Source of the DNA: a virus | Taxonomy: Duplodnaviria > Heunggongvirae > Uroviricota > Caudoviricetes | IMG/VR virus record: IMGVR_UViG_2909251562_000002 | Length of the DNA: 28,381 bases | Direction: 5' to 3' (one strand) | Part shown: positions 1 to 28,381 of the stretch, piece by piece | Layout: the number at the start of each line of letters is the position of its first letter | How positions within the stretch are numbered: position 1 is the stretch's first letter | Notes under the pieces: model-generated | Databases searched by the model: none | What the model was told of the DNA's origin: nothing | What the model saw: only the letters and a program-made list of their open reading frames with translations | Position numbers and translations under genes: made by a program

Positions 1-906
1 CTATATTTCCAGACATCTGTTATCACTTAACCCATTACAAGCCCGCTGCCGCAGATATTCCCGTGGCGAGCGATAACCCAGCGCACTATGCGGATGCCAT
101 TCGTTATAATGCTCGAACGCCTCTGCAAGGTTCTTTGCTGCCGTTAACCCGTCTGGTTTGGGCATGATACTGATGTAGTCACGCTTTATCGTTTTCACGA
201 AGCTCTCTGCTATTCCGTTACTCTCCGGACTCCGCATCGCCGTGTTCTTCGGTTCAAGTCCCAACATCCGGGCGAACTGGCGTGTTTCATTAGCCCGGTA
301 GCATGAACCATTATCCGTCAGCCACTCCACTGGAGACGACGGAAGATCGTTGCCGAAGCGGCGTTCCACCGCTCCCAGCATGACGTCCTGTACTGTTTCA
401 CTGTTGAAGTCGCCGGTAGTCACCGCCCAGTGCAGTGCCTCACGATCACAGCAGTCCAGCGCGAACGTGACACGCAGTCTCTCTCCGTTATCACAGCAGA
501 ACTCGAACCCGTCAGAGCACCATCGCTGATTGCTTTCTTTCACGGCCACTCTGCCTGTATGTGCCCGTTTCGATGGCGGTACAGCAGGTTTTCGCTCAAG
601 CAACAGCGCATTCTGGCGCATGATCCGGTAAACACGTTTGGCATTGATCGCAGGCATACCATCAAGTTCTGCCTGTCTGCGAAGCAGCGCCCATACTCGA
701 CGATAACCATACGTGGGCAGCTCTCCGATAACATGGTGTATACGGAGAAGCACATCCGTATCATCAGTGTGACGACTGCGGCGGCCATCCATCCAGTCAT
801 CGGTTCGTCTGAGAATGACGTGCAACTGCGCACGCGACACCCGGAGACAACGGCTGACTAAGCTTACTCCCCATCCCCGGGCAATAAGGGCGCGTGCGCT
901 ATCCAC
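1..906 (-). CDS. insD: IS2 transposase OrfB (InsD), 301 aa
   Basis: ORF-track protein matches IS2 InsD from memory; overlaps insC 3' end; slippery A6G heptamer at about 907-913 on the coding strand. Confidence 0.93.
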
Positions 907-1229
907 TTTTTTGCCCGTCCATATTCAACGGCTTCTTTGAGGAGTTCATTTTCCATCGTTTTCTTGCCGAGCAGGCGCTGGAGTTCTTTAATCTGCTTCA
1001 TGGCGGCAGCAAGTTCAGAGGCAGGAACAACCTGTTCTCCGGCGGCGACAGCAGTAAGACTTCCTTCCTGGTATTGCTTACGCCAGAGAAATAACTGGCT
1101 GGCTGCTACACCATGTTGCCGGGCAACGAGGGAGACCGTCATCCCCGGTTCAAAGCTCTGCTGAACAATTGCGATCTTTTCCTGTGTGGTACGCCGTCTG
1201 CGTTTCTCCGGCCCTAAGACATCAATCAT
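864..1229 (-). CDS. insC: IS2 OrfA (InsC), 121 aa from [13 protein letters not shown]
   Basis: Internal Met of the 136-aa track ORF gives the remembered InsC N-terminus. Confidence 0.9.
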
Positions 1230-1801
1230 CTGTTCTCCAATGACTAGTCTAAAAACTAGTATTAAGACTATCACTTATTTAAGTGATATTGGTTGTCTGG
1301 AGATTCAGGGGGCCAGTCTAGTCCCATATATGCCCCAAAAAAACTCCCCAACAGATAAGTAGTTTTTTCATGGATTTATGCGTAAAATCAAGAACGGCTG
1401 GAAATCATTCAATACTCACACTATCGAAAAATTTACCAGCCAACCGCAGCACGTTCTTGCATAAGGCGTGTCTGCGGTTTTTCAACTATTCAGATACATC
1501 ACTCCCATCACATTCATTCCTCCGCATCAAAGGCATATAGGCTATATCACCTTGATATTTTTCTTTTTCAGATAAAAACTGTTATCTATGTATACTTTTA
1601 AACCCAATCCGTGTAGAGTCTCTGCATAAGATAGTTTGCAGTTGCCGCTTCAGCTTGCGCCATAAACCGCCTGATTTTTGCTGCCACCAGTTAGCATTCC
1701 TGTATACCTGAAACGACAATGTTTATCTACGAACTTTAAGAACACCCAGGATAAAAATTGTCAACTATATCATATATAACACATTACTAATTCGAGGCTA
1801 T

Positions 1802-1915
1802 ATGAACAGCATACTGATAATCACATCTCTCCTTATCATATTCAGCATTTTTAGTCATGCCCTAATAAAATTAGGGATTGGCATATCCAATAACCCAGAC
1901 AAAACCGATGTATAA
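1802..1915 (+). CDS. Candidate small hydrophobic protein, 37 aa ([37 protein letters not shown])
   Basis: Manual translation; ATG preceded by GAGG about 5 nt upstream; one predicted transmembrane helix. Below the ORF-track size cutoff. Confidence 0.25.
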
Positions 1916-1983
1916 GTCAACATATCCTGAATCAGACATACAATATCGCAATGAAAATCAATAATATTTTAAGGAATATCTTC

Positions 1984-2217
1984 ATGAAATCAAAAGACAC
2001 CCTAAAGTGGTTCCCTGCGCAGCTTCCTGAAGTAAGAATTATCCTAGGCGATGCTGTAGTGGAAGTAGCAAAACAGGGAAGACCTATCAATACCAGAACA
2101 TTGCTTGATTACATTGAAGGAAACATAAAGAAAAAATCATGGCTGGATAACAAAGAATTATTACAAACAGCGATATCAGTTCTTAAAGACAACCAAAATT
2201 TAAATGGTAAAATGTAA
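1984..2217 (+). CDS. ydfK: YdfK/YnaE-family small prophage protein, 77 aa from MKSKDTLKW
   Basis: Internal ATG with AAGGA upstream; sequence and position beside pin match the remembered ydfK/ynaE pair. Alternative upstream ATG at 1951. Confidence 0.6.
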   Translation: MKSKDTLKWFPAQLPEVRIILGDAVVEVAKQGRPINTRTLLDYIEGNIKKKSWLDNKELLQTAISVLKDNQNLNGKM

Positions 2218-2533
2218 TATAATAAACTTACTTTTTTATCATTTTTCCACTTTAACAACATTTTGCTCCACTTTTCCACGACCAAACAACTTGAAATCTG
2301 GTTAAAATAACACGCAACACTATTCTTCTTCCTTGAGTCCGCCCGGAACTCGAAAAACAAACCGAGTTAAAGCCATTTTTCACAAAATCGATTTTGGGTC
2401 TCACCAAAATTACGGGGTTGCATACGCATTCGTTTATTTTCGAACGTGTACATACAAATATGCACAAAAATAATCATAATTATTTTCTGAGATGCATTAT
2501 GATATGAACACCAATTTCGTATAGAGTCTCACT

Positions 2534-3124
2534 ATGTCTCGAATTTTTGCTTACTGTCGGATATCAACGCTGGATCAGACCACCGAAAATCAACGCCGGG
2601 AAATCGAAAGTGCAGGTTTTAAAATCAAACCTCAGCAAATAATCGAAGAACACATTAGCGGCTCAGCAGCAACCAGTGAGCGTCCTGGTTTTAACCGGTT
2701 GCTTACTCGCCTGAAATGTGGTGATCAATTGATTGTGACAAAACTGGATCGCCTTGGTTGTAATGCAATGGATATCAGGAAAACAGTGGAACAACTGACC
2801 GAAACAGGTATCAGAGTGCATTGCTTAGCATTGGGTGGCATTGACCTGACCAGTCCAACAGGAAAAATGATGATGCAAGTAATTTCAGCAGTCGCTGAAT
2901 TTGAACGAGACCTTTTACTTGAACGCATTCATTCCGGGATAGTAAGAGCCCGCGGCGCAGGGAAACGTTTTGGTCGACCACCTGTGTTAAATGAAGAACA
3001 GAAACAGGTGGTATTCGAACGAATTAAGTCAGGTGTAAGTATAAGTGCCATTGCCCGGGAATTCAAAACCTCGCGGCAAACCATTTTAAGAGCCAAAGCA
3101 AAACTTCAGACACCTGACATATAA
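2534..3124 (+). CDS. pinQ: Serine DNA invertase (Pin/Gin/Hin family), 196 aa
   Basis: N-terminal catalytic serine region (YCRISTLDQ), resolvase core and C-terminal HTH; length and context match PinQ. Confidence 0.88.
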
Positions 3125-3221
3125 AAAATAATCTCGGTGTGAGATGCTTTACGTCTTCCAAGCCCCCTTCCTTGCCGTAAATGGAAAGATACATCTAATT
3201 ATAGAATTTATATGTTTTACC

Positions 3222-3395
3222 CTACGGCAGTGCTGGCCATTCAATATCCGGTACTACTGATGTATTAACACGGTTCAGCAACACCCGATACTTTTTCCAG
3301 ACTTCCAGCAACGAAGTTTCTTCCTCCGTTGCGATTTCCAGCTCAACAACAGTCTGAACGTACCAGGAACAGCCTCCTTCAGGGCTTGAAGGATA
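3222..3395 (-). pseudogene. Orphan 3' remnant of a tail fiber assembly gene (tfa), 57 codons with no start codon
   Basis: Manual translation directly after the stf TGA, in the same frame: [57 protein letters not shown], resembling the conserved lambdoid Tfa C-terminus. Confidence 0.55.
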
Positions 3396-6300
3396 TCAAT
3401 GTTCGCTTCCTGTTAACTGCCCGACAAGTGCAACCAGTTCGCTTACCTGATTTTCCAGAGTGCTGATCCGGGTGCCTGCTGTTGCCAGATTTTTACGTAG
3501 CGTTATGTTTTCCTCTTCCAGCGCGGTAACGCGACCATCTGTTTCACGGGCGACCTGAACAAGTAACCCCGTCACGGCGGCGTAGTCAACATTCAGATAA
3601 CGTGTTTCTTCACGTAATTCATTGCCGTCAACCGTTGGTCCCTGCAACTCTTCACCGTAATGAGTAAACGATCCCACAGCTTCTGGTATCGCCTCCATTA
3701 CTTCCTGTGCAATAACGCCAGCATAAGGCATCCCGTTTTCCCTGAGCGTGTAGGTGTATCCGTTCATTTTACGGATTGCTTTCGTCGCGTCGCTGATAAC
3801 GAGAATATCGTCTTTAAGGTCGCGGTCTGATGACTGATTCAGCGTTGTGCAATTAATAGCGCCATTTACATCAAACAACTGGCCTGCTGACGTTTTTTGC
3901 GCATAAAACAGATACGCAGCAGACGTTCCAACCTCAAAAACGTTTTGTCGATCACTTGATCCCCATACTTTTGCGGCAAATGATAGTTCTGTATTACCTA
4001 AGTTCTGTAAAACAAAACGATTTCCAGTCCCTGTTTGTTTTGTAAGAGTTAAATCAACAGTTGAGTTAACCTCATCCTTGTTGATAGTGAGCGCCTGCGC
4101 TTTAGCCCCGTTAACAGCACCTGTTTTGAGTTGAACCGCGCCGTCATTACCATTTAACAGTATCTCAGCTCCGCTAAAGAAATTTTTTAGCGACAGCATC
4201 TTACTTACGCCGACTGATGAACCCAACGCCCACGCGAGAGAATTACCGGTGCTATCAAACCCACGTACAAAGCAATCCATTTTGCTATAGTCTGACGTGC
4301 TTCCAAGGACATCAATTCGCCCTCCGCCAGATTTTACCGGGTTAGATGTGGTTAATGACCTGACAGCAAGATCGGTAGATGAATTGAGATCGTCTACTGT
4401 TAGTAATTTCTTCCATTCCTGCGTCGTTCCATTTTCAATTGTTCTTCCCCAAAAACCGGAATTGCGGCCTCCGAACTGCACAGCATAATTTTTACTAAAT
4501 TGAACATGAATGCCGCCAAGAACCATAGAACCTGCCGGGCCGTTTGTACTGCCTGCAATTGGTATAAATTTATTAATGTTATCAGTATGCTGCGTGTTCC
4601 AGTCTCGTCCTGTTTTTGTAAGCAGTCCTAATGTCGTGTCGAGCGCTTCGGTTAAAGTAAGGTTTTTAAATTTAACTGCGCTACTTTCGCCAAGACTTAA
4701 GTTGTTTCGCGCATCTTCTACTGTTGTCGCACCTGTACCTCCTTGCCCAACAGCTAATGGCAACCAGCCAGTGCCATTATGACAACCCCACAAACCAGAT
4801 TTGGAAACCTGTAAGCGTGGTGCGCCTGAAGAATACGTAGAATATACGTAAGTTGTTTCTTTTCCCTCTTCAACCCTTTCTGTTGATACATCTCTCTTCC
4901 ATTCAGACCAGGTACCGCTACCTCCTTCATATATTCGTCTATAAGTAATTCCCGGATTATTATAAGGGTAGTACACCTGAACGCAGGAAGAAGCAGTGTT
5001 GGCTCTCGTTTGGAGCACTATTAAAGCGCCCGCCAGACCGATTGGGTAATTTAATTCTTCTGTTGCGTAAGCGCTCGTTGGTTGTTGATAGAAACCAGAA
5101 TATTCACCGGTAAGGGTGTTTAGGTCAGTATTAGCAAGGCCAGCTTTTTGCTCATACATTACCCGCAAGTTCGCACGTGCTTGCTCGATAGTTCTTCCAC
5201 CAGTACCGCCCTGGGCTAAACCTAACGGAGACCATTGTCCAGAAGAAGAATCATAACCCCCCCAACTCCCGTTAGTATGGATTTCAAAGAAACGATCACC
5301 AGTTGGACCATACATACGAGTTGTTGATTCATTTTGACCAAAGCGGCTTAATTCATCTCTGCGGGTATGACGTATCCATTGCGGGCCAGAACTTTGGCTG
5401 TAAATGTACGAATACAATGATTTTGTATCTGAACCAACAAATAGACCGGAATATCTTTTTGTTGACACTTCTGATCTAACTATATAACCAGAAATAAGAT
5501 TATCCCCGGCACTAGACGCTACTGATGGATAACCTTTCGCTGAGATGTAAATCCTGATAAATCCAATATAACCTGATGGCTCAACAGAGATATCAGTGCA
5601 GGTCATGGCAACTTCACCAAGACCAATATTGTTACCAACAACGGATTGTGCCTGGTTGCGATAATTAAGTGCGTCCGCTGCAGATTTCGCCGCGTTTGTT
5701 TCACTGGATTTAGCATTAGTTTCGCTGCTCTTTGCTGCTGCCTCGCTATTTTTCGCGTTGGTTTCTGATTTTTTGGCTGCTGTCGCGGAGTTTGCCGATG
5801 CAGTTTGTGAGGCCGCTGCCGCCTGTGCGCTGTTATCCGCATTCGTCTCAGACGTTTTTGCGGCCTTCGCGGAATTTCCTGCCGCCGTTGCCGAAGAGGC
5901 TGCACTACTGGCGCTCGAGGCTGCGCTCGTTTCTGATGATTTCGCTGCCTCTTTTGAGGCCGCCGCATCCCGGGCTGAGGTGGCAGCTTCTGACGCTTTC
6001 GTGGTCGCGGTGGATGCAGAAGTGGCTGCAGATTTTTGTGACGCTGCAGCATTCGTTTCTGACGTTTTCGCCGCACCGGCACTGGTAGCTGCCGCGCTTT
6101 TTGAGGACTCTGCAGCGGCAGCACTTTTTTCCGCTTCAGTGGCCTTTGTTGATGCCGTTCCTGCGCTGGAAGACGCTGACTGAGCCGACGAAGCGGCCTG
6201 TCCGGCTGACGTGCTGGCTGCGCGTGCTGAGCCTGCAGCATCAGTCGCATGGGTTGCCGCCTCACGGGCAGATGTGCCGGCATCGCCGGCTGACTTCTTC

Positions 6301-6680
6301 GCGGCTGCCGTGTTCTGTGCCACCGCGGACGCGTTACGCGCCACCTCTTCCACCATCAGTTCAAAACGGCGCAGAGCCTCCGGACGGGCATCATCCTCCG
6401 TCATGGCACCGAGAAAATCATTCAGCGTACCGGGTCGGGAATCTTCATACACGGTGATGGTCCCGGCATGTGACGGCGGGAATCCTTCCACCAACAGAAT
6501 AACGCTGTACTGACCGTACTCAACGTCCATGCTGTAACGCCCGGCTTCATCCGGATTTTCTGAGGCCAGCGTGTTCACCACCACCGCGGTGCTGTTACGT
6601 TTTGCTTTCAGCTGGATTGTGCAGTTCTGTACCGGTTTTCCTGTGCCGTCTTTCAGTACACCTGAAATCTTTACTGCCAT
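3396..6680 (-). CDS. stf: Side tail fiber protein (lambda Stf-like N-terminus) with Ala/Ser-rich repeats and a C-terminal intramolecular chaperone-like domain
   Basis: N-terminus MAVKISGVLKDGTGKPVQNCTIQLKA matches lambda Stf; C-terminal SDRDLKDDI...NGYTYTLRENG...GVIAQEV then a coiled coil; ATG at 6678-6680 with GGGG upstream (track starts at GTG 6686). Confidence 0.9.
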   Translation of the reverse strand: MAVKISGVLKDGTGKPVQNCTIQLKAKRNSTAVVVNTLASENPDEAGRYSMDVEYGQYSVILLVEGFPPSHAGTITVYEDSRPGTLNDFLGAMTEDDARPEALRRFELMVEEVARNASAVAQNTAAAKKSAGDAGTSAREAATHATDAAGSARAASTSAGQAASSAQSASSSAGTASTKATEAEKSAAAAESSKSAAATSAGAAKTSETNAAASQKSAATSASTATTKASEAATSARDAAASKEAAKSSETSAASSASSAASSATAAGNSAKAAKTSETNADNSAQAAAASQTASANSATAAKKSETNAKNSEAAAKSSETNAKSSETNAAKSAADALNYRNQAQSVVGNNIGLGEVAMTCTDISVEPSGYIGFIRIYISAKGYPSVASSAGDNLISGYIVRSEVSTKRYSGLFVGSDTKSLYSYIYSQSSGPQWIRHTRRDELSRFGQNESTTRMYGPTGDRFFEIHTNGSWGGYDSSSGQWSPLGLAQGGTGGRTIEQARANLRVMYEQKAGLANTDLNTLTGEYSGFYQQPTSAYATEELNYPIGLAGALIVLQTRANTASSCVQVYYPYNNPGITYRRIYEGGSGTWSEWKRDVSTERVEEGKETTYVYSTYSSGAPRLQVSKSGLWGCHNGTGWLPLAVGQGGTGATTVEDARNNLSLGESSAVKFKNLTLTEALDTTLGLLTKTGRDWNTQHTDNINKFIPIAGSTNGPAGSMVLGGIHVQFSKNYAVQFGGRNSGFWGRTIENGTTQEWKKLLTVDDLNSSTDLAVRSLTTSNPVKSGGGRIDVLGSTSDYSKMDCFVRGFDSTGNSLAWALGSSVGVSKMLSLKNFFSGAEILLNGNDGAVQLKTGAVNGAKAQALTINKDEVNSTVDLTLTKQTGTGNRFVLQNLGNTELSFAAKVWGSSDRQNVFEVGTSAAYLFYAQKTSAGQLFDVNGAINCTTLNQSSDRDLKDDILVISDATKAIRKMNGYTYTLRENGMPYAGVIAQEVMEAIPEAVGSFTHYGEELQGPTVDGNELREETRYLNVDYAAVTGLLVQVARETDGRVTALEEENITLRKNLATAGTRISTLENQVSELVALVGQLTGSEH
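5650..6300 (-). repeat. In-frame degenerate tandem repeats encoding an Ala/Ser/Thr-rich tract (AAKxSETNA-like units) within stf
   Basis: Repeated DNA units of about 27 nt visible on the plus strand; the protein shows KSSETNA / KTSETNA / KKSETNA repeats. Confidence 0.8.
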
Positions 6681-6689
6681 ATTCACCCC

Positions 6690-6718
6690 ACAAAAAAGCC
6701 CGCCTGAACCGGCGGGCT
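6690..6718 (-). terminator. Candidate intrinsic terminator between lom and stf
   Basis: Hairpin GCCCGCC...GGCGGGC (6697-6718) followed on the minus strand by a T-run, ending a few nt before the stf ribosome-binding region. Confidence 0.45.
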
Positions 6719-6744
6719 GTCATAACACTGTGTTACCTGGCTAA

Positions 6745-7299
6745 TCAGAATTTATAACCAACACCAACGATGAACCCGTCAGTGCGCCAGTCGCCACTGC
6801 CGGAGCCTTCATAAGCGACATCAATGGCCACGGATTCGGTCGGGTTAAACTGCACGCCAGCCCCCCACGCCAGAGACGTGTTGCTGTGGCGACCGTCATC
6901 ACTTCCGGTCAGCACATCGTGCGTTTTCCCCTTGTTGTCAGTTACGCGGAGATAATCTCCGGAGAAAGTCGACACACGGCTGTAAGCCATACCCGCCATC
7001 GCATACGCGCTGAACCATTCATTCACGCGCACAGACGGCCCCGCCATTACGCTGAACCAGCGGTTACGAACGGAATCTTCATGCCAGCGGGTATCGCTGT
7101 AACGGGTCAGCTGGCGATTCTTGTCTCCTGCATAGCTGAATGACGTCACCATCCCCAGTGTGTCCGTAAACTCATAGCGGTATTTCACGTTAATCCCGTT
7201 CAGATCATCGCTGCCGGGAACGTTCGTCGAGGCATGAAGATACCCCGCGCTCAGCGTGGCCTGCTGCTCAGACGCCCATGCAGGCGCACCGGATACCAG
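6745..7299 (-). pseudogene. lom: lom (Ail/Lom outer-membrane protein), 5'-truncated: start codon and most of the signal peptide are missing
   Basis: Translation matches lambda Lom from ...VSGAPAWASEQQATLSAGYLHAS to the C-terminal GVGYKF; upstream in-frame residues diverge from Lom and hit a stop at 7333-7335. Confidence 0.85.
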
Positions 7300-7573
7300 T
7301 CCTTTCTCTCTTTCGGCTCCATACGGGATGGATCATGAACAGAGTCTGCTGCCTCATGCTTCACACTAAACAGGGCTGGCCCGACATGCTGCAGGGCGTA
7401 AACGGGGTTCCCCCTGACAGTCGCAGCCACAGGAGTGTTGGCCGCGAGAAGCCGTTTTTTTACTGTGTCCCGGTGAAGCCCAAAGGCCTCAGCGATTTTA
7501 AAAACACTCCAGTAATAAGCATCACCGATCCCGCTCACATTTGACATAAGCAACTCCATCTGGCAGGTGAAAA
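7300..7573 (-). pseudogene. Fragment of a Nu1-like terminase small subunit gene (about 90 N-terminal codons), fused to lom by deletion and separated from its ATG by IS66
   Basis: Segment ...YYWSVFKIAEAFGLHRDTVKKRLLAANTPVAATVRGNPVYAL has the layout of the lambda Nu1 N-terminal helix-turn-helix; the ancestral ATG is at 10282-10284 about 150 bp from the cos-like site. Confidence 0.45.
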
Positions 7574-7626
7574 GTAACCGGCTCATTTAAACCGTCTGGT
7601 CTGTTTCCTCCGGCTCTACAAAAATA

Positions 7627-8304
7627 ATGTCCATCATTTTTAATGGACACTATCGTATGAAACACCGGACCTGGATCACTGAAGCTTTACGTCTTCACTT
7701 TGAAGAACATTTACCCCGGGTTGTGGCCGGGCGTCGCCTGGGTGTACCAAAATCAACAGTTTGTAGTATGTTCGTGCGCTTTCGGAGAGCTGGCCTTTCG
7801 TGGCCTTTGCCCGCAGGCATGTCGGAGCAGGAACTTGATGCCTGCCTTTACGGACAATTTTCCACGGTACCAGTCGTACGTCCTGAAAGCACCGTTATAT
7901 CCGAAGCCCCCGTGGTAAAAAAACGTCCCCGGCGGCCCAACTTCCCTTATGAGTTTAAAATCGCCTTAGTGGAGCAGTCACTGCAGCCCGGAGCCTGTGT
8001 GGCGCAGATCGCCCGGGAAAACGGAATCAACGATAACCTGCTCTTCAACTGGCGCCATCAATACCGGAAAGGTGGCCTGCTGCCTTCCGGAAAAAATATG
8101 CCGGCACTGCTTCCCGTGACGTTAACGCCGGAGCCGGATAATAAAATCCCGGCCCCCGCACAGGAACCAGAGCAGATAAATACACCGTCCGACAGTCTGT
8201 GTTGTGAGCTGGTTCTGCCGGCCGGAACTCTCAGGCTTAAAGGTAAACTGACGCCGGCGTTATTACAGACACTTATCCGCGAAATAAAAGGGAGCAGCCA
8301 CTGA
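7627..8304 (+). CDS. IS66-family accessory protein TnpA (orf1), 225 aa
   Basis: C-terminal region (KIALVEQSLQPGACVAQIARENGINDNLLFNWRHQYRKG) is typical of IS66 orf1; stop overlaps the tnpB ATG (TGATG). An internal start at 7657 is possible. Confidence 0.75.
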   Translation: MSIIFNGHYRMKHRTWITEALRLHFEEHLPRVVAGRRLGVPKSTVCSMFVRFRRAGLSWPLPAGMSEQELDACLYGQFSTVPVVRPESTVISEAPVVKKRPRRPNFPYEFKIALVEQSLQPGACVAQIARENGINDNLLFNWRHQYRKGGLLPSGKNMPALLPVTLTPEPDNKIPAPAQEPEQINTPSDSLCCELVLPAGTLRLKGKLTPALLQTLIREIKGSSH

Positions 8305-8651
8305 TGATATCTCTCCCTGCAGGTTCGCGTATCTGGCTGGTTGCAGGTATCACCGATATGCGAAATGGCTTTAACGGCCTGGCATCAAAAGTTCAGAACG
8401 TCCTGAAGGATGACCCGTTCTCCGGACACCTGTTCATCTTCCGCGGACGCCGGGGTGACCAGATAAAAGTGTTGTGGGCTGACAGTGACGGACTGTGCCT
8501 CTTCACCAAACGCCTGGAGCGGGGCCGCTTCGTCTGGCCAGTCACCCGTGACGGCAAGGTGCACCTTACTCCGGCTCAGTTATCCATGCTTCTTGAAGGT
8601 ATCAACTGGAAGCACCCGAAACGAACGGAACGCGCTGGAATCCGCATATAA
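8304..8651 (+). CDS. IS66-family TnpB (orf2), 115 aa
   Basis: Conserved IS66 orf2 sequence (MISLPAGSRIWLVAGITDMRNGFNGL...). Confidence 0.9.
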   Translation: MISLPAGSRIWLVAGITDMRNGFNGLASKVQNVLKDDPFSGHLFIFRGRRGDQIKVLWADSDGLCLFTKRLERGRFVWPVTRDGKVHLTPAQLSMLLEGINWKHPKRTERAGIRI

Positions 8652-8670
8652 CCCGTTGTAAAGTGAGGAT

Positions 8671-10242
8671 ATGGACACCTCACTTGCTCATGAGAACGCC
8701 CGCCTGCGGGCACTGTTGCAGACGCAACAGGACACCATCCGCCAGATGGCTGAATACAACCGCCTGCTCTCACAGCGGGTGGCGGCTTATGCTTCCGAAA
8801 TCAACCGGCTGAAGGCGCTGGTTGCGAAACTGCAACGTATGCAGTTCGGTAAAAGCTCAGAAAAACTTCGTGCAAAAACCGAACGGCAGATACAGGAAGC
8901 ACAGGAGCGAATCAGCGCACTTCAGGAAGAAATGGCGGAAACGCTGGGTGAGCAATATGACCCGGTACTGCCATCCGCCCTGCGCCAGTCTTCAGCCCGT
9001 AAACCGTTACCGGCCTCACTTCCCCGTGAAACCCGGGTTATCCGGCCGGAAGAGGAATGCTGTCCTGCCTGTGGTGGTGAACTCAGTTCTCTGGGATGTG
9101 ATGTGTCAGAGCAACTGGAGCTTATCAGCAGCGCCTTTAAGGTTATCGAAACACAACGTCCGAAACTGGCCTGTTGTCGGTGCGACCATATCGTGCAGGC
9201 ACCAGTACCTTCAAAACCCATTGCACGCAGTTATGCCGGAGCGGGGCTCCTGGCCCATGTCGTCACCGGAAAATATGCAGACCATCTGCCGTTATACCGC
9301 CAGTCAGAGATATACCGCCGTCAGGGTGTGGAGCTGAGCCGTGCCACACTGGGGCGCTGGACAGGTGCCGTTGCTGAACTACTGGAGCCGCTGTATGACG
9401 TCCTGCGCCAGTATGTGCTGATGCCCGGTAAAGTCCATGCTGATGATATCCCCGTCCCGGTCCAGGAGCCGGGCAGCGGTAAAACCCGGACAGCCCGGCT
9501 GTGGGTCTACGTCCGTGATGACCGTAACGCCGGTTCACAGATGCCCCCGGCGGTCTGGTTCGCGTACAGTCCGGACCGGAAAGGTATCCATCCACAAAAT
9601 CACCTGGCCGGTTACAGCGGTGTGCTTCAGGCCGATGCTTACGGTGGTTACCGGGCGTTATACGAATCCGGCAGAATAACGGAAGCCGCGTGTATGGCTC
9701 ATGCCCGGAGAAAAATCCACGATGTGCATGCAAGAGCGCCCACCGACATCACCACGGAAGCCCTGCAGCGTATCGGTGAACTGTATGCCATCGAGGCAGA
9801 GGTCCGGGGCTGTTCAGCAGAACAGCGTCTGGCGGCAAGAAAAACCAGAGCCGCGCCACTGATGCAGTCACTGTATGACTGGATACAGCAACAGATGAAA
9901 ACACTGTCGCGTCACTCAGATACGGCAAAAGCGTTCGCATACCTGCTGAAACAGTGGGATGCACTGAACGTGTACTGCAGTAATGGCTGGGTGGAAATCG
10001 ACAACAACATCGCAGAGAACGCCTTACGGGGAGTGGCCGTAGGCCGGAAAAAGTGGATGTTCGCGGGTTCCGACAGCGGTGGTGAACATGCGGCGGTGTT
10101 GTACTCGCTGATCGGCACATGCCGTCTGAACAATGTGGAGCCAGAAAAGTGGCTGCGCTACGTCATTGAACATATCCAGGACTGGCCGGCAAACCGGGTA
10201 CGCGATCTGTTGCCCTGGAAAGTTGATCTGAGCTCTCAGTAA
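8671..10242 (+). CDS. IS66-family transposase TnpC (orf3), 523 aa
   Basis: N-terminal leucine zipper, CPACGG...C...CxxC zinc motif and catalytic region; ATG with GTGAGGA upstream. Confidence 0.9.
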
Positions 10243-10434
10243 ATATCAATACGGTTCTGACGAGCCGCTTACGGTGAAAATCATGTTTATTTATATATTT
10301 CAATTAATTGTAAACTGGTCTAATGACAGGGAGAAAAAAATATTGTACAGGTAAAAAGATAAATAACTTTTAATTATCAATAAATTACCAAACATGCTGC
10401 CGCCGCCATGGAAATGCAAAAACTAGCCTTTTTC

Positions 10435-10455
10435 CGCGACGCTCCCGCCCCGTGG
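10435..10455 (-). other. Candidate cos site (cosN-like) of the prophage
   Basis: Minus strand reads ACGGGGCGGGAGCGTCGCGG against lambda ACGGGGCGGCGACCTCGCGG (15 of 20, from memory); lies about 150 bp upstream of the Nu1-like ATG, as in lambda. Confidence 0.35.
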
Positions 10456-10630
10456 CAGGGGCCCCCACCGGGAGGACCCGACAGCCTGACAGCCGTGATG
10501 AGCATCTGATACAGCGCTTTACATAATGGCATAGGAATAATTCAGAAGGACATCACAGCATGCCCACACAAATTAGTGTGAGTGTCCTGTTTCTTCCTAC
10601 GCACAGGACTGACGAGCATGAGGGGAAAAT

Positions 10631-10798
10631 ATGCGAACCATAAATGCCTCATCTTCAGCAATGCAACCGGCATCCGAACAGGACGATATTGTAAATTCAC
10701 CTAATTACGAGGACATTGCAGTAGTTGAATTGCAGCTCTGTATTAGCCTGACAGTGACAGAATGCGATATTGACTCTGTCACAGGTGAAATAGTTTGA
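10631..10798 (+). CDS. Hypothetical small acidic protein, 55 aa
   Basis: Manual translation (MRTINASSSAMQPASEQDDIVNSPNYEDIAVVELQL...); GAGGGGA ribosome-binding site 5 nt upstream of the ATG. Confidence 0.35.
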   Translation: MRTINASSSAMQPASEQDDIVNSPNYEDIAVVELQLCISLTVTECDIDSVTGEIV

Positions 10799-10818
10799 AT
10801 GATTAGCAGTTATGGTGC

Positions 10819-11025
10819 TCAGTCAACCACCAGGGAATAATCCTTCGAATTCTTATCGTGCTTCACCAACGCTGCCTCAATTGCCCTGAATGCTTCCAGA
10901 GACACCTGATGTTCTATACATGCAATTACAACATCCGGGTAACTCATAGAAATGGTGCTATTAAGCATATTTTTTACACGAATCAGATCCAACGAGAGTT
11001 CATCAGCAGATTGTTCTTTATTCAT
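10819..11025 (-). CDS. Hypothetical small prophage protein, 68 aa
   Basis: ORF track; non-repetitive protein-like composition; family not recognised. Confidence 0.4.
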
Positions 11026-11325
11026 TTTGTCGCTCCATGCGTTTGCTCGTCATCTAGCGGTTAAAATATTACTTCAAATCTTACTGCATAAAAGAGGAAA
11101 AGTATGAAAGTTTGAGTACATCGACCTTACATACATCTGTCGGTTGCATATCCCTCCTGGATGCCAGCAAGGCTCAATTTTGTTACGCAATCAACACTAT
11201 TCATTAAAAACAGGCTTAATATTTGACATAAATCATCAACAAAACACAAAGAGGTCAGACCAGATTGAAACAATAAACACGATAATGCTAACTACGCGCC
11301 ATCGTATCACATGGAAGGTTTACCA

Positions 11326-11757
11326 ATGGCTCAGGCTGCCATTTTTAAAGAAATATTCGATCAAGTGCGTAAAGATTTAAACTGTGAATTATTTTATTCT
11401 GAGCTAAAACGTCACAATGTCTCACTTTATATTTACTATTTAGCCACAGATAATATTCACATTGTGTTAGAAAACGACAACATAGTGTTAGTAAAAGGAC
11501 TCAAAAAGGTTGTAAATGTTAAATTCTCCAGAAACAAACATCTTATAGAGACCTCCTATAATAAGTTGAAATCAAAAGAAATCACATTTCAACAATACAG
11601 GGAAAATCTTGCTAAAGCAGGAGTTTTCCGATGGGTTACAAATATCCAGGAACACCAAAGATATTACTATGCCTTTGATAACTCATTACTATTTACTGAA
11701 AGCATCCAGAAAATTACTGAAAGCATCCAGAAAACTACACAGATCTTACCACGCTAA
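11326..11757 (+). CDS. YdfO-like prophage protein, 143 aa from [11 protein letters not shown], carrying a 7-aa tandem duplication near the C-terminus
   Basis: Position next to gnsB as in Qin; GAAGG upstream of the second ATG; family name from memory and uncertain. Confidence 0.5.
11695..11736 (+). repeat. Direct tandem duplication, 2 x 21 bp (ACTGAAAGCATCCAGAAAATT / ...ACT), in-frame ([14 protein letters not shown])
   Basis: Read directly from the sequence; 20 of 21 identical. Confidence 0.95.
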
Positions 11758-11908
11758 ACCATAACGTCCGGCTTCTCTCACTCCTGAGCCGGACTGCATT
11801 GGTTTAATAAAAACCATCAACAATTGTGATTTAGATATTCGGAACCATTCAAATATAACAAAACCCCGTAAAAACGAGGTTTATGGATAAATTTTATTAT
11901 TGAATACA

Positions 11909-12085
11909 TCAGATTAAATTAATCTTGACATCATAGCTTTCAAGACCCGTCATTTTTTCCCGTGCGGTAAACTGAATACTGGTAACTTCTTTCCCGGTCT
12001 TTTTCTTAAGTTCAATAATTTTTTTTGTTATATATTCAGAAATATCTGCTTCTGCTTTTGTTTTTAAGTCTTCAATATTCATCAT
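11909..12085 (-). CDS. gnsB: GnsA/GnsB-family protein, 58 aa (MMNIEDLKTKAEADISEYITKKIIELKKKTGKEVTSIQFTAREKMTGLESYDVKINLI)
   Basis: Manual translation (below track cutoff); matches the remembered GnsA/GnsB family. Confidence 0.75.
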   Translation of the reverse strand: MMNIEDLKTKAEADISEYITKKIIELKKKTGKEVTSIQFTAREKMTGLESYDVKINLI

Positions 12086-12253
12086 TTCCTCTTTTAGTCT
12101 GTTATGACTTTCCAGTTACACAGTAAGTCGATTATATGGTGCAAACGTGTAAAAGATAAGATGAAACATCGCAATAATCAACATACGATAGTCTAAATTT
12201 TACACAAACAGACAAAGAGAATTTTCCTGAATTATCAATGCAATAGCATCAAA

Positions 12254-12484
12254 TCAACTCAAGAGCCTTATTGCTGCTTCCAGAATTTCTTCTGAAGTAA
12301 CATGTCGATCCGCGGCTACATAAATGACTTTATGATCTCCGGTCAGAGATGGAAACCCTGCGGCCATTACAGTAAGGTGTGTTTTTTCGCCATTTGGATA
12401 TTCACGCATGATGGTGTTAACTCCAGTCATCGCTGGCACTACCACTGCTGGTTCAGAGTTAAAAAAAACTATGATTTTTTTCAT
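12254..12484 (-). CDS. Small prophage protein, 76 aa from MKKIIVFFNSEPAVVVPAMTG (possibly YnfN-like)
   Basis: ORF track with internal Met; position between gnsB and cspI matches ynfN in K-12; identity unverified. Confidence 0.4.
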   Translation of the reverse strand: MKKIIVFFNSEPAVVVPAMTGVNTIMREYPNGEKTHLTVMAAGFPSLTGDHKVIYVAADRHVTSEEILEAAIRLLS

Positions 12485-12525
12485 GATGTTACCGTAGTAT
12501 GTGAGTATCCATCGAATAGACACCA

Positions 12526-12550
12526 AGCAAAAAAGCTCCCGAAGGAGCCT
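12526..12550 (-). terminator. Intrinsic terminator downstream of cspI
   Basis: Hairpin GCTCC-CGAA-GGAGC followed by a T-run on the minus strand. Confidence 0.6.
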
Positions 12551-12755
12551 TCATTTTCACTTTTTTAAATCCAACGACAGACGGCTGGCATTTAAGTATT
12601 GTGAAATATTATCAAATGTAATCATCATTGATTTACAAAAGATACATTTTGCCCCGAAAGGATTCATGTCAGAAACATCAAAAGATGATGTTCTATACTG
12701 GGAACCATGACAACACGGGCATCTAAAGTGAATATGGTTTGTAATATTGTCTACC

Positions 12756-12968
12756 TCAAAGCGCCACTACATGAACAGCGGCAGGACCTTTAGGTCCGTT
12801 CTCAATACCAAATTCAACTTCCTGATTCTCAGTTAATGTTTTGAAATCGTTGCTCTGAATTGCTGAGAAATGGACAAACACATCTTTGCTGCCATCTTTC
12901 GGCGTGATGAAACCAAAACCTTTTTCAGGGTTAAACCATTTCACTAAACCAGTCATTTTGTTAGACAT
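12756..12968 (-). CDS. cspI: Cold shock protein (CspA family), 70 aa
   Basis: [34 protein letters not shown] with RNP1/RNP2 motifs; matches CspI from memory. Confidence 0.9.
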
Positions 12969-13329
12969 AATTATTACCTTTTGAAGAAATTAGCCCTTGG
13001 GCAGAATGGTCCGAAAAAAATATCAGAGAGAAAAACCAACAAGGAAATCTCAAGAGGTACAAATAATAAAATTATAACAATGACTGCTTCAGATAAATTT
13101 GTAACAAACCAGAACACCATTAACGCATGATTAACCACCCATAGCAAGGATTACTTTTGTAAAGAAAAACACAGCAATGAAAGAATAGCTTTATTTATTA
13201 ATAAAACGTGTCATTCTGATTAAGACCTTTTATCTTACCCTTAAGATTTCAGGAATTTTGGCTCATGGAAGAGTCCTTTTTATTCAAATTTTACATTCCG
13301 CGATGTAAATGTTCCGATTTAATATTACC

Positions 13330-14353
<1,024 letters not shown>

Positions 14354-14357
<4 letters not shown>

Positions 14358-14665
14358 AGATATTTATGATGAGGACGCTCGTGCTTATTGGCAGGATTTT
14401 CAATCTTAAAGGAGTACTGATGCTGCAGATAAGACTCAACTTTTTCTGACAATTTTTCTGCTACTTCCAGGAAGACTTGCCGGACGCTCCTTCTGGCTGC
14501 TGCCTCATAAAACTCCAGCGCAGCTCCTTCAACACGGTCCATGGCGACATCCAGGTCAAAAATTTCACCGTCAAAGCGTTCTTTGTCCTGTAAGGCTACA
14601 GTTACCGTAACTTTATTCTCAAAATTACGGACTCCTTTCACAACCAGTTCATAGTCTTGAGTCAT
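14354..14665 (-). CDS. ydfR: YdfR-like protein of the lysis cassette, 103 aa
   Basis: Size and position between holin and endolysin match K-12 ydfR; stop overlaps the endolysin start. Confidence 0.6.
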
Positions 14666-14669
14666 TGGA

Positions 14670-14885
14670 TTACTCTCCTCTCGCAGCCTTACGCCTGTCT
14701 TCTTTAATCTTGAAATAAAGATTTGTCAGATACGTCAGCAGGCCAAAAACCAGGCTACCCAGCACACCGATTGCAGCCCACTGTGACGGAGTTACTTTAT
14801 CGAGTAACTGCAATGCCCAGAAACCAGCATTACCCGCCGATGTGCCATAGGCAACACCTGTTGTTAACTTATCCATTGATTTCAT
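14670..14885 (-). CDS. essQ: Holin, 71 aa from MKSMDK (dual-start motif)
   Basis: GAGGA ribosome-binding site; two transmembrane segments; charged C-terminus [13 protein letters not shown]; track start at 14960 is probably artefactual. Confidence 0.85.
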
Positions 14886-15104
14886 ATCCTCACCCCGATG
14901 TACACGGATGGTGCAATATGTTTGAAAAGATCGGAGTCTACGGGGTAGTTTTGACAGCACACGTTGTTCTCAACGGCGCTAAAAAAACATACACATTAAA
15001 AATGTGGGTAATTATTTTGAAAGAAAGTCATATATAAAATAATAATACGAGAAATGTTTTCATATTTAGTGTACTGTATACGGCCATTTATACAGGAAAA
15101 GCCT

Positions 15105-15275
15105 ATGTCAGAACGTAAAAACTCAAAATCACGCCGTAATTATCTCGTTAAATGTTCCTGCCCAAACTGCACCCAAGAGTCAGAACACAGTTTTTCAAGA
15201 GTACAAAAAGGTGCCCTTTTGATCTGCCCTCATTGCAACAAAGTATTCCAGACAAATCTTAAAGCTGTAGCCTGA
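15105..15275 (+). CDS. Small zinc-ribbon protein, 56 aa (CSCPNC...CPHC)
   Basis: Two CxxC pairs; antisense to the late operon between holin and cspB; no strong ribosome-binding site. Confidence 0.4.
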   Translation: MSERKNSKSRRNYLVKCSCPNCTQESEHSFSRVQKGALLICPHCNKVFQTNLKAVA

Positions 15276-15332
15276 TTGATTTTATTAGTAACAAGTATTT
15301 TTTATATTTTAATAATATATTTAAAGCAGATA

Positions 15333-15356
15333 ATAAAAAACCCGCCTGAGCGGGTT
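15333..15356 (-). terminator. Intrinsic terminator downstream of cspB
   Basis: Hairpin CCCGC-CTGA-GCGGG with a T-run on the minus strand (plus strand AAAAAACCCGCCTGAGCGGGTTTG). Confidence 0.7.
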
Positions 15357-15638
15357 TGAGATTGTGGTGCTTTTTGTGGGAGTCATCCACTTACGCACTT
15401 TGTTTTGCCATGCCAGCAGTTAGCTTCTGCTGTAAAACTATTCATGCAGCAAACCTGCACTTCACCACAATGGTTAGCATACTTTTCCTGATTAAGATTT
15501 TGCCAAATATGCTAGCCATTGTTTCATGTATTGGACCTCCTTACTTTTTATTAAAGAGATCCAATATTCACTACTCTGTCCGTATCTCTACTCAGGCATC
15601 AGCCTTCTTCGTTATCGTATACAGACGAGCGATGAATT

Positions 15639-15854
15639 TTAATCAGTAATGATGACATTTGCTGCTGCAGGACCTTTAGCACCACTCTCTATAGAGAAGG
15701 TAACCTTTTGACCTTCAAATAAGGTTCGATAATTATCATTCTGAATCGCAGAAAAATGCACAAACACATCTTTACTACCATCAACAGGAGAAATAAAGCC
15801 GAAACCTTTATCAGCGTTAAACCATTTTACTAAACCAGTCATTTTATTTGACAT
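15639..15854 (-). CDS. cspB: Cold shock protein CspB, 71 aa
   Basis: [34 protein letters not shown]; long AT-rich upstream leader. Confidence 0.93.
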
Positions 15855-16154
15855 TCTACATTCCTTAACTTGAGCCTTTCGGCATAAATGGTTTGCATAA
15901 CAGAAACGACTTCGTACTTAATTGGAGAGACTCAAAGAAGGAATAAGTGAATAACACCTGAAATGAGAACTGCTTTAGTAAACTACTTCGTATATCGTCT
16001 GTTCTTCAAACCGACGCAATCATTAACGCATAGTTGAACATATGAAGCAATGTTTATTTTAGACATCCAGCCATCTTCAACCCCATCAAAAAACTATAGC
16101 TTTCTTCAGGAACGTGTGTATAGTGCGCCAAGTTATCAGTATTAAGGAATTTTT

Positions 16155-16367
16155 TTGTCCCGTAAAATGACAGGAATTGTCAAAACCTTTGACGGCAAAA
16201 GCGGCAAGGGTCTTATCACCCCATCCGATGGTCGTATCGATGTCCAGCTTCATGTTTCAGCGCTCAATCTCCGCGATGCAGAAGAAATTACCACCGGATT
16301 ACGCGTGGAATTTTGCCGGATAAATGGTCTGCGTGGCCCTTCAGCTGCCAATGTTTACCTTTCATGA
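16155..16367 (+). CDS. cspF: Cold shock-like protein CspF, 70 aa
   Basis: [34 protein letters not shown]; divergent from cspB as in K-12; apparent TTG start. Confidence 0.88.
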
Positions 16368-16421
16368 GCTATATTAAAGCTTTAATTTCAGGCCCCATCG
16401 GATCACACATGGAGAGTTTTT

Positions 16422-16511
16422 ATGAATAACCCCGTCTGTCTTGATGACTGGTTGATTGGCTTTAAAAGCTTATGCTGTACTTTGGCCGTAATAGCTCTGC
16501 TAATAATATAA
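16422..16511 (+). CDS. Candidate small hydrophobic protein, 29 aa ([29 protein letters not shown])
   Basis: Manual translation; GGAGAG ribosome-binding site 8 nt upstream of the ATG; C-terminal transmembrane segment. Confidence 0.25.
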
Positions 16512-16652
16512 TAAGCAGACTCATTGTGTTTAGGGACATTGTACTGGAAGAAAACATTTTAAACATCAGGCAAATAACCAAGTCACCAGCTAAATAATAA
16601 GTTAACAGACATGAGTCCCGGGATGAGATTCAACATTACCATTGCCCCATTT

Positions 16653-16692
16653 AAAGCACAAAACCCGCTCATCAGCGGGTTTTCTACTTTTT
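16653..16692. terminator. Bidirectional intrinsic terminator; on the minus strand the tR'-like terminator of the short late leader transcript
   Basis: Hairpin CCCGCT-CATC-AGCGGG flanked by an A-run on the left and a T-run on the right; about 65 nt downstream of the PR'-like promoter. Confidence 0.65.
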
Positions 16693-16728
16693 CTTAACGT
16701 CGGGTATACAAAGCCCATCGTTGAAAAA

Positions 16729-16757
16729 ATTTTATCCATATTTTTTGAAAAATGCAA
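16729..16757 (-). promoter_or_regulatory. Late promoter (PR'-like) just downstream of Q, expected to hold the Q-utilisation site
   Basis: Minus strand TTGCAT, 17-bp spacer, TAAAAT; lies between the Q stop and the tR'-like terminator. Confidence 0.6.
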
Positions 16758-16788
16758 ACATCATGTCGCCATCTTCAGCAAAAATCAT

Positions 16789-17541
16789 TTATCTCGTCAC
16801 CTTCCTCAATTGCGCTTCCGCGTATGCTTCTTCCTGCCAGCACTTTGTTACCAGTTTACCAATGACGTCCGCATACCCCTTATACCACTGATAATCGGTC
16901 AGGTCTGGTACCAGCTTCTGGACATGACGTCGTGCCAGCGTGGTCGGTAAACGACTAAACCGGTTTCCATTACAACGCCCACAAATCTTATATACCGGTA
17001 CGCCATGAAACCGGGTTCTTTTTTCATCCAGAACAATCCCTTTACCCTTACACCCTCTGCACGCTGTGCTGGCTTCGCCCTTACCATGGCAATGCTGACA
17101 TAGTTCCTTCACCCATTCTTCCTTGATTACAGATTCCCCGCGTCTGTAGTGTTTCACCACTTCGCGCAATACATTATAAAATCCCGTACCTGAACAATGC
17201 TCACAGCGAGCCTTACTTGCCGCAGACCTGGAGTAATCAGCAAAGGCAAAACTCACGAGGTAAGGAATAATCTGTAACCGGATTTCTTCACTCAATTTGT
17301 TCAATGTCGGGTTATCCAGTGCCATCGCGTAATTTAGCAGGCCTTCAATCGCAAACTGAGGGTCCTGAACACCAACTTTTGCCAGAAATAAGGCCAACCC
17401 AAGTGGTGCTTTCGACTGCACCATCCCCTGCGCTGCCATTACATCCGTAATTGTTAAACAACCGGTGCCTGTCGCTGGAGCGTCATCGCTCAATTTTGGA
17501 GATTTTGGGGAGTAATATTTTGGTAAGGCTTCAAGGTTCAT
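16789..17541 (-). CDS. quuQ: Late-gene antitermination protein Q, 250 aa from MNLEAL
   Basis: Cys-rich zinc motif (CEHCSGTG...CQHCHGKG...CRGCKGKG); GGAGA ribosome-binding site before the internal ATG. Confidence 0.9.
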   Translation of the reverse strand: MNLEALPKYYSPKSPKLSDDAPATGTGCLTITDVMAAQGMVQSKAPLGLALFLAKVGVQDPQFAIEGLLNYAMALDNPTLNKLSEEIRLQIIPYLVSFAFADYSRSAASKARCEHCSGTGFYNVLREVVKHYRRGESVIKEEWVKELCQHCHGKGEASTACRGCKGKGIVLDEKRTRFHGVPVYKICGRCNGNRFSRLPTTLARRHVQKLVPDLTDYQWYKGYADVIGKLVTKCWQEEAYAEAQLRKVTR

Positions 17542-17554
17542 GCTCGTTCTCCAC

Positions 17555-18604
17555 TTACGCCAGTACGCCAATTGCCAGCGCGCGATCGATAAAACGAAAT
17601 ATCAGCTCCAGTTGGGAGCCATACTTATCTTCAAATGCCACTGTATCCGTATGCAGCTCGTTGTGATGCTTTCTGCACAAAGGCAACACAAAGAGATCAT
17701 GTGCTTTTGTTCCCATTCCGCCCTGCCCGTGACCAATCAGATGATGCGGATCGTCGGCTGGCATACCGCAGCAAGCACACGGCTGTGTCTTAACCCAACG
17801 TGTGTATTTCTCCTTAACCCAGCGGCGACGTTTAGGCAGCTTCATGAAAGATTCCGGAGACTCTGGATCAACGGTGATGCTTACCACCGTCTTTTCCTGT
17901 GGTGATTTTTGTTGCTGGTGGGCGTAAGGCAACGGTGCAAGATTTTTTGTGCGTTGTTTCAATATGCTGGTGGCGGTCTGCTCTCCCGGTACGATGTCGC
18001 TTTCGCGGTACACCGAGCAGATTTTTTCCGCTGGTAATCCCAGCGAACGACGCGATACAGCCTCAGGTAGTGCATCCACCACCTGATTGCAGACCGCCCA
18101 CCAGGATAATTCAGCCAAAGATAATTCCCGCTCCTGCGTACCGCTTATTGCGTGACGGATGACGTCAATCACCCATGCTGTCAGATTTTGTTGAGCAAGC
18201 AGCTCCAGTGATTCCGATGTCTGGTCACGCAGTTGGTTGTCGCAGTGCCAGCACAACACCATTGCGCCGGTACCATAACGGTGAATGACTGTTTCAGTGT
18301 GATGGTAATCGCCATTAGGCCACTGGCAGGATGTAACATGACGTAATAGCCAGTCGGACAATGCGCCAACGCCGCCAGCAGCACGAATCACCCGTTCGTT
18401 ACTAAAAAACGGCAGCAATGTTTTGTCTTCCGCCATCGGCTGGCGAACGGCAGGAACGACTCCGGATGGCAGATTACGCATGCTTTTTGGTTCCGGTTCC
18501 ACCAGCACTCGAGGATTATGAAATATCTGTATGGATTCACGGCCCGGCTTAAGGACCACCAGCCCAAGCTCAGGCACCAGAACAGGTCTAAGTAATACCC
18601 GCAC
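17555..18604 (-). CDS. ydfU: YdfU-like protein with a C-terminal NinG/Rap-like Cys/His nuclease motif, about 349 aa from a GTG start
   Basis: C-terminal CACCG...HHLIGHGQGG...CRKHHNELH; start placed at GTG 18602-18604, one nt after the stop of the upstream ORF; the track alternative extends to 18643. Confidence 0.7.
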   Translation of the reverse strand: MRVLLRPVLVPELGLVVLKPGRESIQIFHNPRVLVEPEPKSMRNLPSGVVPAVRQPMAEDKTLLPFFSNERVIRAAGGVGALSDWLLRHVTSCQWPNGDYHHTETVIHRYGTGAMVLCWHCDNQLRDQTSESLELLAQQNLTAWVIDVIRHAISGTQERELSLAELSWWAVCNQVVDALPEAVSRRSLGLPAEKICSVYRESDIVPGEQTATSILKQRTKNLAPLPYAHQQQKSPQEKTVVSITVDPESPESFMKLPKRRRWVKEKYTRWVKTQPCACCGMPADDPHHLIGHGQGGMGTKAHDLFVLPLCRKHHNELHTDTVAFEDKYGSQLELIFRFIDRALAIGVLA

Positions 18605-18605
18605 G

Positions 18606-18884
18606 TTACCTCCAGATCCGTTGCTGGAAAGTGCGGGACGCACGTGGTGGGCGTTCGGAATAAGGCAGCCTGACAGAGATTATCCAGTGCCGATAGTCGA
18701 GACTGAGAGCTTTCTTAACCTCGAACCCGCGCCTGCGGTAAGAATGAATCAGCCATTCGGCCTGTTCTGCAGTGCATGGAGGGTGCTGGAACCATTCAGA
18801 CTTGAATGCGTGAGAATACCGCCCGTGCGTGCAGGCAAGAACGGGCGAATTATCAGAATTGTAATATTTTGCGTTGCGTGCCAT
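18606..18884 (-). CDS. Hypothetical protein, 92 aa, abutting the ydfU-like gene
   Basis: ORF track; identity not recognised; it or the next ORF may correspond to rem. Confidence 0.4.
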   Translation of the reverse strand: MARNAKYYNSDNSPVLACTHGRYSHAFKSEWFQHPPCTAEQAEWLIHSYRRRGFEVKKALSLDYRHWIISVRLPYSERPPRASRTFQQRIWR

Positions 18885-18950
18885 CGGTTTTCTCCGGTGG
18901 CACGGTGTTACTCAGCGGGAGTTCAGCCCCGCGCAAGATTGTAGATGAGT

Positions 18951-19202
18951 TTATTCTCCTGAAAAAGCAGAAAAGCCAGCTTTTATTCCGATCTCTTTCA
19001 ATGCCTGTAATGAAGTGACAAACTCACCTTCGCGCAAGATAAATCCGTCCGTGACCCGAGCATCCACAAAATTAATTAACGCAGCCCCATTCTTTCGCAA
19101 ACACATAATGCGGTAATGACTAACAAGATTTCCATTTTCAACGCACACAGCATAGAGGCCATCTTCACAAAAAATTTTACGCAGTTCTTCGATGTTCATC
19201 AT
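18951..19202 (-). CDS. Hypothetical small protein, 83 aa (possibly Rem-like)
   Basis: ORF track; length and position between ydfU and hokD match K-12 rem, but the sequence is not confirmed from memory. Confidence 0.4.
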   Translation of the reverse strand: MMNIEELRKIFCEDGLYAVCVENGNLVSHYRIMCLRKNGAALINFVDARVTDGFILREGEFVTSLQALKEIGIKAGFSAFSGE

Positions 19203-19321
19203 CAGAATCCTTCCGGATAATTAGCTCTCCCCTTTAAGGGACCATCCCTCTTATCCCTGCGCGCTACTTAAGTATTTTTGATTCTATTCCGGCACCGTCC
19301 AGAACTTCAAACGCGTTGAAA

Positions 19322-19350
19322 ATAAAAACAAAAACCCGCCGAAGCGGGTT
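19322..19350 (-). terminator. Intrinsic terminator of the relB-relE-hokD operon
   Basis: Hairpin CCCGC-CGAA-GCGGG followed by a T-run on the minus strand. Confidence 0.65.
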
Positions 19351-19418
19351 AAGTGCGGGTGCGTTGAGGATGCCTGCCACATCAGAGGTGGCGAGGGATT
19401 TCTCCCCCGCCGGGTCTC

Positions 19419-28270: not shown

Positions 28271-28381
28271 TTAACACGCATGACTCTTGAAATCCATAAA
28301 TTCAAGCGCAGTGCCCAGCCATCCCGATACTGCTGCTTTCACCAAATCCTTAGTGCTTCTTTCGTGTTTTTCTATTGTCAT
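28271..28381 (-). pseudogene. ydfJ: 5' fragment of a ydfJ-like MFS transporter gene (36 codons) at the prophage junction
   Basis: Minus-strand ATG at the window edge; MTIEKHERSTKDLVKAAVSGWLGTALEFMDF then divergent residues and a stop; sits beside the integrase 3' end. Confidence 0.55.

Follow-up and report, generated by a model that had tools for sequence, protein, structure and literature searches.

Between an IS2 element and a ydfK-like gene, the window (the whole 28,381-nt stretch of Caudoviricetes DNA that was analyzed, IMG/VR record IMGVR_UViG_2909251562_000002) carries a 37-codon open reading frame (ORF), which raises the question of whether this ORF is a gene and, if so, what its product does. 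The initial annotation described it as an unannotated hydrophobic ORF with a strong ribosome-binding site, of a kind that in prophages often encodes a toxin or a regulator and is usually missed by annotation. The ORF is present as described, with an ATG at 1802, a TAA at 1913-1915 and a product of 37 residues, and this ATG is the earliest start available downstream of the preceding in-frame stop. Its position between the two neighbors also stands: IS2 occupies positions 1 to ~1321 on the minus strand, and ydfK follows at 1984-2217 (Table 1). Counted from the end of a GAGG, the ATG starts at the fifth base, as stated. In contrast, the ribosome-binding site is ordinary or moderate rather than strong, because the predicted Shine-Dalgarno:anti-Shine-Dalgarno duplex has an energy of -5.9 kcal/mol, compared with -13.5 kcal/mol for a consensus site and -6.1 kcal/mol for ydfK, which has a site of its own (AAGGAA). 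Thus, the GAGG-N4-ATG arrangement was read correctly, whereas its strength was overstated.

Table 1 Positions, strands and supporting evidence of the features at the ynfT locus (window coordinates).
Feature	Position	Strand	Basis
IS2, truncated at the window start; IS3-like element with an IS2 family transposase	1..1321	-	annotation
Stable hairpin followed by TTTTT on the plus strand, terminator-like	1446..1484	+	folding
Candidate sigma-70 promoter TTCAGA-18-TATACT, ~200 nt upstream of ynfT	1567..1596	+	9/12 consensus match
Conserved upstream block (GATAAAAA...TGTCAA...ATA-rich), start of the E. coli/Salmonella cassette homology	1752..1801	+	BLAST alignment
Shine-Dalgarno core GAGG, 4 nt (CTAT) before the ATG	1794..1797	+	sequence; conserved spacing
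ynfT CDS, 37 codons + stop, YnaM/YnfT family small membrane protein	1802..1915	+	ORF, RefSeq annotation and K-12 identity
ydfK, 77 aa, constant downstream partner, 68 nt past the ynfT stop	1984..2217	+	annotation

Judged from sequence identity, the ORF is almost certainly ynfT, the YnaM/YnfT small-protein gene carried by prophage Qin. All 114 bases are identical to those of ynfT (b4748) in the cryptic prophage Qin of E. coli K-12 MG1655 (NC_000913.3, 1632890-1633003), and the position upstream of ydfK and pinQ is shared as well, which makes the two the same gene. The window differs from K-12 Qin in the presence of IS2, which K-12 lacks, and in five single-base differences within the 470 nt upstream of ynfT. 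This IS2 copy lies ~480 nt upstream of ynfT, just within the left end of the prophage (K-12 Qin aligns with the window from position 1322 onward), and is a neighbor rather than a part of the gene. A second K-12 gene, ynaM (b4744) of the prophage Rac, encodes the same 37-aa protein and has three nucleotide differences from ynfT, all of them synonymous; the ynaM-ynaE-pinR order parallels that of the ynfT locus, but ynaM is located in Rac, beside ttcC/uspF. When window positions 1322-2530 were compared by megablast with all complete E. coli genomes, the matching records were found to label the ORF "ynfT: YnaM/YnfT family protein", and the record that matches at 100% has a ynfT CDS at exactly the coordinates of the window ORF (WP_120795384.1). 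A 251-nt query centered on the ORF is present in 2806 of 5426 complete E. coli genomes, where it is routinely annotated. At the protein level, the product matches Pfam PF23676 ("YnaM") over residues 1-37 of 37 (96.2 bits, cut-off 27), NCBIfam NF041477 (63.9 bits, cut-off 35) and, above threshold, PHROG 35882 of unknown function (72.7 bits), and an exact-sequence look-up returns UniProt YNAM_ECOLI ("Protein YnaM"). The profile cut-offs, the identity to K-12 and the location directly upstream of ydfK all place the product in the YnaM/YnfT family. The gene is, therefore, neither unannotated nor generally overlooked: RefSeq annotates ynfT in about half of the complete E. coli genomes, and by 2018 it already had a name, an annotation and demonstrated expression.

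Evidence for expression comes from the K-12 genes. VanOrsdel et al. (2018) tagged 80 short ORFs with SPA at their K-12 chromosomal loci, and immunoblots revealed 36 of the products (PMC6001520). Table 1 of that study lists "ynaM, ynaE/ttcC, 37 aa" and "ynfQ, ydfJ/ydfK, 1632890-1633003, 37 aa", both with the sequence of the window peptide; the locus there named ynfQ is ynfT in the current RefSeq annotation. Both twin loci were positive in a tetracycline Ribo-seq screen, and the YnfT protein was produced from its chromosomal locus in LB-grown K-12 cells (PMC6001520). The comparison with small-protein catalogs and Ribo-seq that the initial annotation proposed thus supports the ORF. Weaver et al. 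reported higher levels of YnaM-SPA than of most newly found small proteins, and no start-codon ribosome peak for YnaM under retapamulin or Onc112 (bioRxiv 10.1101/511675). Between positions -52 and +22 around the ATG, the Qin gene and its Rac twin do not differ in a single base. A footprint over the ynfT/ynaM start therefore has no unique mapping position, and we think, from this identity, that the missing YnaM peak is an artifact of read multi-mapping. Standard Ribo-seq mapping cannot score ynfT in K-12, and an apparent lack of ribosome occupancy would consequently be a false refutation. A 2024 review of the E. coli y-ome lists ynfT among the uncharacterized Qin genes (PMC11551758), and a literature search for YnfT/YnaM did not find a functional study.

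The simplest alternative to a functional gene is a chance ORF without function in AT-rich intergenic DNA. This alternative was evaluated with 2000 composition-preserving shuffles of the 662-nt spacer between IS2 and ydfK. An ATG-initiated ORF of at least 37 codons is present in 69% of the shuffles, which means that the length of the ORF by itself is little evidence, and AT-rich DNA favors the Ile, Leu and Phe codons of a hydrophobic peptide. However, only 5.8% of the shuffles contain such an ORF with a Shine-Dalgarno core, and none of the 2000 combines this length and core with a stretch of transmembrane-grade hydrophobicity.

The pattern of nucleotide substitution leads to the same result. 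A DNA search identified the ynfT region in 13 phage records, which include the Escherichia temperate phages mEp460_ev081, 2H10, Turner, Kati, HannyBb, Tritos and PhiR isolates; in a tblastn search against phages, the alignment covers only the polar tail of YnfT, as the hydrophobic part is masked as low complexity. Two of the records, Salmonella phage 118970_sal3 (KU927493.2, 77 kb) and PhiR42_1 (PV340562.1), have two ynfT-region matches each. The copy in Salmonella phage 118970_sal3 shares 79% DNA identity with ynfT over the ORF and also has 37 codons. The GAGG-N4-ATG arrangement is kept in this phage and in phage 2H10, and the sequence further upstream has diverged. By the Nei-Gojobori method, ynfT and the 118970_sal3 copy are separated by 15.0 synonymous and 8.0 non-synonymous differences (dS 1.27, dN 0.099, dN/dS 0.078), and 15 of the 23 differences fall in third codon positions (binomial p = 0.0017). 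The ratio of synonymous to non-synonymous differences is 6:1 relative to phage 2H10 and 3:0 relative to both Rac and E. ruysiae. The value obtained for ydfK by the same method, 0.079, matches that of ynfT. Between the E. coli and Salmonella consensus sequences, the 12-residue tail (residues 25-36) is invariant, with only rare single variants, and the substitutions are confined to residues 2-24 and residue 37. These comparisons indicate that purifying selection acts on the amino-acid sequence of YnfT, chiefly on its tail, as far as can be judged from the aligned copies. A chance ORF is thereby ruled out; together with the detection of the K-12 protein (PMC6001520), this selection leaves that reading, to which we assign practically no probability, already refuted. 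The conservation of the frame, which the initial annotation had named as a check, extends to length, frame and start context in the Salmonella phage. No selection analysis of YnaM/YnfT was found in the literature searched, and the present one independently supports selection on ynfT as a peptide. The invariant tail is the indicated place to mutate.

The family has a very narrow distribution. Among 1.84 billion cluster representatives, an exhaustive phmmer search returned only four YnfT-like sequences, all of which are at least 81% identical, and a degenerate-DNA scan for the tail motif, with one genome per species, found it only in Escherichia and Shigella, besides contigs of three metagenome-assembled genomes (MAGs). 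These MAGs, assigned to Draconibacterium orientale, a Caldithrix sp. and an Alistipes sp., might be taken to indicate a wide host range. This possibility was rejected: the contigs contain 1-kb stretches that are 99.4-99.7% identical to ynfT-ydfK of E. coli Qin, a degree of identity that marks them as contamination or mis-binning. By these searches, the YnaM/YnfT family is restricted to Escherichia/Shigella and Salmonella. Because the family is so narrow, its conservation rests on few independent lineages.

The single transmembrane helix and short polar tail that had been claimed for the product are supported by both hydropathy and structure prediction. Residues 4-22 form a hydrophobic core (mean Kyte-Doolittle value, 2.52; Hessa-scale sum, unweighted, -1.8 kcal/mol). 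The AlphaFold2 model consists of a single helix that spans residues 2-30 (mean pLDDT of 88.6), with lower confidence in the tail. YnfT is, therefore, predicted to be a membrane-type single-helix peptide.

The genomic setting provides further insight. In the window, ynfT is followed by ydfK, pinQ and the tail-fiber genes. The ydfK gene lies directly after ynfT in every copy examined, which comprises those of Qin, Rac (ynaM-ynaE), the lambdoid phages and the Salmonella phage. In Qin, Rac, Turner and 2H10, the pair is followed by a pin invertase gene and side tail-fiber genes, a lambdoid layout that was verified in phages Turner and 2H10. In the Salmonella phage, the pair instead lies beside a baseplate-type tail module without an invertase. 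In all cases, the pair is oriented away from the late tail genes and is located on the side of the integrase/attachment end. The homology between the E. coli and Salmonella copies begins ~50 nt upstream of the ATG, near window position 1752, and the next 300 nt upstream cannot be aligned. From this arrangement, we infer that ynfT and ydfK constitute a portable two-gene accessory cassette, or moron. A moron fits the expression seen in K-12, where both Qin and Rac are cryptic. The pair crosses tail-module types and genera as one cassette, which argues for joint study of the two proteins.

Further observations concern other parts of the window prophage. The pinQ invertase gene (2534-3124) is intact and the tail-fiber assembly pseudogene (3222-3347) is a 126-nt remnant; the invertible tail-fiber segment seems to have decayed. 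An IS66-family element, ISCro1 (7627-10242), interrupts the region past the lom-like gene. Strain 67-1 matches positions 1322-2530 at 100% but is not the source of the window: base 5257 is the first to differ, and the genes downstream of ydfU (window ~18600-19650) are shifted by 1331 nt. This shift is probably due to a copy of IS1414 (IS256-like) that is present in strain 67-1 and missing from the window.

A consensus scan and the alignment revealed no canonical promoter beside the ynfT ORF. The conserved block at 1752-1801 may hold a proximal promoter, and it contains no canonical -35/-10 pair. Further upstream, a terminator-like hairpin (1446-1484) lies ~310 nt from ynfT and is conserved in Rac and Qin, with a folding energy of -13.5 kcal/mol on the plus strand (z = -2.1) and -18.7 kcal/mol on the minus strand (z = -3.5). 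This hairpin would shield ynfT from read-through that originates in IS2 or the upstream flank. Because it would stop incoming transcription, the ynfT promoter is expected at ~1490-1800, and TTCAGA-18-TATACT (1567-1596) is the only consensus-like candidate between the hairpin and the ORF. The region contains seven promoter-like sites, which is no excess over the 5.5 ± 2.3 found in shuffles. The hairpin also matches the 3' stem-loop of the Rfam family CssrB, a Shigella small RNA, almost perfectly. The whole match, however, scores only 25.3 bits against a gathering score of 76, and the similarity probably reflects a shared terminator module and not a CssrB gene. None of the published gSELEX promoter hexamers of ydfK occurs in the window, and those of ynaE lie outside the region common to Rac and the window. 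In vitro, RNA polymerase holoenzyme binds the ydfI-ydfK and ynaE-uspF spacers (PMC3946193).

The spacer that contains ynfT, 68 nt upstream of ydfK, is termed the ydfK 5' leader in the literature. Prematurely ended short transcripts of the ydfK and ynaE leaders have been described and proposed to be riboswitch-like (Raghavan 2011, as relayed in PMC5089854 and PMC4152368), and RNA fragments of these leaders co-immunoprecipitate with Hfq (PMC4152368). These transcripts, as well as the constant adjacency of ynfT and ydfK, would be in line with a leader peptide or regulatory upstream ORF, in which the act of translating ynfT, and not the peptide, would control the termination or translation of the cold-shock gene ydfK. 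However, a pure leader ORF is disfavored by the purifying selection described above: its amino-acid sequence would not be expected to be held at a dN/dS of 0.078 with an invariant tail. In addition, the protein is stable enough to be detected by immunoblot (PMC6001520), ydfK is equipped for its own initiation by AAGGAA, no terminator-like site or hairpin lies between the two genes in a scan of 1300-2600, and the RNA of the ORF and spacer (1760-1995) is not unusually structured relative to shuffles (z = -0.64). A role as a leader only is accordingly a slim prospect, the slimmest of the readings that assign ynfT a function. The leader and functional-peptide readings are compatible with each other, and since the ynfT ORF falls within the ydfK leader spacer, the reported leader RNAs may be ynfT message. 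More broadly, these RNAs could be ynfT and ynaM messages that serve both as mRNA and as Hfq-bound leader, with YnfT and YdfK acting jointly as a prophage-borne two-protein module that adapts the membrane to cold or to long-term stationary phase; we consider this combination rather doubtful. If it were true, the locus would be a small-membrane-protein mRNA that doubles as the Hfq-bound regulatory leader of the cold-induced ydfK gene. Cold shock and long-term stationary phase are both reported to induce ydfK; in the latter, ydfK and ynaE are strongly upregulated alongside csp genes (stationary phase: PMC7406224).

The Rfam scan of the window also returned, above the gathering score, cspA-type thermoregulator leaders at 12729-13113 and 15623-16015, both minus-strand elements that precede the genes cspI and cspB, as well as the DicF small RNA at 22184-22235 on the plus strand. 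With these csp leaders and ydfK, ynfQ, ynfR and cspF, the window prophage is rich in cold-shock genes.

The suggestion that such peptides are often toxins corresponds to a specific alternative, in which YnfT would be the toxin of a type I toxin-antitoxin pair that damages or depolarizes the inner membrane and is normally silenced by an antisense or overlapping small RNA. Like Hok/Gef, Ldr, TisB, IbsC (of the Ibs peptides) and PepG1, YnfT is a short peptide with a single hydrophobic helix and is encoded in a prophage, as these toxins often are; hokD is located in the same prophage as the window ynfT. A weak NCBIfam similarity to PepG1 (NF041589, E = 0.055) amounts to 13.1 bits against a cut-off of 70, which places YnfT outside that family, and no Pfam family other than PF23676 is matched. 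A promoter-like site on the minus strand (1993-1966) could drive an antisense transcript into the 3' end of ynfT, but, as noted, such sites are not in excess over shuffles, and the Rfam scan found no antitoxin or small RNA family on or opposite the ynfT ORF. The binding of leader fragments by Hfq would agree with regulation by a small RNA, but the unremarkable fold of the ynfT mRNA offers no structure able to sequester its Shine-Dalgarno sequence. The tail of YnfT is acidic to neutral, unlike the basic or aromatic tails that are common in pore-forming toxins, and PADLOC returned no match. Translation of type I toxins is normally repressed. In contrast, the tagged protein is comparatively abundant in normally growing cells, with no reported harm (bioRxiv 10.1101/511675, PMC6001520). 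Considering these differences, a type I toxin is very unlikely, although marginally less so than a mere leader.

As a second membrane-directed alternative, YnfT could be a superinfection-exclusion or anti-phage peptide, a specific version of the moron idea in which it would act against incoming phages by blocking the entry of their DNA or the function of their receptor. The accessory region beside tail-fiber and lom-like genes, in which ynfT is located, is where genes for lysogenic conversion and exclusion reside in lambdoid phages, and functional temperate phages carry ynfT. Expression from resident prophages (PMC6001520) also agrees with exclusion. However, ynfT matches none of the PADLOC defense models, PHROG 35882 has no assigned function, no phenotype has been reported, and the cold-shock and stationary-phase regulation of ydfK points elsewhere (PMC7406224). 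This reading is therefore unlikely, although less so than a toxin.

The best explanation overall, and one that we consider very probable, is that the ORF is ynfT, a selected peptide and the first gene of a ynfT-ydfK cassette, with a putative role as a partner of a membrane protein. That the YnfT peptide itself is the functional product is judged nearly as probable. In the proposed mechanism, the cassette would be active in the lysogen, from the resident prophage, and not in lytic growth, and ynfT would probably be co-transcribed with ydfK. YnfT is predicted to enter the inner membrane as one helix (residues ~3-27), which would leave a polar tail of 9-13 residues. There, by analogy to other bacterial small membrane proteins, it may bind and tune a larger membrane-associated partner; the invariant tail would make the specific contact with this partner, and no membrane damage would be involved. 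The small inner-membrane regulatory proteins AcrZ, MgrB, MgtS, KdpF and CydX represent the class that YnfT may work like. Like them, YnfT has fewer than 50 residues, is predicted to form one helix and was detected by tagging on the chromosome, but it differs in that it has no sequence relationship to them, is of prophage origin and has a very narrow range; the likeness is one of class only. Modulation of a partner is put forward as the most likely of the roles considered, but as a tentative mechanism, drawn by analogy, that we hold to be possible and less likely than not.

Finally, several observations concern ydfK itself. A Pfam search with YdfK (E ≤ 1) returned no family, and its only NCBIfam similarity is a weak one to YcgZ, a regulatory protein (15.9 bits, cut-off 80, E = 0.012). 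This similarity may serve as a lead for a connector-type role, and as nothing more. In K-12, Qin ydfK and Rac ynaE differ at codon 51 (A versus C, K51 versus T51; window 2134-2136, K-12 position 1633223). Two resequencing papers call this ydfK site a mutation in phage-exposed E. coli (PMC12844343, Table 1; PMC11297538, Table 2). From the comparison of the two genes, these reported calls most likely reflect cross-mapping or gene conversion between the prophage paralogs.

Follow-up and report, generated by a model that had tools for sequence, protein, structure and literature searches.

The side tail fiber gene stf described here very probably encodes a self-chaperoning fiber of lambdoid type, whose distal cassette was joined to tfa at one ancient junction and has since moved, via homology arms, into a defective Qin prophage. 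The window analyzed, the whole 28,381-nt stretch of IMG/VR record IMGVR_UViG_2909251562_000002, contains the following features:

2534..3124, plus strand: pinQ, serine invertase, intact downstream neighbor, 98 nt from the tfa remnant
3222..3359, minus strand: tfa remnant, codons for Tfa residues 147-191 and a TAG stop, with no start codon
3360..3395, minus strand: linker of 36 nt from the stf stop to the tfa homology, not Tfa-like
3396..6680, minus strand: stf, side tail fiber gene, intact open reading frame of 1094 aa (ATG at 6680, TGA at 3396-3398)
3399..3830, minus strand: S74 intramolecular chaperone domain, residues 951-1094 (Pfam PF13884, alignment with PDB 6f45)
3831..4673, minus strand: distal part of the mature fiber, presumed receptor-binding, residues 670-950
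4674..5645, minus strand: variable middle, residues 346-669 (PDB 6cl5, segment identities, PHROG 6578)
5646..6278, minus strand: Ala/Ser-rich repetitive shaft conserved in lambdoid Stf proteins, residues 135-345
6279..6680, minus strand: lambda-type tail-attachment domain (phage_tail_N), residues 1-134 (Pfam and PDB 9e7m)
6745..7329, minus strand: lom, upstream neighbor, in lambda gene order

The stf product corresponds to RefSeq WP_000279079.1, "prophage tail fiber N-terminal domain-containing protein"; in the list of open reading frames, a longer start is possible at a GTG at 6686. Its attachment domain is that of a lambda-type Stf: residues 1-134 cover the whole phage_tail_N model (PF08400, E 3.1e-71) and match the N-terminus of the lambda tail fiber (PDB 9e7m, E 7e-51). 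Attachment domain and shaft together are 86% identical over 284 aa to lambda orf-401, the proximal product of Ur-lambda Stf (orf-401/orf-314), and in Ur-lambda, too, stf follows lom. In contrast, lambda orf-314, the distal half, has no similarity to the present Stf. The shaft is 89-100% identical among 50 loci, and its DNA carries direct repeats spaced by multiples of 21 nt.

Beyond the shaft, the variable middle holds two GGTG...AR.NL motifs, and homology to the fiber of phage mEp460 breaks at both; it also includes a stretch that resembles a pyocin-fiber knob (residues 522-666, nt 4683-5117; PDB 6cl5, E 2.4e-6). Residues 346-950 gave no credible Pfam match, even at a threshold relaxed to E up to 1, and an NCBIfam search assigned a family to neither the fiber nor the tfa remnant. 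PHROG 6578 spans the fiber piecewise, starting around residue 33 and reaching almost to the C-terminus. The distal part shares 74% nucleotide identity with the lateral fiber of Nonagvirus FritzHoffmann and 68.5% with the fiber of T5-like slur09. The preliminary description of this DNA presented the fiber as a lambda-like N-terminus joined to a chaperone C-terminus. Both ends are borne out, by the orf-401 identity and by PF13884, but the two-part layout does not hold: judged by sequence comparison, the mosaic comprises at least five segments. The swap of receptor specificity that the description also proposed is plausible, given that several allele classes of the distal domain exist and that virulent siphoviruses carry relatives of it; the evidence names no receptor.

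The last 144 residues (951-1094) start with SDRDLKDDI and include NGYTYTLRENG and GVIAQEV, exactly as had been reported. The profile search suggested at that time returned a match of residues 951-1002 to Peptidase_S74 (PF13884; E 8.4e-12, model positions 1-57 of 58) at 45.6 bits, above the curated cut-off of 22 bits. Membership in this family is further indicated by a Ser/Lys dyad and by the extreme C-terminal position of the domain with its helical coiled coil; 20 PHROG tail-fiber families likewise match at their C-terminal ends. The natural C-terminus of the chaperone is also the end of the protein (LVGQLTGSEH-stop here, LVSKLTEGEK-stop in mEp044). By sequence, the closest solved chaperone is that of Salmonella phage S16 gp37 (PDB 6f45), with which 'NQSSDRDLKDDI...GYTYTL...AGVIAQEV' of Stf aligns and in which SSDRRIKKD pairs with S951-D-R-D-L-K956.

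The predicted catalytic residues are Ser951 (nt 3828-3830) and Lys956 (nt 3813-3815), a Ser-x4-Lys dyad, and the scissile bond is predicted to be Ser950|Ser951. Residues S950, S951, D952, R953, L955, and K956 are invariant among 20 homologues of 62-96% identity, and S-x4-K occurs in 114 of 123 diverse open reading frames with the GVIAQEV motif. In T5 pb1, the dyad is Ser1264/Lys1269 and the S1264A substitution stops cleavage; this type of chaperone is set free once the trimer has folded (PMC4690869). The present domain resembles it in being C-terminal and self-cleaving by prediction, in the Ser-to-Lys spacing of five residues, and in the helical coiled coil that follows (PMC4690869). It differs from pb1 in the tip, where phmmer found no similarity (8hqz matched the Ala-rich shaft only), and in that cleavage here is predicted from sequence. 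The Arg/Asp folding-sensor residues known from T5 were not located in the Stf chaperone domain. An AlphaFold2 monomer model of residues 670-1094, built on an alignment of 20 E. coli homologues, scored low (mean pLDDT 37.7, pTM 0.20), likely because the trimer is obligate and interdigitated and because the alignment was shallow, with every match at 62% identity or more. A long C-terminal helix was modeled at residues 1021-1090 (model 352-421) with pLDDT up to 89, and there was a weak coiled-coil profile match. From the sequence homology we infer that the Stf C-terminus acts as a chaperone and cleaves itself.

A self-cleaving chaperone domain in place of Tfa is the textbook arrangement in T5, K1F, and S16. 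Chaperone domain and separate Tfa have been described as two alternatives (PMC11990801), and Ur-lambda, which relies on a separate 194-aa Tfa (orf-194), has no S74 domain. When the whole genome of mEp460 was searched by tblastn with a lambda-type Tfa query only, residues 147-191 of Tfa were found and no other Tfa; S74-type fibers therefore apparently assemble without Tfa. The claim that such fibers need no separate Tfa is thus apparently correct, on the strength of this one fully checked phage genome. Among 114 diverse S74 genes in IMG/VR, lambda-type Tfa homology lies downstream of the E. coli lambdoid gene only.

Past the stf TGA, the reading frame stays open for 57 codons (3225-3395) and closes at the TAG at 3222-3224. 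These codons had been described as an in-frame tfa remnant. The open frame is confirmed, and codons 13-57 align with Tfa C-termini as anticipated (Caudo_TAP, PF02413, model positions 87-130 of 131, E 8.5e-18; 76% identity to lambda Tfa residues 147-191), but codons 1-12 (3360-3395) have no Tfa match at all and do not derive from tfa. Neither of the two outcomes named beforehand as refuting, a missing chaperone-profile match or a failed alignment to Tfa C-termini, came about. With Caudo_TAP positions 87-130 alone and no start codon, compared with a full protein of about 190 aa, the remnant is not a complete Tfa, and PGAP annotates 3222-3347 as a partial tail fiber assembly pseudogene. The non-Tfa codons form the linker, which contains a 6-bp hairpin (3376-3392) and AAGGAGG (3373-3379), and which is the place of the original illegitimate junction. 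A search for its source matched the same three phages only (mEp460, Ayreon, and PhiR70_1). One further linker match, in Morganella phage IME1369_01 (E 2e-4), lies on the opposite strand in an unrelated nin-region context and is probably due to chance. No intrinsic terminator was detected 3' of stf.

Phages mEp460, Ayreon, and PhiR70_1 share with this locus an identical stop codon, linker of 36 nt, and tfa remnant. The junction is also found on 50 IMG/VR contigs; of 5426 complete E. coli genomes, 802 carry it, and the chaperone 3' end is likewise present in 802. These occurrences indicate one old junction, common to the three phages and to the 802 genomes, rather than an event of the Qin locus. 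An exact 23-mer across stop and linker, admittedly a narrow test, had no match in a one-genome-per-species collection; by this test, the junction did not appear beyond E. coli-type sequences.

The closest known relative is mEp460 (NC_019716, F853_gp20), which has the same architecture and lom-stf order, as do Ayreon and PhiR70_1. The two fibers share about 97% identity over the N-terminal 350 residues and 100% over residues 761-1094, distal residues 761-950 included, whereas residues 350-505 show only about 45% identity and residues 506-669 are unrelated; the mEp460 fiber has 1200-1202 aa, compared with 1094 aa here. The end of the remnant also differs, and dinI/int lies downstream in mEp460 instead of pinQ. 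Finally, mEp460 is a complete phage, whereas the present copy resides in a defective prophage.

More generally, two linker haplotypes combine in all ways with at least five tfa 3' ends, and at least nine unrelated contexts are found downstream of the remnant. This reassortment identifies the remnant as a patchwork of tfa alleles that homologous crossovers have used repeatedly as an arm. In the present copy, the sequence changes within the remnant from mEp460-like to K-12 tfaQ-like, and its last ~27 nt (from ~3248 down) are identical to the tfaQ/pinQ-side sequence of K-12 Qin, which would place the local right-hand crossover within the remnant, near 3248-3266. In published experiments, lambda recombined with Qin and Rac in stf/tfa, and exchanges also took place within tfa itself (PMC3945230).

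In the mechanism that we propose, residues 1-134 would dock the fiber trimer onto a lambda-type tail tip, and the Ala/Ser-rich shaft and variable knob modules would bear the distal receptor-binding part, approximately residues 670-950. Folding of the trimer would be nucleated by the last 144 residues, beginning at the C-terminus, and the chaperone would then remove itself through the predicted Ser951/Lys956-catalyzed cut; no separate Tfa would be required. A single past illegitimate recombination would have joined a cassette of distal fiber, chaperone, and stop to tfa at about codon 147, deleting the old fiber tip and three quarters of tfa. Thereafter, the conserved stf 5' end and what survived of the conserved tfa 3' end (~135 nt) would have acted as homology arms, through which recombination may carry the cassette among lambdoid phages and prophages; such an exchange would have put it into the defective Qin.

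It is possible, though doubtful, that second-order selection maintains the remnant because it serves the S74 cassette as a right-hand homology handle. Such selection would explain why the tail accompanies each E. coli copy of this chaperone allele family that was found (802 of 802 genomes) and is constantly rewritten from intact tfa. Cassettes without the tail would no longer be swappable by homologous recombination into lambdoid phages with stf-tfa and, if this is true, the handle would be a natural adaptor by which chaperone-dependent and self-chaperoning receptor-binding modules exchange at one locus. Passive retention through recent common origin, instead of use as a homology arm, is an alternative reading of the remnant.

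An stf with a chaperone tip and a tfa leftover is real, but it is frequent among E. coli prophages and already known. The arrangement is ordinary, since RefSeq already annotates both fiber and remnant, and PGAP names such architectures ("prophage tail fiber N-terminal domain and S74 family ..."). The value added here is modest and comparative: one ancient junction would stand behind all lambdoid S74-type fibers found here, and the tfa leftover would mark the crossover sites where fiber cassettes pass between phages and cryptic prophages. A natural helper-free cassette of about 1-2 kb could be useful for engineering lambda Stf chimeras and for models of host-range exchange.

The Qin prophage of the window contains no head or tail genes, J included, and its stf may therefore be only a reservoir allele, or a fiber supplied in trans to another lambdoid phage. 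The lom-stf order and a terminator-like hairpin between the two genes (6697-6718) are retained from the lambda-type location, and J and the remaining tail genes are deleted. The locus is the same as that of stfQ'-tfaQ-pinQ in K-12 Qin (ydfJ side, ynfT-ydfK-pinQ), and the identity of the two extends from pinQ through the final ~27 nt of tfa. However, K-12 carries a full tfaQ, and its stfQ is only a Tfa-dependent fragment of 320 aa, fused to nohA; in the window, a full-length S74-type stf and lom are present, and of tfa only the tail.

A serious, if improbable, alternative to any such role is that stf is an inert relic in its present host, neither expressed nor assembled, intact through recent acquisition and not even a donor allele. 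The missing head and tail genes are consistent with this, as are an IS66 element and a truncated nohA-like gene directly upstream of lom, the hairpin ahead of stf, and a promoter scan that gave nothing above shuffle expectation. However, at least five genomes contain the 3.3-kb open reading frame in intact, identical form, 98 genomes hold at least 80% of the present configuration, and lambda measurably acquires DNA of the Qin and Rac stf/tfa regions (PMC3945230). This alternative bears on present use only and leaves the encoded product unchanged.

Invertible fiber segments are known from Mu (G), P1 (C), and e14 (P), with the invertases Gin, Cin, and Pin. A comparable swap at crossover sites by the neighboring Pin invertase is most improbable here, despite the intact pinQ so close to the remnant and although exchange of stf by invertase has been proposed in literature cited in PMC3945230. 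Crossover cores of AAACC-NN-GGTTT type are absent near stf (the two one-mismatch matches, at 9029 and 11871, compare with 1.3 expected by chance), no convincing inverted repeat surrounds the cassette, the opposite strand carries neither an alternative fiber end nor a second tfa, and in most junction copies no pin gene is adjacent. With pinQ present and no crossover sites for it, the locus does not belong among the invertible tail-fiber segments of Gin/Cin/Pin type.

Barely credible is the idea that the remnant works as protein, either through readthrough of the TGA, which would add a Tfa C-terminal peptide to the chaperone domain, or as a small Tfa-C from an internal start. In 52 of 53 remnant copies, no stop interrupts the frame before the natural one of tfa, the linker offers AAGGAGG, and the short PHROG families phrog_2341 and phrog_3792 match the same Tfa C-terminal stretch. 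However, no ATG, GTG, or TTG is suitably spaced from AAGGAGG, the list of open reading frames has none of at least 40 aa in the remnant, one copy (L019) is frameshifted, and all three linker polymorphisms are non-synonymous. With the frameshifted copy left out of the codon-position and synonymous/non-synonymous tests, polymorphic sites of the remnant fall 6/7/12 by codon position (chi-square p 0.29, no third-position excess), compared with 23/20/65 in the chaperone domain (p 2e-8); the direct contrast between the two is a weak test and was not significant (Fisher p 0.10 and 0.27). Variation imported from intact tfa genes confounds the constraint test on the remnant. The open frame can be ascribed to repeated overwriting of the remnant by intact tfa alleles. 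The in-frame position of the remnant is probably incidental, because the frame depends on the 36-nt linker, with a chance of 1 in 3, and there is no sign of coding constraint.

The preliminary description also took the remnant to mark a recombination junction, and by implication one formed locally in Qin, where a deletion or insertion would have joined a new S74 cassette to the resident tfaQ: the junction itself stands, but its local origin, to which the K-12 Qin identity from the end of the remnant through to pinQ lends some color, is scarcely tenable and already contradicted by the comparisons above, in which the same stop, linker, and tfa start point recur across the phages, contigs, and genomes in many downstream contexts, and in which the Qin-like part starts only ~130 nt into the remnant, as expected of a homologous crossover.

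The stf gene is a single uninterrupted ORF of 1094 codons (3396-6680, minus strand, ATG at 6680). Its product begins with the lambda 'prophage tail fibre N-terminal' domain (residues 1-134, Pfam E 3.1e-71). The last 144 residues start with SDRDLKDDI and contain NGYTYTLRENG and GVIAQEV, exactly as the preliminary description stated, and the chaperone domain that it had proposed there is recovered as Peptidase_S74 'chaperone of endosialidase' (S74; residues 951-1002, Pfam E 8.4e-12, 45.6 bits for a curated cut-off of 22). After the stop codon (TGA, 3396-3398), 57 further codons stay open in frame up to a TAG at 3222-3224. These had been read as the C-terminus of Tfa, the separate tail fibre assembly protein, which holds for codons 13-57 only: the match to the Tfa family Caudo_TAP covers model positions 87-130 of 131 (Pfam E 8.5e-18), with 76% identity to lambda Tfa residues 147-191, but codons 1-12, a 36-nt linker (3360-3395), showed no match to Tfa. 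The earlier finding was accurate and its interpretation essentially right.

Among solved structures, the sequence closest to the S74 domain is that of the gp37 C-terminal chaperone from Salmonella phage S16 (PDB 6f45), in which 'NVSSDRRIKKDI...GGYTY...AGLIAQEV' aligns with 'NQSSDRDLKDDI...NGYTYTL...AGVIAQEV' of Stf. Ser951 and Lys956 are five residues apart, as are Ser1264 and Lys1269 of T5 pb1, which is cleaved at Thr1263|Ser1264 and whose cleavage is abolished by S1264A (PMC4690869). All 20 homologues compared, at 62-96% identity, keep S950, S951, D952, R953, L955 and K956 unchanged, and S-x4-K precedes GVIAQEV in 114 of 123 ORFs carrying this motif. By homology, we infer a cleavage at Ser950|Ser951 that would release a 144-aa chaperone; the AlphaFold monomer model has a low pLDDT (37.7). 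Stf ends in LVGQLTGSEH and the mEp044 fibre in LVSKLTEGEK, each before the stop. Since Stf terminates at the usual end of the chaperone domain, the stop codon is part of the incoming cassette.

An intramolecular chaperone and a separate Tfa have been described as alternative solutions (PMC11990801). The complete genome of phage mEp460 has no annotated assembly protein and, by tblastn, encodes Tfa residues 147-191 only; in the 28-kb window, Tfa homology is likewise limited to the remnant. Among 114 diverse S74 genes collected from IMG/VR by the GVIAQEV motif, a lambda-like Tfa query found homology within 1.5 kb downstream for the E. coli lambdoid gene only. The view that such fibres need no separate Tfa agrees with these data, from which Tfa is predicted to be dispensable for the S74-type lambdoid fibre.

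The fibre had also been described as a lambda-like N-terminus joined to a chaperone C-terminus. Domains at both ends bear out a mosaic, but one of several parts rather than a single join.

Segments of Stf compared with mEp460 Stf
Residues 1-350: about 97% identity
Residues 350-505: about 45% identity
Residues 506-669: without counterpart
Residues 670-760: 56% identity
Residues 761-1094: 100% identity

Residues 1-284 are 86% identical to lambda, and the distal lambda half (orf-314) showed no similarity to Stf. Residues 506-669 resemble the R-pyocin fibre knob (PDB 6cl5, E 2.4e-6), and two GGTG...AR.NL motifs (around residues 490-506 and 646-661) coincide with homology breaks. Across 50 viral contigs sharing the junction, identity is 93-99% for the N-terminus, 89-100% for the shaft and 85-100% for the chaperone; the fibre middle falls into unrelated classes, and residues 761-950 form three allele groups (about 100%, 90% and 70%). 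The distal fibre has DNA relatives in virulent siphoviruses (Nonagvirus FritzHoffmann lateral fibre, 74%; T5-like slur09 fibre, 68.5%). Lateral fibres of such siphoviruses are thought to bind surface glycans (PMC8594841), which makes a changed receptor plausible. The Ala/Ser-rich stf repeats are also overlapped by ORFs of 226, 141 and 118 aa that run in different frames or on the other strand (5603-6283, 5732-6183), comparable to the orf206b annotated in lambda. Such ORFs are in all likelihood artefacts of composition, produced by GC-rich repeats in multiples of 21 nt (direct repeat families D1-D3).

The window shares its stf stop codon, 36-nt linker and tfa entry point with phages mEp460, Ayreon and PhiR70_1, whereas the S74 fibres of FritzHoffmann and mEp044 have their own, unrelated 3' flanks; the mEp044 record carries a predicted Rho-independent terminator right after the fibre stop. 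A 301-nt junction probe reached a coverage of 80% or more in 802 complete E. coli genomes out of 5426, and a 302-nt chaperone-internal probe also in 802 (810 with any match, 1436 places). Judged genome by genome, these equal counts indicate that the tfa tail always accompanies this family of chaperone alleles. The exact junction 23-mer is present in at least 50 IMG/VR contigs and absent from a one-genome-per-species collection. Thus, the remnant does mark a recombination junction, but an old one, common to three phages and 802 E. coli genomes, rather than a local event. The arrangement itself is common and already annotated: PGAP architecture names exist for this fibre type, PHROG 6578 covers the fibre piece by piece from around residue 33 almost to the C-terminus, and mEp460, with the same fibre end, was deposited years ago. 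What is added here is the one shared junction, the complete linkage of chaperone and tfa tail in E. coli genomes, and the use of this tail as a crossover arm.

Among 45 copies with sufficient flank, the remnant is a patchwork of two linker haplotypes (P..W and S..R), several middle blocks (ETSLLEV, ETLLLEA, EKALLAA, ENSLLEA and others) and at least nine kinds of 3' end with downstream context, including, before the stop, PALP with pinQ, PAVPVME as in lambda, PTNPVRE, PEEPDTV, PVAPIG and VNPVWPPPSKR. Five 3' ends are each found with both linker haplotypes, which requires recombination within 171 nt. The window is mEp460-like from the stf stop down to about 3267 and identical to K-12 tfaQ/pinQ-side DNA from about 3248 downwards. 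Recombination of lambda with Qin/Rac in stf/tfa has been shown experimentally (about 2e-6), with the right junction in tfa for one third of Rac recombinants (PMC3945230). Pin-mediated exchange is unlikely, as a search near stf found no crossover-site core or flanking inverted repeat and most junction copies do not lie beside pin. Homologous exchange is preferred: one illegitimate event would have created the S74-tfa junction, which would later have spread with the conserved stf 5' end and the tfa 3' end as arms. The serine invertase gene pinQ is intact (196 aa, 2534-3124, plus strand); since a search of its surroundings revealed neither a Gin/Hin/Pin-type crossover core nor a paired inverted repeat, it looks like an orphan invertase with no invertible segment.

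The remnant is probably not translated, judging from its sequence. After the linker AAGGAGG, no usable start codon and no ORF of at least 40 aa was found. The in-frame state rests on the 36-nt linker and has a one-in-three chance of arising at random; one of 53 copies is frameshifted (L019), and none of the three linker polymorphisms is synonymous. Polymorphic sites by codon position number 6/7/12 in remnant codons 13-42 (p 0.29 versus uniform) and 23/20/65 in the chaperone (p 2e-8). This test is weak evidence, because the direct contrast falls short of significance (Fisher p 0.10 and 0.27) and variation imported from intact tfa genes confounds it. Within the linker, just past the stf stop, lies a perfect 6-bp hairpin (CCTTCA-AGCCC-TGAAGG, 3376-3392, minus strand) that overlaps the Shine-Dalgarno-like AAGGAGG (3373-3379, minus strand); both may be a relic of the donor 3' flank. 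The stop-linker-remnant RNA (3215-3410, minus strand) is more stable than its shuffles (-64.7 kcal/mol, z -3.55, 0 of 200 as good) and includes a 9-bp stem in the conserved tfa part (GCAACGGAG...CUUCGUUGC), with no terminator-like T run after the fold.

Qin, a defective prophage in an E. coli chromosome, makes up the window. Around stf and the remnant, 3.7 kb match ETEC-type strains (67-1, TW11681 and others) at 100% identity; there, the genes are annotated in the order ydfJ' - IS2 - ynfT - ydfK - pinQ - partial tfa - stf - lom - truncated nohA-like gene - IS66, then the Qin lysis, cold-shock, relBE and dicB genes. RefSeq lists the fibre as WP_000279079.1 and labels 3222-3347 'tail fiber assembly protein, incomplete, missing N-terminus'. 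At this place, K-12 Qin keeps tfaQ complete but stfQ only as a fragment of 320 aa. The prophage in the window lacks every head and tail gene. Within 6745-10242, lom overlaps the truncated nohA-like (DUF1441) gene, and next comes an IS66-family element (tnpA, tnpB, ISCro1 transposase; 7627-10242). This overlap indicates that the head/tail-gene deletion joins nohA to lom, whereas nohA abuts the stfQ fragment in K-12; the two are one prophage with different deletion end points. The stf gene may well be silent in this host, because Qin carries no tail genes and both an IS66 element and a terminator-like hairpin precede stf; at most it would act as a donor allele or provide fibres in trans for some other lambdoid phage whose attachment site matches.

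In IMG/VR, ORFs of 178-314 aa ending in the same chaperone domain and tfa remnant (L013, L022, L033, L034, L046) look like S74-type fibre genes that have been truncated or interrupted, and in E. coli genomes some copies fused to terminase or Lom annotations (P0007, P0056, P0081) suggest frequent deletions beside the cassette. Morganella phage IME1369_01 (L061) has a 50-nt stretch (36155-36205) with 82% identity to the linker and remnant start (E 2e-4). It is probably a chance match, as it sits on the other strand with respect to stf and closes a nin-region gene for a 'putative virulence protein'. The window does not derive from strain 67-1 itself (L009), although the stf regions are identical: relative to this strain, which carries IS1414, window ORF coordinates differ by 8 nt starting near 13.3 kb and, further along, by about 1.33 kb.

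Follow-up and report, generated by a model that had tools for sequence, protein, structure and literature searches.

The intact references for the locus described here are phage cdtI (AB285204 / NC_009514) and the full-length prophage of E. coli strain W2-5, which sits at the same chromosomal site, flanked by rspB and ydfJ'; the comparison with W2-5 is therefore one between alleles of one locus. The order of genes in the W2-5 prophage is gnsB, a DUF1398 gene, a small hypothetical gene, a DUF1441 gene, the large terminase gene (terL), a small ORF and portal, followed by a protease/capsid fusion, head–tail and tail genes, the tape measure gene, M/L/K/I-like genes, J, Lom and the tail fibre. In both cdtI and W2-5 the DUF1441 gene is the first after cos and adjoins terL on its upstream side. 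The first gene of cdtI, encoding the identical protein, was annotated as 'putative small terminase subunit'; its ATG is located at base 197 and the CDS of the depositors runs from 185. The large terminase encoded next to the DUF1441 gene in W2-5 contains GpA_ATPase and GpA_nuclease domains, and this partner was of the gpA type where checked.

The window (the whole stretch of 28,381 nucleotides that was analysed, IMG/VR record IMGVR_UViG_2909251562_000002) is, as judged from gene content and chromosomal flanks, the cryptic prophage Qin, located between ydfJ' and rspB in a small group of E. coli strains. Strain 67-1 has the identical locus, and the identification was based on its annotation by PGAP and on the alignment to K-12 MG1655. 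The ydfJ/rspB site and the set characteristic of Qin (dicBF, relBE, hokD, cspB/F/I, essQ-rrrQ-rzpQ) were all found. The Qin genes present comprise pinQ, ydfK, gnsB, cspI, the rzpQ-rrrQ-ydfR-essD lysis genes, cspB/cspF, ydfT, ydfU, rem, hokD, relBE, dicA/dicC, DicF (RNA at 22184-22235), dicB, an exonuclease gene, xis and an IS3-disrupted integrase. Four IS elements are found in the prophage of the window. At about 20405 there is a scar with a 2-bp TA microhomology, where 1.6 kb (flxA-ydfW-ydfX) is missing when compared to K-12; decay by a similar process has thus affected a site in this prophage other than the one discussed below.

The deletion junction

All the genes concerned are encoded on the minus strand. 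Along that strand a cos-like site comes first, then an IS66-family element running in the other direction, an ORF starting from ATG 7547, a lom gene without a start, and stf. The features are as follows.

10439..10450, minus strand: cosN-like 12-mer GGGCGGGAGCGT, presumed cohesive end, equal to bases 1-12 of the cdtI record
10281..10438, minus strand: leader from cosN to terS, resuming at 7548-7565 beyond the IS; 96% identity to cdtI 1-178, colinear in W2-5
10273..10280, no strand: right 8-bp target-site duplication GGTGAAAA, from the W2-5 alignment
7574..10272, plus strand: ISCro1-like element of the IS66 family, 2,699 bp, between cos and the start of terS, from Pfam, PGAP and the W2-5 alignment
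7627-8304, 8304-8651 and 8671-10242, plus strand: tnpA, tnpB and the DDE transposase gene of this element
7566..7573, no strand: left 8-bp target-site duplication GGTGAAAA, single copy in W2-5 and cdtI
7294..7547, minus strand: terS 5' fragment, codons 1-84 and 2 nt of the Tyr85 codon, from DNA identity, Pfam and PHROG
7294..7296, minus strand: deletion junction, from blastn overlap, three-way alignment and probe matches
7251..7293, minus strand: out-of-frame tail PVRLHGRLSSRPR and stop, read from lom DNA, from ORF 7251-7586 and translations
6745..7296, minus strand: lom from codon V17 to the stop (Ail/Lom outer-membrane beta-barrel), from protein alignment and Pfam
3396..6686, minus strand: side tail fibre gene stf, 1,096 aa, the retained distal flank, from the ORF list, PGAP and 95% identity to W2-5 over 5617-7296

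Comparison with W2-5 by blastn revealed two blocks that are adjacent in the window and far apart in the reference. Positions 7294-7573 are 100% identical to W2-5 L002 20280-20001, where the first gene after cos begins, and positions 5617-7296, covering lom from V17 and stf, match L002 40200-38500 with 95.0% identity; beyond the IS, positions 10273-16357 match the W2-5 prophage with 98.6% identity. No counterpart of L002 20281-38502 was detected by blastn anywhere in the window. The absent interval comprises 18,222 bp when W2-5 is the reference and 18,311 bp when cdtI is (breakpoints at positions 450 and 18759 of the latter), and it includes the genes for the large terminase, portal and capsid as well as every tail gene up to and including J. 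The length and identity of the matches at the junction are far beyond chance.

The two W2-5 matches overlap by exactly 3 bp, window 7294-7296 on the minus strand, and the join is therefore a microhomology junction. The shared bases are GTA (TAC on the plus strand), common to the parental sequences of both sides. The terS-side parent reads ...GGACTGGTA|CCAGTCTG at the join (starting CCAG after the bar) and the lom-side parent reads ...CTGGCCGTA|TCCGGTGCG (starting TCCGG after the bar), and the window sequence across the join is GGACTGGTATCCGGTGCG. In the three-way alignment of these printed flanks no bases besides GTA were common to both parents at the join. The breakpoint is thus located in codons 84/85 of terS and in codon 17 of lom. 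The first-pass annotation, made from the letters of the window, had proposed an internal deletion running from the terminase gene to lom with loss of the head and tail-shaft genes, and the colinearity of W2-5 and cdtI with both flanks bears this out. It had suggested placing the breakpoint by alignment to intact lambdoid genomes; these two references put it at 7294-7296, within the region but not at the exact position (7290) then given, and at lom codon 17, close to the 'about 18' of that proposal.

The junction is restricted to a few genomes. At 100% identity, the whole 6745-7626 stretch was found by megablast in 5 of 5,426 complete E. coli genomes (67-1, TW11681, WS1933D, S1-NGR-02-A and LR883000), whereas the lom part alone or the upstream part alone is present in thousands of them. 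A 131-nt probe across the junction was also compared with phage and plasmid records; none of 150 phage and none of 35 plasmid records spanned the junction, their matches ending at probe position 67 or beginning at 65. The genomes that bear the junction have 8-9 lom-like loci each.

The terS fragment

The ORF starting at ATG 7547 encodes MSNVSGIGDAYYWSVFKIAEAFGLHRDTV... (MSNVSGIGDAYYWSVFKIAEAFGLHRDTVKKRLL...KERKDWY) in a frame other than that of lom. It agrees in every one of its residues 1-85 with the N-terminus of the 175-aa protein of W2-5 and cdtI, and at the DNA level the fragment shows 100% identity to W2-5 L002 20027-20280 and 98.9% to cdtI. After residue 85 the terS and lom frames are out of phase, and the ORF reads lom DNA for 13 codons to a stop at 7251. 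The C-terminal 90 residues of the protein are gone and what is left would encode a putative HTH DNA-binding region. The parts of Nu1 with which the missing 90 residues align are responsible for self-association and gpA binding. PGAP labels the DUF1441 gene as 'incomplete; missing C-terminus'. Single-sequence AlphaFold2 prediction of the 98-aa ORF gave a mean pLDDT of 54.6 and was unusable.

The fragment had at first been described as resembling λ Nu1, and a profile search against small-terminase models was proposed. In Pfam the fragment belongs to DUF1441 (PF07278; 58.4 bits with a cut-off of 35.1, and 151.8 bits for the full-length 175-aa relative). Neither the 98-aa ORF nor the 175-aa relative matches Phage_Nu1 (PF07471) even at E <= 10, whereas λ Nu1 and K-12 NohA score 333-336 bits on that model. 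PHROG gives a different picture, since PHROG 141, 'terminase small subunit', is matched by the 85-aa fragment at 4.1e-23 and by the full-length relative at 7.9e-65. The full-length DUF1441 protein also matches PHROG 57 (1e-9), the family of λ Nu1 itself (1.3e-76), and Nu1 cross-matches PHROG 141 at 5.6e-8. The comparison by hhalign of an 8-sequence DUF1441 alignment with an 8-sequence Nu1 alignment gave a probability of 93.7% (E 1.9e-7, 131 columns), pairing DUF1441 residues 12-142 with Nu1 residues 2-153 from the HTH region onward; when the DUF1441 profile was compared with a single Nu1 sequence the probability was only 8.7%. BLASTP between Nu1 and the DUF1441 protein was not significant (E 4.6), nonetheless with the HTH regions in register. 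An NCBIfam scan of the full-length DUF1441 protein returned no family at E <= 1. Searches of PDB sequences with the single protein and with the 8-sequence profile gave no significant match, Nu1 being absent from the results, and the profile found only non-significant wHTH proteins with E about 1. In a literature search the name 'DUF1441' turned up only in phage-annotation papers.

Gene order points in the same direction as PHROG. In all eight phages and prophages examined, the DUF1441 gene is directly upstream of the large terminase gene; homologues upstream of or overlapping terL are found in Gifsy-2, mEp043, Stx2a phage 12E129, Ahp2, H905, Pmp14 and Vibrio PE002B. Ahp2 is an Aeromonas phage, H905 an Aliivibrio phage and Pmp14 a Pasteurella phage. 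The window has lost terL, and of the position of terS only the proximity to cos is visible there. The PHROG 141 match, the cross-matches with Nu1, the hhalign result and the synteny with terL together argue that DUF1441 is the small-terminase family of these cos phages. An alternative assignment is that the fragment derives from an unrelated HTH regulator, in which case the deletion would have begun outside the packaging module. The Pfam family carries the description 'unknown function', and the missing Phage_Nu1, NCBIfam and PDB matches and the weak single-sequence hhalign result speak for such a regulator. Nevertheless, it is made very improbable by the strength of the PHROG 141 match, the reciprocal Nu1–PHROG cross-matches, the profile–profile alignment and the location of the gene in relatives, first after cos and directly upstream of terL. 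We conclude from profiles and synteny that the fragment comes from a small-terminase gene, of which it is the N-terminal half, and that this gene is a remote relative of Nu1 outside the Pfam Nu1 family. The initial 'Nu1-like' label therefore holds for gene position and remote homology but not for Pfam membership, and the search gave no sign of a non-terminase family.

The lom remnant

Only from 7332 onward is there an open lom frame; it reads SIPYGAEREKGLVSGAPAWASEQQ... to GVGYKF, with a stop at 6745. Its match to the full-length Lom proteins of W2-5 and cdtI starts at V17 (VSGAPAWA...), and the beta-barrel part is 92-95% identical to them. The Pfam model Ail_Lom (PF06316) is matched with 364 bits (2.5e-109) at profile positions 17-199 of 199. 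Residues 1-16, the signal peptide (in relatives MRKLYAAILSAAICLA), and the start codon are deleted. The 12 residues preceding V17 (IPYGAEREKGL...) are terS DNA read in the wrong frame; they are charged and stand in place of the signal-peptide residues. In the lom frame there is no ATG, GTG or TTG between 7329 and GTG 7188 (codon 53). A promoter scan of 6600-7800, weak as evidence, found no sigma-70-like site. Two terminator-like hairpins were noticed, one after lom at 6718-6697 and the other inside the IS end. The distal neighbour of lom, stf, is named 'prophage tail fiber N-terminal domain-containing protein' by PGAP.

In the PGAP annotation the lom remnant appears as WP_029379692.1, an intact CDS that begins with ATC at 7329 and carries no pseudogene flag. 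If this model were right, lom would be intact and functional by means of an alternative start, and the accession, the frame open from 7332 and the high identity of the beta-barrel to full-length Lom could be read in its favour. The charged, wrong-frame terS residues substituting for the signal peptide, the absence of a canonical start before codon 53 and the deletion of the native upstream region make it highly unlikely. We consider the model with the ATC start an annotation artefact, and WP_029379692.1 is most likely the product of a pseudogene lacking the signal peptide. The earlier statements that lom matches only from VSGAPAWA and has no start codon are in agreement with these data, and the intact lom with an alternative start that would have spoken against them was not found.

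The cos site and ISCro1

The 12-mer GGGCGGGAGCGT agrees with λ cosN (GGGCGGCGACCT) at 8/12 positions and in both cases CGCGG comes next. The leader between the 12-mer and terS has the position of cosB in λ and phage 21, in the latter of which R3, I1, R2 and R1 are annotated at 50-166. When the IS and one repeat copy are removed, the ATG of terS is base 197 from the first G of the cos 12-mer (191 in λ). A cos-like site had been suspected about 150 bp from the ATG; the site is indeed present, and the distance was mildly underestimated. In the present window the 2,699-bp ISCro1 insertion separates cos from the ATG.

The products of the IS contain the Pfam domains HTH_Tnp_1, TnpB_IS66 and DDE_Tnp_IS66. 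The ends of the element are GTAACCGG.../GTAAGCGG... and the terminal inverted repeats, starting GTAA, are GTAACCGGCTC / GTAAGCGGCTC. In W2-5 and cdtI there is one copy of the duplicated octamer (TTTTCACC on the minus strand), and the sequence is contiguous across the site. Position 7573, with which the first-pass annotation ended its feature, is exactly the last base of the left target duplication. ISCro1 sits 18 nt upstream of the terS ATG, on the late-promoter side.

Origin of the junction

No evidence contradicting a deletion was found. What was observed is the join with the sequences of its two parents, the content that was deleted, the reading frames, the limits of the IS and the occurrence among genomes, and the best explanation for these observations is, with high confidence, a microhomology deletion in a complete λ-like cos prophage whose product is a pure scar. 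The ancestor would have been of the cdtI / W2-5 type, a complete λ-like cos phage in which the genes followed the order cos - terS (DUF1441) - terL (gpA type) - portal - capsid - tail - J - lom - stf. Illegitimate recombination would have joined the GTA in terS codons 84/85 to the GTA at lom codon 17, the likely route being replication slippage or microhomology-mediated end joining. About 18.2 kb would have been excised, presumably in a single event, and the deletion fixed in a narrow lineage. A separate transposition of ISCro1, leaving an intact 8-bp duplication, would have split cos from terS.

That there was 'one' deletion, as initially stated, is the simplest reading, though not a proven one. 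The interval might instead have been lost in successive or nested steps, perhaps with mosaic exchange in lom-stf, and the junction would then record the last event only. The identity of the flanks to the two intact references is uneven, terS being 98.9-100% and lom/stf 95-96% identical. The lower value implies that neither W2-5 nor cdtI is the true parent and that mosaic exchange before or after the deletion is possible. The same contrast between the flanks speaks for a stepwise history, as does the presence in the same prophage of at least one other small deletion scar and of the four IS elements. On the other hand, each breakpoint falls within a gene that shows no further damage before the join, the overlap is 3 bp only, no intermediate form was seen among the 5,426 genomes and one event is more parsimonious, so a stepwise origin is rather unlikely. 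The 8-9 lom-like loci per genome could have supplied many potential partners for recombination between two prophages. This was rejected because the chromosomal flanks, the gene order and the orientation equal those of a single intact prophage at the site, and an assembly artefact was likewise rejected since five complete genomes, each assembled independently, have the identical junction; the chance that either accounts for the join is minimal.

The proximity of an IS66-family element, about 270 bp from the junction, raises the question of an IS-mediated adjacent deletion. Such an event would be expected to leave a breakpoint at the IS end and to destroy the target duplication. Neither is seen: the 8-bp direct duplication is perfect, both flanks are contiguous in W2-5 and cdtI, as after simple insertion, and the join is inside terS, 278 bp from the IS end. 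Because the duplication is intact and the join lies at this distance, the IS is not the maker of the deletion; ISCro1 came by a separate simple transposition, and we regard its involvement as practically excluded.

Consequences of the deletion

The deletion has deprived lom of its promoter region, the start codon and the hydrophobic core of the signal peptide, so that an exported outer-membrane protein can no longer be made from it. Lacking the large terminase, portal, capsid and tail, the prophage can neither package DNA nor form virions, and terS is reduced to 85 native residues with a 13-residue nonsense tail. Both remnants are presumably neither expressed nor functional. Expression of the terS fragment is disfavoured by the position of ISCro1, 18 nt from the ATG and on the side of the late promoter.

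It may also be considered whether cosN, the cosB-like leader and the putative DNA-binding N-terminal fragment of TerS are not inert. If so, the 85-residue fragment could bind cosB of superinfecting cdtI-type phages and inhibit their packaging in a dominant-negative manner, or a helper terminase could begin packaging here at the cos, which looks intact. We give either possibility very little credence. The 85-residue fragment is without the parts aligned to the oligomerisation and TerL-binding regions of Nu1.

The case is one of ordinary prophage decay in a well-known cryptic prophage, with a truncation already partly flagged in RefSeq, and its importance goes little beyond annotation. The Qin of one E. 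coli lineage has lost the ability to make particles by an 18-kb microhomology deletion and IS insertions, and the Pfam family DUF1441 can be read as a small-terminase family related to Nu1.

Comparison with known systems

The terS gene resembles λ Nu1 in being the first gene after cos, in its gpA-type partner and in remote homology over about 130 columns, including the N-terminal HTH. It differs in that the DUF1441 protein has no Phage_Nu1 match and is not aligned significantly by BLASTP, and the cosN 12-mer differs at 4 positions. The likeness to λ Lom/Ail (PF06316) consists in a complete beta-barrel part with the C-terminus of the family, ...GVGYKF; the copy of the window differs in lacking the signal peptide, which makes up the N-terminal 16 residues, and a start codon.

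TerS residues 1-85 of the window are 100% identical to those of cdtI and W2-5. The cos 12-mer and the leader are also shared with these two, as is Lom (92-95%), and on either side of the junction the genes follow the same order. However, both references keep the terL–J module of 18.2-18.3 kb, a 175-aa TerS and a 199-aa Lom with signal peptide, and neither carries the ISCro1 insertion.

The Qin prophage of K-12 (nohA-stfQ-tfaQ, b1548-b1546) occupies the same ydfJ/rspB site, its backbone is 98-99% identical over window 11248-20406 and 1309-3341, and it also has no head or tail-shaft genes between the small-terminase gene and the tail-fibre genes. In the alignment, nothing in K-12 Qin corresponds to window 3342-11247. 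The packaging remnant of K-12 is NohA, a nearly full-length protein of the Nu1 type (189 aa; PF07471, 336 bits), nohA adjoins stfQ with lom absent, and tfaQ and ynfO are also found there, whereas the window holds a DUF1441-type terS cut at codon 85, lom from codon 17 and an stf of 1,096 aa. The packaging remnants of Qin thus vary by strain, being of the Nu1 type in K-12 and of the DUF1441 type here. Judged by these sequences, the Qin of K-12 and that of the window are different decay products, which probably come from different mosaic ancestors.

Annotation of the lom Remnant and of stf

The truncated lom is represented in RefSeq by the PGAP model WP_029379692.1, an intact CDS of 194 aa that opens at a non-canonical ATC start codon (window 7327–7329, minus strand). 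Here a pseudogene has probably been taken for a gene, because the first 12 residues of the model are encoded by frame-shifted terS DNA and the product is without a signal peptide. Misleading reading frames were also found in stf. The tail fibre protein contains a long, repetitive stretch rich in Ala, Ser, and Thr (window 5600–6300, minus strand; ...AAAKKSAGDAGTSAREAATHATDAAGSARAASTSAGQAASSAQ...), which produces a number of long but spurious ORFs on both strands, in frames other than that of stf.

Two features lie at the invertible segment:
2534–3124, plus strand: pinQ, serine recombinase gene, intact
about 3222–3347, adjoining pinQ: fragment of tfa, tail fibre assembly gene, without its N-terminus

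The segment looks degenerate, since the tfa beside the intact pinQ is without its N-terminus. According to a 2025 paper, PinQ of K-12 blocks phage T2 through its trans action on the P segment of e14 (PMC12529663).

Insertions and Repeats Near cos

A related prophage, that of E. coli APEC E12049 (NZ_CP126952.1), carries a separate ISCro1 insertion in the corresponding intergenic region (positions 1385–4053 of locus L009) and retains its terL and portal genes. About 294 bp separate this copy from an intact DUF1441 gene downstream of it, which places the insertion beyond cosN. As it is independent of the insertion in the window, ISCro1 has struck the cos-proximal region at least twice. A small difference in tandem copy number was also observed about 30–45 bp upstream of the cos 12-mer: the window (10480–10495, minus strand, GGCTGTCAGGCTGTC) carries two copies of the 8-bp unit GGCTGTCA, and W2-5, the strain with a full-length prophage at this site, carries three.

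Other Mobile Elements, Deletions, and Structured RNAs

Further IS copies were located in the window:
left end, within 1–1300: IS2 (1–695 is 99.6% identical to K-12 IS2E)
within 25695–28053: IS3 in the integrase gene (PGAP order: Arm-binding part, IS3, C-terminal part)

Strain 67-1, which shares the terS/lom junction, harbors IS1414 (IS256-like) at the site of window 18844–18851, where the two blast segments overlap by 8 bp. The window is without IS1414 and therefore derives from a different member of the same strain group.

Compared with K-12 Qin (locus L004), a further deletion scar is present at 20405–20406, between the remnants of ydfV and dicC, both partial according to PGAP. There, ...GGTCAGGCTA is followed directly by GACGCATCG, fusing L004 position 16107 to 17723 with a 2-bp TA microhomology at the join; about 1.6 kb is gone, comprising flxA, ydfW, and ydfX together with the terminal portions of ydfV and dicC.

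Three Rfam matches above the gathering score were obtained, and both leaders lie near the cspB and cspI genes:
22184–22235, plus strand: DicF sRNA (76.7 bits)
15623–16015, minus strand: cspA-type thermoregulator leader
12729–13113, minus strand: cspA-type thermoregulator leader

Comparison With the K-12 Packaging and Tail-Fibre Remnant

Over their whole length, the Qin packaging and tail-fibre remnants of this lineage (window 3342–11247) and of K-12 (L004 4431–6969) are not homologous, whereas the flanks of this segment are 98–99% identical. The window carries truncated tfa, stf, truncated lom, a truncated DUF1441-type terS, and cos; K-12, in contrast, carries tfaQ, stfQ, the Nu1-type nohA, and ynfO. 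This arrangement reflects either mosaic exchange of a module or independent decay at one locus.

Follow-up and report, generated by a model that had tools for sequence, protein, structure and literature searches.

An ISCro1 copy in the predicted cos-to-terminase leader of a Qin-like defective prophage of Escherichia coli

Genes of the element and of the surrounding prophage

The window, by which we mean the whole stretch of 28,381 nucleotides that was analysed, carries three consecutive genes on the plus strand in the tnpA, tnpB, tnpC order of the IS66 family. The tnpA gene (7627-8304) encodes an accessory protein of 225 aa with a long N-terminal extension and an HTH_Tnp_1 domain at residues 102-159 (PF01527, E 8.6e-15). 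The protein also matches the NCBIfam model NF038385 (IS66_access_TnpA) over residues 13-206 with an E value of 1.1e-88, and its DNA is identical to the tnpA gene annotated elsewhere as WP_001339397.1. It is followed on the same strand by tnpB (8304-8651), encoding an IS66 Orf2-like accessory protein of 115 aa (PF05717, E 4.7e-40; NF033819), and by tnpC (8671-10242), encoding a DDE transposase of 523 aa that is matched by positions 1-283 of the 284 positions of the PF03050 profile (E 1e-102; NF033517, E 7.6e-143) and also contains leucine-zipper, zinc-finger and C-terminal domains (PF13007, PF13005 and PF13817). For the three NCBIfam models NF038385, NF033819 and NF033517 all scores were above the curated cut-offs, and together with the full-length Pfam matches they bear out the assignment to the IS66 family that the initial annotation had made from the letters of the sequence. 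The motifs HADD (256), QADAY (319), CMAHARR (341) and NNIAEN (445) are present in TnpC, and we take them to contain the putative catalytic residues.

As had likewise been noted before, the stop codon of tnpA overlaps the start codon of tnpB, the two sharing 1 nt in the sequence TGATG at 8302-8306, which suggests translational coupling. The ATG of tnpC is located 19 nt after the stop codon of tnpB and is preceded by GAGG 4 nt upstream. All three reading frames are intact as claimed, and reading of the open reading frames on the plus strand revealed no internal stop in tnpA, tnpB or tnpC. No RNA family was found inside or abutting the IS in an Rfam scan, and a consensus scan of the region 7200-10700 gave no sigma-70-like promoter. 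Terminator-like hairpins in this region were at chance level, with 4 found and 3.8 expected. One of these hairpins is made up of the left inverted repeat of the element and the T-run of the flanking duplication (see below), and we attach no meaning to it.

The DNA around the element was compared with near-identical genomes, which showed 99.94% identity over the shared stretch. The gene set in these genomes includes IS2, ydfJ', ynfT, ydfK, pinQ, a tail fibre gene, lom, a DUF1441 pseudogene and ISCro1, continues with gnsB, ynfN, cspI, rzpQ, rrrQ, ydfR, cspB and cspF, and also comprises ydfT, ydfU, rem, hokD, relBE, dicC, dicA and dicB. The Rfam scan placed the DicF RNA at 22184-22235. Both the gene set characteristic of the Qin cryptic prophage and its chromosomal position next to ydfJ are thus found, and on gene content and location the host region is classified as a defective lambdoid prophage that resembles Qin and adjoins ydfJ in E. 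coli.

To the left of the element, on the minus strand, lies the 5' remnant of a DUF1441/Nu1-like small-terminase gene (7293-7547), comprising approximately 84 of 175 codons and delimited by the PGAP pseudogene coordinates, the start-codon analysis and the deletion junction described below. The remnant matches PF07278 (E 1.4e-15), and a full-length relative matches PHROG 141, ‘terminase small subunit’, with an E value of 7.9e-65. In intact relatives, exemplified by the E. coli prophage L007, the DUF1441 gene (175 aa) immediately precedes the large terminase subunit gene and the portal gene. The label “terminase-like” given to this gene in the initial annotation is therefore fair. The gene is presumably of the NohA type, with nohA of the K-12 Qin prophage as the counterpart that we assume.

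Identity and distribution of the element

At the DNA level the element is 100% identical over positions 1-2699 to RefSeq copies named ‘IS66-like element ISCro1 family transposase’. ISCro1 has been described as a mobile element that is 2699 bp long and has a duplication of 8 bp (PMC12115866), and from the RefSeq naming together with the published length and duplication size we identify the present element as ISCro1. Citrobacter rodentium ICC168 contains 24 copies of ISCro1 (PMC3072379), and the activity of the afa promoter has been found to be lowered by an ISCro1 insertion (PMC8764528). At least 80% of the element is covered at some place in 1492 of 5426 complete E. coli genomes, and the same holds for 1397 plasmids in PLSDB, mostly from Escherichia, Shigella, Salmonella and Klebsiella. 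When species-representative genomes were scanned for exact matches to the 30 nt of the left end, Escherichia and Citrobacter sp. ANG330 were recovered and C. rodentium was not.

Ends of the element, empty site and adjacent deletion

The complete ISCro1 copy occupies 7574-10272 on the plus strand. Read directly, it begins with GTAACCGG and finishes with CCGCTTAC, and it is flanked by the octamer GGTGAAAA at 7566-7573 on the left and at 10273-10280 on the right. The left octamer abuts the left terminal inverted repeat GTAACCGGCTCATTTAAACCGT (7574-7595), and the right element end ACGGTTCTGACGAGCCGCTTAC, which belongs to the right terminal inverted repeat (10251-10272; reverse complement GTAAGCGGCTCGTCAGAACCGT), abuts the right octamer. 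A repeat finder paired the two ends as inverted repeats of 22 nt with 77% complementarity. The inverted repeats are imperfect, with 17 of 22 positions matching, and both start with 5'-GTAA (GTAACCGGCTC... and GTAAGCGGCTC...), just as the initial annotation had described them.

In order to fix the ends independently of the flanking octamers, the element was compared first with six full-length copies that lie elsewhere in E. coli, on chromosomes and on plasmids, and then with two more. In all eight independent copies (L001-L006, L009 and L010) the similarity to the window stops exactly at 7574 and 10272. Five of the eight have a perfect 8-bp duplication of their own (GGCCAGTC, CCTGGATC, TGATGTAG, ATTCAGAA and GGAGAACA), and one has unrelated flanks. 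In the remaining two, the plasmid copies L001 and L002, the flanks are exchanged (AGTTGGTC and GACCACCG) and the flanking octamers are mismatched, which is the pattern expected after recombination between two IS copies.

The site before insertion was searched for in the 5426 complete E. coli genomes with a query in which both flanks were joined with one octamer. It was recovered as one uninterrupted alignment in 631 genomes, with identities of up to 99.9%. Read base by base in L007, the empty site is ...CTGGCAGGTGAAAATCATG..., with one octamer GGTGAAAA and flanks that are otherwise colinear, so that the single octamer in related genomes that the initial annotation had proposed to look for does exist. 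The insertion, on the other hand, is confined to 5 of the 5426 genomes, all closely related, namely 67-1, TW11681, WS1933D, S1-NGR-02-A and LR883000.

Next to the element the window carries a deletion that joins the 5' remnant of the terminase gene to lom, with loss of the 3' end of the terminase gene. The junction is located at 7294-7296, where the similarity to the intact prophages ends at 7294 and the lom similarity runs to 7296, giving an overlap of 3 nt (TAC).

Two other readings of these flanks have to be weighed. If the matching octamers were a coincidence, the true ends of the element would lie elsewhere, and reference copies with other ends had been named from the outset as the observation that would undo the duplication. 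We found nothing in favour of such a coincidence. The octamer GGTGAAAA occurs only three times in the 28-kb window, compared with 1.55 occurrences expected. With the ends fixed independently, the chance of an 8/8 match between the abutting octamers is approximately 1/65,536, and the eight independent copies have exactly the ends found here. In addition, one assembly contig of 2699 bp (L042) is made up of the element alone, and the empty site with its single octamer directly refutes a coincidence, which we regard as practically out of the question. The claim of a perfect 8-bp target duplication accordingly holds, and because the duplication is real the insertion is a simple transposition, also as first proposed. 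The second reading is that the IS itself produced the deletion of the phage morphogenesis genes, either through an adjacent deletion mediated by the IS or through recombination of two IS copies. It draws on the co-occurrence of the junction and the insertion, which share one and the same set of five genomes and are therefore linked in descent, with no genome among the 5426 complete E. coli genomes carrying only one of the two. Against it, both copies of the duplication are intact, which shows that the deletion has another origin; the recombined plasmid copies L001 and L002, by contrast, have mismatched octamers. Furthermore, between the IS end at 7574 and the junction there are 277 nt of terminase sequence that is normal, and lom is joined straight to the terminase gene through the 3 nt of microhomology, with no IS sequence at the junction. 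A role of the IS in making the deletion thus appears extremely improbable, and we concur with the initial annotation that the element was not the cause of it.

Position of the insertion relative to the small-terminase gene

The initial annotation placed the insertion one codon into the terminase-like gene. This claim requires the ATG at 10284-10282 to be the start codon, with a reading of MIFTCQMELLMSNV... that becomes MIFTCQMELLMSNVSG... when the IS is removed. It is true that both the window and the E. coli prophage L007 have this ATG in frame 10 codons upstream of the methionine of the sequence MSNV, with no stop codon in between. In the phages cdtI and Tritos, however, the corresponding codon reads CTG, and in PSTCR8lys, a Providencia phage with a 65% identical protein, an in-frame TGA is found between the position of this ATG and the MSNV methionine, just upstream of the latter. 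The ATG at 10284-10282 is located in A+T-rich DNA without a Shine-Dalgarno sequence, whereas the ATG at 7547-7545 on the minus strand (MSNVSG...) has GGAG at 7557-7554, 6 nt upstream. Distant homologues from Vibrio, Aeromonas and Aliivibrio are similar only from residue 9-13 of the extended reading, i.e. from MSNV, as seen for the Vibrio and Aeromonas phages by tblastn.

Nor has any annotator used the start at 10284-10282. PGAP uses the MSNV methionine in the empty-site genomes as well as in the present pseudogene, the annotated start in phage Tritos is the equivalent methionine, and the annotated starts in PSTCR8lys and in the Aliivibrio phage H905 align with it. In phage cdtI the annotated start is 12 nt further upstream (MELLMSNV), which would still leave the insertion ahead of the coding sequence. 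An interruption of the coding sequence after its first codon is therefore very unlikely, and the claim does not stand. These comparisons identify the ATG at 7547 as the true start of the small-terminase gene. With the start at this position the target octamer is at -19 to -26, so that the insertion precedes the coding sequence by 19-26 nt and falls within the non-coding cos-to-terminase leader. To the left of the IS, the start of the coding sequence and its ribosome-binding site remain undisturbed.

Geometry of the cos leader and a conserved motif

A cosN-like 12-mer, GGGCGGGAGCGT, is found on the minus strand at 10439-10450 and is identical to nt 1-12 of the records of phages cdtI and Tritos. 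The first 450 nt of cdtI (nt 1-450) are 97.8% identical to the minus strand of the window from which the IS has been removed. Counted on this IS-less strand from the first nucleotide of the 12-mer, the target octamer occupies nt 171-178 and the terminase gene starts at nt 197. The 12-mer of cdtI and Tritos resembles the left cohesive end of lambda, GGGCGGCGACCT, and in lambda nu1 starts at 191, i.e. 190 nt after the left end, compared with 196 nt here. By this analogy the IS is placed in the stretch corresponding to cosB of lambda.

The octamer is part of the motif TTTTCACCTG on the gene strand. This non-coding motif is conserved at -26 relative to the start of the small-terminase gene, both in E. 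coli phages and in the Providencia phage with the 65% identical protein, there with diverged flanks. A second occurrence is seen at -103 in cdtI and Tritos; at that position the present window has TTTTTACCTG. We regard TTTTCACCTG as a candidate terminase-binding site of the cosB R type. An unrelated APEC strain carries an independently inserted ISCro1 268 bp away in this leader, and in another strain ISCro1 is nested in a further IS, again in the same leader. In view of these further insertions the cos leader may be a preferred target of ISCro1, perhaps owing to bent or protein-bound DNA. We consider this whole reading, the cosB-type site included, unlikely.

The insertion event and its significance

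Taken together, the evidence makes it nearly certain that an intact ISCro1 transposed into GGTGAAAA of the leader between cos and the small-terminase gene in a Qin-like defective prophage, duplicating the octamer. The full-length element would have moved by the ordinary cut- or copy-and-paste DDE route, and it landed 19-26 nt upstream of the real start, in the stretch that separates cos from the DUF1441/Nu1-like, NohA-type small-terminase gene. The genes of the IS point away from this gene, and the insertion would separate its remnant, along with the downstream lom and tail-fibre genes, from read-through from upstream. The whole head-tail morphogenesis block was lost by the unrelated deletion, either before or after the insertion, and because of this loss the insertion was probably neutral.

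In the same strains, identical copies of the element occupy many different places on chromosomes and plasmids. Along with the full-length proteins and the confinement of the present insertion to one small lineage, these copies provide good indirect evidence of recent activity of the family in these strains. The present copy is apparently functional and may still be active.

The element can now be named and placed at exact coordinates, and the claim of gene disruption is corrected to an insertion upstream of the gene. Being common to only 5 of the 5426 complete E. coli genomes, the insertion and the lom/terminase deletion junction together constitute a clean lineage marker. Beyond annotation the importance is slight, as this is a common and well-described IS of Enterobacteriaceae in a defective prophage; the element was already known and its insertion is a routine event.

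Comparison with known systems

The window differs from strains TW11681 and 67-1 by an 8-bp indel at approximately 10495, and the IS1414 insertion of 67-1 is absent from it. The gene product of the target locus also sets the prophage apart from lambda, since Nu1 of lambda belongs to a protein family of its own, whereas the product here is of the DUF1441 family, truncated at approximately codon 85 and joined to lom.

Compared with ISCro1 as first named in Citrobacter rodentium ICC168, the element has the same 2699 bp, the same 8-bp duplication and the same tnpA-tnpB-tnpC organization. No difference was detected, and only the insertion site is peculiar to the present lineage. The nearest other named element is IS679 from E. 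coli plasmids, with approximately 94-95% nucleotide identity over element positions 414-2699. The part that can be aligned runs from the C-terminal half of tnpA through tnpB and tnpC to the right end, and the matches are annotated ‘IS679 family transposase’. The first ~413 nt of the element, containing the left inverted repeat and the codons for the N-terminal ~120 aa of TnpA, cannot be aligned with IS679, and the two elements therefore differ by a replaced left end. ISEc8, found in E. coli O157 and on its plasmids, belongs to the same IS66 family and has the same DDE_Tnp_IS66 transposase, but its nucleotide identity to the present element is only approximately 71%, over part of tnpC.

ISCro1 insertions in the cos leader

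The non-coding leader between cos and the small-terminase gene carries a conserved 10-mer (TTTTCACCTG / TTTTTACCTG) twice on the minus strand, at 7564-7573 and 10349-10358, corresponding to positions -26 and -103 relative to the start of the small-terminase gene. The copy at -26 is kept in the Providencia phage PSTCR8lys despite diverged flanks, and it contains the octamer that was the target of the ISCro1 element in the window. This 10-mer may be a terminase-binding site of the cosB type. On the minus strand at 10439-10450 we found a cosN-like 12-mer, GGGCGGGAGCGT, which is identical to nucleotides 1-12 of the records of phages cdtI and Tritos and similar to the left cohesive end of lambda.

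An independent ISCro1 insertion is present in the same cos leader of the unrelated strain APEC E12049 (locus L009, 3968-6666), where the element has the same orientation as in the window and lies 268 bp farther from the terminase gene, flanked by a duplication of ATTCAGAA, at a site corresponding to window positions 10541-10548. In strain J6 (locus L010) the same intergenic region harbors an ISCro1 copy inside another IS. The cos leader may be a local hotspot for ISCro1.

Deletion and other features of the prophage

A deletion has fused the interior of lom directly to codon ~85 of the small-terminase gene, with a junction at 7294-7296 showing 3 nt (TAC) of microhomology. The large terminase subunit and portal genes were lost in the deletion, and presumably the whole head-tail block was lost with them. 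The PGAP annotation has an Ail/Lom coding sequence on the minus strand (6745-7329) that spans the junction. Five genomes share this junction, all of them with the IS insertion as well (67-1, TW11681, WS1933D, S1-NGR-02-A and LR883000), and it was seen in no others.

As annotated in near-identical genomes, the start of the window (1 to ~1330) lies inside or at an IS2 copy by which ydfJ is truncated at the prophage boundary. Rfam places a cspA-type thermoregulator leader in front of each of cspI and cspB (12729-13113 and 15623-16015) and the DicF small RNA at 22184-22235, as expected for Qin. Among the strain differences, CTGACAGC at ~10486-10495 is an 8-bp tandem-copy polymorphism, present once in the window and twice in TW11681 and 67-1, and strain 67-1 has an IS1414 insertion of ~1.3 kb in the ydfU region, with an apparent 8-bp overlap, at a site (18844-18851) that is empty in the window, which therefore derives from a strain akin to 67-1 but not identical with it.

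ISCro1 on plasmids and in draft assemblies

Between the plasmid-borne ISCro1 copies of p67_83 (L001) and pTW11681_81 (L002) the flanks are swapped (traD'/nuc' versus nuc'/'traD) and the octamers AGTTGGTC and GACCACCG are exchanged, which indicates an inversion via recombination between two inverted IS copies. In one draft genome, that of Escherichia sp. MOD1-EC7003 (within L017-L051), ~30 contig ends terminate in the left end of ISCro1, suggesting a massive expansion of the element. The element also occurs in two metagenome bins, classified as Segatella and Clostridiales (L022 and L042), in one of them as a contig of exactly 2699 bp; these occurrences are probably binning errors.

Comparison of ISCro1 with IS679

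The TnpA protein of ISCro1 is unusually long (225 aa), and its N-terminal ~120 aa matched no Pfam family. The region encoding this part lies, together with the left inverted repeat, in the left 413 nt of the element (window 7574-7986), which gave no alignment with IS679, whereas the rest of the element, starting at position 414 and reaching its right end, is ~94-95% identical to IS679. By this sequence comparison, ISCro1 looks like a mosaic element.

What the first reader, a model, noticed from the sequence alone, without database searches (positions are those of the whole stretch)
10281..10455. Divergent cos-like site retained next to the interrupted terminase gene
On the minus strand ACGGGGCGGGAGCGTCGCGG resembles lambda cosN in 15 of 20 positions (lambda sequence from memory). 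It has the expected spacing to the Nu1-like start, with an AT-rich stretch between. The central five differing bases would change the cohesive end, so this may be a distinct cos type or a decayed site.
Basis: partly seen in the sequence, partly recalled or inferred. Interest (0 to 1): 0.45.

Follow-up and report, generated by a model that had tools for sequence, protein, structure and literature searches.

The report
Orphaned cos site of lambdoid prophage
This is a genuine DNA-packaging (cos) site of a common E. coli lambda-like phage type whose sticky end differs from lambda's at four bases; it has been left stranded in a decayed Qin-like prophage and is an ordinary, already documented sequence.

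Summary
The motif is real. ACGGGGCGGGAGCGTCGCGG lies on the minus strand at 10434-10453 and matches lambda cosN plus flanks at 16 of 20 positions, not 15. Chance gives about 0.005 such matches per window.

It is not a decayed lambda cos. From 44 bp upstream of the predicted nick to bp 90 it is identical to the genome ends of phage Tritos, which forms plaques. The record of the inducible phage cdtI also starts with GGGCGGGAGCGT and ends with ...CCACG.

[quoted passage not shown] Feiss and colleagues report that natural variation there is common and tolerated. The heptamer GGGTCCT, which I take to be cosQ, the flanking CG dinucleotides and an IHF consensus at bp 64-76 are all present.

A 2699-bp IS66-family element with an 8-bp target duplication sits at bp 171-178, upstream of the terS start codon and not inside the gene. 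With it removed, the start codon falls at bp 197, as in Tritos and cdtI (lambda: 191).

The small terminase is a DUF1441 protein, only remotely related to Nu1. It is cut after codon 85 and joined to lom, and the large terminase gene is gone. The 121-bp core occurs in 2103 of 5426 complete E. coli genomes. Low novelty.

The parts
10473..10479 (-). GGGTCCT heptamer, which I take to be cosQ (the packaging-termination signal). It starts 29 nt upstream of the predicted top-strand nick.
   Evidence: This is the only invariant upstream block in a sample of lambda-like cos sites. It lies at -30 in lambda-type sites and at -29 in all 12 sites with this cosN. PMC4669245 describes a 7-bp, highly conserved cosQ. 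That this heptamer is cosQ rests on my own knowledge of the lambda coordinates.
10437..10452 (-). cosN: CG|GGGCGGGAGCGT|CG, the nicking site with the two conserved flanking CG dinucleotides.
   Evidence: Eight of 16 positions are twofold symmetric, against 10 of 16 in lambda. The flanking CG dinucleotides are the conserved feature described in PMC4669245.
10439..10450 (-). Predicted 12-nt 5' cohesive end, GGGCGGGAGCGT. Lambda has GGGCGGCGACCT; the differences are at bp 7, 8, 9 and 11.
   Evidence: The Tritos (OV696610.1) and cdtI (AB285204.1) records begin with exactly these 12 bases and end with ...CCACG. The nick positions themselves are inferred by homology and were not measured here.
10273..10438 (-). 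cosB region, bp 13-178, still contiguous with cosN. It is AT-rich from bp 57 onward.
   Evidence: It differs from Tritos at 5 positions and from an intact E. coli prophage at 1 position. A+T is 79% over bp 57-170.
10375..10387 (-). IHF consensus TAATTTATTGATA (YAANNNNTTGATW) at bp 64-76, a candidate counterpart of lambda's I1 site.
   Evidence: The consensus is not significant window-wide (3 matches, 2 expected). However, it is found at bp 62 or 64 in 87 of 106 related cos regions, across cosB classes whose flanks have diverged.
10348..10357 (-). First copy of a 10-nt direct repeat (TTTTCACCTG in Tritos, TTTTTACCTG here), bp 94-103. It is a candidate TerS-binding element.
   Evidence: The T variant is shared with an intact prophage. 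This is inference only; no lambda-like R3/R2/R1 pattern was found.
10273..10280 (.). 8-bp target-site duplication (GGTGAAAA on +, TTTTCACC on -), cos-proximal copy, bp 171-178.
7574..10272 (+). IS66-family insertion sequence, 2699 bp. It carries tnpA (7627-8304), tnpB (8304-8651) and tnpC (8671-10242), with imperfect terminal inverted repeats that begin GTAA.
   Evidence: Pfam HTH_Tnp_1, TnpB_IS66 and DDE_Tnp_IS66, RefSeq annotation, ends and inverted repeats.
7566..7573 (.). Second copy of the 8-bp target duplication, terS-proximal. Together with 7564-7565 it forms the second TTTTCACCTG repeat.
7293..7547 (-). Remnant of the small terminase gene, codons 1-85 of 175 (DUF1441 / phrog_141). The ATG at 7547 equals cos bp 197 once the IS is removed.
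   Evidence: It is identical in protein sequence to the terS of an intact prophage up to ...KDWY and then diverges.
6745..7292 (-). lom/ail-family gene, joined to the terS remnant by a deletion that removed the rest of terS, terL and the intervening head and tail genes.
   Evidence: Pfam Ail_Lom 8.6e-87, covering profile positions 53-199 only; sequence at the junction; annotation.

Best explanation
This is the cos site (cosQ-cosN-cosB) of a lambda-like temperate phage of the Tritos/cdtI type, sitting in a defective Qin-like E. coli prophage. In the parent phage a gpA-family large terminase would be positioned by a DUF1441-type small terminase bound to the AT-rich cosB, probably with an IHF bend at bp 64-76. 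It would nick cosN on both strands 12 bp apart, giving 5' cohesive ends GGGCGGGAGCGT. DNA would then be packaged in the direction of terS, which in the window means towards lower coordinates. GGGTCCT, 29 bp upstream, would signal termination at the next cos. In this window the site is orphaned. An IS66-family element has inserted at bp 171-178 of cos, between cosB and the terS start. terS is cut after codon 85 and fused to lom, and terL and the head genes are gone, so the prophage cannot use the site itself. Shown here: sequence identity to phage genome ends, the conserved subsites, the IS boundaries and the deletion. Inferred: the nick positions, the 12-nt overhang, IHF and TerS binding, and the packaging direction.
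For: The match is 16/20 to lambda cosN, at 0.005 expected per window. It is identical to Tritos from 44 bp upstream of the nick to bp 90. The Tritos and cdtI records start at GGGCGGGAGCGT and end at ...CCACG, with terS at bp 197. Tritos makes virions and plaques on K-12 (PMC9928086). Removing the IS restores the Tritos and cdtI spacing exactly, with the ATG at bp 197. The reconstructed -80 to +430 region differs by 1 nt from a prophage with full terS, terL and portal. Tritos TerL has Pfam GpA_ATPase and GpA_nuclease domains and is 24% identical to lambda gpA, E 1e-21. TerS is phrog_141 'terminase small subunit', with reciprocal weak hits to Nu1's phrog_57. GGGTCCT lies at -29 or -30 in 84 of 126 sampled sites. 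All differences from lambda are at bp 7-12, where natural variation is reported as common and phenotypically mild; N15 differs at 9 and 12, Gifsy-1 at 8, 9 and 11 (PMC4669245). K-12's Qin prophage carries a lambda-identical cos plus nohA at the syntenic position, so a cos is expected here.
Against: I saw no experimental determination of the termini for this cos type. The Asakura 2007, Casjens & Gilcrease 2009 and Vahanian 2017 papers were not available, and the Tritos paper does not say how the record's ends were chosen. The cosB shows no lambda-like R3-I1-R2-R1 repeat pattern, so the TerS binding sites are unknown. The IHF consensus alone is not statistically significant. The cosQ-to-nick spacing is 1 bp shorter than in lambda.
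Confidence: 0.9

Rival explanations
1. It is a decayed, non-functional relic of a lambda-type cos, and the four central differences are mutations accumulated after the prophage died.
For: The prophage is clearly defective, with an IS66 insertion, a truncated terS and no terL. K-12's syntenic Qin prophage carries the lambda-type cosN.
Against: The same 12-mer with the same flanks is found at the ends of two phage genomes, in more than 120 IMG/VR contigs, and in an intact prophage that differs by 1 nt over 510 bp. It is linked to a different TerS family from lambda's. It is therefore a separate lineage, not a mutated lambda site.
Confidence: 0.03
2. The cos core is intact, but the site has been functionally inactivated by the IS66 insertion. 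The insertion separates bp 1-178 from bp 179-196 and the terS 5' region, and disrupts the second TTTTCACCTG repeat. Even a cognate helper terminase could then not use it.
For: The target duplication coincides with the second copy of the only exact 10-nt repeat in cosB. In N15 an accessory TerS site lies within the terS gene (PMC4669245), so distal elements can matter.
Against: In lambda the distal R1 element has only a non-essential, accessory role (PMC4669245). Eight of the 10 bases of the repeat are retained next to cos because of the duplication. cosQ, cosN, the IHF consensus and bp 13-178 are untouched. No data exist on which cosB elements this TerS needs.
Confidence: 0.3
3. It is a chance G+C-rich resemblance with no relation to packaging.
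Against: The expected count is 0.005 per window. The site also shows correct synteny (lysis genes, then cos, then terS), correct spacing to terS, a conserved GGGTCCT heptamer, and identity to phage genome termini.
Confidence: 0.005
4. It is the cos of a phage-inducible chromosomal island (PICI) or another satellite that hijacks a helper's terminase, rather than the cos of a phage.
For: Gram-negative PICIs carry lambda-like cosN sites with their own cosB (PMC9026076).
Against: The downstream gene is a phage terS (phrog_141/DUF1441), not an rpp-type gene. The neighbourhood is the late region of a Qin-like lambdoid prophage: Q, lysis genes, cspI, gnsB, then lom and tail fibre. The same cos-terS-terL-portal block occurs in complete phages.
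Confidence: 0.01

Closest known systems
cos of Escherichia phages Tritos (OV696610.1) and cdtI (AB285204.1)
   Same: The 12-nt end, the flanking CG dinucleotides and the GGGTCCT heptamer are identical. The first 90 bp match Tritos exactly, and the TerS N-terminal 85 residues and the 197-bp distance to the terS ATG are the same.
   Different: In the window the site is interrupted at bp 171-178 by an IS66-family element. There are 5 substitutions relative to Tritos in bp 91-167, and the cognate terminase genes are destroyed.
Phage lambda cos (cosQ-cosN-cosB with Nu1 and A)
   Same: Same layout and orientation. It shares the GGGTCCT heptamer about 30 bp upstream, the CG|GGGCGG left half and CG right flank, an AT-rich cosB with an IHF consensus, a terS start about 190-197 bp from bp 1, and a gpA-family TerL in relatives.
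   Different: The cohesive end differs at bp 7, 8, 9 and 11. The heptamer spacing is 29 rather than 30. cosB is unrelated in sequence and lacks the R3/R2/R1 repeat pattern. TerS is DUF1441, not Phage_Nu1.
Natural cosN variants of lambda-like phages (N15, phiD326, Gifsy-1, mEp213/LLS), as described by Feiss and co-workers
   Same: Variation is confined to bp 7-12 of the cohesive end, with a conserved left half, flanking CG dinucleotides and cosQ (PMC4669245). mEp213 and LLS, with GGGCGGCGCGCT, also pair a variant cosN with a DUF1441-type TerS (PMC12315714).
   Different: This variant has four differences from lambda, against 2-3 in the cited examples. I could not check whether this exact 12-mer is listed in Vahanian et al. 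2017.
Orphan cos with truncated nohA in the cryptic prophage Qin of E. coli K-12
   Same: Same prophage backbone and position, in the order essQ/rrrQ/rzpQ, cspI, ynfN, gnsB, DUF1398 gene, cos, truncated terS, tail-fibre genes. In both cases a cos survives beside a truncated small-terminase gene.
   Different: K-12 Qin has a lambda-identical cosQ/cosN/cosB and a Phage_Nu1-family NohA. The window has the GGGCGGGAGCGT cosN, a DUF1441 TerS and an IS66 insertion.

Membership tests
[quoted passage not shown] | 12-nt 5'-protruding cohesive ends produced by staggered nicks | not testable with these tools
   Only indirect support is available. Two phage records are opened exactly at the predicted top-strand nick. 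No terminus experiment could be read.
[quoted passage not shown] | Conserved left half of the end (GGGCGG) and CG dinucleotides flanking both nick positions, with variation tolerated at bp 7-12 | tested here: met
   The site reads CG|GGGCGG GAGCGT|CG, and all four differences from lambda fall at bp 7, 8, 9 and 11. The criterion comes from PMC4669245.
[quoted passage not shown] | Conserved 7-bp cosQ about 30 bp upstream of cosN | tested here: met
   GGGTCCT lies at 10473-10479, at offset 29. Lambda-type sites have offset 30, and all 12 sampled sites with this cosN have 29. That the heptamer is cosQ rests on my knowledge of the lambda coordinates plus its invariance in the sample.
[quoted passage not shown] | Complex cosB with R3-I1-R2-R1 (three TerS sites, R2 inverted, IHF site between R3 and R2) or simple N15-type cosB | tested here: inconclusive
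   An IHF consensus at bp 64-76 is conserved in position across cosB classes. The method that recovers lambda's R3/R2/R1 finds only two direct TTTTCACCTG copies, at bp 94 and 171, and no inverted copy.
[quoted passage not shown] | Adjacent terS then gpA-family terL, with terS starting about 190 bp from bp 1 | tested here: met
   The terS ATG is at bp 197 after removing the IS. terL is deleted in the window, but it is gpA-family in Tritos and in the near-identical intact prophage.
Phage_Nu1 (PF07471) small terminase family | Match to the Pfam Phage_Nu1 model above its gathering score | tested here: not met
   The window fragment and Tritos TerS hit only DUF1441 (PF07278), whereas lambda Nu1 and K-12 NohA hit Phage_Nu1. 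BLASTP against Nu1 is not significant. Only reciprocal weak PHROG cross-hits, 1e-9 and 5.6e-8, link the two.
IS66 family insertion sequences | tnpA, tnpB and tnpC (DDE_Tnp_IS66) genes, terminal inverted repeats starting GTAA, 8-bp target duplication | tested here: met
   Pfam hits; inverted repeats GTAACCGGCTC / GTAAGCGGCTC and duplication GGTGAAAA. The family hallmarks are from my own knowledge.

The most novel reading that the evidence does not exclude
The orphan cos may still be recognised in trans by the terminase of an incoming or co-resident Tritos/cdtI-type phage with the same cosB/TerS class. The chromosome would then be nicked here and packaging would start towards lower coordinates (IS66, lom, tail-fibre genes and host DNA beyond). 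That would give doc-type particles or transduction of flanking DNA, or would act as a decoy that drains a superinfecting phage's terminase. The evidence does not exclude this: cosQ, cosN and bp 13-178 of cosB are essentially identical to those of intact relatives. It does not support it either. The 121-bp core occurs only once in the one genome that matches the 658-bp test segment (window 10243-10900) at 100%, so no resident helper with this cos was seen there.
Probability: 0.2. Interest if true: 0.35.

Novelty: already known. Interest (0 to 1): 0.1.

Why it matters
It matters little beyond annotation. The result fixes where this defective prophage's packaging module begins. It shows that the prophage is a Qin-type backbone carrying a different packaging cassette from K-12's Qin: a DUF1441 TerS with a GGGCGGGAGCGT end, rather than Nu1/NohA with lambda's end. 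It also adds one more example of the established rule that lambda-like cohesive ends vary only in their right half. Two small open points came up. The TerS-binding elements of DUF1441-type cosB regions are not defined. And one cosQ-cosN core is joined to at least three different cosB/TerS classes, the same kind of modular swapping seen between lambda and phage 21.

Tried and rejected
- **Literature search for the 12-mer.** A full-text search for GGGCGGGAGCGT gave one irrelevant hit, a mammalian promoter paper.
- **Papers not held.** Asakura 2007 (cdtI), Casjens & Gilcrease 2009 and Vahanian 2017 (the cosN survey) could not be read. I therefore could not learn how the cdtI ends were determined or whether this variant is tabulated.
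- **Tritos paper.** It does not state how the record's ends were chosen.
- **Repeat search.** It recovers lambda's R3, R2 and R1 but finds no equivalent triplet in the Tritos-type cosB. I dropped the idea of a lambda-style R3-I1-R2-R1 architecture as unproven.
- **IHF consensus.** It is not enriched in the window (3 found, 2 expected). Only its positional conservation supports it.
- **Single-strand folding of the cosQ-cosN segment.** It is no more stable than shuffles, z = 0.56.
- **Rfam.** No RNA family matches at cos.
- **Promoter and terminator scan of 10200-10900.** Nothing above chance.
- **PDB sequence search with TerS.** No meaningful hit.
- **IMG/VR contigs ending at the nick.** I looked for these as evidence for termini, but the scans return mostly integrated prophages from isolate genomes and are capped at 120 rows.
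- **Gifsy-2.** Its cos region is more divergent, with a different spacing between ACG and CGCGG, and did not help.

Full report
**1. The observation**

The 20-mer ACGGGGCGGGAGCGTCGCGG is on the minus strand at window 10434-10453. I compared it with lambda's own sequence from J02459.1 (ACG|GGGCGGCGACCT|CGCGG). It matches at 16 of 20 positions, not 15. The four differences are at bp 7, 8, 9 and 11 of the 12-nt cohesive end.

No other place in the window matches better than 13/20. Shuffled windows give 0.005 matches of at least 16/20. The AT-rich stretch is real, at 79% A+T over bp 57-170.

**2. Surroundings**

The window is a Qin-like defective lambdoid prophage of E. coli, read on the minus strand. 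The test segment (window 10243-10900) is 100% identical to NZ_CP145679.1. The gene order is:

- Q antiterminator, cspB/cspF and the lysis genes (essD, ydfR, rrrQ, rzpQ)
- cspI, ynfN, gnsB, a DUF1398 gene and a ybcW-like ORF
- the cos-like site
- an IS66-family element
- a small-terminase remnant
- lom, then a tail-fibre gene

DicF RNA and two cspA-type thermoregulator leaders confirm the Qin-type backbone. In K-12 the syntenic position of Qin, between ydfO/ynfO and nohA, holds a cos identical to lambda's, followed by the Phage_Nu1-family NohA. A cos is therefore expected at exactly this place. Here it belongs to a different packaging cassette.

**3. The insertion and the deletion**

The IS occupies 7574-10272 (2699 bp). 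It encodes tnpA, tnpB and tnpC (Pfam HTH_Tnp_1, TnpB_IS66, DDE_Tnp_IS66). Its imperfect terminal inverted repeats begin GTAA, and it is flanked by an 8-bp duplication, GGTGAAAA, at 7566-7573 and 10273-10280.

Removing the IS and one duplication copy gives a continuous sequence in which the terS ATG (window 7547) lies at bp 197 from cos bp 1. That is exactly the position in phages Tritos and cdtI; lambda's is 191. The IS is therefore in the distal part of cosB, 18 bp upstream of the start codon, and not inside the terminase ORF.

Separately, terS is homologous to intact copies only through codon 85 of 175 (...KDWY). It is then joined to lom within the part of lom that would encode its signal peptide. 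terL, the portal gene and the intervening head and tail genes are absent.

**4. What the site is**

The record of Escherichia phage Tritos (OV696610.1) begins GGGCGGGAGCGTCGCGGAAAAAGG... and ends ...CCCGGTGGGGGCCCCTGCCACG. The window is identical to it from 44 bp upstream of the nick to bp 90, and has 5 substitutions between bp 91 and 167.

Tritos is an active prophage of strain LF82. It produces virions, was seen as a siphovirus and formed a plaque on a K-12 indicator (PMC9928086). The phage cdtI record (AB285204.1) also starts with the same 12-mer, ends in ...GCCACG, and encodes a 100% identical TerS at bp 197.

An apparently intact prophage in E. coli STS63-2-E has full-length DUF1441 terS, terL and portal genes. 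It differs from the reconstructed window sequence at one base over -80 to +430. The site is therefore not a degraded lambda cos. It is the normal cos of a distinct and common lineage.

The 121-bp core is found in 2103 of 5426 complete E. coli genomes.

**5. Subsites**

*cosN.* The site reads CG|GGGCGGGAGCGT|CG. It keeps the left half and both flanking CG dinucleotides, which Feiss and colleagues report as conserved. It differs only at bp 7-12, where they report frequent natural variation and weak phenotypes: N15 differs at 9 and 12, Gifsy-1 at 8, 9 and 11 (PMC4669245). Eight of 16 positions are twofold symmetric, against 10 of 16 in lambda.

*cosQ.* GGGTCCT lies at 10473-10479. I sampled IMG/VR sites matching ACGGGGCGGNNNNNNCGCGG. 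In that sample this heptamer is the only invariant upstream block. It lies 30 nt from the nick in lambda-type sites and 29 nt in all 12 sites with this cosN.

*cosB.* An IHF consensus (TAATTTATTGATA, bp 64-76) is present. It is not significant on its own. However, it sits at bp 62 or 64 in 87 of 106 related cos regions, including classes whose flanking cosB sequence is unrelated.

The analysis that recovers lambda's R3, R2 and R1 finds only two direct copies of TTTTCACCTG in this cosB, at bp 94 and 171. The first copy carries a C-to-T change here that is shared with the intact prophage. The second copy is the IS target. The TerS binding sites remain undefined.

**6. The enzymes**

The TerS remnant and Tritos TerS are Pfam DUF1441 and PHROG phrog_141 ('terminase small subunit'). 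Lambda Nu1 and K-12 NohA are Phage_Nu1 / phrog_57. BLASTP between the two families is not significant, but each hits the other's PHROG profile weakly (1e-9 and 5.6e-8). 'Nu1-like' is therefore correct by position and remote homology, not by family membership.

Tritos TerL has GpA_ATPase and GpA_nuclease domains and is 24% identical to lambda gpA, E 1e-21. This fits lambda-type staggered nicking.

**7. Modularity**

In the IMG/VR sample, GGGCGGGAGCGT is the second commonest right-half variant after lambda's. Many other right-half variants precede DUF1441 TerS genes.

I examined 106 sites with this exact cosN. About 33 have the Tritos-class TerS (at least 90% identity, ATG at bp 197), about 66 have a TerS only about 40% identical, and 6 have none. 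The cos sequences of the classes are identical up to about bp 35 and then diverge, except around the IHF consensus. This is the pattern described for lambda and 21: shared cosQ and cosN with a different cosB and TerS (PMC4669245).

**8. Mechanism and status**

The most likely reading is a lambda-type cos. TerS bound to cosB, probably with an IHF bend, would position a gpA-type TerL. TerL would nick 12 bp apart and produce 5' GGGCGGGAGCGT ends. Packaging would proceed towards terS, which in the window means lower coordinates, and would terminate at the next cosQ-cosN.

Identity, subsites and gene context are shown. The nick positions, the overhang and the protein binding are inferred by homology and from the way two phage records are opened. 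I could not read any paper that measured the ends.

In this window the site cannot serve its own prophage. Whether a cognate helper could still use it is open. The IS removes only the last 18 bp before terS and 2 bases of the second repeat.

A lambda, 21 or phi80 helper would be expected to fail regardless, because specificity lies in cosB-TerS.

**9. Verdict**

This is an ordinary sequence already present in public records, namely the cos of Tritos/cdtI-type phages. It follows the published rule for natural cosN variation, and it is orphaned in a cryptic prophage in the same way as the cos-nohA remnant of K-12 Qin. Interest is low.

Noticed in passing
window 7564-7573 and 10273-10280 (IS66 target), 10348-10357: The 8-bp IS66 target duplication (TTTTCACC on the minus strand) coincides with the second copy of the only exact 10-nt direct repeat in this cosB (TTTTCACCTG at bp 94 and 171 in Tritos). 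The two copies lie inside a loosely duplicated segment of about 43 bp with 77-bp spacing (bp 63-105 and 140-182).
   Followed up: partly
related loci, e.g. L130 (class A), L129 (class B), L141 (class C); window bp 1-35 of cos = 10416-10450: One identical cosQ-cosN core, including bp 13-35, is joined to at least three unrelated cosB sequences. It is paired with TerS proteins only about 40% identical to each other, with the switch near bp 36. This is modular exchange like that between lambda and 21.
   Followed up: partly
window 10473-10479 vs lambda 48473-48479: The GGGTCCT heptamer is 29 nt from the nick in this and other '...CCACG' cos types, but 30 nt in lambda-type '...TTACG' sites. This is a consistent 1-bp spacing difference of unknown consequence.
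   Followed up: partly
window 6745-7329, minus strand: lom is joined to the terS remnant inside the region that would encode its signal peptide; only ...SGAPAWASEQQ... remains. RefSeq nevertheless calls a 194-aa Ail/Lom protein that starts at a non-canonical codon inside the terS remnant. The protein may not be exported.
   Followed up: no
window 22184-22235 (+); 12729-13113 (-) and 15623-16015 (-): There is a DicF antisense RNA gene (76.7 bits) and two cspA-type thermoregulator leaders, upstream of cspI and cspB. These are typical of the Qin prophage.
   Followed up: no
window 10377-10532, minus strand: A 51-codon ORF runs straight across cosQ and cosN. Equivalent ORFs are annotated as hypothetical proteins in phage HannyBb, whose record is not opened at cos. 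They are probably spurious calls.
   Followed up: no
window 1-1274 and 26852-28023: Transposase genes lie near both ends of the window: an HTH_Tnp_1 ORF at 864-1274, and an rve integrase-core ORF at 27157-28023 just downstream of the prophage integrase. They suggest further IS insertions in or beside the prophage.
   Followed up: no
window 22880-25351 (+): An 823-aa protein has a C-terminal Rv2179c-like 3'-5' exoribonuclease domain and a long N-terminal part with no Pfam match. It lies in the early region of the prophage.
   Followed up: no
L238 (Gifsy-2, NC_010393.1) 290-340: Gifsy-2 also has a DUF1441 TerS, but upstream it shows ...GCCACG GGTGGCTTCGGGCT CGCGGG. That puts 14 nt, not 12, between the conserved ACG and CGCGG, and the left half differs. 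Its real ends would be worth checking.
   Followed up: no
E. coli genome hits H32-H35 (ETEC strains 67-1, TW11681, WS1933D and LR883000): These genomes match the query through the IS66 end at 98.8% identity, with 8 extra bases. The same IS66 insertion at this cos therefore seems to be inherited within a lineage, not unique to one strain.
   Followed up: no

Follow-up and report, generated by a model that had tools for sequence, protein, structure and literature searches.

What kind of protein is YdfU, encoded in a lambdoid prophage of Escherichia coli immediately before the Q antiterminator gene, and is the short open reading frame (ORF) that ends just before its start codon a gene in its own right? 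The original prediction, made from the DNA letters, likened YdfU to the lambda nuclease NinG (Rap) and described it as apparently translationally coupled to an unrecognised 92-codon ORF of unknown family. The locus was analyzed within the whole 28,381-nucleotide stretch of DNA (the window). The favoured reading, which we consider likely, is a two-gene cassette in which ydfU, a DUF968 gene of the HNH/His-Me type, follows a real gene of the family phrog_1212 in an arrangement suited to coupling. The HNH/His-Me nature of YdfU (the product of an E. coli K-12 “y-gene”) and its kinship with YbcO were already published; gene identities, family memberships, the anatomy and conservation of the junction and selection on the small ORF are established here.

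Genomic setting and gene boundaries

Sequence identity marks the window as a Qin-type lambdoid prophage of E. coli: the region matches, at 100%, an E. coli chromosome carrying annotated ydfT, ydfU, hypothetical protein and rem genes, and the block also occurs in sequenced phages (PhiR42_1 at 99.8% and HannyBb at 93%). The cassette lies in the nin (early-right) region of this prophage, directly before ydfT, the Q antiterminator gene, which begins 13 nt past the ydfU stop codon (Table 1); the predicted nin-region position before Q was therefore correct.

The ORF list contains a long ORF at 17555-18643 and the 92-aa ORF at 18606-18884, both on the minus strand. A 362-aa reading of ydfU from the upstream GTG at 18643 was rejected: homologues begin with ATG where GTG 18604 sits, the phrog_96 alignment starts only at residue 14, and synonymous change in the frame of the 92-codon ORF is seen where the two frames overlap. 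RefSeq agrees exactly with the shorter reading (YdfU, WP_001265200.1; hypothetical protein, WP_012304870.1; 1 nt between them), so that both the sequence and RefSeq confirm the predicted GTG start one nucleotide past the stop codon of the 92-codon ORF.

Table 1. Features of the ydfU locus (positions in the window)
Feature	Position	Strand	Basis
ydfT (Q antiterminator), next downstream gene	16789..17541	-	Antiterm E = 4.2e-54; RefSeq coordinates
ydfU, 349 aa + stop, GTG start 18604-18602	17555..18604	-	ORF; RefSeq; DUF968; phrog_96
DUF968 match, YdfU residues 160-346	17567..18127	-	PF06147 (residues 173-359 in the 362-aa ORF)
HNH/His-Me finger core and zinc ligands, YdfU residues 276-318	17651..17779	-	Invariant Cys/His; HNHc_6
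YdfU N-terminal domain, residues 1-134	18203..18604	-	phrog_11007
N-terminal domain Cys/His motif, C93-Q ... L-C118-W-H-C/H-D-N123	18236-18328	-	Kept in homologues
Predicted mRNA hairpin (tentative), Shine-Dalgarno and GTG with small-ORF codons 83-88	18598..18637	-	MFE
92-codon ORF, WP_012304870.1, ATG 18884-18882, TAA 18608-18606	18606..18884	-	ORF; RefSeq; phrog_1212; homologues; dN/dS
ydfU Shine-Dalgarno GGAGG, 4 nt before GTG	18609..18613	-	Sequence
Small protein, basic Pro/Arg-rich tail, residues 76-92 (LPYSERPPRASRTFQQRIWR region)	18609..18659	-	Near-invariant; dN/dS 0.10; pI 12
Small protein, folded core, residues 27-75, beta-alpha-beta-beta	18660..18806	-	AF2; dN/dS 0.14; alignments
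Small protein, Escherichia-specific N-terminal extension, residues 1-26, predicted disordered	18807..18884	-	pLDDT < 50; dN/dS 1.16
Ribosome-binding site GGAG, 7 nt upstream of small-ORF ATG	18892..18895	-	Sequence
rem, upstream neighbour of the 92-codon ORF, 66-nt gap	18951..19202	-	RefSeq annotation; phrog_340

The putative C-terminal nuclease domain of YdfU

By profile comparison, the C terminus of YdfU is an HNH/His-Me zinc finger domain (predicted beta-beta-alpha-metal fold) of the YbcO/DUF968 group. YdfU matches Pfam DUF968 (PF06147) with E = 1.5e-76 and 256.6 bits (cut-off 27.8) over the whole profile (positions 1-171 of 171), and phrog_96, “HNH endonuclease” (E = 4.8e-171). Its C-terminal 101 aa alone retain the match to DUF968 (E = 4.4e-54) and score 29.4 bits against HNHc_6, above the gathering threshold of 26.6, and the profile check of the predicted HNH likeness was accordingly positive. 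The C terminus also matches RecA_dep_nuc (E = 2.5e-4), and PDB profile matches to McrA (6ghc) and YbcO (3g27) reach E values of only about 1.

The core reads CACCG..DDPHH..GH..GTKAHD..PLCRKHHNELH, with motif residues C276-x2-C279, H287-H288, H292, C310, H313-H314 and H318. The predicted CxxC...HH...H...C..HH..H arrangement is present, and eight of its nine Cys/His residues (C276, C279, H287, H288, H292, C310, H314 and H318) do not vary among 33 homologues; H313 falls outside both the invariant and the near-invariant positions. YdfU has the elements of a His-Me finger, i.e., a catalytic His, a metal-binding His/Asn on the helix and CxxC...Cxx(C/H) zinc ligands, and these residues line up with those of the HNH motifs in YbcO and McrA. 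A published classification assigns YdfU to His-Me group 7 together with YbcO (3g27) and keeps NinG apart in group 24 (PMC5714182). Since the AF2 model of YdfU, built with 33 close homologues, is poor (mean pLDDT 46.6, mostly <50 in the motif region), the fold assignment rests on sequence profiles and this classification.

The nuclease activity of YdfU and its substrate are putative. By analogy with other nin-region nucleases, YdfU would cut or nick DNA in phage recombination and replication, acting beside a Holliday-junction resolvase and not in place of one. No experiments on YdfU, on DUF968 proteins of its type or on the small protein were found in the searchable literature.

The N-terminal domain and middle region of YdfU

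YdfU would comprise three parts: a conserved N-terminal domain with a Cys/His cluster, a weakly conserved and probably flexible middle region, and the C-terminal nuclease domain. A Pfam search of the N-terminal domain gave no match, and its Cys/His motif is retained as far as the P1 PdcB and Vibrio phage homologues. Two candidate identities gained no significant support. Comparison of the N-terminal domain with HNH domains by hhalign, even with a diverse alignment including P1 PdcB and Vibrio phages, gave P values of 0.02-0.18 for a second HNH, and an Orf/NinB-like domain was not recovered when the N-terminal and middle regions were aligned with lambda NinB (P of at least 0.014, over 15 columns only).

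By eye, C93...DYHH...LCWHCDNQLR in the N-terminal domain parallels C276...DPHH...LCRKHHNELH in the C-terminal domain, and a second HNH is retained only as a lead. A visual parallel also exists between the N-terminal domain and the QWDAGHY motif of NinG; in alignments, the QW..G.Y residues weakly resemble NinG (E = 0.42, P = 0.05).

Relationship of YdfU to NinG

YdfU gave nothing at E <= 1 against Pfam NinG (PF05766) in the same search that returned Gifsy-2 NinG at 6.8e-82, and the profile check of the predicted NinG likeness was therefore negative. BLASTP against lambda NinG gave a best E value of 0.42. The C-terminal domain does align with NinG in hhalign (P = 4.5e-4), covering NinG residues 90-148 only, whereas in the control the NinG profile spans NinG residues 1-199; outside the HNH core, YdfU gave no match to NinG. 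The NinG architecture, a whole profile of ~200 aa with GHY...CxxCN in its second half, is absent from YdfU, which has DPHH...C..HH.ELH in its C-terminal domain instead. The corresponding alignment with YbcO (P = 1.8e-4) pairs YdfU H288, K300, D303, C310 and H314 with the AH, K, D, C and H of YbcO. Because profile-profile comparison fails to separate YbcO from NinG, the resemblance of YdfU to NinG is at the superfamily level only. The NinG/Rap-like label thus holds for superfamily and for position before Q but not for family.

It is extremely unlikely, then, that YdfU is a diverged NinG/Rap member serving the prophage as a branch-specific endonuclease or Holliday-junction resolvase. Such a role would suit its occupation of the same pre-Q slot as lambda NinG, the His-Me nature and hhalign similarity common to both proteins, the presence of the small-gene family before true NinG in some relatives, and the role proposed for group 7 in the published classification, “similar to NinG” (PMC5714182). 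These points are outweighed by the failed Pfam and BLASTP searches, the assignment to separate His-Me groups, a comparison with YbcO that is at least equally good, and the loss of any match past the HNH core. In addition, many prophages encode RusA from a gene adjoining DUF968, so that a resolvase is already there, and this frequent co-occurrence indicates that YdfU is not simply a resolvase substitute. Very unlikely, too, is that ydfU in the window is a relic decaying without function in a cryptic prophage. Qin is defective, the block is disrupted by IS elements in several genomes, and truncated, duplicated or fused variants exist; the first two facts imply that the small gene and ydfU are dispensable to the host. 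Yet the ORF is full length, its motif residues are conserved as described above, near-identical copies are carried by the phage genomes PhiR42_1, HannyBb and mEp460, and E. coli commonly carries full-length homologues (77-89% identity).

The 92-codon gene upstream of ydfU

On the evidence of its sequence evolution, the 92-codon ORF is a real gene under purifying selection and not a chance frame. The dN/dS ratio is 0.14 in the core and 0.10 in the tail, with pS of about 0.2 (0.19 in the tail). Evolution is neutral over the first 26 codons (dN/dS 1.16); this extension is missing from homologues of 66-69 aa, and indels occur only in multiples of three. The product would consist of a disordered 26-aa leader, a predicted basic beta-alpha-beta-beta core, modelled by AF2 with pLDDT of about 91-94 per 10-residue block, and a basic tail. 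Its pI is 10.2, and the family median is 9.6.

Residues 27-92 of the small protein match PHROG family phrog_1212 over the full profile (positions 1-66 of 66; E = 1.7e-35), while Pfam and NCBIfam searches gave no match. The family described as unknown is therefore absent from Pfam and NCBIfam but already held in PHROG. Likewise, the ORF is unrecognised in the curated K-12 MG1655 annotation, which has no gene at this site, but PGAP calls a hypothetical protein there in other genomes. Salmonella, Klebsiella, Citrobacter and Cronobacter are among the genera that yielded homologues of 66-69 aa (35-50% identity), and by its sequence distribution the family phrog_1212 is confined to Enterobacterales lambdoid phages. 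The cluster representatives, 129 of them close and about 300 more distant, are all standalone proteins of 66-92 aa. An exhaustive profile search recovered only 114 representatives and no informative domain fusions; longer hits were deletion or frameshift chimeras.

A fold search with the small protein returned no specific match. An SH2-like domain was considered and rejected, with neither an SH2 fold nor a significant sequence match. Lambda NinD, NinE, NinF and NinH (P of at least 0.3) and P1 PdcA, a 66-aa protein encoded upstream of PdcB, show no similarity to it. Any function assigned to the small protein here is putative.

The junction with ydfU

The two genes meet at ...ATC TGG AGG TAA C GTG CGG GTA..., with the single C at 18605. 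The GGAGG of ydfU is made by the final two sense codons of the small ORF, TGG AGG, which encode Trp-Arg. A W-(R/G)-stop junction is conserved upstream of DUF968, YbcO, NinG and RusA genes in about 240 related loci; the common variants have either a gap of 0-2 nt or a TGATG overlap, and the W-(R/G)-stop motif is present every time. Both features expected of a coupled pair, a stop codon within a few nucleotides of the next start and a Shine-Dalgarno sequence inside the upstream ORF, are found at this locus, and the arrangement behind the predicted coupling is borne out by the 1-nt gap, the position of the Shine-Dalgarno sequence in the last codons and its recurrence across the related loci.

The small ORF thus looks translationally coupled to ydfU, and we infer actual coupling from this arrangement. 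Ribosomes ending the small ORF would reinitiate at ydfU or unmask its start, as expected because TGG AGG forms the Shine-Dalgarno sequence and TAA lies 1 nt before GTG. The predicted hairpin is not significant (z = -0.89; Shine-Dalgarno pairing of 0.95 observed against 0.81 in the shuffled-upstream control), and its form is not conserved in the other junction classes.

Two observations run against coupling. GGAGG followed by GTG could also allow independent initiation, and there is no statistical support for the hairpin on which obligatory coupling would depend.

Association of the small gene with recombination nucleases

A recombination nuclease gene directly follows the small gene, with a gap of 0-2 nt or an overlap of 1 nt, in 243 of 252 loci (DUF968, 96; RusA, 64; NinG, 62; YbcO, 21). 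DUF968 comes directly after the Qin-type small gene in all 80 readable Qin-type loci. Four divergent E. coli prophage loci, in which the small protein is 63-67% identical, keep the 1-nt gap to DUF968 although their flanks differ, and one natural in-frame fusion of the small protein to a YdfU-type protein was found (P0122). Small proteins 92% identical to each other precede either NinG or YbcO. DUF968 genes also occur without the small gene: in cdtI, YeP2 and Pm34 they follow a KilA-N-type gene, and in P1 the preceding gene is pdcA.

Constancy of position would be expected if the small protein were a dedicated nuclease partner (inhibitor or immunity-like protein, chaperone or specificity subunit) and the linkage reflected a physical complex; the pairing in 243 of 252 loci and in every readable Qin-type locus, its persistence in the four divergent prophages and the P0122 fusion all agree with this, and the basic character of the small protein could allow binding to nucleic acid or to an acidic surface. 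We nevertheless regard a dedicated partner as unlikely. The downstream genes belong to four nuclease families, with RusA structurally unrelated to HNH proteins, and the pairing of near-identical small proteins with different nucleases disfavours co-evolution with one partner; DUF968 also occurs without the small gene (cdtI, YeP2, Pm34 and P1), and domain fusions are lacking beyond apparent deletion or frameshift variants. Similarly doubtful is a combination in which the phrog_1212 protein is a common accessory of the nuclease slot and, separately, the N-terminal domain of YdfU is a second, degenerate His-Me finger. As such an accessory, the phrog_1212 protein might act as a regulator or as a targeting factor directed to DNA or RecA/SSB, and any nuclease placed behind it may be expressed stoichiometrically through the conserved coupling junction. 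Less probable still is that the ORF yields no functional protein and is a leader frame, or DNA combining a ribosome-binding site with a recombination linker. The neutral N-terminal codons, the 3' end that doubles as a Shine-Dalgarno sequence, mosaic exchange points at the small-ORF/nuclease junction, the want of a function, a Pfam family or a specific fold match, and omission from the curated K-12 annotation would all fit. Strong amino acid purifying selection in core and tail amid plentiful synonymous change, a protein recognisable and constant in length across genera, and a confident, compact AF2 fold argue against it and in favour of the real upstream gene of the two-gene cassette.

For YdfU, the analysis only corrects a label, in that the protein is not of the NinG family. 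There are two modest additions: a 92-codon gene, conserved and under selection, that lies between ydfU and rem and is lacking in the curated K-12 MG1655 annotation, and a small phage family found nearly always directly before a nuclease gene of four families, with the same junction. If the linkage is functional, it would point to an accessory factor, or a device for expression, common to the recombination nucleases of lambdoid phages, and would also mark a precise module boundary for mosaic exchange. The findings are not surprising enough to alter current views of lambdoid phages.

Comparison with known systems

Among the closest known systems is YbcO (PF07102, “Putative nuclease YbcO,” formerly DUF1364), a DLP12/phage 82 prophage protein with a structure (PDB 3g27). 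Like YdfU, it belongs to His-Me group 7 (PMC5714182), has an HNH core that aligns as (A/H)H ... G.G.K..D ... C..(C/H)H.E, is encoded in the nin region, often directly upstream of rusA and Q, and in relatives follows the same small-gene family and coupling junction. YbcO has a single domain of 96 aa, whereas YdfU (349 aa) adds a conserved N-terminal domain and a long middle region, and the similarity is detectable at the profile level only. No demonstrated activity of YbcO was found in the searchable literature.

Lambda NinG/Rap is a branch-specific recombination endonuclease that shares with YdfU the His-Me superfamily, the pre-Q nin position and, in some phages, the upstream small-gene family. 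It differs in belonging to group 24, without a profile or BLAST match, in its catalytic motif (GHY...N...CxxCN versus DPHH...K..D...C..HH.E..H) and in lacking anything equivalent to the N-terminal domain of YdfU; the protein encoded before it in lambda, NinF, is not related to the 92-aa ORF.

P1 PdcB (“post-doc” gene B) is a full-length YdfU homologue (about 25-30% identical) with both the N-terminal CQ...LCWH(C/H)DN motif and, at its C terminus, a nuclease-like Cys/His motif, but several residues at catalytic positions differ. Its gene is not part of a nin region but sits between phd-doc and lpa, and the upstream 66-aa pdcA is unrelated to the 92-aa ORF. DUF968 proteins of Gram-positive phages, e.g., phiETA Orf20, are described as carrying an Orf/NinB-like domain joined to HNH and resemble YdfU in DUF968 and a C-terminal zinc finger HNH motif (PMC4118853); the Orf-like N-terminal domain was undetected in YdfU by hhalign.

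Among short, tightly packed nin-region genes, the 92-aa ORF resembles those for NinD, NinE, NinF, NinH and YlcG and occupies the pre-nuclease slot held by NinE in DLP12 and NinF in lambda. Unlike NinD, NinE, NinF and NinH, it belongs to its own family, phrog_1212, and ends in the distinctive W-(R/G)-stop junction.

A selected gene upstream of ydfU, unannotated in curated K-12

The only new points of this analysis are an open reading frame (ORF) of E. coli K-12 that is unannotated but under selection and a junction between this small gene and nuclease genes that is conserved across four nuclease families. In the curated K-12 MG1655 annotation, the 346 bp that separate ydfU (b1560) from rem (b1561) contain no gene, although the K-12 copy of the 92-codon ORF is intact and identical to that in the window. 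The original prediction described the ORF as unrecognized and of unknown family. This holds for the curated K-12 annotation and for Pfam and NCBIfam scans, which gave no match, but residues 27 to 92 match phrog_1212 (E = 1.7e-35), and PGAP annotates the ORF in other genomes as a hypothetical protein. Three phage records (ON470583.1, ON470612.1, and ON470619.1; search matches H32-H34 and H47-H48) label the region “toxin to Rem” and “mobile element protein,” and no basis for either label was found.

A search of 5.8 billion proteins returned 129 close cluster representatives of the small protein, almost all of 90 to 92 amino acids (aa), and every named one was from Escherichia or Shigella. Homologues of 66 to 69 aa with 35 to 50% identity were found by tblastn and profile search in phages and prophages of Salmonella (Gifsy-2), Klebsiella, Citrobacter, Cronobacter, Enterobacter, Serratia, Hafnia, Edwardsiella, Yersinia (PY54), Erwinia, and Pantoea. 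When 1.84 billion representatives were searched exhaustively by profile, only 114 family members came up; these consist of the small protein alone, and the few of greater length are chimeras produced by deletion or frameshift. Residues 1 to 26 are an Escherichia-specific extension with in-frame indels that evolves neutrally (dN/dS, 1.16) and is disordered in the AF2 model. The core (residues 27 to 75) and the Pro/Arg-rich tail (residues 76 to 92) have dN/dS values of 0.14 and 0.10, respectively, each with a pS of ~0.2, and the core is modeled as a compact beta-alpha-beta-beta fold (pLDDT, ~91 to 94). The small protein has a basic pI of 10.2, against a family median of 9.6. The ORF is a genuine gene, and its family is small and uncharacterized.

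Junction between the small gene and ydfU

As predicted, ydfU opens with a GTG one nucleotide after the stop codon of the 92-codon ORF, and the RefSeq annotation coincides exactly, with ydfU and a hypothetical protein separated by 1 nt. The junction reads ...CAG CAA CGG ATC TGG AGG TAA C GTG CGG GTA TTA..., and the Shine-Dalgarno sequence of ydfU (GGAGG), 4 nt before the GTG, is formed by the last two sense codons of the small ORF. The genes constitute a two-gene cassette in which the upstream cistron carries, in its final codons, the ribosome-binding site of the downstream one. A GTG at 18643, giving a 362-aa reading, was rejected as the ydfU start: the phrog_96 alignment begins at residue 14 of that reading, homologues have ATG at the position of GTG 18604 (MRALL... 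versus YdfU VRVLL...), and the 13 overlapped codons show abundant synonymous change in the small-ORF frame (pS, 0.23; dN/dS, 0.09).

Ribosomes ending at the TAA of the small ORF may reinitiate at the ydfU GTG or unmask it, and synthesis of YdfU would thereby be tied to that of the small protein. The embedded Shine-Dalgarno sequence and the 1-nt gap make the proposed translational coupling plausible. The minimum free energy (MFE) fold contains a predicted hairpin in which the Shine-Dalgarno sequence and GTG pair with upstream codons and are both occluded. Such a hairpin would make coupling obligatory, but it is no better than shuffled controls (not significant) and is not conserved in form.

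Coordinates of features in and around the small gene-ydfU cassette
Feature	Location	Strand	Remark
92-aa small ORF	18606-18884	-	ORF listing
Long ORF containing ydfU	17555-18643	-	ORF listing
Small ORF stop, TAA	18608-18606	-	One base before GTG
ydfU start, GTG	18604-18602	-	In frame, opens 349-aa protein; sequence and RefSeq agree
Predicted mRNA hairpin	18598-18637	-	MFE fold; pairs CCCGCAC/GUGCGGG and UUUCCAG/CUGGAGG
YdfU N-terminal motif, residues 93-123	18236-18328	-	C-Q...DYHH...L-C-W-H-(C/H)-D-N; conserved as far as the homologues in P1 (PdcB) and Vibrio phages
Terminator-like hairpin, strong	19333-19350	-	AACCCGC-TTCG-GCGGGTT and T-run; between hokD and rem, upstream of rem
K-12 copy of 92-codon ORF	NC_000913.3 1644306-1644584 (locus L258:2807-3085)		
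82-aa protein gene, Citrobacter Chris1-type loci	Viral contigs, loci L174-L237		~250 nt upstream of small gene; protein contains ..KGYAVIRCHDGVIVARL..
Phage P1 pdcB, full-length ydfU homologue	Locus L265:1405-2448		Flanked by phd-doc and lpa; not in a nin region

Linkage of the small gene to four nuclease families

The next downstream gene was classified at 252 small-gene loci, a redundant sample from prophage-like viral contigs (counting each combination of small protein, downstream class, and gap once leaves ~139), and the classes were confirmed by Pfam controls on representative sequences. It encoded DUF968 at 96 loci, RusA at 64, NinG at 62, and YbcO (DUF1364) at 21; the few exceptions included a Dcm methyltransferase, an exonuclease-like gene, PY54 ORF48, and a 59-aa ORF before NinG. 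The junction takes the same form throughout: TGG AGG TAA C GTG before Qin DUF968, TGG AGG GAC TGATG in another DUF968 set, TGG AGG TGA AT GTG before RusA, and TGG GGG TGA GC ATG before NinG and YbcO. Whichever nuclease gene comes next thus draws its Shine-Dalgarno sequence from the terminal Trp-(Arg/Gly) codons.

Small proteins that are 92% identical precede either NinG or YbcO, and different genes lie upstream (rem, DUF1367/NinB-like, YbcN, or an 82-aa ORF). The 82-aa protein of Chris1-type loci resembles Rem of Qin in size and position and may be a distant Rem relative. Divergent E. coli prophages, with small proteins 63 to 67% identical, keep the small gene 1 nt away from DUF968, while the gene that follows encodes RusA or a Q protein from one of three different families and the genes on the other side differ too. 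Conversely, some DUF968 genes lack the small gene: a KilA-N-type gene precedes them in cdtI, YeP2, and Vibrio Pm34, and the unrelated pdcA does so in P1; PdcA (66 aa) is like the small-protein family in size alone. That the small gene reassorts freely with four nuclease families, of which one is not HNH, speaks against a role as a dedicated inhibitor or partner. It fits an accessory of general use or no more than a conserved module boundary carrying translation signals.

Classification of YdfU

The predicted C-terminal Cys/His motif is present (C276xxC279, H287H288, H292, C310, H313H314, and H318) and, H313 excepted, invariant across 33 homologues. YdfU matches Pfam DUF968 (E = 1.5e-76, residues 160 to 346), with weak matches to HNHc_6 and RecA_dep_nuc, and the whole protein matches phrog_96, “HNH endonuclease” (E = 4.8e-171). 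When the C-terminal 101 residues were scanned alone, HNHc_6 scored 29.4 bits against a gathering score of 26.6 and RecA_dep_nuc gave 2.5e-4. A profile search of PDB sequences gave only marginal matches, McrA (6ghc) and YbcO (3g27), which are nonetheless the right ones and align across the HNH core. The AF2 model of YdfU, built from a shallow alignment, has a mean pLDDT of 46.6, too low for use.

The nuclease motif had been called NinG/Rap-like, of which the HNH-type character stands. Pfam NinG gave no match to YdfU at an E value of ≤1 (Gifsy-2 NinG in the same search, 6.8e-82), and the best BLASTP E value against lambda NinG was 0.42. Local hhalign with a diverse C-domain alignment gave P values of 1.8e-4 for YbcO-like proteins, 4.5e-4 for NinG, and 0.49 for RusA, the negative control, and paired YdfU H288, K300, D303, C310, and H314 with the AH, K, D, C, and H of YbcO. 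A NinG-like assignment at the family level is wrong. The HNH-type, YbcO-side classification is already published: YdfU (NP_416078) and YbcO (PDB 3g27) are in His-Me finger group 7 (DUF968 plus DUF1364) and NinG is in the separate group 24, with a role in recombination hypothesized for group 7 “similarly to NinG” (Jablonska et al. 2017, PMC5714182). Curtis et al. 2014 (PMC4118853) describe Gram-positive DUF968 proteins in which a zinc-finger HNH motif is joined to an Orf-like domain; an Orf/NinB-like domain was not detectable in YdfU. As rusA adjoins the DUF968 gene in several prophages, YdfU does not stand in for the resolvase but parallels YbcO, whose gene likewise lies beside rusA (ybcO-rusA) in DLP12-type regions. 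YdfU would cut DNA in a metal-dependent manner while the phage recombines or replicates.

Residues 1 to 134 matched no Pfam family but match a separate PHROG of unknown function, phrog_11007. By tblastn, this domain occurs in 175 phage records, among them Stx phages, SfIV, cdtI, Klebsiella, Yersinia, and Vibrio phages, and P1 PdcB (“post-doc,” function unknown). The P1 record notes that PdcB is 25% identical to P76162, which we take to be the UniProt accession of YdfU. A diverse alignment revealed a strongly conserved C-Q...L-C-W-H-(C/H)-D-N. By eye, the N-terminal motif parallels C...DPHH...LCRKHHNELH of the YdfU C terminus and QWDAGHY...CxxCN of NinG; hhalign of the N-domain was not significant against the C-domain (P = 0.02 to 0.06), NinG (0.05), or YbcO (0.4 to 0.7), and profile comparisons for these two parallels gave nonsignificant P values of 0.02 to 0.18.

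Natural variants include internal tandem duplications within YdfU (proteins P0121, P0127, P0130, and P0227) and fusions of the small ORF to YdfU in frame (438 aa), of YdfU to Q (607 aa), and of YdfU to RusA (447 aa) (among proteins P0122, P0123/P0124, and P0175); all these variants are probably deletions, frameshifts, or assembly artifacts.

Genomic context

E. coli chromosomes match a 1.9-kb query around ydfU and the small ORF at 100% identity, with the RefSeq gene order ydfT (antitermination protein Q), ydfU (DUF968 domain-containing protein), hypothetical protein, rem, hokD, and relE/relB. On sequence grounds the block is that of the Qin cryptic prophage, and the adjoining ydfT bears out the predicted nin-slot position before Q. 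No terminator-like sites were found between rem and the small ORF. Matches occur in 4,919 of 5,426 complete E. coli genomes, with most of the block present in 2,401. The same block is found in sequenced phages (PhiR42_1, 99.8%; HannyBb, 93.2%; mEp460_ev081, 93.9%) and is therefore not merely prophage debris. Insertions of IS600, IS1414, and ISEc52 break it in several E. coli strains (search matches H4-H8; e.g., NC_017646.1 1851260-1854427), which shows that the host can do without it. The megablast similarity to Stx and PPompW phages (84%) takes in the small gene and, from its 5′ end, three-quarters of ydfU (17854-19300) and ends ~300 nt before the ydfU stop (17555-17854), which suggests a mosaic breakpoint, or faster divergence, inside the HNH-encoding end of ydfU.
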